Positions 1 through 64,000 of a stretch of DNA of 64,000 bases are shown piece after piece; position 1 is the first letter of the stretch; each line of letters starts with the position of its first letter. Location of the stretch: NCBI GenBank assembly GCA_035084275.1, contig CM068743.1:16988001-17052000 (forward strand), written 5' to 3'. Origin of the DNA: Hydrolagus colliei. Taxonomy: Eukaryota. The notes beneath the pieces were generated by a model. The model made no database searches. It was not told the DNA's origin and was given only the letters and a program-made list of their open reading frames with translations. A program made the position numbers and the translations under genes.

Positions 1-1239
1 CATAGATTTGTTCTGAATTTACCGCCTTCAATCGCAGACTGTGACCTCTGAATTTACTATTCTGGACTAGTTGAAACAGCCTTTCGTAATTTACAATAAG
101 AACATTTGCTCTGAATGTAAACAGCTTTGAGAGAGGATTGATTACTCCCTGGATTCAAATACTACCTGGAGCTACAGCTCGATCATTTAGGGTTGAAATA
201 GCTATTTCACTGAGTTTCACCTTGTTCGATCTTTTATAGGCAATTGCTCTCTCACTCTGGAGATTAACAAAGCACATAGATTAACAACGGTCATGGGAAT
301 TGTCGATGGTGCTTTGCAGAAGGCAAGTCACTGTTCTGAAAGCCATTTCTAATTTGTGAATGAACCTGCCATCATTCACCATGACATTTTTGAATAAAGT
401 GGGTGGGGGAGATTTGAAATCAAAACTGCTGGGATGAGCTGGCTCTCGCTGTTGGACTGTTTCCCAGCTTGAAAACTCTAAACAAGAGGTCAGAAAGCAG
501 GAATTTGGGAATCATTAATGTTTTCTTGGTTTGGTGTTTTTTAAATAATAAAATCCTTGTGCTTAACAGAACGCATTTTACTCTGGAATCTGAAGGATGA
601 GAAAGGATTTTCACAAGATTCACAGGATATACTGAAACTATGTGATTTTTGGCGTTAAATAAAAAACTATTTTTTCCAGTTTGTAAATATCACATTTTCA
701 ACCCTGAGATCTATTGGAATGACCGGGCTTGTTGAAACAGCAGAGTTTTTTTTCAACAAATATTTTAAACTTTTTGATGAAGAACAGACTAGCATTTTAA
801 TAGTGTCCTTTCCTATTGAAATCTAATAACTGTAAAGTGTAGTGTAAACTACACTACAAGCAGTGGGACTTTGGACACCTGAATGCCTAAGGTGGATGTT
901 GAAGATCCTACGGCACTATTTGAAAAGAGGAGGGAATATCTTGTGTGCAAATTGGTTGCCATGTTGCCCCATAAAAATACTACACTTTGCAGCAAAACAA
1001 TGTGGTGTGATATTAATAACAAGGATTATGTTTTTTTGAAACAAAGGAAGGTGGTTGCAATGATGGAGAAAGACCATGGAGGGATTTAAACCTGACAACG
1101 AGGATTTTGAACTGAATCCAATGGGGGATGAGATTTAAAGAAACTGAATTTTTTAAAGATTGTTTCAATATATAAATATAACTTTTAGTAAACAAAATAG
1201 TATAATAGTAAACATAAATGTATGATTCATGAATTTGTT

Positions 1240-1445
1240 ATGGGAAGAACTTAACTATCTTCCTATATAGGGTCCCCAATCTCTTGTCTACTTTTCTTAT
1301 AAACATATCCATTGATTCCACCTCTACAGCTTTCTGGGGCAGGTCATTCCACATTTTCACAAACCTTTGTAAGAAGAGACGCTTCTTGACCTCAGTTCTA
1401 ACCGCCCTGGTTCTCATATTAAGGCTATGTCTCTTGCAATGTTCC
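1240..1445 (-). mobile_element. CR1 LINE ORF2 C-terminal fragment
   Basis: KKRLFLQRFVKMWNDLPQKAVEVESMDMF..VDK resembles the CR1 C-terminal FTxRVVxxWNxLP motif. Confidence 0.8.
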
Positions 1446-4179
1446 ACCCAAAATTTCAGACTAAGCAAAAGACAGAGTGCAGACGCCAAGTAGTCCCGAG
1501 GTTACTCATTGCTGCCAAAACACACTACTGTTTTGGGAGGAATGTTTTTTTCTAGCTTATCTCATACAACAACAATAATGCATGAAGCACATCTGTGTGT
1601 CCTTCAATTCTTTTCATTTTACAATGTACATAATGGGTCTTGACAGATAAAACAAAACTTGGTTTATCAGGAATCATAGACCAATACAGATGGAAAGCCA
1701 TTACAGCACATTCAATATCGAGCAGAATGAAATGGGAAACTACAGTCAGCCCAGACATGTGTGGAACATTATTGTAGTATGAGTATTGCATTTGTATTAA
1801 TCTTGCACCCAGTAGGATTCATCCGCGCCAGATTCACTCCAGTACAAACTGCACAGTATAATAATTGTTCAGTACTGGACAAAGGTCAACTTTAGCTTTA
1901 ATCCAATCTCCTTTTATTGCTATCAATGTAATAACAATAATCAATCAATCAAAACTGACATTTATATAGCGCCTTTCACATCAAGAGGACATCCCAAGGC
2001 ACTGTACAGTTAGGTAGGGACAAGAGCAGTGGGGGGAGGGTTTGGGGCAGGATGAAGAAGAGTAGGAAAATTGACTGTATATTTGTAGGCGAAATGCGGC
2101 AGCCAAATTGCGCACAGCAGTAATCTTCGCATTTCATTTAGCATCTTACACAGAAAATGTCTCAAACCACTTTAGAGTTGACTGTAAAATGATTGGGTGT
2201 ATTTGTAGGTGAACGTGGCAGGCAATTTGCGCACAGCATTGTCCTACAAACATCCCTAAAGTGGATGATCATTTTTAATTCTTTTTAATATTTGCTATCT
2301 GTTGTAAACTCAGGAAGAGGTGGAAGCCACTGATTTTATCCAACCAATCCTCACATTAGATACAATGTCTTTCATGTCAGGAAGACATCTCATAAGCGCT
2401 TCACAGAATATACTGTACAATGTAGTGGCAGTGGATTTGGAAGTAAATATTGTGAGTGCATTAAATCAAGGCAGATTGTTTCATCCTTCCTTTCTCTATA
2501 ACATGTAATACCCTTACCTTCCAAGCATCTATCTATCTTCCTCTTAAACATCTCACCAATTTGATGGAATTAATAATGGCCTCTGTGGCAGTGCATTCAC
2601 ATCCCTTTGCGGAAAGAAATGTATTTACAGCTTGCAGCAACAAAAGTTTTTTTACCCATTAGCTTGAGCTCAGGTATGAAAGGTGAAGTTGTATTGCAGG
2701 AGCTGACCCTTCTTTAGTCACAATTTCAATGCCAAGAATAGCCCCTATTGCCAATTTACTGATAAAGGTTAAAGCCAGTAACATATCACTTCTTGTAATA
2801 TCTTATGTTTTATTCTAGAATTACTAATTAAGTACCATAGCTACAAATATTTAATTCTAGTTTAATACAGGCTTGATATATTTCTTACCCAAATATTTCT
2901 TAATTGCTTGTTAAAATTGAGCTGTATCTGAGATGTCCAGCAGAATGTTCCTTTCCTGACACCTTGTGGTAAGGATAAAGAACTGAGCTCATTTATATCC
3001 GTCCCATTTGCTCTGCTAAGAGATCTTATTAAAAAGGCATTGCGCAAATAAATTAGAAAAATTCCCCTATGATTTGCTGCATTCAGATGAAACATCTAAA
3101 CACAAGTGTAAAGACAGAATTCTCCAGCTGCTTGTAAAAGTCAAATTAAAGTTGAAAATGGAACCACTGCAAGATTAGAAGAGTTGCTTACTTTACAATT
3201 TAATTTACATTTATATGGTGCCTTGCATGTTGGGAGAACATCGCCAATCACTTATACATGAAAGGGGATATTCAATATGACAGTAACTTCCAAAATTCTG
3301 CTGAACATAATGGTGGGGTGGGGAGGCGTGGGGGGGATATGGGTTCCACCTGTTTGCAACAAAACAAATCAAAGCCAGGTGCTTAAAACATAAATTTAAA
3401 TGTGTCGGCTGGAGAATATACAAGAGGATAAAAGCTCTGCCATCAAACTGGTAGCTAATTTTTTTCAAGCCATAATAATACTGATAATCCTTGCATGTCA
3501 TGCTGTACTTTATTACATCATCAATGCGTTTGCAGGCTGTGCATTTGCAGAAGGATGAGGTAGAATGATTATTTCAAGGTAACAAAGAAATGATGAAATG
3601 TTAAACCGGGAATAATCTGTATGTTCAGTTTCATCTGTATGTATGGACGTTAAAAAAAGGCACAGTTTTAATTTTATCCCTCACCGTAAAATCACTTCCA
3701 GGCTGCTTTTGGGAACTTGTGTATAAATTGGCTGCCACATTTGCATACAAACACACATTCATGACACTTCACAGTAATGGCTTTGAAGCATTTTAACAAT
3801 ATAAAACACTTTATCAAATGTAAGCACTAGTATGATTATGATGATGATAATAAAAGAGATCAGTTTTTTGGCAATATCTTAACATGTTTGTAAAATACTG
3901 TACTAGAAACAACAACAACAACTTGTAGCACCCTTCACATGGAGTGGCACCTCAGTGCACTTAAACCTTTTTGTTAGCAATTCAAATGGTTAAGAAAATA
4001 GGAAATGGCAATGTGCTATGGTATCTATAGAGGTGTCAAGCCAAACAACTGTAAGGAATTGTTTTGTTTACAATAAAAAAGTGTGAACAGAAAGTGTCCA
4101 ATTGGAAAAATGTTTGCAAGACACTTAGGTGTTGAAAATGTCTTGTTTCAAATGAAGAAATGCTGAATAATAATAGTAA

Positions 4180-4545
4180 TCCTTGCAATTCCTAACGCAC
4201 CTATAACATCTCAAATCCTTCACAAGTTAGTGATTTTATTAAGAATTTCCCACCAAAACCATGAATGAATGACCAATTTATCTGGAGAATTGTTGTCCAA
4301 GACATTGGGAGAAACTCTGTTCTCTTTTTCAAAAATGGGATCTTTAACGTCCAGCAGAACGGGCAGACTGATTTAACTGGTTTAACATCTCATATGAAGA
4401 ATGGCACCTGGGACACTGTAGTTTTCCCCAGCACTAGAGTATCTGGAGCCTAGGGGATAAATTGTTCTCAAATACCCACTTGGAGTTTGAACCCACATTC
4501 TTTTGACCCAGAGGTGAAGTGTGCAGCCAACTGCGCAAAGTTGAC
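4180..4545 (-). mobile_element. Old SINE (SacSINE1-like), degraded
   Basis: tRNA-like head on the minus strand (plus strand tttgaacccac..tgacccagagg); body similar to copies at 14100, 26365 and 57760. Confidence 0.6.
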
Positions 4546-5884
4546 CCTCAAAAGGAAAGAGATTGTTAAGTTTCCAAAAGAAAGTGAAATAAAACTCGTT
4601 CTTTCAGAAGACCCGTGAGTTCTGACATCTTTAAGCCACTCCAACACGTTACTCCACATGAAGGGTACTACCTAAACGCAAGTTGTTATAGTATGGAAGA
4701 CCTGGTTAAGTTAACATGAGGGGTGAACTTTAGATATACAGCATCAAAGTCAGTACAATTGACTTGTAATATAATTAACTGTAATCATACATTAGTACTG
4801 TATTTTACAATGAGAACAACTTGCATTTGTATAGCACTCTTCACAGTGGAGTATTTCACAGTGAGGGTTCAAACACTGAGCAAAAGAGAAGGGAGAGGTG
4901 GAGGGAGGAAGTGGAGAGGTGAACCTAGGCAAAGTCGAAGACCTATTCAGTACTAGATATGTAAAAGTTTATTGTGTACCTGGGTCACAGCCCATATGTG
5001 TGATCAGAATCCAAATACATCATAGCAGTCCAGAAAGGGGATGAAAAAGTCTCATGAGATAACCTGGCAGATTGTTGGTGGAGAAAGTTCACTGACTGTT
5101 ATGAACACTTGTATTATATTAATAAAGGAACAATAGAATGCTACTGGAGTGACATTTCAACGATTGGCAGACTTACCGACCCTGGTCTAATGGGAATTAA
5201 ATCCATTGAACAATTGGGAACTTTTAACACATTATTTAGAAGCTGAATATGCAGGCGATTTGTACCCACTGCATTTACGGGTTCCAGTCCTCCAGACATG
5301 AAAGGCGCTCTGTAAATGTTATTTTGTTGTTATTGTTGTTGTTGTTGTTGCTATGCAAAACGCCCAGGATGGTAAACGTAATGGACACATTTCCAAATCA
5401 TCCTCTTCAAATCTACATTTATACTGAACCTTCATATCAACTCACTGCAACTCACTTCATATCAACCCTTTCATAAAAAGGGTTGCTCACTAGCACAGCT
5501 CTGATAGTTTCTGACTTCTAACTCGTTGATATGACATCAATGTGCCATCACATGGTGTGCTTTGCTCTGTCAATTTCTACAATTCCTGGTTAACCTGGAA
5601 CCTTACGCCAGCAGGACTCAGAAGATTGAAAGTACATAAATTGTTCTAATGAGCTGCAATGAAAGTCTGTTGAAGATTTCCTTCAACAAAGGCACAAACC
5701 TCCCTTTGGTCTACAGAGCAACCAAAGTACTGAATGTATAAATACATATAGTGGAGGAAACTAGGGTAAACCACCTTAGGACTGAGGAAAAAGTGAACTT
5801 ATTTTTGCAGAGAGTAATATAGCTTTAGAATGTAGTCAAGAGAAAGCCATAGATGAGAAACTGATTAAAGGATTTGAAAAAGAG

Positions 5885-6230
5885 ATGTCCATGGCCTCAC
5901 CACCCCCCTACATTTGCGACCTCTTAACTCCTTACCAGACTGCAGGCCCCATTCATTCAGCAGGCTCCAGCCTGCTCCACATCCCTGCCCACTAAAGCCT
6001 TCAGCCACTCTGCCCCCAACTTCTGGAACTCCATCCTGGAGACTCTCCCTGGCTTCCTTCAAGTCCCTCAAGACCCTCCTTTTCAACGGTCCTATCGGTC
6101 ACTCCAAATCACTCCCTTTCCCTCCAATCTCCCTGTCCCAAGCTCGGGTCTGAAACAATGACTGTCCAAAGCCTTGGGACGTTCTCCTGATCTGAAAGGC
6201 ACTATACAAGTGTAATTTTGTTGTTGTTGG
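5885..6230 (+). mobile_element. L2 LINE 3' end
   Basis: SLASFKSLKTLLF-type C-terminus, ...gaaaggcactatacaagtgtaattt and (ttg)n tail. Confidence 0.85.
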
Positions 6231-7744
6231 GATGCATGGAACTCTCAATGTGGTATGGATACATATGTAACTGTATATAGAGTTTCAAAAAATTGACAAT
6301 TTTACAATTTGCAAACTCATTCACCATGTTTTCAATCGTATTACCACTCCTTGTTCACTTCTACAATTGTGTCAAATGCTGTGAGACATCCTCCTGATGT
6401 TATTATAAATTGCATTGTAAATTGTGCTAAAACTACCCCGCCTAGTGTTCACAAATACAAATGGTAAAATTGGTATTCAGATTACAAATGTAAAATAGAC
6501 AATTATTTTAAATACAATATGGTACAAAAGCGAGGAAGGTTAATCTGAATTGATAACATTTGCTTTCTATTTTAGATATTCATAAACTTTGTCACAGACT
6601 CTAAAGAATGACTGCAGAAAGAAATTCCTCTGTGGGTAAATGTTAACTGATCACAAGTCCAAATGCTGCAATTGCATAGAGTTTACCTTTGATGGAAAAT
6701 CACACTTAAGATGCCTGACAAATTTTCGACTCTAGTCAAAGTAAATCTTGCCCTTGTAAGGCAGTGTTGAATGAAATAGGTTTCATTTAGCGACCAGGAT
6801 TCATGAGTTAAAGAACTGTTAAAAGAAATCCATTGGTATAAAGCATTATACTGAGAAGTAGCTTCACCCCTATATTTACTGCTACGTATGGTATTTTAAA
6901 CCAGTCAAGTTTCAAACACCGTTTTCTAATTAACACATTAACAATAATGAAGGTGAGTTTATTCCATTTGCTGTGGTATTTGCTGGGAAAGGTGAAGTGA
7001 AATGGTGAACGAAGACAAGGTAGAAAAGAAAGATTTTAAGATGAGCTTTAAATGTCGGGAGGGAGAGCTTGAGGTGGAGAGGCTCCAGGATGGAGTTCCA
7101 GAAGTGCGAGCAGATTGCCTGAAAGTTCATTCACTCACGCAAAGGAATTTGTTGAATGGAGGGTGCCAGCTGGATGGTAGGGTTGCAGGAAGCAGCGGAT
7201 GAAATTAGTTAATGTAATATTACTTAGTATTTTTCAAAATTGCAGGCTCATTTTCATGTTTGATAGTTATTTGATATTCTGCATCTGAGAGTGTATCACC
7301 ATTTTTCACGGTCAACTTTTTATCCAAAATATTTCTGATCCGATCAATACTTTACATTTAGAACAGTGATAAGTGTTAAAACAACTCTAACAGTTCCTGC
7401 TGGACTTATTGTCACCGCTATGTAACCTTGGCAACAATGGTGATTGCATGCAGTAGTTACATTACATTACATTACAGAACATGCAATGTGTTTGTAAATC
7501 TTACACAACTGTGAAATTCATAGGTATTTCACTGCCACCTGCAGACAATCAAAACAAGATACAGCTCCAGTTCCTCACACTAGAGCTGAGCCTGGTTCTT
7601 GATAAATCAACCCAGAACAGTTAAATTAATATTTAAATACTTTACAATACTTCAAGTTCAACACTTAAATACTTTTTGATTGTGACTTCGGTCATCTTCC
7701 CCAACACTGCCCATTGTGTTGTTGTTGCTGTTATTCCAAGTTCC

Positions 7745-10100
7745 AAGTCCTCCAACATCTTTTTCCATCCCTGGAAAAAGCTTCCCTCTGAGTACCTCAG
7801 AAATAAATTTCGATCAACCTCCTCTCCCTCTGTTCATTCAATTCTGCTGCTGCCATCACGCTGTTGAATGACCATCTCTCCACAACCTTTAATTCTCTGG
7901 CACCCCTGAAATCCAGGGGCTGTTTCCAAATCCACCCAATATCCCAGTACAAAAGTCATCTTGGCTGACTTAAAACCAAACCCAGAAGCTCAAGCACAGA
8001 TGGCAGAAATCCAATTCACTAGCACATGTGGCTTGAGCACCTCCACACCTACCGCTAAATCATCTTGGAGGCCACAAACAGCAGGTCAGAGAGGCAGGAG
8101 GGGGCAAGGACATGGAGGGCCTTGAAAGTGAGGACACGGATCTTGAATTTGATCCCCTGAAGAATGGGGAGCCAGTGGAGTCGTGCAAAGGTGATGGGAT
8201 CACAGAGCCTGGTGAGGACACAAATTACAGCATTTTGTATGATCTGCAGCCGGGGGAGGAAAGAGCTGGGGAGGCTGACAAGGATGGAGTTGCCATAGTC
8301 AAGCCTAGAGGTGACAAATGTGTGTGTAAGGGTTTCAGCGGCCAGGGGGATGAGGCAGTGATGGAAATGGAAGATGTTGCGGAGGTGGTGGAAGGCGGTG
8401 CTGCTCATGGCACAGATATGGGGGAGAATGGACAGCTCAGGTCAAACAAGACACCCAGGTTCCTTCCTGGCTTGGTAAGGTGGTGTGCACCCATGGATGC
8501 TGATGTTGCCAGTGCCAAACGCCAAGTGCAATGTGGTCCTAGTCTTCTTAACCTCAAAGACTGAAAACATCCACTTGGCTGCATTGTCTTATGCCCACCC
8601 CATGTGCCCTTCCACCACACTCAGATTATCCACACCACCTTCTCCCTCCAATATCAACTCCAGGTCCGCTGATATCCTATCTGCTTTTCTAGGAGAATTC
8701 AGGACCTGGATGTGTGCAAACTTCCTGCAGCTGAACATGGACAAGACAGAAGCCATACTCCTTGGCTCTCATCAATGTCTTTACTCCTGTGGATCTGAAC
8801 TTCTCAACCTCTCTGGGCTGTCGCTAAGACTCACCAAACCAGTGCACAATCTAGGCATCCGGTTTGACCCCCAGCTCTCCTTCCTTCCCTACATCTGTTC
8901 CCTGAACAGGACCACATTCCTCCACCTCCGCCACATTGCCCGCCTCCAACTGTACCTTACCTCCAAACGCATGCGCCACCTGGATTATTCAAATAAGCAC
9001 CTCGCAAATCTCGCCAGCTTCACCATTCAAAAGATCCAGCTGACTCCCAAATATCCTTCCTCCCCCACATCCGGTCCTTCACCAGCACTGCCTTCTTCCA
9101 TGTCCGCATCGCCCATCCCCGCCAATATCTCACCCCAAAATCTGCCGAAAACCTGGTCCATGCTTTTATTATCTCTCGGCTGGACTATTCAAGCGTCCTC
9201 TTCACGGATCTCTCCTCCTCTACCATTCATAAAATCCAGATAATTCAGAACTCCGCCACCCACATTCTCACCCATACCAAACTCCGTTCCCCAATTACCT
9301 CAGTCCCTGCCAGAATGCACTGGCTCCCTATCCCAGCGATGATCAATTTCAAGATCCTCATGATTGTATTTATATCCCTCCACTCCTCTGCATCCCCCTA
9401 CTTCTCTGACCTCTCTCCTCACAACAGTACCCACTGCCTTCGCTCCACTGGGTCTGGCCACCAACTTGTCCCCCGAATCCTCCACTCCACCAACAGTGGC
9501 TGTGCCTTCAGCCACTAAGCCCCGAGGCTCTGGATCTCCCTTCCTCTCTCCCTTCACCTCGCCCCCTCCTTTCCTATTTTCAGGTCTTGGCTAAAGACCT
9601 TTCTTTTCTTACACACTTTCAGTCATCTTCTTCCCCCTCCCATTGGATTGACCCCAGGATCAGTTATTGGAAAGTGCTCTGAGATGCTGTTCAGTGTGGA
9701 GAGCACTATATAAATCCAAGTAGTTGTTGTTGAGTCAGAACTCTGCCATCCGCATAAGGACCTGGACCAAACTCTGTACCCACATCTCACCAATTCTGCC
9801 CAGTTTCCACTGGCTCCCCATCACCGAATGGATTGGCTTCAAGATCTTCACACTTGTGTTCAAATCCCTTCACTCTCTGGCACTACCACTCCAACCTCCT
9901 CACCCCAATCCACCAGTCAGTGCCTCTGCTTGACTGGCACGGGCTTCCTTGTCCCTCATGCCCTCCACTCTACCTTTGTAGGTTGCACATTCAGTCACTA
10001 TGCCCCCAAACTCTGAAACACTTTCACTCAATCCCTCTGTCTTGCCCAATCTTTTCCAAGTCCTGCCTGAGGGCATTATATAAGTGCAAGTTGTTGTCGT
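7745..10100. mobile_element. Cluster of L2 LINE fragments in both orientations (8055-8540 minus; 8590-9735 and 9735-10100 plus)
   Basis: ORFs with [29 protein letters not shown] and WMCANFLQLNMDKTEAIL; frameshifted; (ttg)n tails. Confidence 0.9.
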
Positions 10101-10119
10101 TGCAGTTGACAAGGTAGCA

Positions 10120-10360
10120 GAACAGAAGGCACAGGTTCAGGGTTGCAGAGAGTAATTTCAGGACAAATACTAAGAAGTGTTTTGTTAGGCAGAGATTAAT
10201 TAATCACTGGGATGGAGATCCAGGAAGGAACAATAAAGCCCAGAGTGTTGGACACATTCAAGAAACAGTTTGACACTGTTGTGGTTGAATGGAAGGGTGG
10301 AAGGAAGAGATCAAATGGATCAAAGGTCCTCCTTCATTCAAACCTCTCTTGTGATATCAC
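10120..10360 (+). mobile_element. CR1 LINE 3' fragment, degraded
   Basis: Similar to 52190-52480, ending gatggatcaaaggtcctccttc. Confidence 0.6.
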
Positions 10361-10739
10361 ACATGTGACTTGTTAGTTACTGGAGGTTAATTTCTCAATG
10401 TGTGCTATCAGCTTGAAAAGCCAGCTCTGACTTGTTTAACTGGATGACTACTTTACTGTAACAAAGTGTTGCCCTTGAATAGCCCCCTTTCTGCCCAGCT
10501 GCTTTTTAAAAACAATATCAGTGTTTCCCTGTTTTCTGGCTCATTGTTGTCCATTCTCTGCCCTCCTTGACCTCTCTGGGCCTATTCTTTCCACAGTCCT
10601 GCCATTCATTTTTCCAGCACACTTTCCCACTCTTCTGCCTGTCTTTGTTCATTCGTTGTCTCATATCCTGCTGTCAATCTTTCCCTGGTCTCCATTAGTG
10701 ACTTGCACTGCCACAGAACATTGCCTCGAGTATATCTCA

Positions 10740-11220
10740 AGTCCTGCAGCATATTGGTTAGAGCACTTACCTTGCAAGCATGGGAACCTGGGTTCAATTC
10801 CCCGGCAAGCTGAAATGTTGGGCAAGTTTCTTTACTCGACTCGCCTCTGTTTACCTAGCTGTAAATAGAAACTCAATTGTTAGTCGATTGGTGGATTGCT
10901 TTTCCACTTTAAATCACTTTAAAAATAAAAATAAATGAAATAACAAATAATTATAATTTGGTCACTCAATCCACAACGCTGATTTAAAAATCCAATCCAC
11001 ATTTGTGGGACACTGCTGTGCACAATTAGCGGCAACATTTCGCCCACAAAATAAACAGTCAATTCATTTTATAGTATATTTTTTGGAACGCTTTGAGACA
11101 TCTTAAAGACATGGTAAGACATCAACAACAACAACAACAACTTGGATTTATATAGCGCCCTCCACGCCGGACGGTGTCTCAAAGCGCTTCAGAGGCATTA
11201 TATCAAATGCAAGTTTTTTT
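10740..11220 (+). mobile_element. tRNA-derived Deu-domain SINE with a short inverted L2 tail inserted at about 11122-11195
   Basis: A/B-box head (tggttagagc..ggttcaattcc), core tgtgggacactgctgtgcacaatt, tail tatatcaaatgcaag. Confidence 0.85.
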
Positions 11221-11384
11221 TAATTTAACCATGTCCATTCAGGGCACCTGTACACACAATAGTATCAACATCCAAAACCTAAAATATAAATCATGTACTG
11301 TACATGATAATTGCTGCTTTATACAGTATATTTGGGCCTGCAGATGTTCAACTTCCTGAATGGCATTTCAAGTGGTTTTCAATA

Positions 11385-12555
11385 CAACAACAAAAAAAAA
11401 ATTAGATTTATAGAGCGCCTTTCATGTTCGGAGCACGTCCCAAGGAGCTGAACAGTCAGGTCAGGACCCGAGTAAGTGAGGTGGGGGGTGGGGGGGGGGG
11501 AGGAGGGGGAGGCGGTGGGGCAGCATAGGAGGGAGGGGAGGGATAGAATTAGGAGGGGAAGGAGTTGGGAGGGCAGCAGAAGGCATGATCAAAGAGGAGG
11601 GTCTTGCTACCGATCTTGAAGGAGGCAAGGGAGGAAGCGAGGTGAAGGGACTGTGAGATGGATCTCCAGAGTATGGGGGCAGAGGGGCTGAAAGCCCATC
11701 CACTGATGGTAGGACGGGTCAGGTGGGGTACATGGAGCAGACCGGAGCCCATTGAATGGAGGGGGAAAGCAGGTTCATCGGGAGACAGCAGGTCAGAGAG
11801 ATATGGGGTGCCAAAGCCATGAATGGGAAAGTGATGACAAGGATCTTGAATTCGATCCTCTGGGGGAATGGGGAGCCAATGGAGCCGGGCAAGGGTGGGA
11901 GTGATGTGGTCGCAGAGCTTGATGTGGGAGAGGATACGAGCTGCAAAGTTCTGGGTGACCTGCAACTTGTGGAGGGAAGAGTCAGGAAGGCGGACGAGGA
12001 GGGAATTTCCATAGTCGAGTCTTGATGTGACAAATGCGTGGACAAGGGTTTTGGCAGCCTGAGGAGTGGAGTCTGGTAGTGTTGCGAAGGTAGTGGAAAG
12101 CAGTACTGTTCATGGACTGATGTGGGGGAGGAAGGACAGTTCAGGATCAAACAAGACACTCAGGTTCCTGACTGACTTTGAAAGATGGAGAGTGCAACCT
12201 TGGATGCTGATGCTGCCAACGCCTAAGGTGCGGAGGAGCTGGCGTGAGCCAATCAGGAGGGCCTCAGATTTATGGACATTCAACTGGAGAAAGTTGTCCC
12301 TCGTCCAGAACTCGTTGTCAGAAAGGCAGTTAGGACGCCAGAACTCCTGAAGTTGAGGGTGGAAGCGGAAAGATAGAGTTGGGTGTCATCCGCATACATG
12401 TGGAAATTTACCCTATGTCTGCTGATAATGTCACTGAAGGGCAGCATGTAGAGGGTGAAGAAGAGGGGACCAAGGACAGAGTCCTGAGGAATGCCGCACG
12501 AGAAAGTGCGGGGGCTGGAGGAAAAGCTTTGTGTCCGCCAATGGCTTTTCCTCCA
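11385..12555 (-). mobile_element. 5'-truncated, frameshifted L2 LINE (RT C-half to 3' tail)
   Basis: YADDTQL RT motif near 12380-12400, QNFAARIL..LHWLPI; highly similar to 58151-59592. Confidence 0.93.
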
Positions 12556-13254
12556 GCCCCCGGGCAGGGTGTGGACATGGAGCAGGAGGGAGCAAACAGG
12601 TTGGTAAAAGTTTCAGTGAAGAATATATTCCAATTTCTGACACTGAAACTCCCACCTAATAATAGAACACCCTTCAGCAGAGCACATCTTAACAAATCTG
12701 CAATTTTTTTTTTTAATATTCGCACAGGAGATCATTGGTTTTGAACTCTTACCTTCTGGCTCTGCTTGAGATAAACCTAGCAACCTATTGCATGTTTATT
12801 GGGAAATTTTGAGTTGATTTATTAGTCTATTCAATCTCAGGCATATTGAGTTCAGATGGATAGTTTATCAATGTGTTATTTGGACAGCTGCTTGCCTGGT
12901 CATATATAAAGTGCTTGTAGAAGCTGACAAATACAAAGTTGAATTTGACATGTGATTCCCCTATTTCTCATTAATTTTATTTTACTGAGATAATGATGTT
13001 GGCGCTCTGCTGGTGTTCACGGTTGGAAAGTCAATAACAAGTTAGACTGCTTTTCCAAGCACATGAAATTTTCTTCACACAATACAATTTACATTTATAT
13101 TGCACCTTTCATGTCGGGAGGACATCTCAAAAGTGCTTAATTCATAAAATGAATTAACAGCTTTGTCCTATGATGCCTAAGGTATCAACTTTGCTTGAAG
13201 TTTAAATAATAAGAAGAATTCTTGTATTTGGTGTAGTCACACAGTCGATCATGC

Positions 13255-14100
13255 CATCCTCCTTCACAGTCCATCCTCCGTCATCCACCTCAGTGGGACC
13301 TCACTTGCCATATTCGTCAACGTCCTATGACTCTCACCTCCGCCACCTACCCGACCTGCCCTAAAACTCTCCAAACCCGTATGTAACTTAGGCGTCAGGT
13401 TCAACCTCCAATTATCCTTCCTCCCCCACCTCTGGTCTCTCACCAGCACCGCCTTCTTCCATCTCCAACACATTGCCCATCTCCGCCAATATTTCACCAC
13501 AAAAGCTTCTGAAGTCCTGGTCCGTGCCTTTGGCGCCTCTCAGCTGGACTATTCCAATGTCTTCCTCATCGGTCTCCACTCCACCACCATTCATAAAATC
13601 CACGTTATTCAAACTTCCGCCACCCACATTCTCACCCGAACCAAACTTAATTGCCCGATTACCCCAGTCCTTTCCAGACTTCACTGGCTCCCTGTCTCAG
13701 AACAGATAAATTTCAAGATGCTCACTCTTGTATTCAAATCCCTCCACTTCTCTGCACAAACCCTACCTCTCTGACCTCCTCTCTCCTCACAACAGTGCCT
13801 GTTGCCTTTGTTCTACTGGGTCTAGCCTCCTCCTTGTCCCCCGAATCCTCCATTCCACCATCGGTGGCCGTGCCTTCAGCCACTACGCCCCGAGGCTCTG
13901 GAACTCCCTTCCTCACTCCCTTCGCCTCGCCCCCTCCTTTCCTATTTTCAGGTTGCACCTAAAGACTTTTCTTTTCTACCTCACTTTTGGTCATCTTTTT
14001 CCCCCTCCCTGTGGCTCAACCCCGGGATCCATTTTGTGAAGCGCTCTGAGATGCCGTCTGGCATGGAGTGATACTATACAAATCCTGGTTGTTACTGTTG
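13255..14100 (+). mobile_element. 5'-truncated L2 LINE
   Basis: IGGRAFSHYAPRLWNSLP..FRLHLKTFLF; same subfamily as 9040-9735. Confidence 0.92.
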
Positions 14101-15165
14101 TAGTAGTGCCTTTAACACTAGGAGGACGTCCAAAAGTGCTTTGTAGGAGTCATTGTAAAGTGGAGTGACTGGGTCTGTGTTGGTGAAGGTGGCAGCTAAT
14201 TTTGCACAATATGTGGCAAATTGTATAAACAACAACAAACAAATGGAGTGAACGAGCAATGTTATTTGGCAGATTGTTGGCCAGGATATTAGGAGAAACT
14301 TCCTCCTCTTTCAAATAGTGCCTAGGATTGCTAGTGTCCACCTGAATCGGTGGACGAAGGGTGTAGCACCTCCAGCAATATAACACACCCCCAGCAATGC
14401 ATTGGAGTGTTACTAACACTATATGAATTCCAAGACCCGACATGGGGCTTGAACCTTTTGACTCAGAGACGAGAGGAGGGTTGCAATCCCAGGAAACCTG
14501 ATGCTGGGATCCTGGGATCTCATATTAATAATAATAATAATGCTTGCATTTGAAATAGCGCTTTCACATCTTATTGATGTCTCAAAGAGCTTCACAGATT
14601 ATATTGTAAAGTGAATTGACTGTATATTTGTGGGTGAAACATGGCAGCCAATTGCACACAGCAGTGTCCCACAAACAGTTGTGGATTGAAATTACCAATT
14701 TTTATTATTGTAGTTTTTTGGACGGATTATTATTAGGTATGTGGAGTAAGGAAACTTGCCCAAGGTTCCACTCTGATCTGCCTGGATTCGAACACAGGTC
14801 TCACACTTGTAAGGCGAGTGCTCTAACCACTGAGTTACAGGAGCTCATATGGTAATAGTGCTCCCAAAATCCATGATTCATTGAAGAGAATCCCAGGATC
14901 TACAGATTCTTAGCTGAGCCAAGACGGAAGGGAAGGGAAGGGCAGGTACTTCCTGCTATGCTGTTGAGAAGGCAGGTGGGTGTTTAATCCTCCCGGGTGC
15001 CGTCTTCATCAAGGGCTGAGCTCCATTGCTGTGGAGAACAACCAGGGGGATTCTGGATAAGGTAAAATTCAGGAACCAGAATCCCAGGATTTGGGACAAT
15101 AAATTCCCCCCAAACTCAGGATTCCAAATTTCAACCGCTTAGTAGGTGTGTTACCAACTCACCCT
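14100..15165 (-). mobile_element. Nested stack: old SINE, interrupted by a putative hAT-like MITE (14477-15139), itself interrupted by a Deu-SINE (14525-14847)
   Basis: Old SINE head split at gagag|..|gtgttaccaactc; repeated aatcccagga motifs; ctcatat on both sides of the inner SINE. Confidence 0.65.
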
Positions 15166-15182
15166 GACAATAACCTAATGAA

Positions 15183-15450
15183 ATCCTGTACCTCAGTGGT
15201 TAGAGCACTCGCCTTACAAGTGAGAGATCAGGGTTTGAAGGGCAAAACCTTGGGCAAATTTCTTTACTCCACACACCTGATAATAATCCCTCAAAACAAA
15301 TTGGTCATTTCAATCAACAACTGTTTGTGGGATACCGCTATGCACAATTGCTCACGTATACATAGTATACTTTACAGTATATTCTGTGATGTGCTTTGAG
15401 ATGTCTAGAAGACATGAATTTATATCACATGCAAGAATTATTATTATCAT
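15183..15450 (+). mobile_element. tRNA-derived Deu-domain SINE
   Basis: tcctgtacctcagtggttagagcactcgccttacaagtgagag head, Deu core, (att)n tail. Confidence 0.88.
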
Positions 15451-16044
15451 TAATGTCATGTCTTCATCACGCCATTGCTTTGTCTTAAACAAAGTAGATT
15501 TTACTGCAAACCTCACCAAAGAATAAGTCACAATTCCCTGCAGAATGTTCCAGGTGGGCTCCCAAAGTGGACCTGGATTTATTTACTTCGACTCACTGGT
15601 GCTTAACTGCCCACTACAAATTATGGGAATTCTCAGTAGAAAGGCATGGAGAAACCGTTTGCTTAAAATAGAACCCAGAGCCTCAGATGAAAATCATGGA
15701 CAATGCGAAGCAATTATCTGCTTTTCCATCCTGATCTACGATGTGGGTCAATATATTCGCACTGCCTCACTCACTGATCTTTTTTATGCCTTTATCCTAA
15801 TCCCTGTAAATTGGATTCTTATTGCACCTATCTTTGCATCACACACATACATCACTGTTAACACCTCTACTCAGTTTTCACAATTTGCTAATCACCCATT
15901 AGCCATCTCTCTGTGACTGCAGGCTGTTTGAATAGACAAGATCTCCTATCTCAGATTTACCTCCCTCAATCCTATCAAGGGGCTTCTCTGACCCATTACT
16001 TCTGTATAGAGTCACACATGAAACATTAACCTATCTTTCTCTTT

Positions 16045-16350
16045 CAGATTCTGGGAATCAGTGGATGGGCCTTCAGCCTCTCTAGCCTCACACTCTGGAA
16101 CTCCATCCAGCAGTCCATTCGCCTCACTCCCTCCCTCGCCTCCTTCAAGGCCGGTCTCAAGACCCTCCTCTTCAACCATGCCTTCTGCTGCCCTCCCAAC
16201 TCTCTCCATCCCCTCCTAACTCTCTCCCACCCTGCCCCCTACCCAGCCCCTCTCCCTTGCTCGGGTCCTGGCTTGACTGTTCAGCTCCTTGGGATGTCCT
16301 TCCAACGTGAAAGGTGCTCTATAAATGTAATTTTGTTGCTGTTGTTGATG
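16045..16350 (+). mobile_element. L2 LINE 3' end
   Basis: ctctggaactccatc..ctcaagaccctcctcttc..gaaaggtgctctataaatgtaattttgttg. Confidence 0.88.
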
Positions 16351-16659
16351 ATACACGCAATATTTCAAACACTTTGGAATTTTATTCATTTCTTTCACCA
16401 GAGGGCAGGAACAAGCAGGAAAAGGACAATTGGCTCTGAGTTTGAGTCACGTAAAAGTGGGAATACTACATGTGTGTGATCGCAGGTCACATCTTTTATC
16501 TATACGTCCCTGATGAACATTCTTCACAGGAGGTGGTGGTTGGGAGGACGCAGCACAGAGAGTGGAAATAATACCGTCCGTTGCTGCAGTCTGTCAGGAA
16601 GGCAATTGTATCTCTTATCAACCATATCCTTAGCAACCACCGACTCCTGTTATTGCAGG

Positions 16660-16835
16660 GTGACCCGCGTGGCTGATGGGGGGATGGATTGAGAGGGGGT
16701 AGTGGGGGACAGAAGGAGGTGAAAGTGGGAGCACAGAAGTGGGGGCCAGGGAGGGGAAAGAGAGAGGGGGGAGTGGAGATGTAGAGAGAGAGCGGAGAGA
16801 GAGAGAGAGAGAGGAAGGAGAAGGAGATAGAGGAA
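16660..16835. repeat. Purine-rich tract with (GA)n microsatellite and G-runs
   Basis: Direct reading. Confidence 0.85.
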
Positions 16836-17494
16836 GTCTTTCCCTTTTCAAATATTTAATGGGATGTGTAATGAGCAGTAACCCATTTGAAGAATAGGTT
16901 GCTGATCTTGGTGTAGATCTCCAACAACAGCAACAACAAAATTACATTTATCAAGTGCCTTTCACATATGCAGGACGTCCCAAGGCTCCAACAATGAAGC
17001 ACTCGTCCAGTATTGTACTGCACAATCAGCCTAGAAAGGAGCTCACATTCTGACATACAGCTTGAATGTGCAACCTTCTATACCAGAAGTGTTAGCTTCC
17101 TACGAATTTATGCACCTGAGAGACAGTTGGAAAGTTTGCTATTTTCCAAATTGATTGATTAATTATGCTTCATGTTCCTTCCCCAATTCTGTCACTCTGC
17201 CCCAACTCTCGGAAACTCCATCAGAGTCCCACAGTGCCCCCTCCCTCCCGACTTTTAAAATTCTGACTTAAGACTTACCTCTTTGATGATACTTTCAGTC
17301 AACTCTGAAAGTTGTTTAATTTTACGTGTCAGCAGTCTTATTTACTGCTGCCGTTCCTGAATTTCTCCGTTAGCTTTACTTTTCAGTAGAAGCAGAATGA
17401 TGGAAATATTGTGCCTTAAATCAAACCTCTGAGCTATTTCATGTGACAGGAGAAGGGGAGGTGTTACTGGGAGATTCTGTATTATAATCATTCA

Positions 17495-18290
17495 TTGTAT
17501 CAGCACAATTTACTTCCTCAGTGCATCCGAAACACACAACCGCACAACATAACACACAAATTAACAACACATAGGCAAGAAGGGGTATTTGGGGTAACTG
17601 TATGGTATATTACATTACTCAATCCAGACACTCAGCATTCTTTCCAATGTTTTCCATCACTCTTATGTTTTGCTAATCTGCTTGCACCTGTAGCTGTCAC
17701 ACACCTTGAACTTGCCAGTATTATTCTGTTTTATAGTAGCCACTGTCGATCTAGCTAGCTCTAAAGCCCTCCCAACGTCCATACCTTTTTCACTAGAATC
17801 GATGCACTTTATCACCTTCAATTTGGCATTCAAAGTGATGACTTTGTGGGATTTCTGGCCGCTAATGGTATTACCGCTACTTGTTTCACTTACTGCTCTC
17901 TTCCCCAACTTGGTAGAAGCGCAGTAAAGGCTGTAAATCGCTTGGGAATGTTTGGAAATTACTGTAATACTGGCATGGTGTCGCTTCAAAATCAGCTGGC
18001 TTTTAAACAATGATGTGGCGACATGCTATTGGCCAGTTCAAATGCTTGGAATGAGGTGCGAGCACGATTTACCCACAAATACTCTATGAACTGTGCGTAT
18101 GGACAAAAAGGACACGCAAAATGCGACTGCAATATTCAAAATATTGTATGCGCAAAAAAAAATGTCGGTCCTTAAAACGAATCCAAGTGTCGTATATCAA
18201 TCAAAAGGTGTTAAAAAATGATGGTCCTTCAATCGAAATGACCTAAATAGAAGCATCCTAAATAGAGTAAACATCCTAAATACCTGTATT
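17495..18290 (-). mobile_element. Tigger/pogo-like DNA transposon relic (N-terminal HTH of the transposase)
   Basis: ORF 17663..18010: KVITLNAKLKVIKCIDSSEKGMDVGRALELARSTVATIKQN is a CENP-B/psq-type HTH; TA|CAGG end near 18288; no catalytic domain visible. Confidence 0.8.
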
Positions 18291-19109
18291 CAGCAAATTT
18301 CTTACAAAATAGATAGGACATCCCCGTGGGACACCTGATATGTTTTTCTGATTAGAGTCCAATATTCGTTAATCATTGGAAAGAGCTATATTCTCCATTA
18401 AATCTTTACATTGGAAATTCGAACTGGAAAGACGTGGGAAAAAGAATACCTTTTAGTAATAACACTTTAGTTGAATTCATTTATTTTGCTTGAATGTCAA
18501 TGATTCTTGAATTCCTGGGTTACCTACTTCTTGGTTTAGACAAAAGCTTTTTGGCCCATCCACTCTCATCCTTCCAGAATACTCATCCTGTCATTTCCCC
18601 CATCCCAACTTCCCCCCGCCCCACCCAATCATAATCATATCTTCATTTCTGATTTGTTGTTTGACCAACCAAAACACTGAAGGCTATTTTCAATCTACAA
18701 CGCAATGCAGAATGATATTTGATAGCACCTTTCACATCGGGAGGATGTCCCAAGTCAGAGGGTTGGGGTAAGGGACGTGGAGAGCAGGGAGGGTAGGAGG
18801 GTGGCTGAAGGGATGGTCAAAGGCAAGGGGTAGCAGGTCATAGAGGTAGGAAGGGGGTAAGAATCCAGGACAGTATTTTGCAGTATAGATGGCACGCCTC
18901 CAAATGAAGTCCCTATCTGTCAAAGATTGAATTGAATACAGACAAAAAGACACCTCAGTTCAATCAACTTGTAAATAAGATGTGGGTTTGCATTACGGGT
19001 CCAGGTTTTAGAAAACATTATCGAGTTTTCAATTTTTCTCTCCACCAATGAGTATAAAATGTATGGCAAGAATTCCTGTCTCAAAGGAAAAAATGACCAC
19101 CAATCCAAA

Positions 19110-20117
19110 CACTAGTGTGTACATTAGATAAACTTTATTTGACCCTTATTGGTACTAGTCACAGCAGTGTGGCAGTTATATTGAATTCCTATTCATTCAT
19201 TAGGATAATATTAATGAGGATTACTTTATGACCAATTTAATAAACAGTCTATTGGCTAAGAATACACTGCAGACGGAACATGCATGACTAGCAACCAAAG
19301 CAAAGCAAACCAGATGACACTCAACATTTCCGGAACCCATTTTATAATAGCCCAGAGTCCTCTAGGGCAGAGATGGTATACATTTCCTTTGGAATATAAC
19401 ACTGCTGATTGATCTGTACACAGACAATTTGTTTCAGTGCAAAGAAAGTGCTCAAGATATCTGCAGTGCATAGGAAGAAAAACATAACTCCATCAAGGAA
19501 ATACCTTCAATGTACTATTCTATAAAGCAGAGGTTAGTCATTTTGTGCATCTCACAAGCATTTGAAGACACAAATGTGTACTAGTTAGTATTCAATCTTT
19601 TCAAAATCAGCCCACAATCATTTGTAACAGAAGATACCATTTTTAATATGAGTATTTGAAACTTAAATCACTTTTCAAAAACAGAAATTTGCAAATACTC
19701 TAAAAGCAAACTAAGCAAAAGTGCTTACAGCATTTTTAATTTTTTTTGTAATCACACTTGTGCTGCAGCCAGCTATGATCAGGGCTGATCACAACCTGCT
19801 AACTACACCCAACAGTTGATAAAGTTTGTTATGCAGTTACGGACTAGCCCAATCAATGTTGCTACTTCAGTTTATACTATAGAACAACATTATTAAAAGC
19901 CTTATTGACTGCAAGAAACATTTCCTAGTGAATGACTAGGGAAGAACAGGTAATTGGAAAGTCCTAGGTGTACATCGGGAATACAATAATGAAAAGCCAC
20001 TAGATTGTAAATATGGGTTTATTATACTTAACAGATTCATTGCTCCCTTTTAATATTTTAATTACCATTCAGTGTAATAAAAATAAAGGATTAAGCACAT
20101 ATGGCACGAAACTAGAT
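19110..20117 (-). terminator. Probable NEBL 3'UTR with poly(A) signal AATAAA at 19139-19134 (a proximal AATAAA at 20023-20018)
   Basis: About 1 kb of repeat-free AT-rich sequence after the stop; AATAAA followed by a GT-rich tract (tagtgtttggattggtgg); repeats resume beyond it. Confidence 0.55.
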
Positions 20118-20294
20118 TTAGTGAAAAGGTTCGACATAGTTTGCTGGAAGCATTCCAGTGCTTCCAGTTCTCTGGACCGTGCCGTACATCCAACCCTCAT
20201 CAATTGCCTGAACATTGACAATAAAATCACCATCCTTGAAGGAAACCTCATCATCATCCGCTGCAGTGTAGTCATACATTGCTCTGAATGTCCT
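20118..20294 (-). CDS. NEBL: NEBL last coding exon, SH3 domain: [58 protein letters not shown]
   Basis: Classic nebulin-family SH3 motifs (AMYDY, EVSF, GWM, PANYV); tacag| acceptor; TAA at 20118-20120. Confidence 0.98.
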
Positions 20295-23200
20295 CTGTAA
20301 CAAAAACACAAATAGTTACTGTAAATGGTTTGACATATTAAAAGTTAGTGGAAGATCTTGCAAGCAGTCACAGTCTAACATGATTCTCTTTTTCATGATA
20401 TAATGCTTCATTATAAACTGGATCCTAAAGTCTTTTTGTACAAAGAACAAATATGATCTGAAATTCTAACAGAATAACTTTACAGTGTATACTGTGGGCA
20501 TGTTAAGCTCTTGTGCTGATTCTGGAGCCGGATTCACACTCCATAAAAGTCACGTAACAATGGAAGACCGCAAAGAGAGGTACGATAAATATCAGCTGAT
20601 GGTAGAATCCAGGGCACTCTAGACAAAGGTTACACTATTGATTTTGTGCAACACCTGAATATGTGCCAGACATTGTGGAGGAGATAATTACAGCTGCAGT
20701 CTTATTTTGCAGTATTTTTTCAATGCATAAATCTGAATAGGGATTCCATCCAGTAAGAGGAAGAACATTATGCATATCACACTCACTGAAGTTGAAGTGA
20801 CATTCCCCCAGGTTGGCTGTTGTGGATTTCCAGATGTCATTGAAGAAATATGTTAAATACTGCAAATTAGACCCAAACTCTTAGTGAAAAATCATATTTA
20901 AAACTCAATAAGTTCATTATTATGCCTCCAATTATAAAAACCAAAACAGACTGAAAAGGACTCATTGCTCACGAAATACTCACTGGGGTCTTTCTATAAC
21001 CACTCAAGAAAAGTATGGCTAGTCCACACTCACCAACGAGACTGGTTGAGAATGCTGGGGCCTCATAGAGGAAACACTGGACTGGTGCATGTAGCCAAAA
21101 CCTGAGGAATGTGGAGACTGCACCTGCTGGTATGCTCCAGGAAGGACAGCAGCTACAGAAAGATAATCATCAAAAATTAAAGAACATTTCATACATTTGA
21201 TATAGTGCTTTTCACAAAGCATTTCTCAGGCATATAGTGTAAAATGCAGTAACTGCACATTTTGGAATCACCATCAAGAGAACTATATTCAGTTCTAATT
21301 TACGAACGTTTCATACAAAGCTTGAAATCAATTGATTTGGAAGGTCCCTGGTTACACTCTACTGTACCCATGTTGAGAATATTGCTTCTTCCTGTGTTTT
21401 CTCATCAAATCTGAGCACGTTTTTCTTTTCCCCTTGCGAGTTTCTTCTACCCAAAAGGCATTTAAATGTCAGCATGAAAATCATATTAGATTACAGAAAC
21501 CATGTTAAATTAGCATCAGCTTCCATATTTTATATAAAAAGTTTAACTTAATATTCCTCTTGAAACTTTGGTGTTGATCCATATTGCATTTTGCCATTGT
21601 AGAATACAATAGTTAGCCATTGCAGGGGTTGAGATAAGATTAAGTTTATTAACGGTGCATTCTCTTGGTGAACTACTGCTTTGTAGGGAAAAAATGTTTC
21701 CAAGGTGAGAGTGATCATCTGCCTTAATTGAACAATGCAGAAGAGTATCATATTTTGGATATTATTGCTATCATTTCTCTTGTATGGACAAAAAGTATGG
21801 ATATCAGGTCACCATGCAAACTGCTGTACATTTCAATTTTGTTCTATATATACAGCTGAAATATCTGAGCAAAAATTAATCTGCCAACATACCTCTTCTT
21901 CCAGACTCTAGAATTGTTGATCCATAGGTAGAGATAAAGGAATAGGGAGCGAGCAGGAGAGTGGGATAAATGAAGTGGCTCATAGATTAAAAGAAAACAC
22001 CTAACCAAGCTATAACCAGGATACCCAGAGCCTCCACCTCAACAACAGATCCCTGGCATATCTCGACAGTATGCATCCCATTGTCATCCAATAAGTGATT
22101 AATATGAAGGCCAAATATTATGTAGAAAACATTAAGTATGGAGTAGGACAAACTAGAAGGCTTTCTTTCTTAAAGTTTGAGTGGAAGACTTGTGAAACAG
22201 AGAACTAGAAATAGTTTGATTGTTCTTTGAAAAAAAACGTAGCATGTGCCATTATTTTTCTAATTTTCTCTCCATTGGCTGTCCTCTCTGTTCCTGGTCT
22301 GGCCTCCTCATGTTGGGATGCAGTTCCACAGGCACTGGTTAACTTCCGGCCATTGTTCATGTGTGAGCTTTGCCACTGTAGTAACTGTCTGAGACATTAC
22401 ATAACATTTAGAACGCTATATAAATGCAGGTTGTTTTGGTAGGCTGCTTGATTATAAAGGGTGTCACAGCTAAATCTGACAGCTAAATCTCCCCACCCAT
22501 CTGCCACATGTGTAGAATCAGCGGTAGAGGGATGGGGAGCAGTTGCTCTAGCTGCCTTTACCCTCTACAAACCCTGGAAGGCTGGGGCCAAGGTAGCTTC
22601 TTCGTGCATTCCTGGTTCAGACCAACAAACGCAGTATGGACCAAAATTCCAACCAGTGAGCTCCACAGATCTCCCATTCCACTATTGCCACTGCCCCGTT
22701 TGGTAATTTATTCTTCAGCAATGGTAGATTTTCAAACAAATGGTGCTCTGGTTAAGCTAACGCGCAGGTTCAACCTTACCCCTGAGCCCTCATTGGAAGC
22801 ATCTGTCTTAACTTGACAATAACAACCCTCGCATTTGATATAGGGATTTTAACGTCTTCTAGACATTTCAAAGTGCTTCACAAAATATAATGTAAAGTGA
22901 ATTGACCGTATATTTGTGAGCAAAACGCAATAACCAATTGCGCACAGTAGTGTCCCACAAACAGTCATGGACTGAGCGACGAAAGATAGTAATTGCAGGC
23001 CCTAAGTGCATCTCCAGATGGACAGATGGTCCATAACTATGTTAGGAATATGGAGACTAAAAACAAAAGCTATCTATCCATCATCCATTTGCAACAGCAG
23101 TGTTCATTTTACGTACTTATGTAAAAATGCTTGTATCATCAACAATGACCTTCTTACCTTCTCTCTTTCTAGCCGTCTTCTGTTTGTAATACCAATTCTC

Positions 23201-26200
23201 ATGAGGGTTCATACTCATTTGTAAACCAAGAAAATTGCTAATTCAATTTTAACACATTGTGTGCTGAAATAAACATCTCATCTACATTTAGAATTGAAGT
23301 GCCACAAATTTGAAAGCAAATGCAAGCAAGGTGCATCTTACCTTGGCTTATTTACACTTATTTCTAACTGACTAAGCCAGGTATATTATGGGCCACACAA
23401 AATAAATTTCTGAACTTTGATATTAGTATGAAAGAGGTTGGAAAGCAGTGGAATAATGTGAATAACATTTGAATAACTAATATTGTAAAACCAAAACAAA
23501 ACGAATTGCACCCACGTTCTATTGATCAAGTGTGGTAGAACCATTCCATTTTATGCTAGAGAAGATTTTTGCAGTTTACATGCAACAGTGTGCAGTAAAT
23601 GTTAGTACCAATTCAAGTTTGATAGTTTTGTACCTCCGTCTGCAGATAGGTCCAATGTACTTTCACTGTAGCCGGAGAAGCTGTGATTAAGCTCAGTTAT
23701 CTCTGACTTTTCATCACCAACACTTACACTGCCCACACTTGTGGACTCAGATTGTTTACTGTAGCGTTTTACCTTTTCTACAGCAAAGAAAGGAAAGCAT
23801 ACAAAGCAGAGTTGATGTACAGCCAAATAAGAGAACCGAAAATGTATTAAGTTGCAATCTCAAAAGTTCACTGAACAACCAGAAATGCACAGGTGAGTAT
23901 ACAGTATACATACAAGCTGGTGTACAAAGCCATTCTCCGTATGTTTAAAATAATTTTCATAAATGTGTGTTTTATTTACAGATCAGAGAACATAATGAGC
24001 ATTCTTTTCTTTCAGCTTAATTGGCACAACCGATAAATGTACGTTTTACACTTTTGAGTCACACTGGGCAAACCAGCACTTTTTTTTTAGTAAATTCATT
24101 TGTTATTGAAATGAGCAATGTTAGTTCAGGGGAATTAAACACTTTTTCATTTCAAACACTTCATAACAGGATCAAACACTTCGAGGTCAGGTCACATAAA
24201 ATTGCCGTCTGCACAGCATAGTTTCCTTTCCTATATTCAAATAATTGTGTTGGAGTTCCAGCTTTTAAGAACATTTGTCAGATTCTTAAATGTCTTTATT
24301 TTTATAGTTTGGTGTTCTGTAAGTTATTTTAAGAACTATGGGAGGACAAATTTGCAAGGCTATGTGGAGAGAGTGGGGGGAGAGCCTAAAGGCAAATGGC
24401 CTCCTTCTATACTGTATAATTCTATCATTCTAATTACAGGTTTCCAAGTTAAATTCAAGTTCCTGCACACTTTGAAATGTTACATTGCTCGAATACAACT
24501 AGACCCTGGGGAATTTTACCCCAAATGTGCCTGAAATTCAACGCCGTACAAAGCAAAAATCATCACCTAACTGATGGACTCCAGTTCTCATACCCACCAT
24601 TCCAGCAGCCTCCCTGAACAACATTAACAATTCAGCACCAAATTAGAAAACTTTGTGACATTGGTTTCAAAGTCATCAGGAACCAAATTTGGACTTCCCA
24701 CGAAATGTTTGAATAAAGGAAGCTTAAAATCAGCAAATGGAGACTACTAACACCCCATCATATTGGACTGACAAAGAGTACAACCTTTTTACACTAACCA
24801 AATTAAGTGATATTAGACAGGTTGGAATAACACATTGTTATGCTTCCTGCTCCAAAATCACTCTCAAATAAGGTTGGGGAACTCATACATGTCGAGTTCT
24901 GTTAACTACCAATAAACTATATTTGACTCTGTTTTTATATAAAAGTGTAATTAAAGTGCTGGGAGTACGACAGCCTGTTTCACAGTTGAAACCTTAAACC
25001 AAACCTTTCAATGTTTTTGAAAATGTATTTGCCATTAAAATAGTTATTATATTGGTGCTTCAATTCAATTCCAAATCAAATAAAACATGACCTGATATAG
25101 AAATCACATTGCAATGGAGCTCCATATTGTAAAAAGAGCATTCATTTGGGCTGCGTTTCAAAAATTGGATGTTACTCTGATGTTTCCAATCTAACAATTA
25201 CCCTCAATGGTTTTTCCCCACATTTATATTTTCAATTATTTGCTCACAGTTGATGCTCAATAATAACCAGTATACATTTAAGGTTGTATTGCAAGCTTTT
25301 GAGATAATTGCTAGTACATTGAAAAGGATAAAATAAAATGAGAAAAATACAAAGTCAGCTATTTCTTTATTCTTACCAAAAGTGAAATGATGATTATATT
25401 TGTGAAAAAGCAATCATTCAATTTACCAATACAAATAGAACTATAATATTCTATTTGTGTTTTGGGAACGCACCATTTCCAAATCTATAAACATAAATAT
25501 TGATAGTCAATGCATCCCTACATCCCTTTCTGTGGAATATGCACGCAATACAATTGAGAGGTTGGACACCTGGGTTTATACAGAAGCATCAACAACTAGA
25601 AAACCATGCAAACAAAAGTGCAATAGATGGAGAAAGTAAAATAAATGCAAAAATGAAAACAAGAGAATAGGGATAGAGAGAAAATGAGTGATGACAAAGT
25701 GAGTGATTTTTCCTGAAAAACAATTGAAATGAGGTTTGTATTTTATTTTTGCGTGTCATATTTAATATTACATCAACAAAGCTGTGTTGATATTTGAGTA
25801 GCTTTATTAATATAACATTAATTTCTGTTCATTGTTACACGGCAAGATTAGAATATGTACAGAAACAGTTTGCTAATGGGGAGTTCCCAAAAATTTAACA
25901 GCAATTTAATCAAAGACCTTTTTGGGGGGTCAGCTGGGTCTCTGTCATGTGGAAACCCAACACCATGATTGAGAGTAACAAAACCAAACTAGGAATTCCA
26001 ACCTAAATATGGAAATTCCAGAAATATTTATTGGAATGGAATGCACACTCTCTCCCTGGAGGGTTGCTTCCTCATTATTTAATTCCAAAAGTATTAGCAC
26101 AGGTTAGCAAGAGCCCAGACTTGTTTGCGGACCCCCGAGTGTGTGTTGGGGTACTGCTGGAGTCTAACCAGCTAAAACCGCATAGCTTGGCATTGACAGT

Positions 26201-29200
26201 ATTGTCTGGCAAGCTTGTCCACCTAGCTCTTTCAAGGCTTAGATGAACTGAGCGAGAAGAGTCCCTGCCCCCAGTGACTGATCTGCACTTCTGAATCCTA
26301 TCACTGAGCTAGCCTGGCTACACTGGCAGGCCAGTTCTGTGGATTATTAATAACCCTAATAATAATCCTTGCATTTGAAATATAGAAGTGCCTTTCTTGT
26401 CGAGAGGTCATCTCAAAGCACTTCACAGGATTTACTGTAAAGGTTAATGATTATATTTTGTAACCGAGCACAGCGGCCAAGCTGTGCACATTAATCTCTT
26501 GCAAGGGAGGGAATCACCAATTTTTCTTCGGATAGTTGGTCAAGAGCCTAGGAGAAACTCCCTTCTCTTTTTGAGTGCATGAGAATGTCCACCTGAAGAA
26601 GCAGACTCTACCTCAGTATATCGTCTCATCTGAAGGATGGTAGCTCCGCCAATGGAGTGTCAAGCGAGATTTATGTGTGTTCAAAGTTGTTGCATGGGGT
26701 TTGAATCTACAGCCTTCCGATTCAGCTACTAAACTGATAGTGTAAGGGTTAACGTCCCTTTGATATTCTACCACACTAAACAAAATTAGGAATAATTACT
26801 AAAGTGGAAATAGCATAATATTGACAATAAATTTTACCTGTATTGTGCAGTTCTTGTAAACCTATTTGAAGTTATTTATTTTGTTTTAGGTACTTAGATT
26901 TTTATAGTAGTTCTATTGAATCCTATATAATGAAGCAAATTCGAATTAGGTTATGTACAGTTCTCAGGGTCAGTCATTTACTCCTTCAAACTTTAATGAT
27001 TTGGAGTTATTGGTTCTGTGTAACTCAAAGTCTCCAGAAAATTCTACTCATTGATGGCTTTTACTGACTAGATTTGACTCTGCGGTCATTGATTTTATAA
27101 AAAAAAGCTAATTATTCGTATGATTCTGCTGTTATTTTTATTGGAATAAGATTTGTTTTCAATATTCACAAATTTATAAAATCCCTTCATAAATAAAAAT
27201 TTATTGGTCACTCCATCCACGACTGTTTGTGGGATAATGCTGTGCACAATTGGCTGCTGTGTTTAGCTCACAGTCAGTCTACTTTACAACGTATTCTATG
27301 AAGCGCTTTAAGACGCCTCAATGGCATGATAAGGCACTGTATCAAATGCAAGGATTATTAGATGTGTTTCTCATTGCATTCCCATTACACAAAATAATTA
27401 AGACTAAAAATAAAACTTTAAAGCAAACATGAGCTATACCAGAAAGCAAATGTAGACTCCTGGACTGGATGTTGTCTTCAAGAGGATCAAAGTCAAAGAT
27501 GGAACCAGGATCTGTGCGCCATACTTTAAATTCTTTTAGCAGAAAAGGAAAGTCTATGAGAGATCCTAATAGGTTAGACAGTAGAGCCTAAATTATAAGC
27601 ACTTTAAGCCAATGTTAATACAACAATTTAAACCAAAATGATTGAAGTTTACAAAGCATAAGCAGTTGATGTATTTGCATATAATGGTATCTGTTGCCAT
27701 TTGAATCAGCTTGAATCAGCTTCTAAAATTATATGTAAAGTTACCAAGTCTAGGACCTCATAAGATGAACATTCATTATCCTGTCACATATTTAAATCTA
27801 AAGCAATCAATTTGAACTGCTTTTATTTTGTCATTGTATTTTACAGGGCATCTAACCCATGCTTGAATTGCCCTTTGTCAGAATTGCCTCTTAATTGCCT
27901 TAGATAGGCGTGTGGCTCGGGAATGGTACAGCGTAGACTTTGAAAGTGCATCACAATTAGCACTGGTGTTCAGCAGCACTCCACAATAGAAACATGAAAA
28001 CATCATTTTAATGTCAGCATCTTTTCTATTTACTTTTGCTTTCACAATGTTTGGTTGCAACCACTGGAACAAACCATAAAAATCCACAGTACATCCCACC
28101 CACCGGATTTGTGCTTGATCTTTTAAAGAGCAATTATTTCAGTCCCATTCCCCTTACCCCTGTGGTTCACTCTGTTCTAGATATCCTTCTCGTTCCCTTT
28201 TGAAAGTAATATTAATTCTGCCTCAGCCATTGCTCCTGGCAGCAGTATTCATTCCATGTCCTAAATACTCTATATGAAAAACATTCTCACAAATTTCTGA
28301 TTTGCTTGCTATTGTAAATTGATGTCCCATCCTCAAGATTCACTGACTAGGGAAAATCAATTTGCTCCATTGACTCTATCAAGCACTCTGAGATGCTGCC
28401 CGGCAAAGAGGGTGCTTTATAAGTGCAAATCGTTGTTGCATCAAAATCTTTTATATATATCTGTGACCTTGACATCCTTCCTAAAGGTAGGGAATCAAAA
28501 CTGGACACAATATTCTAACTGTGGTGTAACTAAAGAGATAAAGAGGTTTAGCATTAGCTCTTTGGTTATCCTATTTGTAAAACCTAGGATTCCATTTGCT
28601 TTCTTAACAACTTTTCCCACCTGCCTTTCCACCGTTAAGTATGTTAACCTTTAGGTCCCTCATCACTTCCACATCCTTTTAAAGTTTTATCACCTAAAAT
28701 ATACTTGCTCTCCTTATTCTTCCTCCCAAAATGAAAGAGTCACACACCAGCAGCTATCAGTCATTGCCACCTGTACATCTTTAGGTGGGGCAAGGAGGGA
28801 GCTGTATGTGATATAATTATTGCTGAAATAATCACGTCAACACAGACAAACAAATACAAGTATAAGACTGAAATACCCATCCCCTTGAAGAATGTTTTTT
28901 CCTCAGCCTTTCATGCCTTTTCTGAATTGAGTGGGCAGAATTTAAAATTTTAATTGAGCAACAGGGATTTTTTTTAAATCACTAAATGCAATTATTTCAC
29001 TTTAGCTTCAATTTGTTACTTTTCAAATTATTTTTAGGCTATTATTTGGGGGGAAAGCACAAAATGTGCTCTCTCCACAAGATTTTCCCAATCCCATGGT
29101 GATAATTATCACAACACATTTCACACTTTCCCTCCCTTGTAAATGTATTCTGTGGTTATAAACAATTTGCGCATTTCTAAAGCACTGCATAGGGTATCAT

Positions 29201-32200
29201 CTTAAGAGCTTCACAAAGACATTAAGAAAGGGAGAAGGTCAGGGGTGGGGGGGGGAGATGACCGTAGTAGTCAACGAGGTAGGTTGTGGATGGGATTTAA
29301 AGATCTAACAGGATGGGGGGTATAAGGAAGCAATTCCAGAGTTTAATAGCTGAAGGCTTGGCCACCAATGATGGCATGGAGTGAGGTAATTAGAGTTTTC
29401 AAATCAGAAAACTTACCGCCGACAACACCAGGTCTGCCTTTCTCCATCTCCACCACGTGGGGATGTACTCCTTTGTAGGCAGCATCACTCACATACTGAG
29501 TGTTCTTCCGTGCCTGGTCTATTGCAGGGTCATCGAGTCCTGGATTGAAGCCCCTGCCCTTTGTCTTTTCGAAGTCCTCGTGATATTTGATCTGTTAACA
29601 GAATAAAATCCAAATTGTTGATAATGTGGACAATTATTATTTCCTCCCATAGTGAATATATTGCAGTTTACCGTAGCGAAAATATTCAAGCATATCTACA
29701 CATAATGCTATATGTAATGCTAATTTGTAATGCTAATTTTCATACCCCAAATGCAGGCATGCAGTCAGATATGTTAATACACAACCACACACAGCTCACC
29801 AGGCATACACACTTCATACGTGCAGGCTTTCAGACTGTGTGCAATGGATCAGGTGTGAATGTTTTGGTTCTGCAAGCAGTGCTTGTGACACAAACAAAGA
29901 AACAGACCAGGTTTTCATTCATAGTTTATTTTTTTTAAATTATTTTGACGACCTCATCTATAGAGAATGGTTTAAAACTCTTTTACACAAAAACATGCCT
30001 TGGGTGTTAATTTGGAAACAACTTTGCCACACATGGGTTTCCATTAGTTTACCCAAGTTTATTACTAGCTGTCAAGTGCAGTCGGTACTAAAATCAGTGC
30101 ATAAGTGCCAGCTCTTCTATGTGCTGCTCTGGAGAGCTCCTTCCACTGTACCATGGAGATATTGTTTTGTGTCTCACGGACACGTTTCATTTCTGGTGTG
30201 TCTAAAAGGAGAACTGGTCTGCCTTTCATCTCCTTCAGGTCATTCCTGTACTGAATCTGCAGGGAGAAAAAACAAACAAAGTTTTGGAACTTTAAAGTTA
30301 GATGCAATACACTAGGATAGTTTCAAAAAGTAAATTCATCATCCTGCTTGAGAGTATACAAACCACACTGAGTTACACATATGTGTGCCTCATACAAATT
30401 TCCCTGTGGCTGGAATGAAATGAGCAACCTGCTTGGTGAAGGGTGCTATATTCACCGGGTGCTTGTTGTAATTCTATCATCTGTACTTAACGGGATGCTG
30501 CAACACTATCGTCTGTACTCTGCAGGATGTTGCAACGCACCCGAAAACTCTGCAACCCACTCTTCCTCTGTCCCTACACCTTACCCCATCCTTTCCCATC
30601 TTCAGATCGCGCCTGAAGAAGTACCTCTTCAACCATACCTGCAGTCACTTCCCCCTCCCCCCGACTCGGCATCAGGCTCCACCACTATCAAGTTCTGTGG
30701 GATGCTACCCTGCTTGACGGGTGCTATATAAATGCAAGTTGTTATTGTTTTTGTGTTGAGTAAAAAGACAGAATGAAATTGACAGAAACAAAAGGATATG
30801 AGGACTTGCCAAGCTAACATTCGCTTGATTCGTCTTGGCTCTTTCCATTTCAATAGTGACACTGACGGGAGTGCCCTTGCCAACCAACTCTTTATACTTG
30901 ATCTACTGGGACAAATATGTCGTGTTAATATTTCCTCAATCAATTGGTTTAGATTTTTTAAAATATTATTTCGCACACAAAATATAGTCAATTCACTTTA
31001 CAGAATATTCTATGGAGAGCTTTGAGAAATCTTGAAAATGTAGTAAGGCTCTATATTAAAATGCAAGGATTATTAATATTATTATTATACCGGTGGAAAC
31101 GTTTAATGATTTTTAAAGTAATCCTTTCAAATTTCTATCACTATATTCACATATAACTTTTTTTTAGAAATTGATTTATATATTTCATTGTTTACACACC
31201 GAGCTGATGTTCTTCTGATTTTCTTTGACTCGTTTTAAGTCAAAAGGATCTGGAATTGCTGTTCCTTGCCCAACTTCTTCTTTGTATTTCACCTTGTCAA
31301 ACACAGAAATGTTCTACTTCAATAAATGTTAAAACAAAATAGTCATGCAAAATCCAAATAAAATGATTCTACCATTCCACAATCAACCCAGTTTCATCCA
31401 TTCCACTTCCACAACACTGTAATCCAGCTCTATCTACTCACCTTACAAAACATGGTACTGTACTCTAATTCTGTTCTATTCAACAACAACAAAACAATAA
31501 AATTACATTTGTAGAGCACCTTTCATGTCAGGACGACGTCCCAAGGGGCTGAACAGTCAGGGGTCAGGACCCGAGTAAGGGGGTTGGGGAGGGGGGTGGA
31601 GGGTTGGGATGAGGGAGGGCAGAGAGGTAGGAGGGTGGCTGAAGGCACGATCAAAAAGGAGGATCTGAAGAGCAGCCTTGAAGGAGTCACCCACTTCCCC
31701 CAATCAAGCTTTGCCACTGTTACACACTTCAAATCGCTAGCCATGTGAAGGTTGCTACGTAATATTCAAGTTGTTGTTGTTATAGTGGTACAAACACACA
31801 TCATGTTGATCCTGTCTCACATACAGTACTTGGTTTAATTTTTTTTAATATTACAGGGATATGGCTTTACTCTTTGGAAAAGACTGATGCATATCTACTT
31901 TTTCAAATAATAACTACATTCATTAAGAAATATTGCCCTTTTAGAAATTGATTTACATATTTAATTGTTTACACACCGAACTGATATTCTTCTGATTTTC
32001 TTTGACTCGTTTTAAGTCAAAAGGATCTGGAATTGCTGTTCCTTGCCCAACTTCTTCTTTGTATTTCACCTTTTCAAACACAGAAATGTTCTATTTTAAT
32101 AGCTTTAAAATAAAACGGTTAGACTCATTAGGCGAGACCTAGCAATCGCACGTTCTGTTTGGAATAAAGGCTCATCGGACTGTTTGATCTGTGGCTGTAT

Positions 32201-35200
32201 GTGTGTGTTGTGGAGGGTGGTGGGTAAGCATGGTTTCCTTATAGCTGAATTGGCTCCAAAGTAGCATGCCTGGCAATGGAGTGTTACGAGACCCATCAAC
32301 TCTCTGTGGCGGTCACCGTAGTCCAAATCCTGAGCCAGGTGGATCCGCAGGGATCCAGGGGCACTGCTGATAACACCAACAACCAGTTTGGCTCATCAGC
32401 AGGACATGGAAGAGCAGACGAGTCACTGCGGGAAGGATTCTTTTCACTCAGCTCCTGTTAACCGCGCTAGCCAAAGCCCTAACAAGTAGGCTGATCCAAG
32501 CTGGACAAGCAGCAGGAAAGCTTGTTAGAGCATGCTTTCATTTGGAAGCTTTACAGCTTTAGCTGTTTAGACTCTAGTGGAAAAAATATATGTATTTTCA
32601 AGTAATACTTTCAAATTTCTATAATTACATTCATTAATACTGCGTTTTAGAAATTGATTAATTATTTACACACCGAACTGATGTTCTTCTGATTTTCCTT
32701 GACTCGTTTTAAGTCAAAAGGATCTGGAATTGCTGTTCCTTGCCCAACTTCTTCTTTGTATTTCACCTTGTCAAACACAAAAATATTCTACTTTAATAGA
32801 TTTTTTTTTAAAAAAGTCACTCTCCATAGGCGAGACCGAGTAATCACAAGTTCTGTTCGGAAAAAAGGGCCCATCGGTCTGTTTGATCTCTCTCATATAT
32901 CATTCAAATGTGTGTGTGGAGTGGGGGGGAGGTGGGGGGGGAAATTCAATGGAGTTTTCTCGGAGGTGAACTGGCACCAAAGTACTGCAGTATGCTTGTA
33001 ATGGAATGTTGGAATCGAGTCAACCCTCTGTTGGGGTCCTGTAGTCCAGTATCTGAGCCAGGGGCACTGCTGATACTACCACAGCCATTCTGGTTTATCA
33101 GCAGGACCTGGAAGGGATGGATGGCCAGTCACTGCAGGAAGGATTCTTACCACTCAGCTCCTGTTAATCCAGCAAATCAAAGCCCCAACAAGTTGGGTGG
33201 TCCGAGCTGGACAAACAGCAGGAAAGCTTGTTAGAGAGTGCTTTCAATTGGAAGCTATACAGTTTTGGCAGTTTAGACTCTAGTGGAAAAAATATAAGTA
33301 TTTTCAAGTAATACTTTCAAATTTCTATAATTACATTAAGAAATACTGCCATTTTAGAAATTGATTTTTGTATTTCACCTTGTCAAACACAGAAATGTTT
33401 TAGTTTTAATAGATTTTTTAAAAGTTCTGTTCGGATGAAAAATATCTTTCAGTCCAAGTGGTCTCATCCTTCCTAGAATATCCATCCTATCATCCTCGCA
33501 TTGGAGCATCAAGCTGTTTCTTAAATGAGTGCAGCACCCTAGCCTCAAGAAACCCCCATGGTTACCCAATCCAGTTATTATTTATCCTCTGAAAACATCA
33601 TATCTTCTGGTGGCCATCCACAAACTACTCTTTGCTCCCCTGAGTCTATGCGATGTTATTCTGCTGTCCTTGTATATTTGAAACTATGTTTGGGTTCATT
33701 TGCATGACTCAAGACCCTCCTCTTCGACAGTGCCATCGGTCACAACCCCTCCCCTCCCGACATGCAAGGCGCTCTATAAATGTAATTTTGTTGTTTTGTT
33801 GTTGTTCCCTCCACCCTCCCCGATCCCGACACCTGCTCTGGTCTGAAACACTGACTGCCCAGCGCCTTGGGACATTCTCCAATGTGAAAGATGCTATACA
33901 ATTGTAATTTTGTTGTTGTTGTTCTCAATTCTGGTTAAAAGGCCTGTATACCAATGAGGTTGGTACCACTTCTGAGGTTGAAGGGACGTGATGTGTCTAA
34001 ATCACTGTTCCTGGCTCATTCCTCTAATTTTGAGAATCAACCTAATTGTTTTCAGTATCATCGTCATTGATCTAATGTAAGATTGGTGAAGCAATTACTT
34101 TGTAAGATCAGCTTCCACAGGTTTTATTTACATGAAGAGGTATTTTTGTATATGAGAAACTAACACTGAACTCATGGGAGAAAATAGGTACCATAGCTTT
34201 AGATGACTTATGATCTCTACACCCCCTTTTTCACATTAAAAAACTATCAACTCCGTTCTTTTATTTGGGGGTGGCTGGGGCGCAGAGTTACAAATAAACC
34301 TACTTTTCCACAATCAGTAACATCCTTATACTCCCCACTCCCATTCCATTAGACAGTAAGCCAGCATCACCCACTCCCCTATGCCTTGCGCGGTTGTGAA
34401 AATTGATCTTAAATGGTTATTTGATGGATAAACAATAACCGCAGGTAAGAACATGAATAACGCTAATATTAAAAACAGCCACTGTCACCATCTAGCTAAT
34501 ATTCAAATGTACAAAAAGATTCTCATCTATCCTCCTTCCTCCAACAAAACAATTAAAGCTGATGATTGGTATAAATAGTAAAACAGAAAATATCACCTGA
34601 TATTCAGGTTGTGAACGGTATAAGTGCCAGTGAAAGCAAATGGGGTGACAATAATATCAACCTGACACCAAATTACCAATTATTACTTTTCTTCCCCTAC
34701 TAATGGAAGCTGGCCTTATTCCTGTCATGGTAGATAATGTCAGCTCCCAGGGCACATATATGCATGAGTAGACCCTGGAACTGGGACAGAATTCCAGCTG
34801 TGGAGGACAGAATGTTTTTATAGTCCATAAAACAAAGTCTAACAGCACACTAGCAATAGTCGAGAAAAAATATTTGCATAGCTTCTACATGACTGTCTGG
34901 AATTATTAATTCTTTTTTTGTTTGTTTTTACATATAATGACGCGCTTAGGTTGAATGAAGGTCCTAACCTGTCTGGATGAGTTTATTCTTTCATGATTAA
35001 CTAATCAAATACAGGTTAGAATCAATGCCTGTGACCTTATAGGAATTGATATGGTGTCATAATAAAATGATAATTATTGAGTGGTTAGAGCATTCATCTC
35101 GCAAGTGAGAGGATCTGGGTTTCAATTGCCAGGCAGGTGAAACATTGCGCAAGTTTCCTTACTCCTCACACCTCTGTTTACCTCACAGTAAACAGGAACC

Positions 35201-38200
35201 CAGTTGTTAGTCAATTGGCAGATCACTTATCCAGGAGTAATAATTCCTTTAAAAAACTTTTTAAAAATAAGAATTATGATTTGGTCACTCAATCCACAAT
35301 GGTTTATGGGATGCTGCTGTGTGCAATTGGCTGCCACGTTTCCCACAAAACATACAATCAATTCACTTTACAGTTTATTCTGTGAAGCATTTCGAGACAT
35401 TTAGAAGACTTAATAAAGCGCTATATCAAATGCAAGTATTATTAGTAAAAAAAAACTCCCAACAATATTTCTCTACAATAACTTACATCACTGAACTTCA
35501 TGCAGTTCTCCTTAGCAAGGCGGATTTCAGGAGTTTCATTTACAGCTATTACTGTTTCAGGTCCAGTACATTTACAGTGTACTGGACCTGAAACAGAAAA
35601 ATGAAACTGGATTAATACAAGTGCGAAATAAATAGAAACAATAAAATAATTACAACAAAATGTTATGCAGTTGACGGTTATGCAATGTTAATTGGATTAG
35701 CTCACTGCCGAGACAGAAATGTATCATGAGCCAGCTTCTGCATGAACAACACCAAAATTGCATTTGTATATCACCTTTCACAACTGTCGGTGATACATCA
35801 AGGTTTCCAAACATGTAACTCCTCAATATTTACAGATAAGCACCCAAGCAAGCAGAAAATAATAGAATTGACTGGTCATAAAGTTCACCAGAAATGAATG
35901 AAACCAAAGTAAGAAGGTCTAGAGAAGACCTAATTATGGGCAACATCAAAGCTGAAAAGATTATAATGTTCAAAAGTTGGCTGAATTTTCTTTCATCTTA
36001 TTCCCAACCCTCCCACACCACCCAAGCCACCCCACTCCCTTTTTAACCTGTCTCACCAGACCAAAAGAGGTTGGTAAATGGCTAGAATTGTTTTTTAACA
36101 AATAAAGGAATTTGGCAGCAGAGATTCAATAAGACTCGGTGATCACCGAAGAGAGGATTGTGTGCAATCGGCAAAAAACAGCTCGACAATGTGATAATGT
36201 GCTGTATCAAATGCAAGGATTATTATAAGGAGAGCAATCAGAAGGCAGAACCAGAGGCTGTTGGCATTTCCAAAACAACTGTGCACAACTGTGCCTTGTT
36301 TCACCCACAGAATATACCCTCAATTCACCAATATACCTTACAATATATTCTGCGAAGAGCTTTGTGATGCCCCAACCACGTAATAAAAACTAATGTTGTA
36401 GAAGAGTGGACAGAGCTAAAGTATTTGCATATCATAAAAGAAGAGATCAGAAAACTCTTACTTTTAATAAAATAAATAATCTATACGTACCGTGCTGATA
36501 TTTTTTTGGTTTTTCTTAACTCTCTCCATTTCTGGAGTATCTGCTAGTGTGGTAACAGTACTAAGCATCTTTTCTGCTTCACCTTTGTATTTTTTCTGTG
36601 GGCAACAAAATATATTTTTACAAGATAAACCTTTATAGCTAAATGCCCTGAAATGTTTTGACTTTAATTCTCAGGTTGAACTCATTCTGATTATTACCTA
36701 CCTGACTGTAAATATCCTTTAAGTGTGCTGCATGCATCAACTCTGGTGTATCGGTAACAGTTCCATAATTATTTTGACCCAAGTCAGAGACCTGCTTGTA
36801 CATTGCCTAAGGCAGAGAAAAAATTAAAATTAATAAAGGATTTTAGCTCAGCATTCAAAAACCACAAAGGTTGGTTCAATCATTTGAATTGCGTACTTGC
36901 ATTTCTCAATAATATACAAATATTAAAAGCAACAAAACTACATCTGTGTTATGAATTGTTAGAGAATTGTTGCAAGTGCTGTTAACCCGTTCACCCACAC
37001 AAACCTATTTAGCTTTGAGGCTTTTGCTTAGAAATAGCATTGACATAATTATGCTCGTACTGGAGTTCCTCATTGGAGCTGGGCCTAAGGTGTCACCAAA
37101 TATATATGCAGGACCAAAAATATGGCTACTTCTGGTCATCAGGTCACCATTGTAGGACACTGCTGTGCGCAATTGGCTGCCGCATATCGCCCACAAAATA
37201 TACAGTCAATTCACTGCACAGTGTATTCTGTGAAGCTCTTTGAGATGTCTAGAAGATGTGATAAGGAGCTGTATCAAACTGCAAGGATTGTTATTATTAT
37301 TATTGAGGTCACTTCCTGGGCACTATAATAATAATAATAATCCTTGCATTTGATGTAGCGCTTTTCACATCTTATCAACTTCTCAAAGCGCTTCACAGAA
37401 TATACAGTAAAGTGAATTGACTGTATATTTGTGGGCAAAATATAGCAACCAATTACGCACAGCAGTGTCCCAACAAACAGTCATGGATTGAAATGACCAA
37501 TTTTTAAATTATTATTGTGGGGGGGGGGGGGTTCAAAGGATTATTATTAGGCATGTGGAGTAAGGAAACTTGCCCAAAGTTTCGTCCTGATCTGCTTGGA
37601 TTCGAACACAGGTCTCATGCTTGTAAGTCGAGTGCTCTAACCACTGAGCTACAGGAGCTCCACAACATGCAAGGAGTGCTGTGGTTCCTGTGCATCTCGC
37701 ACATACACAGTGCACATGAGGTAACATCAGAACTGCTTTCTGAACTTAACGCACAACAAGCAGAAAGTCACATCAGAAGCAACCTGATGAGCCACAAGTC
37801 AGCCATTTCTTGAGAGTGGGAAACTGTCTCTGGTCAGTTATAGGTGAGGCAGCACTCTATCCCCTTGCATCATGTTTCATTAGAATAAGATAATCTTAGG
37901 ATTAACTTTAAACACACAAAAATTTTAGCTAAATTTTTAATATTTATCATAAGAATTTACCATGAGACTTAACATTTTAAGCGCCAAAGAAAACCTGCAA
38001 CAAGGCTATTTGCATTATCACAACAGTGAGCAAGTCAAAGGATTAATATAAGTAAAACTACCATGAAGACACAAATATCCTTCAATGTGCACTGACCTGA
38101 CTAGCAATTTCTGATGCTTTCAAGGCACGTTTAATATCAAGAACATCTGCACTTAGTTCCATTCCTTTGCCCTTGATTTGCGTTTCAAGATCCTTTCTGT

Positions 38201-41200
38201 ACTCTCTCTGCAACAGTGAAATTAGTATCTGGAATTAATCATCTTTCACTATGAAACAAAAAGAGGCATTTGGAAAGACATTATACCAGACTTTGGAACT
38301 GGCCTGCTAAGTGACTGATTTCTCCAAAGGGAACTTGAATTTGGCAGAGGGAAGGAGTGCAGAGCATTGGTGGTATAAAAGCTGTAAACCAATCTTCTTC
38401 CCCCATCCCCACTCATCCTCTTTTCCGCTGGAATTGGATCAAAGGAGCGCCCTCTGCCTTGTCAAGTGCACAGAGCAACAGATGCATGAGGCCTAGTCTC
38501 ATAGCCAGATCAATGCTATTGTACTTGATGTCTGAGGTGCTAACCATTAGTGAGAGCAAGGCACAGAGGCCCTGACTGCAAACCCAGGTGTCTACATTCC
38601 TCCTGGTCTATTAGAGATAGCAGGTGGTAGCAATCCTTGTTTAGTGCCTTGGGACCTCCTCCCAATTGCTATACAAATATAATTTTGTATTGTATTTTGT
38701 ATTTAACAAATTCTGATTGATCAATTCTGTCTCCATGTGTTGAGTATCGGGTTAGCTTGGGCAGTCTGCCGTTATTGAGTTATATAACATCTTGAATTCA
38801 GGAATTACTCTGGGATGGCGTTCTCTCACCTCATTTAATATTTGGGATGCGTTTCTGACTCGAACCCTGTCAGGAGTGTCTTCCGCCAGAGTCAGCCCTT
38901 TTCCCTTAATATTTTCTGCCCATTCTTTCCTATATTCTTTCTGTGAATAGAATGTTGTCACTTTAAGGCTTAATTTGGAAAAGTATGCCATCAATAATAT
39001 AAACAAGAAAACATGGAATTTTATTATAAGGTAGAATATGATGAATATTTGGCATCAGAACAACAAAAAATACATCTGTTTTTTATTTCAATTTCTAATT
39101 CAGTTGTGATTTGTTTAGTTGGGATTTGTCCATTTGATCCAAGCCACTAGATGGAGCTTTGCTCAAGGTCAAAGGAGGCAAAAAACCAGCAGCACAGACC
39201 ACAATATCTATCAAATGAAATTCCCATCTGCTGATATGCATGTGTAGCAGGCACAAAAAAAATTAACATCATAAGCTGCCCTCACTTTTTATTTAGAAAA
39301 CCATGGTGGCAAAAATGAAAACAACAAGCCAACATTAATACCTGTCACAAAGAACGACTGCCCAAGACCTTCATCAGGACAATAAGGATCATTGAGGAAA
39401 GGAGGGTGGATTTGAGAGCATTGACCAAAGGCATGGTCAAAGAAACAGGTTGTTTTGATTAAAATATTGGTAAATCATGAGATTAACAACTGCTGTACAT
39501 TGATTTAATATATTTCTATCTATTACAGCAGAGACAAACAGGATTTATAAATGTTTGATTGCTTGACATCTTATACATTCATCTGAGCGGCAGATATGCT
39601 TCCTGAGCTGCATTAACTAAAGGTGTCACTGTTAATGAATAGCAAGGGTGAGAGTTACCTCATTAAGAAGACTGGTGACATGTTTGGCATGTAAGTAGCT
39701 CGGGGTCATATCAAGATCCACCAACATTCTCCCTTTGATTCCCTCATCATAATCTTTTCTGTATTCCTTCTGTTGATTGGCACAATATGAAAAGTGTCAG
39801 CATTTCCATGAGCAGTATACATATTTCATTCTCATGGTGAAAGATGTGACAATCGTTTACAAGCACAGTAAGTGAGGTATCTCTGGATGTTCTTTTGCAT
39901 TGGACATCTTCTTTCAAGAATAGTGAAAAAAAAACTTCAAATTCCAAACATTGTGTATTCAGCTCAGTATAGAACAAACCATATTTGTCAGTGGACAAAG
40001 AAAAACAGTCTATCATTACTATATGGATCAGTTTCATAAGAACATAACAAAAAAAGGATCAATGTCCATCTAGTTTTTACCTTCTATCTTCCTGGTGGTC
40101 GCATGCACATATGTCCCAGACTAGCTATGTACTCTATCCCATAATGTTATTTCCTTAAAGAAAACTATCTTATCTGTGGTTGAAAGAATCAACATTTCCT
40201 GCTTTGATCGGTTCTTAAGGGAAACTGTTCCACAAGTTCACTATTCACACGAATAGTATACCGGTGGAAGTTTCAAGAACCATTATAGTATATTTAATTT
40301 TAACTTTTTTCAGCAATGATTCTTGATCAAAGCTATTTTGTGAAACAACCAATTTTATACCTCTTTAGGTAATTAACTGTGAAGAGAAGGTTGAGGGCCG
40401 ACATGCTTAGTCTTTGAGATTCTGAAGGGAATAGATAATGTAGACCATGATAAGCTATTTTATCTTTTACCTCACCCCAGAGGCCATTGAAACTTTCATT
40501 CATGCTTCATTACATCCAGGCTTGACTATGCTAACTGCCTGTTTGTTGGCCTCCCCATCTCCTCCCTCCATAGGTTGCAGATCATCCAGAACTCTGCAGC
40601 CCATGTCCTCTCCTGCACCAGGTTCCATGCGCAATTGGTTGCCGTGTTTTACCCGCAAAATATGGTCAATTTACCTTAGAGTATATTCTGTGAAGCGCTT
40701 TGAGAGGTCTTGAAGATGTGATAAGGCACGATATCAAATGCAAGGATTATCATCTTGTGTTCTTAACGTGTACCTCTAAGTGTAAATATCCTATGGTGGG
40801 CTCTTGCCTCATTGTCAGCGTGGTGTAAAAATAATGACCTTCATAAGTGAAAGCAATGGATAATGTCCAAAGTTTTAAAAAATCTGCACTTCTTCACCTC
40901 ACTCTGCAGATGCTGTGCCTCTTTTGTTGCTAAATAACTTGGAGTCTCCATAACTTCCAGCATCGATTTTCCTTTAGATTTTTCATACTCTTCCTTGTAC
41001 TTGACCTGGCATATACAAAATGAATCAAGTTTCAAGACTCTAATCAAAGTCTTGTTTAAAAAAAATCTAAGCTTTTTGCCCATTTCGTACCATCGCAAAC
41101 TTACTATACCTGACTTTGGAGTATTTTGTTTTCCTTGTAGTGCAATTGTTCTGAAGTATCCAATGCCAGGTGATAATGTCCTTTACTTTTTTCAAACTGT

Positions 41201-44200
41201 TTCTTGTACTCATACTAAAAAGAAATATATCAGACATAAACATAGAATGTAGCCAGAAAGTAGAATTCAATAACATTAATCCGACTCTCAGAGTGCTTTT
41301 TTCTTTTCATCTCTTTTCTTGATACTGATTAGGATTTGCTTTCTCCTCTGCTTTCAAAACCCTTCTAAACAACTCACTTTTTCAGCTCCATCATCCGCCT
41401 TACCCACCACCCCCACCCCAACCCCATCTCCCTCATAGCTCCAACTCTGCTTCAAGACATTCTCCTACATTCTCTTTTAAGCACTTCAATATCGCCTGGT
41501 GTGGAGCTTGCTATATAAATACAAGTTGTTGTTGTAAATGAAAAGTGCTATTTAAATGTATGTTGCTGCTATAGATGTCAGATGTCTGAAATTCTACCCA
41601 ATTTGTAGCCTGTAAGATCATTTTATCTTAAAACTTCTGATCAAGCAATATTGTGGAAAAATTCTTCACCTCAGTCTTAGTCAGGAAGACTGATTTCTAG
41701 GTTTTTATGAAGTCAAGTTTCCAATTTAAGACTGAACTGAAGAATTTTCCGTAAATTTTAAGAACTTTCTCAAGCAATATGGTGAGCAGTATAACTCAAC
41801 ATCAAACATGTGAGAGTATTTGTTAGCGTTTTCCTGATAAACGCAAACTCTCATTGATTGTCAGATCCACCAGTTGGAGTTGTGAAGCTTTAGCAGCAGC
41901 TACTGCTTAGTACTCATACCAATTAAGGTCAATGCTTGAAATCCTCCTTAAGGTAATTTGTCTGATATATACGGAGACCATCATGGTCACCTAAGACAGT
42001 TTCAGAGCAGTACTGGCAATGGCCTAGGACTGGTGGTTCATCCACTTATACAAATAAAATGGAAAAGGGGCAAAATACTTTGAAAGCTGAACAATCAATA
42101 TTACAAAAGGAGTAAAAGGCAAAATAGTGCAGTTGCTGGAAATTTAGAATAAAAACAGAAATCGCTGAGAATACTCAGCAGGTCAGGCAGTATCTATGGA
42201 GGGAGGAAAATTATTTGACTCGAACTCATCGACCTGAAATGTTAACTTACTTTCATCTCTCCAGACCTGCTGAGTGTTTCCAGTGAACTTCTGTTTCTAT
42301 TTCAAGAAAAATCTATATTTCTCTTGTTGAACCAACACTACATTTGAGGAAAAACTCTGCTACACTATTTCAGAGCTGGCAAATCCATCTATATGTTTCA
42401 TTAAAAGGGAAAATACATGCATTTGTATAGTACGTATTACCTTGAAATATTTTTAAATAAAAGTATAATTAACACCAAGTGCAATGAGGCAACTCCAGCA
42501 ATCATCGACATCACCAAAGTCCAGCTAACAAGCAGCTAAATGAACAATTCATTGGAAGGATTGTTGACCAGAAACATGGAAATCTATATCACAGAAAGCA
42601 TCCATTTGTCTCATCATGTCCAGGGCACTGATGCAACAAATTAGGCAAATGCGAGGCTGTGCAATGTATTCTTTGAAGATCAAGCTTATATTTTACCTGA
42701 AAACATAAGACATTCTCGAATATTAATAGAAATTTGAGTTCCAATTCATTTTAACATTTCTATGAAATGTTAACTTAGCACACTGTGCAAAATATCCATT
42801 GAGGTTGAAAAAACAATGTCCTGGTTTTGTCGCTTTTTTTTGTAAAATGTTTAGTTTGTTCAATTTATGCACAGTCATGGAGTAGCTGACTTTTGCATTT
42901 CTTTCAAGGTGTCTAATGTTTGAATGATCTGTATTTTTAAGCCAATTTTTAAAAAATCCAACTTTCTAACTCTTCCCTATATCCTTTCTTTTGCTACTTC
43001 TTAAGTGCCTATCCAGTCCCCTTTTGAATGATTCTATTGATCCAGCCTCATTACTTGTTGTAATCAATTTGACCCCTATGCAAACTTCAGAATGAAGAAC
43101 TTCCTTCTAACCTCTCCCTCAGGTGAGAAGGTAACACTGGCAGAAAACTCTCATTGGATTGATAACACTCTCCTTGAACATTCCACGGTACAATGTAAGG
43201 CCATGACATGAAACAACTCTCAACTCCCAAGCTTCTGCACACAACTGATAAGACTCTGCTTCAAACACACACTAAACAACTAGTTTGTTTCAATCTAGAT
43301 ATAAGTTGTCTTCCAGTTGATTGCTGACGGCTTTAAAAGCCTATCACTGAAATGAAGCATGCAATTTACTAATCACACCTTTCCACACTTCAGTTGCCAG
43401 AATCATCACGTTCTTTCCATTTGCAAGTTAAAAATAACTCATCAGCTTTCAGAAAGATCTTCCTCCAATGTGCATGTAAATTAGTAGTGGATGGATTATT
43501 GTGTTATGATAATAATAAACTTTGGCGGAGATTGGTGTTCATCAAAATGAGCAATGTCAATTTTCAAGAATTGTGTTCTTATCCTTCAGTTTAATTTGTT
43601 TTGTACATTTTGCAGTCAGTCTGCTGCAGCTTTTTGTGGCTTCAAAAAAATGTAGTAGATAAATTGTGAAAAACTCACAGCACTTTGCAGTTTGCTAGCT
43701 GCCAACACGTGCTCCAGATGCAACAAATTAGGCAGATGCGAGGCTGTGCGATTTATTCTTTGAAGATCAAGCTTATATTTTACCTGAAAACATAAGATGT
43801 TCTTGAATATTAATAGAAATTTGGGTTCCAATTCATTTTAACATTTCTGTGAAAAATACATGCAGAAACACAGTACCATATTTAAGAATATCGAAACCAG
43901 ACAGAATTCTGCCAAGGTATGGAAATGTCAGCTTTTCAGGAATGGAATGCCCACTCTTCCCCTGGAGGGAAGCATTCTACTTAATTCCACAGAGTATTAG
44001 GAGCAGAATGGCAAGAGCTAAGTCTTGGGTACCCCAGATTGTGTGTTGGGGGTACTACTAGCATCTAACCAACCAGAACCAACTGTTTATTGTTGTTGAT
44101 TTTGTTGTTTGATTTCCCCCCCACCCCCTTGCCCCCTGGCCTTCCCCCCCTCTCTTCTTCCCTCACTCCCTTTGCCCCCTTTCTCTCCCCCCTTTCCCCC

Positions 44201-47200
44201 TTCCCTCCCTCTTCCCCCTTATGCCCTTCTCCCTGATTTTAACCCCCCCACCACCTTTGCCTCCCTCTCCCCCCTTATCCTCTTTTCCCCCTTTCTCCTC
44301 TGGTCCCACTTCAGCGACTGTTTGTGGGACACTGCTGTGCGCAATTTGGCTGCCACGTTTCACCAATAAATATAGTTTTTCTGCTTTCCTTCCTCCTACT
44401 CCATCCCCTCCCATTACCCTCTTTTCCCCCTTTTTCCCCGAACTCCACTTCCACAACTTTGTGTGGGACACTGTTGTGCACAATTTGGCTGCCGCAATTC
44501 TCCCACAAATATACAGTAAATTTTCCTACTTTCCTTCCCCCAACCACAACCCCTTCCCCTCTTGCTCTGGTCCCTACCTCTTTTCCCCCCTTTCTTCCCT
44601 CTTTTCTTCTCCCTCCCCCCCTGCTCTGGTCCCAACCTTGGGACGTTGTTGTATTCTGTGAAGCGCTTTGAGACATCAATAAGACATTGAAAGCACTATA
44701 TAAATGTAAGGATTATTATAATATTATTACTTATATAGAACCAAATACAGTAAAAGCCTGTTTATCCGTGACCCGATCAACCGTAACTTCCATATAACCG
44801 GCACCTCAAAAAAAGGTCCTCATTCGAATAACAGGATCTTATCCAGCACAATTACGCTGGCACATTTCTTTTCCCTTGTATCAGTATTTTGGAGTGCTGC
44901 TACTAGTGACTGAAGGTGGCGCTGCCATTTTATCCCCTCTCATTAGTATTTTGGTTTGCCACTAGTAGAGCCTTAAAGTCACGCCGCCATTTTTTTTCCT
45001 TGCATCGCCCTTTGTAGAAGATAGACTATACACCTCTACCCCAGCATCATGGCTTCAAACCAGGCATCTAACCAGCAAAACTGATTTTTATGTGAATTTT
45101 TAGGTGAATAACAAAGGTCTGATATTATCTGTCATTATTTAGTCTTTAGTGATAATGTTATGTGTTAAAATAAGTTAATTTTTTTGTGTTGGGTTTTCGG
45201 TAGCTAGCCGCCTGAATATCCGGCATGTCATTTAACCGGCATTGGCCAGGTCCCGAGGGTGTTGGATAAACGGGCTTTTACTGTAGCTTGCCATTGAGAC
45301 CATTTTCGGACAAGATTTTCCGCTTTTTGTCGAGCTTGGACCAACCAGCCCATTAGAGCCTGCACGGTTAACAGCAGCCAAATGAGAAGAATTACAGCCT
45401 TTAGAGACCAGAGTCTCATTCCTTGTCCTGCTGACAAGAGGGCAGGACTTGTCCGTCATTAGTACTGACCTGAAATATTGCACGCTCATCTACCTTTACA
45501 TTACAGTATATTCTTTGAAGCACTTTGAGGCATCTAGAATATGTTAAAAAGCGCTATATCAAATGCCAGGATTATTACTATTACCTCAGTTTCCATCCAT
45601 CTGTGAGCAAATTGCGCAATTTCAGACAAAAACTAGAATGACACATTTTAGACCCTATTAAGGAGTTCTCTCAAGAAATATAAAGTGTGAATGTTATGCC
45701 AAATTCCTGAGCTACAGAAGGGAAGAGGGCAAAATTGGTAGCTGTAAAGGGTGCTCACATTGCTGGCAAGAGCATTTGCTGTTTGTAATTGTTGGAAGGA
45801 GGCACTTTCCTGAGGATTGTAGTGATGCCTCTTTCCTTCTTTGATGTGTTTGTCTTTGTAGTTAAACTGGAACAGAACAAAAATTCAAATGTTAGATATC
45901 ACCCTCGAATTACACAGTCAACATACCTTACAGTAAATACTGTGAAGCTGCAAAGCTTTTGAGACAGAATATATTCTCATCTGGAATTCTTATATCCAAA
46001 ATGTACTAACTTACACTTCATTACATTCTTATACATCTCTCAATTTGCTGCTCACTTAATCTGTTGATGTCCATTTTTTATTTTCCATTCTCTTCTCAAC
46101 AGCTTGGTGTTATCTGCAAAGATGGATATGCTCCTATTGATTCCCGTATCCAGGTCAGTTATATATAGAATCAACACTGTGTCCCAGTACAAAACCCCAG
46201 GGGGTACCACTTGTCATTTCCCACCAATGACAGGAGAATGTCCATTTTATCCCATTCAGCTCATTAAGTGGTAACCATCTGATGACTTGTTCTCCAGAGA
46301 AAATAGAACTTGTGGTTATATAACTAATTGAAAGTAACATGACTGAATGATGGAATTTTTTTTAATAACCCAATAAACAGAAAGCAACATGAACCGCTGC
46401 AAATTCAGATCTGCTGAAATATATTGGATGTTTGATTGAAAATAGTGTTTACATTATTTGAGACTGCCTTGAGGTTTCTTGATGGCAATATAAAATAGTT
46501 TCTGGAACAAATTAACTAGGAAAACATTGTTCTAAGCACCCCAATTTTATTTAACTCTCACCAGAACCTTCTTGCCTCTGCTCGCTCTAAGTCATCCTGG
46601 CTGGTGGTCTACCTTACAAATCTCCAGATAAAATTGGTCATTCTAATGGACATGAAAATTGACTGGCAGTTTCACCAACCAAATGAACAGTCACTACACT
46701 TTACATACTTTGTGACGTGAAAGACATTATATTAAATGCAAAGTTTATTCTCATCTAGTTTTCTCCTCAACGTACAATTCAAACAACCTTGTCACATCTA
46801 TACATTGGACTTTAATTCAATGGGAAGTTCAGCTCTATCATAAGAATAATCCTTGCATTTGATATAGCACTTTATCATGTCACCAAGAATTTTCGATGCG
46901 CTTCACAGGTTACATGTAAAGTGGCGTGATTATCCATACTGGTGACCTCACCAGCTAATTTGCGCACAGCATTATCCCACTCTGATTCCCGTCTCATTAC
47001 ACAAGGACACTGAATAATGGAATAACCCTTGCTGCTGCTCTTCTATGAATCAGTTCCAATGCTTCAATACTATTTCTCTATTGCATTCTGCTACAATTCT
47101 CTATTGCAGTATCAGTAATTCAGTTACTGAGCAGGTGGGTCTGCAATACTCAAGGGTACTGGGTGTTGACAGATCCGACAGCAGGAGAGGGAGTGAGGTG

Positions 47201-50200
47201 AACTGTTTCTATGTATTGATGAGAGTTTCAAGAGTGGAGGTAAAAGTGGTTGAAAGCTCGGTCATGAACGATGCAGTGGAACGGGCAGGAGGGCATGAAG
47301 TAAACCAGAGCAAAGCAAGTGCCTAGGGAGTAGGAGCACACATGAATGCAGAGTTAGGGTGGAGCAAAGTCACAAAGACATTTAAAAGTAGGAATGAGCC
47401 ACGTGTCTGGAAGTCAATTCATTTGATGATGGGCAATCAGTGAAACTGAAGATTTGGAATAAAATACATGGTCTTGAGTAGTCTAGTTCAGGGGAGGATG
47501 TGGGTGCGGAGTTCTGGGTGTGAAAGGTAGAGCTGAGCAGCTGGCGGGCAGGAATTTGGAAACGTAGAGAATGGAGATGACAAAGGCAGAGATGAGGGTT
47601 TAGGCTGCGTGGAGGATGAGGTAGTGTCGGAGGTAGGAGTATGGATATCAGGCTCAGTATGGTGTATATATATTTTTCCTTTGAACAACTCTAAAGTCAA
47701 CAGAAGGCTTACTTGGCTCGTTAGTTTGGAAACCTCCTTAGCATGTTCAATGTCTGGTCTACCTATTATGGATGTTTTCTTAGCTGCTGCTGCTTTAGCA
47801 TCATTTTTATATTCTATCTGTAAAAAAAACATACTGTTTAATTAGCAGAAAATGTTTATGTTAAATATCAGCAAATATTACATTCAGTTTTAATCAACAA
47901 CCTGTTGCCTAACAGGTTTAAGATGATTAGACTGCATTTTCATTGGTTCATTTTCTTAAGAGTTTCAACCACATGATGGACTTCTTGCAACAAAATCTTA
48001 TTTTTAAAGCATTAATGAAGAATAATTTCCACAAAATAGCAAACACTGGAATTTAAGCATTTATCTTAATATACCTCCTCACTTAATTTTCAAATACAAG
48101 TAAAATAGGGACAAACAAGAACATGCAGCTACATTGCTTTTCATTGGCACTGACTTCTGATTTTTATGAGAAGTGTCAATCATTGCGAAGCATTTATTCT
48201 TTTGACACTTGTTCGCAGTTAGCGAGAGCAGTGTGATAAAATTTGTCTCATGGGAGTCAGCAGAGTCTTTTGTGTCAATTATTCTGAGATTTCATGCAAT
48301 TAAATAATATAGCTACAATACTTTATTACCCAGCAATATGATAATAATCCTTATATTTGGTAAAGCGACTTATCATGTCATCAAGACATCTCAAAACACT
48401 TCACAGGAAATACTGTAGGATTGTATTTTAAAATGAATAAAAATGAATCATAATTATGAATAACCCATCATAATAGCATTTCAGTTTATACTTAAAACTT
48501 TAGTTGCTTATTAATTGCATTAAGCAAAATTATAATAATATTGTACTTGCATTTGATATAGTGCTTTTCACATCTTCTAGACACTTCACAGTATATACCA
48601 TAAAGTGAATTGACTGTATATTTGTGAGTGAAGCACGGCAGCCAATTGTGCACAGTAGCGTCTCACAAACAGTCGTGGATTGAAATCACCAATTTACTGT
48701 TCTTTTTTCTTGATGGATTATTATCAGGAATATGGAGTAAAGAAACTTGCCCAAAGTTTCACCCCACCTGGAATTGAACCCAGGTCTCTTGCTTGCAAGG
48801 CGAGGGCTTTGTCTGCATTTTAGCTGTCAACGTGTCTAAATATCTATTAGTGTAAGGAATTAAAATATTTGTAAGCAGTGTTAATAAATGCCAACAAAAT
48901 GAAATACAGGTAAATCACCTGTAAAATGTATTGTTGCACGTTCACCATTACCTTTGCTCTGCATTCAGAAATGGTACTGTGTGGCATGTTATACTGTCAG
49001 TGGCAGCTCTGAAGCATCACATAACACTACCCTATGACAGCAAGCTTCACATCTAGGGAACACTCAGCTCACAATGATGATAACACCAGGCAGCCCTGCT
49101 AATGACAACCAAGGTCAGAGACTGATACAGAGAGCAAGCGCTCTGCACTAGTACAGCACTAGCTATCGGGAACTTTTCACCAATGTTACTCCATCAAGTG
49201 GTATGAGTCCAGAGTACTTTCAAGGGAACAGGGATTATTAGCCCCCCCCACCCCGCCCACCGCAGAAAGCAATCTGCCAATTGACTAACAACTAATGTAC
49301 TAGGTAAACAGGGGCAAGTACGTTCTTCATACTCAGTTATAAAAAATAAAACAAAGACATGCAGTAGGCAGCAAAAATGAAATGGGGTGTTTAATAGAAG
49401 CAGTGTGACTGGACAAATGTCAATTTGAGAATAATGCCCAATTGCGGAGGTCAGTATTCAATACAAAGAAATCTGCTCATTTTTACTTCTGAGTAAAACT
49501 AAGGGTTCCTTACGTTGCTGACAAGCCTTGATGTTTGTGTTGCTTTTCTGATGTCCAGCCTGTCAGCAATCTCCGTATATCTGTGCACGTTCAGTGCTTC
49601 TTTCTTGTACAAAACCTATTAAATACAAAGCAAACAATATGCGTTTTACCATCATCATTCACGTGACAATCAAAAATTCTACCAGAGAAACAAAAGTAGT
49701 TTGAGACAGTGGCAGAGCTGAGCGATCTTGCAGAGATGGGGAAAGGCGGTGCGGTGTCATGGCATGGATGTGGGGTATGAAGGACAATTGAGGGTAGAAA
49801 AGAATGCTAAGCACACTACATCTCAGCTCGCTTCATTGATGTAGTGTGCATCCATGGAGAGCAATGCTGTCAGAGCCCAAAGTATGAAGGCGCTGCTGAA
49901 AACAAGCACCAGTCCTGTTGACATTCAACTGCAGGAAGTTAGCCCTCATCCAAGACTTGAAGTTTGACTTGATGAGAACTCATCAAGTCCCGGAATTGAG
50001 GGTGCAGACAGAGAGATAATTGTTGGGTGTCATCTGCATACATGTATAAGTTGACCCCCAAGTCTGCAGACAATGTCAGCAAGGGGGAGCATATAGATAT
50101 TGAAAAGGAGAGTATATAAAGCATTGAATTTGATACTTTAAGTTTTATTTGTTAGTACATTTTGTAGATACATATATTGAAATAATATTTATCTTAAGTG

Positions 50201-53200
50201 AAAGTCCAGAGGGGGAAAAGGTTCTAATTGACAGATATATTATGTAATAATGCACTCAAAGGAAGAAACTAGGGGGGTAAAAAAAACTATAGATATGTTG
50301 AACATTTCTGACTGCCTTACACATGAGCAAACCTCTCAGTACCAATTTGTTTCAAAGTAGCATGGAACTGCGAGAACACAGCTAGTCCCTCTGGCATCTA
50401 ACATGTCAACACATAGCATATCGGCTTTGTATCACAGCACAAGCTCTGACACAACCCTCATTACCTGCTCTTCCACAAACTCCGTTTAATCACTAGGTTA
50501 AATAATGTTGATAAAGTCAGTGTCACTGCAAAAAGTATTAATCAACAACCATGTAACACACCAGTCAAAATGTTTACTTCACAGTCCTATTATAATAAGG
50601 GACTTAAATACTGTCATTAGCTGACACTCGAGTTTTATCACTTCAAGACTGGACTTTTTTTGGTTAAACATATGAGACTTTTTTTGGTTAAACATATGAG
50701 ATAGAATGTCTCATCGCAGAGTATGCCTTGGAATTGGAATCCTTATCAGTCCCATATTTGTCAGGTTCAACTGGCTGCATGCACTACAGTGGATCACAAT
50801 TTCAAATGACCTTCATATCCCCTCATAATCTTGCCCGCCCAATTTTGTAATCTACTGAAGCCCGATTTCCTTGACTGTGACCTCAGATCCTTCCACTCTG
50901 GTCGATAATGAATAATAATAATAATCCTTTCATTTGATACAGCAACTTATCTCATCTTTGAGGCGTCTCAAGCATTTGGTTGGTGGGGGTTGTTGGCCGA
51001 GTGTCTGACACATGTGGAAACCCATCATCATGCTTACAGGGCATCCAAACCAAGCTGAGGTTTCCGTGTATCCCACCTATATAAGGAAATCCCAGAGATA
51101 GATTGTTGGAATGGAATGCGCTTTCGCTCCCTGGTGGAATGCACTTTCGCATCCTGCTTACCTGATTCCAGAAAGTATTAGGTTCAGGTCGGCAAGAGCC
51201 AAGGCTTGTAGACACCAGAGTGTGGTTGGAGTAATGCTGGAGTCTAATCAACTAAAACAGCAAAGCTTACCATTGATATCGCTGTCCAGCAAGCTTTCTT
51301 GCAAGCTTTCTCTAGCTGGATAAGCAAGCTGCTTATTTAGCTAGAACCACTCTACCAATTAGGGTTTTGGCTTTCAAAGTTACCAGGAGCTGAGTGGGAG
51401 GATTCCCTACCCCTAGTGACTGGTCTGCCCTTCCAGGTCCTGCTGATCAGCAAGTGCCCTGGTATACTGTAGGCACACCTGGCTCAGAAACCGGCCTACC
51501 GAGATCGCTACAGAACGATGTCTGGATCTGACATTTCATTCCCAGGTATCCTTGGCACCAATTCAGCTCCAAGAAGACCACGCTTAGAATATATGGAGAA
51601 TATACTGTAAAGTGAATTGACTGTATATTTTGATGGCAAAACCCAATAAATCCCTTCATTCACTTGCTTGACTGGAGGTTTGGGCTGGCAGTGGGATGTT
51701 GAGGACTGGTCGCTTCATCACTCCCTCCATCCCAGGATAGGTGACATAGACTTCAGTAATTGTGCCTTCATTCTATGGGAAACTCTCACAAAATATCTTC
51801 ACCTTGCACCTATTCTCAATAAGTCAGGTCTCTTATCAACAAATTTACCCCCTTTCCTCTCTGCTCGAGGATCCTCATCAGGATCTTTTTGGAGCATTTT
51901 GAGACATTAAAATGTTTCATGAAAAACACATTAAGTTCAGTTAAATTTACACAAGCTTGTTCATTATTTCTGCTATTTTATCAAATTTTGTTACAAACAT
52001 AACTTCAGCAAAGTTAAATAGTGTTATTTAAATCCTTAATGTCCTGCACAAAATTGCACATTTAACATTAAGCTAGGCTTATTCTCTCTAGAACAAAGAA
52101 AATTGAGAGGAGACCTGATAGAGGTTTATAAGATTATGAGAAGTTTCGACAGGGTGAATAGGGAAAGACTGTTTCCACTGGTGGGCGAATCAGTGACTCG
52201 TAGTCACAGATTTAAAATAGTTTCAAAACGAAGCAGAGGGGAGCTGAGGTGAAATATTTTCACTCAGCGGGTTGTTCAAATCTGGAATGCATTGCCTGAA
52301 AAGGTGGTGGAGGCAGATTCCATAACAGCTTTTAAAAGGGAACTAGATCTTTATTTAGGAAGAGCAGGTCTGTTAGGTTATGGGGAGAAAGCTAGGCAGT
52401 GGGATTGAGTTGCTCTGTTCAAATAGCCGGCACAGACTAGATGGGCCGAATGGCCTCCTTTTGTGCCGTATGATTCTATGATTCTACATGATGGGGAATA
52501 GAAAGGTAAGGGAGTTTATAATTATATCAGCTTTTGAGGTGACTACTCAAAACACAGAGTAATACTGTATAGGAGCCCAAGTCAGAGGTGGAAGAAATTA
52601 CACATGTGCAGCCAATTGTACCTGGTGTCCTGGACACACACAAGACAATTGGAAGTCATTCCACATATACTTAAGACTTCTTGGAAAGACTAGAAATATT
52701 ATATTGTACTTACTTGATGCCAGTACACAACAGTGACATAAGCAATATTGGGCAGCACAGTAAACAGAGGGGTGAATAATTCAGGATTCCAAATTCATAA
52801 TTAATCCAAATCTAGTTTACAGATGTAGAAATCAATTAATGCTAATGAATTGTTGAACATTTATACAATGAAGTTTGGAATATAAAACAACAACAGCCTG
52901 CATTTATATAGTGTAATTCACAGGATAGAGTCTTGGAGCACTTAACAGTGCTGGGACTTGACGCCAAGCCGGGGATAGCTGAACTATCGCTATAAAAAAG
53001 TGAGTTATAACAGGGCCACAATCTACTTTGGAAGTATGGGTATGATGGGTTACGGAAAATAGGATATGGAGAAAAGACAAAAAAAATTAAAAGACAAACT
53101 AGCAGACCAGGCTTGAAGGGTTCAATGGCTTCCTGCTGTTTCCAATATGTTGTCAACTTGTCCAGGTAAGAAGATTGGGTTAATTACAGATTACATTTGC

Positions 53201-56200
53201 AACTCCTTCTCCAAGTCAGCTATAAATCAATTAGAATTTGTTTGTCCAGTCCAGATCGACATCGGACTTAATGTTCACTAATAAACAGGAAACGCCAGAG
53301 GAGCTCATAAATCCAATGGATGTTATGGAACCTCCTTCCTTTTTTTTCCCCCTGACAACAGCTGCTCCATTTATTTGACTGTGTCTCTCTAGTGCAGGAT
53401 AGGTTTTGCTTGCTGAAGGTTTTAGTGCTATTTTATGTGGCTCTGGCATTATCAAGACCAGCTGTCTGTTCATTTAATTAACACCAAAGCTTTAGTGATG
53501 AACAGTTCAGGGAAAAGACAGCCTTGTGCTATGCTATTAACAGTAACACCCGCATTAATTAATGTACTTGTTGCCTTAAGTAATGCTGGTTAGGATTGTT
53601 TATTACCGAAGCTAAGTGATAAAGTACAAGGAAAAAATCTGGCAGGAAATAAAACATCACCTAAATGAGCCACTGTTCGTCATAAACTTGATGAAAAAAT
53701 TCTGCCACTGGTAAACTTAGTCCAATGTTTTAAAAGGACGACATAAGGAAATTTAAGTCAAATCTGACAGTGAATTATTCAAAATATTTTACCCGAGAAA
53801 GAATAATCAACACTTTCACACTATTCCCCCAAACAATTATTACACTTTCCTATAAATATATTTCCTATAGAAAAAAACATAGCAATGAAAATATTGCAAA
53901 AACACTTCTGAGGAATGTGTACTAAAAGAAAGATATAAGTATATGATATAAAACTAGAGCTTCCCTCATTTATCAATAACCAGATTTTCTTTCTTCATAG
54001 ATCATGTTGCAGCAACACTTTTACAATTGGGGTCTAAGTGGGAACCTATCCTGTGGATGAAGGGAAATAACCAGGGTCTCTTTGGGCTTGAGTTGGTTAG
54101 TTGATTCACTATGGTGATCTCGGTAGTTCAGTTCTTGAGCCAGGCACTGATATTGACTAACAAGCCTAGCAGGTTCATCAAGCATCTCTGGTACTGAGAT
54201 TCATCTTACTCAACTCCTGTAACTAGGAGCCAAAGCCCTAAGGAATAGGGAGATCCGAGCTGGACAAGTAACAGAAAGCTTTCCCATAAGTGATCCCAAT
54301 GGCAAGCTGCTTATACTATAGCAGTACCCCCAAAGCACAATCCAAGAGACCCCAAACCTTGTCTTTGCCAATCAGCTGCTAATAATTTGCTGTTTTAGGT
54401 AAGCAAAGTGTATCCCTTCTGGGGAGAGAATACACATAACATACCAAACGAATGGAAATTTCCATGCACACGTAGAACTCTTGGTACTTTTGTTTGGATA
54501 CTATTATATTTGGTAATGAGTTTTTGCCAAAACCACCTCCCTCCACAAATTTTGTATTCACATCAAAGGATGCCATCATCCTGGCAGATGCTTGACATGT
54601 CATTGTATCTCTATTATACAACCATGTATTGTATGCCAAGATATTATTTCCTAACACAATAGATAGTTGACTTACAGCACTCTGATGTCTGTTGACTTCC
54701 ATCGCATGTTTAACCTCTGGTGGTTCTTGCATGCTAGAGTAACTTGATTTTCCCTTCTCCACATCATGTTTGTGTTTGTAATATTTCTGACAAATAAAGG
54801 AAGGTAAAGTTAACCAGTATGTCATGAAAATGGAAGTTTTAAAAAAATTTGGTTTCATTCTTTTTGGATCGGGCATTGTTATTGACGCTCGATGTTGCAA
54901 AGTTATAAATGTTATTTTTGAAGCAATAAAATCCAAAGTGGCATAATTTAATTTACATTTCTTAAAGTGATTACTGTGTCTAGTGCTTTGGGGTAGATAT
55001 TCTACTTGAGTCTAGACTTCTAGACTTTCTTAGTATTTCTAAATATTTCACAATGTGCACTTTAAATTGTCCTAATTATGAGCCCTTCTTTTTTTAGAAT
55101 TTGCAGAAAAATGGCTACTACATTAAGACTGTGTGTAATAAAATGCTAAGTTCTGGTGCTCTGAAAACAGGAAGAAAATTGAGTAAATCTGGAAGTAGGT
55201 GAAATTTCTATCCATCTGTGCTGCAGAGCACCAACTCAAAATAGATATTTTACTTGGTTGAATAAAATTGCACTTCACAGCACTGAATAAATATTAATGA
55301 ACTAATTTAAATTTTCCATGTAATAGTCCTCATGTAGCAGTTGCAATACAATGATCTTGCCTTCTTATGCTGGAATAACATTAATAAACCCAACTTTGAC
55401 ACCAACTCCTAAATCATTAGGCTACTTTATCGCAAGATTAAGATTGGATCCATGGAAATACAATTTGGAAGTACTAGAGAAATGTTATTTTATAACTGTC
55501 ACTGCATTAATATAACTTCCATTTGACTTTTACAGTACAGATAACACTAATATTTTCAGTGCACACTTCAGAACCAGACCAATTAAATCATCATACCTGA
55601 CTCTGAATCCGTGAAACTTCTTTGGCAAAGACAGTATCGATGGTGGCCGGCATCTGTGCATACAAACACTTGGAGCTTCCTTCTTTCCCAGCCCCTTTGT
55701 ACTTGATCTGTATAGTGTGAAAATGAGTCTCAACATTTTGACCAAAACTTATAGTGTTTTCAAAAGGCTGCCTTTAGTAATCTTAGCCAATGTTTGATAC
55801 AATGATTTTAACTAATTGCTATGATCTATAAGTTCTCCAATACATTATTCTACAGGAAGGGTATTATATAAATGCTCGTTGTTATTGCCATGATTGCATT
55901 TTCATGCAATTATACCAATAACAAGTGCACTTAACGGCAAGAGGGATTTTATCTTGTTCTCTCCTTCGCTCTCTTGGATCAACAAAACTAGTTTAATATC
56001 TATCTAGACCATTAGCAATCATGCAATTTTCACATTAATCCAATATTGGTTCACAACAATAATATAGTTATTAATTAAAATACATGGCACATTTTCTATG
56101 TGAAATGCACTATACACTCAAATTATTATTTTTGGTAAAATCAATTGTGCTTTAATCTTCATCCCTCTATAATTTATAAACCTTGGAAGAAATATGCTTT

Positions 56201-59200
56201 TATCATTACACCTTGTGATAGGAGTCAGAAACTCTCACAAACACTCAATACATTAGACATTTGAAAATGATGGATTTTTTTTGATATTATATTGCATTTT
56301 GAAATTGATCAATAAATTTGCCTGGAGCACAGTTTGTCTTGTCTGTGGAGAATTCTGACTAGATGTGCGTAACATACATCAATTCAATTCAGGTGGTAGA
56401 CATCTAATCTAAGAGTCGGAACCTGAGCCAATAATCTGTGTTGAATATTCCAGTGAGGTACAGAGAGTACATATGGTGATGTTAACGAAGAACATGGGTT
56501 TTAAGAACAGCATTTAACCAAACTATTTTAAAAGAAGATTAGCGATGGCTCAAAGAATTTATTCAGATCATTTGTAGACATTGTAGCCAATGTAACCTGA
56601 TATATATTGGATGCAAAACAAGGTAAAGGAATTAAGTGTGATCACTGATCATTCGCTGAAGTTTTCTATGTGAAGCTCCCATCACCAAAACCAAAGTTAA
56701 TTAAGGATCATATTGCAACTCAAGTTAACGTCTGTTACTGAAGTCAAAGACAGTCAGTATATGGCTGCCTGATATGTTAAGTTTTGCATGATCTGAAGAA
56801 AAAGTGGACTTGACATGCCAAATGACCTCTCTTATTCCATGGTTTCTTTTTGTGGAGTCCTGTAGCTCAGTGATTAGAGCGTTCGCCTCGCAAGTGAGAG
56901 ACCGGGGTTAAATTCCCGACAGGGCACAATGTTATGCATTATCTGGTAGTAAATAGAAAGCCAGCAGTTAGTCGATTGGGGGATCACTTAACTGGGGGGA
57001 TAATAATTCCTTCAAAAAATGAAGATAATAAATTGGTCGATTCAATACATCACTGTTTGTGGAACATTGCTGTGCGCAACTGGCTGTCGTATTTCGCCCC
57101 CAAAAAATACGTAAATTTACTTCACAGTATATTTTGTGAAGCACTTTCAGATATCTCAAAGACTTGATAAGGCGCCATACCAAATGCAAGAATATTTCAG
57201 GCTGTGAAGGAAGCTCTATATTGGTATGGTGCAATGAAAGTTAAAAATCTTTCATGTTTTATTTTTATACTTCATAGAAAGGTGATAATATCTAAAGGAT
57301 ACATTTCCTTCAAGAGGAAACTCAAGTTTTACTAATAACATTTCTGGCAACAGTTCATCTGGTATTGCTTTCAATTCAACATTTTCCATACAAGCTCCTT
57401 CAATAAAGAAATAGCATTTAGGGAATAGGTTGAATATAATGGCTATGTAATTCATTCTAACCCTGAAAGCAATACTGAGAGGGTCCCGCGTGGCATTAAT
57501 ATTTTCACTTAATTCATCTTGCTTTGAGATATAGGTTTATAATTTGAAGAAGCTGTTGAGTAACTTTATTGGAAACAATGACTGAGAAGTTCAAACATAT
57601 TTTTTCTAATTTAACATATGAAATGCTAATAAGTAGATTTAAATTATATCTATAGAAACATCAACTATGTAACATTTTGAATGAAGTAGATGTTCTAATT
57701 CTGTACCAGCTCATTGATGTTTAAAGATTAGCACAAGTTTACACAGAAATAACATTAAAATAATCCTTACAATTGATACAGTACAGTTTAGGTCACGACT
57801 TCAGCTTAAAGCAATTCACAGCATATACTTTAAGGTGATTAAAAGCAGTGACTGTGTGTTTCATGGACAAACTCAAGATGCAAATTTGCATAGCAATGCT
57901 ACACAATAAGCATGAAGTGAATGGCTAATTTTATTTGGGACATTCTTGTCCAGTATTGGGTGAAACTCTGTTTGCTTTTCAAATGGTTATAGGATCTTTA
58001 ACATCATCTGAATAGACAAACAGGACACCTTTGTTTAACATCTCAAGATCAGCACCTCCAACAACGCAGTACATCCCCAGCCCTGCACTGCAGTGTCAGC
58101 CCAGGTTATAAATTCAAACAACCAACATAGGTCTTGAATCCACAACCTACAACAACAACAAAATTACATTTATAGAGCACCTTTCACATCGGGAGGACTT
58201 CCCAAGGAGCTGAACAGTCAGGACGGGACCTGAGCAAGGGAAATAGGCAGCGTAGGGGGGAGTGATGGGAGAGAGTTAGGAAGGGAGGGAGAGAATTTGT
58301 ACGGCAGCGCAAGGCAGTCGAAGAGGAGGGTCTTGAGATCGACCTTGAAGAAAGCGAGGGGGGGAGCAAGATGAAGGGACTGTGGGATGGAGTTCCAGAG
58401 TGTGGGGGCAGCGAGGCTGAAAGCCCGTCTGCTGATGTTAGGGCGGGTCGAGCGGGGGACATGGAGCAGGCCGGAGCCCACTGAATGGAGGGGGCGGGCA
58501 GGTTCATAGGGGGACAGCAGGTTGGAGAGGTGGTGGGGGGCAAGGCCGTGAATGGCTTTGAAGGTGAGGGCGAGGATCTTCTGGGGGATGGGGGATGGCG
58601 AGCCAATGGAGCTGGGCGAGGGTGGGAGTGATGTGGTTGCGGAGCTTGGTGCGGATGAGGACTCGAGCTGCAGAGTTCTGGATGATCTGCAACTTGTGAA
58701 GGGACGAATCTGGAAGGCCGATGAGGAGTTAATTTCCATAGTCCAGCCTTGAAGTGATGAATGCGTGCACGAGGGTTTCGGCAGCCTGAGGTGTGAGTCA
58801 GTGGCGGAGTCTGGCAATGTTGCGAAGGTGGTGGAAGCCAGTACTGATCATGGTGCGGATTGGGGGAGGATGGACAGTTCAGGGTCGAATAGGACGCCCA
58901 GATCCCTGACTGGCTTAGAGAGGTGGAGAGTGCAGCCTTGGATGCTGATGGTGTCAGCATCTGAGGTACGGAAGCGCTGATCCAAACCAATCAGGAGGGC
59001 CTCAGTCTTGCGGACATTCAGCTGGAGAAAGTTGTTTTTCGTCCAGGACTCAATGTCAAGACAGGCAGGCAGTCAGGACGCTGGTAGTCATGGAGTTGAG
59101 GGTGGAAGCGGAAAGGTAGAGTTGGGTGTCATCCGTATACATGTGGAAATTTACCCCATGTCTGCGGATGATGTCACTGAGGGGGAGGATGGCAGAGAGA

Positions 59201-60773
59201 GTATGTGAAGAGGCGGGGACCAAGAACAGAGCCCTGAGGAACGCCACACGAGACGGTGCGGGGGATGGTGGAGGAAAAGCCTTGGCGGACACAAAGTGTA
59301 GGCAGAGTGAAAGTTCGGACCGGAACCAGTTGAGGACGGAACCTTGAAGGTTGAGGTGGGAGGAGAGGCAGTGGAGGAGGATTGCGTGGTCCACAGTGTC
59401 AAACGCGGCAGATAGGTCGAGGAGGACGAGGTGGCAGAGGAAGCCCTGGTCACAGATGGTCACGATATCATCAGTGACCTTGACCAGGGCAGTTTCCTTG
59501 CTGTGGGCAGCAAGGAAAACTGATTGGAAGGGCTCGTGGAGGGAGTTGGATGAGAGAAAGGAGTGAAGCTGGGAGGCAACGACTCTTTCAAGCTACTGAC
59601 TCAGAGGAAAGAGTGCTACGATCTGAGACAGACTCACACCCTTTTAAGATATAACATCATTTACAACAATCCATCACAAATAGACCCAAACCGAATGGAA
59701 TAACCGCAGTTTTTGACATGCCTAGATTTCTTAGCAACTGAATGGCCGTTGCCTTAAAATTTAAGATTGGACTAAAGAATTTTCCCTGAAGCGCAGTATT
59801 CATTTTGAAGCCTGTTTTCTCTGCAAAAATGACTTCAGCATTAAGACTGATTTTTTCTAAAATCTCTGCACAATCGTAAATTTAAGAGAATAGTTTAAAG
59901 GATAAAACTGTGAGACTTTTCAGGCTTCTGGCATTTTAATAACCTTAATCATAAAGTGTCTGGAGCCAGCAGTGAGCAGAGCTTAACACATGCAGTAAGT
60001 GCTTCACTTGCCTAAGTAAGCCCAGAGGGAAGTTGGGATATAATTGGTATCTTGATGTATAACTACCCTATCAGAACACAAGTCTTCATCAGTCAAGATC
60101 CAAGATTAATTTAGGATGATCTCGCAAGCAGCTCACCTCAGAAATCAGAGCAGTTGCATTGTTCATACATTGCTGCTGAGGTGTGTCAGGCACAAAGGTA
60201 AACTTGCCTTTTGACTTTACATGCTCTTCCTTGTATTTAATCTGAAAAGCCAAACATACAATTCAAAAGTTATACAAAAACACAATAACTTGCATTCATA
60301 TAGCATCCTACACATGGAGTAGGGTCTCAGAGCGCTGAACATTTGCTGACTTGACACCGAACCACAAACTATCATAACTCGACATCAACAATCCCATCAA
60401 GTCAGTATTTGAAGCATCCCCAGTAATTCATCGCATTTATTAAACAACATACTGAGTGAAGATTATCAATTTCCTAATAATATCACTAAACCAAGAAGAA
60501 TGTTGACTTCATGCATTTAATCAAGATTCTGCAGGGAAACCAGCTGAAATACCTACATCACTTATCTGGTCACTGCATTTCTTAGCAAATTCAATGCCCC
60601 TGTCTTCCACAATGGGTTTACCAAACGCCTAAAAAAGAAAACAAAGATGGGTTCAATACCTTTCCTTCAAATGACATTTAACAAATAACTTTAAGATCAA
60701 TTTGTGGTTGATTAACCTCCTCCTGTTCCTCAGCTCCCTCTTCTCTAGAATCGTGAATAACATACATCCTCAT
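20118..60773 (-). CDS. NEBL: Nebulette, full multi-exon CDS (25 coding exons, about 907 aa)
   Basis: Phase-compatible GT-AG exons, each encoding one nebulin repeat (S-x-x-x-Y-K split across junctions), then [12 protein letters not shown] linker, [14 protein letters not shown] segment (nebulette/LASP2-type) and C-terminal SH3. Exon lengths sum to 2724 nt. Confidence 0.95.
21034..21152 (-). CDS. NEBL: NEBL exon 24: [40 protein letters not shown]
   Basis: 119 nt, phase 1 to 0, tgtag| and |gtgagt. Confidence 0.95.
23634..23777 (-). CDS. NEBL: NEBL exon 23, Ser-rich linker: [48 protein letters not shown]
   Basis: 144 nt, phase 1-1, tgtag| and G|gtacaa. Confidence 0.92.
26010..26350 (+). repeat. 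Unclassified interspersed repeat (family also at 32160, 32850, 43905, 51070, 54060)
   Basis: Shared ggaatggaatgc..attcca.aaagtattag..gtgtgttggggtactgctggagtctaaccagctaaaac blocks. Confidence 0.8.
26365..26740 (-). mobile_element. Old SINE (SacSINE1-like)
   Basis: Same body and head as the copies at 4180, 14100 and 57760. Confidence 0.65.
27440..27532 (-). CDS. NEBL: NEBL exon 22: [31 protein letters not shown]
   Basis: 93 nt, phase 1-1, WRTxPGSIFD linker motif of the nebulin family. Confidence 0.95.
28130..28735 (-). mobile_element. Degraded CR1 LINE fragment with a short L2 tail inserted at about 28380-28440
   Basis: Plus-strand caaaactggacacaatattctaactgtggt reads PQLEYCVQF on the minus strand (CR1 ORF2 motif). 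Confidence 0.75.
29417..29591 (-). CDS. NEBL: NEBL exon 21: [58 protein letters not shown] (last repeat; exon shared with LASP2 in mammals)
   Basis: 175 nt, phase 0 to phase 1, aacag| and G|gtaagt. Confidence 0.96.
30152..30256 (-). CDS. NEBL: NEBL exon 20: [35 protein letters not shown]
   Basis: 105 nt, tgcag| and |gtacag. Confidence 0.95.
31200..31292 (-). CDS. NEBL: NEBL exon 19 (93-nt copy 3), same peptide
   Basis: acaag| and |gtgtgt, open frame. Confidence 0.9.
31480..31685 (-). mobile_element. L2 LINE 3' end in the intron between tandem exons
   Basis: (aac)n..aaattacatttgtagagcacctttc..gaacagtcag. Confidence 0.85.
31977..32069 (-). CDS. NEBL: NEBL exon 18 (93-nt copy 2), same peptide
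   Basis: aaaag| and |gtgtgt, open frame. Confidence 0.88.
32674..32766 (-). CDS. NEBL: NEBL exon 17 (93-nt copy 1): [31 protein letters not shown]
   Basis: acaag| and |gtgtgt, open frame. Confidence 0.9.
33285..33420 (-). pseudogene. Deleted fourth copy of the 93-nt tandem exon
   Basis: Flanks match the other three copies; only the acceptor and GTG AAA TAC AAA (from 33378) remain; about 95 nt including the donor are missing. Confidence 0.85.
35075..35445 (+). mobile_element. tRNA-derived Deu-domain SINE
   Basis: Head, Deu core and tail all visible. Confidence 0.88.
35487..35587 (-). pseudogene. Frameshifted nebulin-repeat exon (101 nt) with an internal inverted repeat
   Basis: ttcag|GTC CAG TAC (VQY) start; ends ..[21 protein letters not shown]|gtaagt in a different frame; TAA at codon 13 of the entry frame. 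Confidence 0.85.
36491..36595 (-). CDS. NEBL: NEBL exon 16: [35 protein letters not shown]
   Basis: 105 nt, cacag| and |gtacgt. Confidence 0.95.
36702..36806 (-). CDS. NEBL: NEBL exon 15: [35 protein letters not shown]
   Basis: 105 nt, cttag| and |gtaggt. Confidence 0.93.
37150..37660. mobile_element. Tail-to-tail Deu-SINE pair (37150-37303 plus, partial; 37325-37660 minus, full)
   Basis: Same family in opposite orientations, about 20 nt spacer. Confidence 0.9.
38097..38207 (-). CDS. NEBL: NEBL exon 14: [37 protein letters not shown]
   Basis: 111 nt, tgcag| and |gtcagt. Confidence 0.95.
38830..38940 (-). CDS. NEBL: NEBL exon 13: [37 protein letters not shown]
   Basis: 111 nt, cacag| and |gtgaga. 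Confidence 0.95.
39659..39769 (-). CDS. NEBL: NEBL exon 12: [37 protein letters not shown]
   Basis: 111 nt, aacag| and |gtaact. Confidence 0.95.
40898..41005 (-). CDS. NEBL: NEBL exon 11: [36 protein letters not shown]
   Basis: 108 nt, gccag| and |gtgaag. Confidence 0.95.
41110..41214 (-). CDS. NEBL: NEBL exon 10: [35 protein letters not shown]
   Basis: 105 nt, tttag| and |gtatag. Confidence 0.95.
42115..42305. repeat. Imperfect palindromic repeat of a type common in shark genomes (possibly Penelope-associated)
   Basis: gaaatttagaataaaaacagaaa..actcagcaggtc ... gacctgctgagt..ttctgtttctatttc arms; family assignment from memory. Confidence 0.6.
42630..42767 (-). pseudogene. Truncated duplicate of NEBL exon 9 with its upstream intron end
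   Basis: Near-identical to about 43717-43854; acceptor intact (exon start 42696); similarity stops after 22 codons and no matching donor follows. Confidence 0.9.
43679..43783 (-). CDS. NEBL: NEBL exon 9: [35 protein letters not shown]
   Basis: 105 nt, ttcag| and |gtgagt. Confidence 0.95.
44105..44730 (+). repeat. C/T-rich low-complexity tract interleaved with two Deu-SINE cores and one SINE tail
   Basis: Cores at about 44310-44378 and 44445-44525; tail at 44650-44730. Confidence 0.8.
44748..45283. mobile_element. Non-autonomous Tc1/mariner-superfamily (Tigger/pogo-type) MITE, 536 bp
   Basis: 20-bp TIRs CAGTAAAAGCC(T/C)GTTTATCC (19/20 match) flanked by TA at 44746-47 and 45284-85. Confidence 0.92.
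45759..45866 (-). CDS. NEBL: NEBL exon 8: [36 protein letters not shown]
   Basis: 108 nt, tccag| and |gtgagc. Confidence 0.95.
47713..47817 (-). CDS. NEBL: NEBL exon 7: [35 protein letters not shown]
   Basis: 105 nt, tacag| and |gtaagc. Confidence 0.95.
48535..48812 (-). mobile_element. tRNA-derived Deu-domain SINE
   Basis: Tail, core and most of the head visible. Confidence 0.87.
49514..49615 (-). CDS. NEBL: NEBL exon 6: [34 protein letters not shown]
   Basis: 102 nt, aatag| and |gtaagg. Confidence 0.95.
49685..50110 (-). mobile_element. Old L2 LINE RT fragment
   Basis: [12 protein letters not shown] in ORF 49939..50124. Confidence 0.85.
51070..51590 (+). repeat. Longest copy of the unclassified interspersed repeat
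   Basis: Aligns by eye to 26010-26350 and 43905-44090, and in reverse to 32160-32580, 32850-33285 and 54060-54370. Confidence 0.8.
52045..52487 (+). mobile_element. CR1 LINE 3' end (relatively intact)
   Basis: [46 protein letters not shown]; 3' gatgggccgaatggcctcctt and (tatgattc)n tail. Confidence 0.95.
54676..54786 (-). CDS. NEBL: NEBL exon 5: [37 protein letters not shown]
   Basis: 111 nt inside ORF 54379..54936, gtcag| and |gtaagt. Confidence 0.95.
55597..55707 (-). CDS. NEBL: NEBL exon 4: [37 protein letters not shown]
   Basis: 111 nt, tacag| and |gtatga. Confidence 0.95.
56855..57195 (+). mobile_element. tRNA-derived Deu-domain SINE
   Basis: gagtcctgtagctcagtgattagagcg head, core, tail. 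Confidence 0.88.
57760..58150 (-). mobile_element. Old SINE whose head is split by the L2 insertion (continues at 59593-59630)
   Basis: cttgaatccacaacctac | tgactcagaggaaagagtgctac. Confidence 0.75.
58151..59592 (-). mobile_element. 5'-truncated L2 LINE, 1.44 kb
   Basis: [15 protein letters not shown] and [13 protein letters not shown] motifs, [14 protein letters not shown], (ttg)n tail; frameshifts present. Confidence 0.95.
60137..60241 (-). CDS. NEBL: NEBL exon 3: [35 protein letters not shown]
   Basis: 105 nt nebulin repeat, ttcag| and |gtgagc. Confidence 0.95.
60557..60628 (-). CDS. NEBL: NEBL exon 2: [24 protein letters not shown]
   Basis: 72 nt, tttag| acceptor, |gtaggt donor. Confidence 0.93.
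60717..60773 (-). CDS. NEBL: NEBL coding exon 1: [19 protein letters not shown]
   Basis: aaaATGAGG start, acidic peptide like the nebulette N-terminus, phase-0 donor GAG|gttaat, 88-nt intron to exon 2. Confidence 0.85.
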
Positions 60774-61400
60774 TTTTTTAAAACAAAAAGATAATTAAAC
60801 CAACAAGAGTACACAATTCCACACAATTGCTTCACTGCCTCCTACTACTCTGCATTAATATATACTCCAGTGCGGTGTCTGGAGCATGGCTTATCAAGAC
60901 TCTGTCCTAATTTAGAAACCACTTGATAAACTGATGGCTTTTATCTCAAGATATCTCAAGAATTTAATACAAGTGAATGGGAAACTTTGCAGATGGCTCC
61001 AGTGACTTCTCTTGATAGTCAAGTTCTTAAATTGTGTTTCTGCATCCTACGTAAACTCTGTCTGCACGAGTTACAGAAATAAAGTGAAAGATTTAATTAA
61101 ATTCTGTAAGCTAAACAATTCTAATCCAATTGTCAGGTTGCCAAACTTAAAATAATTCCAAAGACAAAAGACCCATGAGAGAATTTCATTACTTTGGAAT
61201 GAGTGTTGTTATCTGAAGGTTGTTGCATGCTCTGTCCAATGTAGGTGGCAGGCGCACACACAAGCACTAAATATTTGAATGCTCACTACTTTACTTAACA
61301 AACAGATGTTTTGTGATCTGCGTAGATTACCTTTGATTTTATTGCATTTCATAAACTCACAAATCATTGAAATGTTTAAAAAATGTCAGTTCACTTATAA
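60774..61400 (-). promoter_or_regulatory. Candidate 5'UTR and cardiac promoter of NEBL
   Basis: Repeat-free region upstream of the ATG with WGATAR at 60891, 60924, 60941, 61013, 61209 and an Nkx2-5-type TCAAGTGG (minus strand, 60919-60926). Motif matches only; the TSS cannot be seen. Confidence 0.4.
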
Positions 61401-61849
61401 AGCTTCAATGTGATTGCTACTAATATTATCACTACACCCTTTCAGAAACAATGTACCAAGGGAAGTGCTAACTGCTGGCAATTTTGTGCAGCACATTCAT
61501 GTTCACTGGAGACTAGACGCATACAGTGGAGTGATTTGATTCAGTGTAAGTCTGTACATGAAACATAGCTAAACATTTTTTTAACTCAAAAATATATTGA
61601 CTTTAATAATATTACAAATGTCCTCTAAGAAATTCTTCGGGGAGATGTATGGAAACCAAGAATTTTTAAGGAATATTTGAACAGAGACAGAATCCAGTTG
61701 TATCAGTTATATTGATAGGCATTGGTCCAAATCAATTTCCTCGTGAAACCATCTCCCCAGAACATTTTTTCTGTAAATAATGGAGATTAAGTTTCTGTCG
61801 ACTTCAAGACTATAGTGCTCACCATTTATTCTGCTAATCTTTATTCTCT

Positions 61850-62100
61850 GTTTACCTGGCAGTCGATTGGCAGACCACTTTCCGAGTGTAATATTTCCTT
61901 CAAATGTACATATTTCTAAATTTGATCACTCAATTCATAACTGTTTGTGGGACACTGCTGTGCGTAATTGGCTGTTGTGTTATGCCCACAAAATATACAT
62001 CAATTCACTTTACAGTATATTTTGTGAAGCTCTTTGAGACGTCTCAATGACATGATAAATTGCTTTATCAAATGCAATTATTATTATTATTATTATTATA
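61850..62100 (+). mobile_element. Deu-SINE, head missing
   Basis: Core and (tta)n tail. Confidence 0.85.
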
Positions 62101-62821
62101 AATGTTGGTCCAATTCACTGGTTTATTTAAATTTTTTGATCAACAAGGTGCTTGACTCAACATCAGATTTAACAGTATCCAAATCAGACAGTGGTCCACA
62201 CTTTTCGCCCACACAGTAAATTCAATCCACTTCACGTTAGTCTTAATGTACCATTGCAAAGCAATTTTACACGGATTGTTAGAAGACAACAAATGGCTTA
62301 ATACAAAGCATTGTTCAAGCAGAGTTCACAACAGCATTTAATATGGAACTGGTTAAATAATTGAAGAGCAGTAATATTTTAAAGGGTGTGCAACAAACGA
62401 GTGGAGTAGATAGCATCACACAATGAGCCAAATGGCCTTATTTTGTGATGTAAACATTCTTTGATTTAGTTATTATCCATGTTCAAGTTAAAATGCAAAA
62501 GTATCATTTTCTTTATTTCTTGATTAATTTCAAAGAACAGCATTCTTTGTGTTTGTCCTTCACGCAGGACAGCGTCTCAGATTGATTAACAGTGGCGGAA
62601 CCTAACTCCTAGCCAGGGGAGGGAGGAGGTGACCATGAGCATGGTTGAACAGCAATATCTTCAGTCATGATCCAAAAAAGGGGAAGGAGACGGCAAGACG
62701 GAGGGTTTGTGGGAGAGCGTTCCTAAGCCTTGGGGAGTAGTGACGTAAGGCGGCTTGAAGTGGATGAAGGACAAGCAGGAGGCCAGAGCCAGCAGAGCGG
62801 AAGCAACGAGTAGTGGTGGGA

Positions 62822-63113
62822 AGAAATAATAATAATTTGATATAGTGCTTTTCACATCTTCTAGACGTCTCAAAGCGCTTCACAGAATATACTGTAAAGT
62901 GAATTGACTGCATATATGGGTGAAACGCTGCAGCCAATTGCGCACAGCAGTATCCCACAAACAGTCGTGGACTGAAGTGACCAATTTTCTTTTGAGGAAT
63001 TATTATTTGGATTGTGGAGTAATTAAATTTACCCAAGGTTTTACCCGGCCTGGAATTGAACCTAGGTCTCTCACTTGTAAGGCAAGTGCTCTAACCACGG
63101 AGCTACAGGACTC
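62822..63113 (-). mobile_element. tRNA-derived Deu-domain SINE, next to an L2 3' fragment (62620-62820)
   Basis: Full head, core and tail on the minus strand. Confidence 0.88.
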
Positions 63114-63609
63114 TACTCTAATAAGATGACAAACAGCAAACTAATAAATTTAGTAATCAAGTATTCTGCAATTATTATTAGAGGACTGAACCTCATCATT
63201 ATTTTGGTAAGTACACTTACCATTCTCTGTCCCACATTAACTCATACAAGCGATCAAACTCATGACAAATGAACTGGCAGCATCAAACATTTATTTTAAC
63301 ATTAAACAGCATTAAACTTAATGGAAATGTGCTTTTTAATCAGACTTAAATATGTAATAGATTAAGGACAATTTGCAACAGGGGATGAAAAAAAAACATC
63401 TGAAACACTCCTACTCAAATGCTGAAGGTGCAGTAAGGGAGAAGTGATGCACTATTGGAAGTGCTGACCTTCGGATGAGATATTAAACTGAGGTCTCCTC
63501 TGTTTGTTCAGGAGGAACTTAAAGATTTCATGGTACTATTGGACAAAGAGAGATTTTCCGAGTGCCAAAAATCTTCCATATAAATTGGTCAGGGCTCTGT
63601 TACTCATGG

Positions 63610-64000
63610 TGACATTATCCGCAGACATGGGGTCAACTTACATATTTATATAGATGACAACCAACTCTATCTCTCTGCTCCACCCTCAACTCCATGACCA
63701 CTGCTGTCCTGACAGAATGTCTGTCAGACATCAAGTCCTGATTGGCTCCTCTCACAGCACCTCCACACCTCAGACGCTGGCAGCATCACCATCCAAGAAT
63801 GTACATTCCACTTCACTGATCGAATCCGCAGCCATGTCGCCTTGTTTGACCTACAACTGCCCTTTCTATTCAGTGCTGTAGCCCGCTCTGTCTTAGCCCA
63901 CTTCCACAACTTCACTCAGCTCCACCAGTGGCTCTCCCCTCAGGCTGTCGAAATACCAACTCCCCGATTGTCGGCTTTTCCAGTCATTCCCTCCGCAAAC
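63610..64000 (+). mobile_element. L2 LINE RT fragment running off the window end
   Basis: catggggtcaacttacatatttatatagatgacaaccaactctat reads HGVNLHIYIDDNQLY. Confidence 0.85.

Follow-up and report, generated by a model that had tools for sequence, protein, structure and literature searches.

Polymerase-theta, or synthesis-dependent, repair is reported to leave inserts made up of direct and inverse repeats that arise over several rounds of synthesis (PMC7165422 and PMC2943611), and template switching during replication is described as producing perfect hairpins in a single step (bioRxiv 10.1101/2023.04.19.537475; PMC8604942). At the level of RNA, exonic stems of 5-7 bp promoted skipping in reporters, as followed with compensatory tests (PMC10576025), and hairpins lying over splice sites are listed among known regulators (PMC9198270). 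Here we consider a nebulette exon that touches on each of these subjects. The account that we favor, with moderate confidence, is that a recent templated swap of 26 bases for 22 shifted the frame of the exon and at the same time built a 19-bp hairpin over its acceptor, and that the exon is now likely skipped most of the time, leaving a full-length protein.

The window, by which we mean the complete 64-kb stretch of DNA that was analyzed, carries on its minus strand a coding region extending over 20117..60773, the low end being approximate, for which 26 exons besides the broken one have been modeled. When the exon immediately upstream of the broken one (36491..36595, minus strand, 105 nt, phase 0-0) was used in a protein search the best 120 of 196 matches were all from amniotes and nearly all named nebulette, and the human and bird nebulettes align exon by exon with the window from ~60600 down to the SH3 exon at ~20130. 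In the model without the broken exon every one of the 26 exons is open, AG is found at 25 of 25 acceptors, 24 donors are GT and one is GC (30809-30808, minus strand, behind exon 30902-30810), and the product of 938 amino acids ends in an SH3 domain. Judged by its nebulin repeats, linker, terminal SH3 domain and colinearity with amniote nebulette, the gene is nebulette (LASP2/NEBL). Upstream and on the same strand lie LIM-type exons at C2:17187372, 17184495 and 17106673 (3 of 5 motif patterns found), an assignment made by motif. LASP2 is reported to have only its last exons in common with nebulette (bioRxiv 10.64898/2026.10.05.756842; PMC4465641) and, given this layout and the upstream LIM exons, LASP2 would bypass the broken exon.

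Several other features of the gene deserve mention. The next intact exon downstream of the broken one (32674..32766, minus strand, 93 nt, phase 0-0) is the first of three tandem exons (32766-32674, 32069-31977 and 31292-31200, minus strand) that encode identical 31 residues and have similar flanking introns, suggestive of recent expansion or homogenization. A fourth copy of this 93-nt exon unit is present at 33378-33360 (minus strand), where an internal deletion has taken most of the exon along with the donor and the acceptor remains, and at 42696-42630 (minus strand) there is a partial duplicate of exon 43783-43679 that retains the acceptor and first two thirds and is missing the 3' part and donor. 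Neither of these dead relics (42696 and 33379) has a donor or a comparable hairpin. An intact second 105-nt module at 36806-36702 (minus strand) corresponds in position to a module of the nebulin paralogue and is without a near equivalent in the amniote nebulettes examined.

The broken exon (35487..35587, minus strand) is 101 nt long, is preceded by cag and followed by the donor gtaagt (35481..35486, minus strand), and if translation carries over in frame from the exon before it terminates at codon 13. Its acceptor is contained in one arm of an inverted repeat. The arm at 35578..35596 (minus strand) comprises the 9 final intron bases, including the acceptor AG, and the first 10 exon bases, and 35552..35570 (minus strand), inside the exon, is its exact reverse complement (19/19) across a 7-nt loop. 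A 9-mer found in the 3' half of the exon (35537..35545, minus strand) recurs at 35569..35577 (minus strand), spanning the loop and the first bases of the inner arm; counting these two, the window holds 4 copies of it and 180 kb elsewhere also hold 4, for a background of 0.002-0.006 copies per 100 nt. All of these features, namely the 101-nt exon with its preserved splice sites and early stop, the perfect repeat with one arm over the acceptor and the repeated 9-mer, had been put forward in the original prediction and are confirmed here. Perfect hairpins with arms of at least 17 bp and a loop between 3 and 30 nt are rare, the 64-kb window having 2 of them and stretches of 180 kb and 200 kb of the same genome one each, and the 19-bp inverted repeat is not due to chance.

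The other such hairpin of the window is likewise a perfect 19-bp inverted repeat (12509-12562, loop of 16 nt), 23 kb from the broken exon; its portion at 12527-12562 belongs to a dispersed repeat and matches the remaining copies in reversed orientation, so that this copy carries a short inversion of the template-switch type and provides a control located in repeat DNA. From C2:17218401 onward, upstream of the LIM exons, two perfectly complementary arms of 36 bp are separated by a 4-nt loop, and a perfect 17-bp inverted repeat with a 7-nt loop is found at C14:12993946-12993986 in the nebulin gene region.

The 181-nt region around the acceptor is predicted to fold with -53.6 kcal/mol (z = -5.85), a value equaled by 0 of 200 shuffles, and the stem over the acceptor AG accounts for a predicted fold of -32 kcal/mol. 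In the lowest-energy fold an additional outer helix of 10 bp pairs the remaining pyrimidine tract, with a 2x10 internal loop between the two helices. The stem is predicted to be closed at 4, 10, 20 and 37 C, and a thermal switch was rejected. We have also rejected a miRNA precursor, for which a stem of ~35 bp and a loop of at least 10 nt are quoted (bioRxiv 10.1101/2023.04.19.537475), the present structure having a 19-bp stem and 7-nt loop and 0 of 17 Rfam matches reaching the gathering score.

Eight of 15 sequencing runs were compared with the window. X1, X4 (organism A), X6 (organism B), X7 and X13 (organism D) cover the lesion; X10, X11 and X12 are without coverage there. X1 and X4 carry different sample and study codes, although the assembly may have been made from X1. 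Each provides one unbroken contig across 35418-35900 with 0 differences from the window, at depths of 31 and 48, and no second allele appears in these contigs, which drop rare variants. Fold-back chimeras can produce palindromes, and the present one might on that basis be an artefact of assembly or library; with identical unbroken contigs from two samples of two studies this is exceedingly improbable, unless a single library lies behind both runs, and the palindrome of the original prediction is taken as no error of assembly.

The relatives tell a different story. X6 and X7, the latter at a depth of 3.8 and in agreement with the former, each differ from the window in the interval 35551-35574, where they have 9 substituted and 4 additional bases, and by hand reading both have the identical 105-nt exon of 35 codons, with no stop, no palindrome and the QY, DL and KGK residues of nebulin modules. 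In X13, a more distant species for which 32 of 40 differences are listed and the last 16 exon bases and donor lie outside the visible part, the exon is also 105 nt, open in the part that is visible and lacking the palindrome. The outer arm is unchanged in X6 and X7 and has one difference in X13. The inner arm is present in none of the three and hence no stem is kept in any of the covering relatives, an alignment that makes the open exon ancestral and the 101-nt exon derived. Outside the cluster of changes X7 differs from the window at only 2 of about 205 bases (~1% divergence), so the event is recent and the perfection of the stem is no sign of selection.

Comparison with the relatives makes it possible to dissect the swap. 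Exon bases 1-13 are ancestral, as is all of the sequence from 35552 onward, and between these two parts 26 bases have been replaced by 22 (35553..35574, minus strand, from hand reading of the substitution and insertion tables), for a net loss of 4. The first 4 new bases, in the loop, complete the copy of the 9-mer at 35537-35545, with homology of 3 old bases before and 2 bases after, the latter in common with the inner arm. The 18 that follow match the exon start and acceptor exactly in reverse complement, and rejoining is through 1 shared base, the nineteenth of the arm. The three switches are thus associated with microhomologies of 3, 2 and 1 bases, and the directly repeated piece amounts to 4 inserted bases, though within a 9-mer match.

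That the changes form a derived cluster relative to 3 of 3 relatives, with an insert complementary to at least 5 bp of flank, is what would be expected for templated insertion or template switching, and supports the proposal that the breaking of the exon and the building of the hairpin go back to one and the same templated event. A common origin in one mutation had been the suggestion of the original prediction, which also cited replication template switching as a known source of such palindromes; the templated copying stands, and the probable use of two templates had been missed. Synthesis would have left its template after exon base 13, the nascent end pairing by 3 bases with the 9-mer ~30 nt downstream, the likely first template, and copying a few bases there. 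It would then have turned back and paired by 2 bases with the start of the exon, with the outer arm as template for the inverted copy, and copied 17 more through the acceptor prior to a final rejoining by 1 base. The hairpin would be a geometric by-product of fold-back copying close to the start of an exon. A single template switch with two point changes was also considered, since 4 of 5 in-register bases of the relatives agree with the inner arm, and is rejected because two substitutions 2 nt apart that both complete the 9-mer would be unlikely at ~1% divergence. As for the machinery, the 1-base homology of the last junction is a weak fit to polymerase-theta repair, and as far as the sequence goes polymerase-theta end joining and replication template switching are not separated.

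To gauge how the hairpin might affect splicing an acceptor matrix was constructed from 92 distinct acceptors of nebulette and its nebulin paralogue, picked by motif, after removal by eye of 14 false start sites. Opening energies were calculated for a set of 96 in which one acceptor, entered one base off, was kept at that position and excluded from the matrix. The normal acceptor of the broken exon scores 11.0 bits, in the 89th percentile of the 92, and requires 19.3 kcal/mol to open, more than any of the 96 (median 5.2, maximum 14.3 kcal/mol). With the inner arm forced open, a constraint that represents the ancestral exon in place of direct folding, the value is 3.7 kcal/mol. The stem is therefore predicted to bury the acceptor, in keeping with the masking proposed in the original prediction. 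In the account that we favor it would form during transcription and hide the AG together with some of the pyrimidine tract, and 36491 would be spliced to 32766 instead. Skipping keeps the frame, gives the predicted 938-residue protein with SH3 domain and would reproduce the module order of amniote nebulette.

There are two further ways in which the exon might be read. The strong acceptor sequence and the gtaagt donor make some inclusion possible, and helicases are able to open stems so that a predicted fold may not persist. Were the normal acceptor still used, translation is predicted to stop after 556 amino acids, at codon 557, 1070 nt before the last junction. As a rule, a message is degraded when its stop precedes the final junction by more than about 50 nt, and nebulette would be reduced or lost, with LASP2 untouched by virtue of the upstream LIM exons. 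Such a loss could be tolerated, since normal cardiac function is reported for nebulette knockout mice, together with wider Z-disks, in a review (PMC10017460 section 2.7.1). We nevertheless regard this outcome as unlikely, on account of the stem of -32 kcal/mol across the AG and because the other 26 modeled exons are open with their splice sites kept, the latter a weak point as so recent an event would have left little time for decay. With the rest of the gene intact and the exon conserved, there are simpler readings than a full knockout.

In addition, an AG at 35608-35607, 19 nt upstream of the normal one, might bypass the blocked acceptor. This site was overlooked in the original prediction. 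It would define an open exon of 120 nt (35487..35606, minus strand) with a scrambled first half and all modules kept, in a product predicted at 978 amino acids; before the event the exon so defined was 124 nt and out of frame, and the loss of 4 bases has brought it into frame. It is the sole upstream AG within 150 nt to give a multiple of 3 (1 of 5), has an opening energy of 3.2 kcal/mol and scores 5.4 bits, in the 23rd percentile of true acceptors and the 93rd of 2588 decoys, and the strong donor would favor exon definition. However, the AG is predicted to be paired in the outer 10-bp helix (unpaired probability 0.03), the entire stem would lie inside the exon, favoring skipping, the nearest branch-like motif is just ~5 nt upstream and chance alone fits one frame in three, so that we consider use of this site improbable. 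The other AGs (35581, 35551, 35545, 35700, 35704, 35734 and 35737) are out of frame, and three AGs near the exon end would give exons of 9-24 nt with scores below those of all true acceptors.

How much is lost by skipping depends on what the exon was. The nebulin paralogue on C14 has an identical run of modules, in which the exon following the counterpart of 36595-36491 is 108 nt long. This exon of the same position is the best of 105 candidate nebulin-paralogue rows for the 3' half of the broken exon, with 13 of 21 residues identical, and the match argues that the latter is an old nebulin-module exon; with Pfam PF00880 the broken exon alone reaches 11.9 bits, below the cut-off of 20.1. Among the best 120 of 196 matches, a short module stands directly behind the upstream module in 120 of 120 amniote nebulettes (with a motif offset of 15 for 118 of them and of 12 for the other 2, as compared with 20 in the nebulin exon), from which we conclude that amniote nebulette is without this module. 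Protein searches did not find a non-amniote nebulette that has it, one giving no candidate, another 2 candidates of which none scored and a search of the representative library 3 unrelated repeat proteins, a weak negative in view of the short queries.

It might be that the exon was a rarely used cassette well before the mutation, in which case the frameshift was neutral and the hairpin of small effect. Its absence from those amniote proteins fits such a history, as does a report that teleost transcripts are without many of the predicted in-frame nebulette exons (bioRxiv 10.64898/2026.10.05.756842 sections 2.2, 3.2). Against this, the acceptor is strong, all 3 of the covering relatives keep an open frame and the exon of X13 is more conserved than its intron, with 6 of 89 visible exon bases differing from the X6/X7 state and, in the comparison with the window, 18 of 113 bases differing in the intron (one-sided Fisher p = 0.035, two-sided 0.051). 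Of the 6 exon differences 4 alter an amino acid. These numbers hint that the broken exon was formerly in use, and as the exon appears moderately conserved its loss may not be free. On balance there is only a small chance that the exon was already disused.

With the module dispensable in amniotes, LASP2 expected to bypass the lesion, the reported mouse knockout mild and two other dead exon copies present in the gene, the gene probably needed little rescue, and the notion that the hairpin had rescued it, as originally proposed, was overstated. The hairpin may nonetheless have helped the allele to be tolerated. The original prediction had offered as an alternative a structure-gated switch, an evolved poison exon that tunes nebulette through NMD or truncation. 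Inclusion would bring in a premature stop a long way ahead of the final junction, and hairpins at splice sites are known as regulators (PMC9198270). Yet the frameshift and stem are missing from 3 of 3 covering relatives, one of them ~1% divergent, and a stem predicted closed from 4 to 37 C offers no apparent thermal switch, making a regulated poison exon very unlikely. The hairpin looks like a tolerated accident, not an evolved control switch.

In a literature search, with subscription papers mostly outside its reach, we found no account of an exon that has been put out of frame, with its acceptor buried as well, by a hairpin from template switching. The type of mutation and each of the ingredients are known, and the nebulette allele is a clean natural example with a predicted effect on splicing. 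An insertion that arises by fold-back a few dozen bases or less from the start of an exon would have to copy the acceptor and lock it in a stem, so that a symmetric exon would be deleted at the level of RNA. We put forward, tentatively and with less confidence than for the skipping itself, that such self-silencing frameshifts are a real route to exon loss and that the nebulette allele has been caught soon after fixation, perhaps with a second rescue through the upstream AG. If so, one mutation removes a symmetric exon and the frameshift is never exposed to selection. Should skipping depend on the stem, the mutation supplies its own suppressor, exonic frameshifts that are tolerated or fixed are predicted to be enriched for fold-back insertions covering a splice site, and the interpretation of 'null' alleles in repeat-exon genes (NEB, NEBL, TTN) is affected. 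Should it not, this is a case of ordinary, well-documented exon death.

Of the systems described to date, synthesis-dependent MMEJ by polymerase theta, with its loop-out and snap-back intermediates, comes close in that a deletion is accompanied by a short insertion from flanks within 40 bp (PMC2943611 and PMC7165422), which in the nebulette allele comprises an inverse piece and a likely direct one, with homologies of 1-3 bases at the switches and probably more than one round of synthesis. Unlike the events described there, the nebulette allele is germline and apparently fixed in a wild vertebrate, its inverse tract of 18 new bases is longer than a single round, said in PMC7165422 rarely to exceed 10 bp, and its final junction has 1-base homology. 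Replication template-switch mutations, as reported in bioRxiv 10.1101/2023.04.19.537475 and PMC8604942, share with it the perfect hairpin formed in one step and a cluster of mutations relative to close relatives, whereas a single switch leaves the two loop substitutions unexplained; outcomes reported in those sources include new miRNAs and amino-acid changes, and here the outcome is a buried splice acceptor. As with stem-loops that cause skipping (PMC10576025; tau exon 10, SMN2 exon 7 and yeast APE2 in PMC9198270), a local stem is expected to lower inclusion. The stems presented there have few base pairs or are imperfect, and in many cases they are conserved or under regulation, while that of nebulette is perfect, new and unconserved, with an effect that is predicted.

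Poison exons of AS-NMD resemble the nebulette case insofar as inclusion gives a premature stop upstream of many junctions. Here, however, a coding exon has been hit by a recent lesion, with no sign of regulation and no conservation, the stop and frameshift recurring in 0 of 3 covering relatives and the inner arm, which a conserved regulatory RNA would have kept, being absent from X6, X7 and X13. There is a likeness also to exon gain, loss and skipping in the nebulin family, where phase 0-0 repeat exons are described as dropping out without a frameshift (bioRxiv 10.64898/2026.10.05.756842), the nebulette case differing in that it stands at the first step of the process, with the causal mutation still reconstructable.
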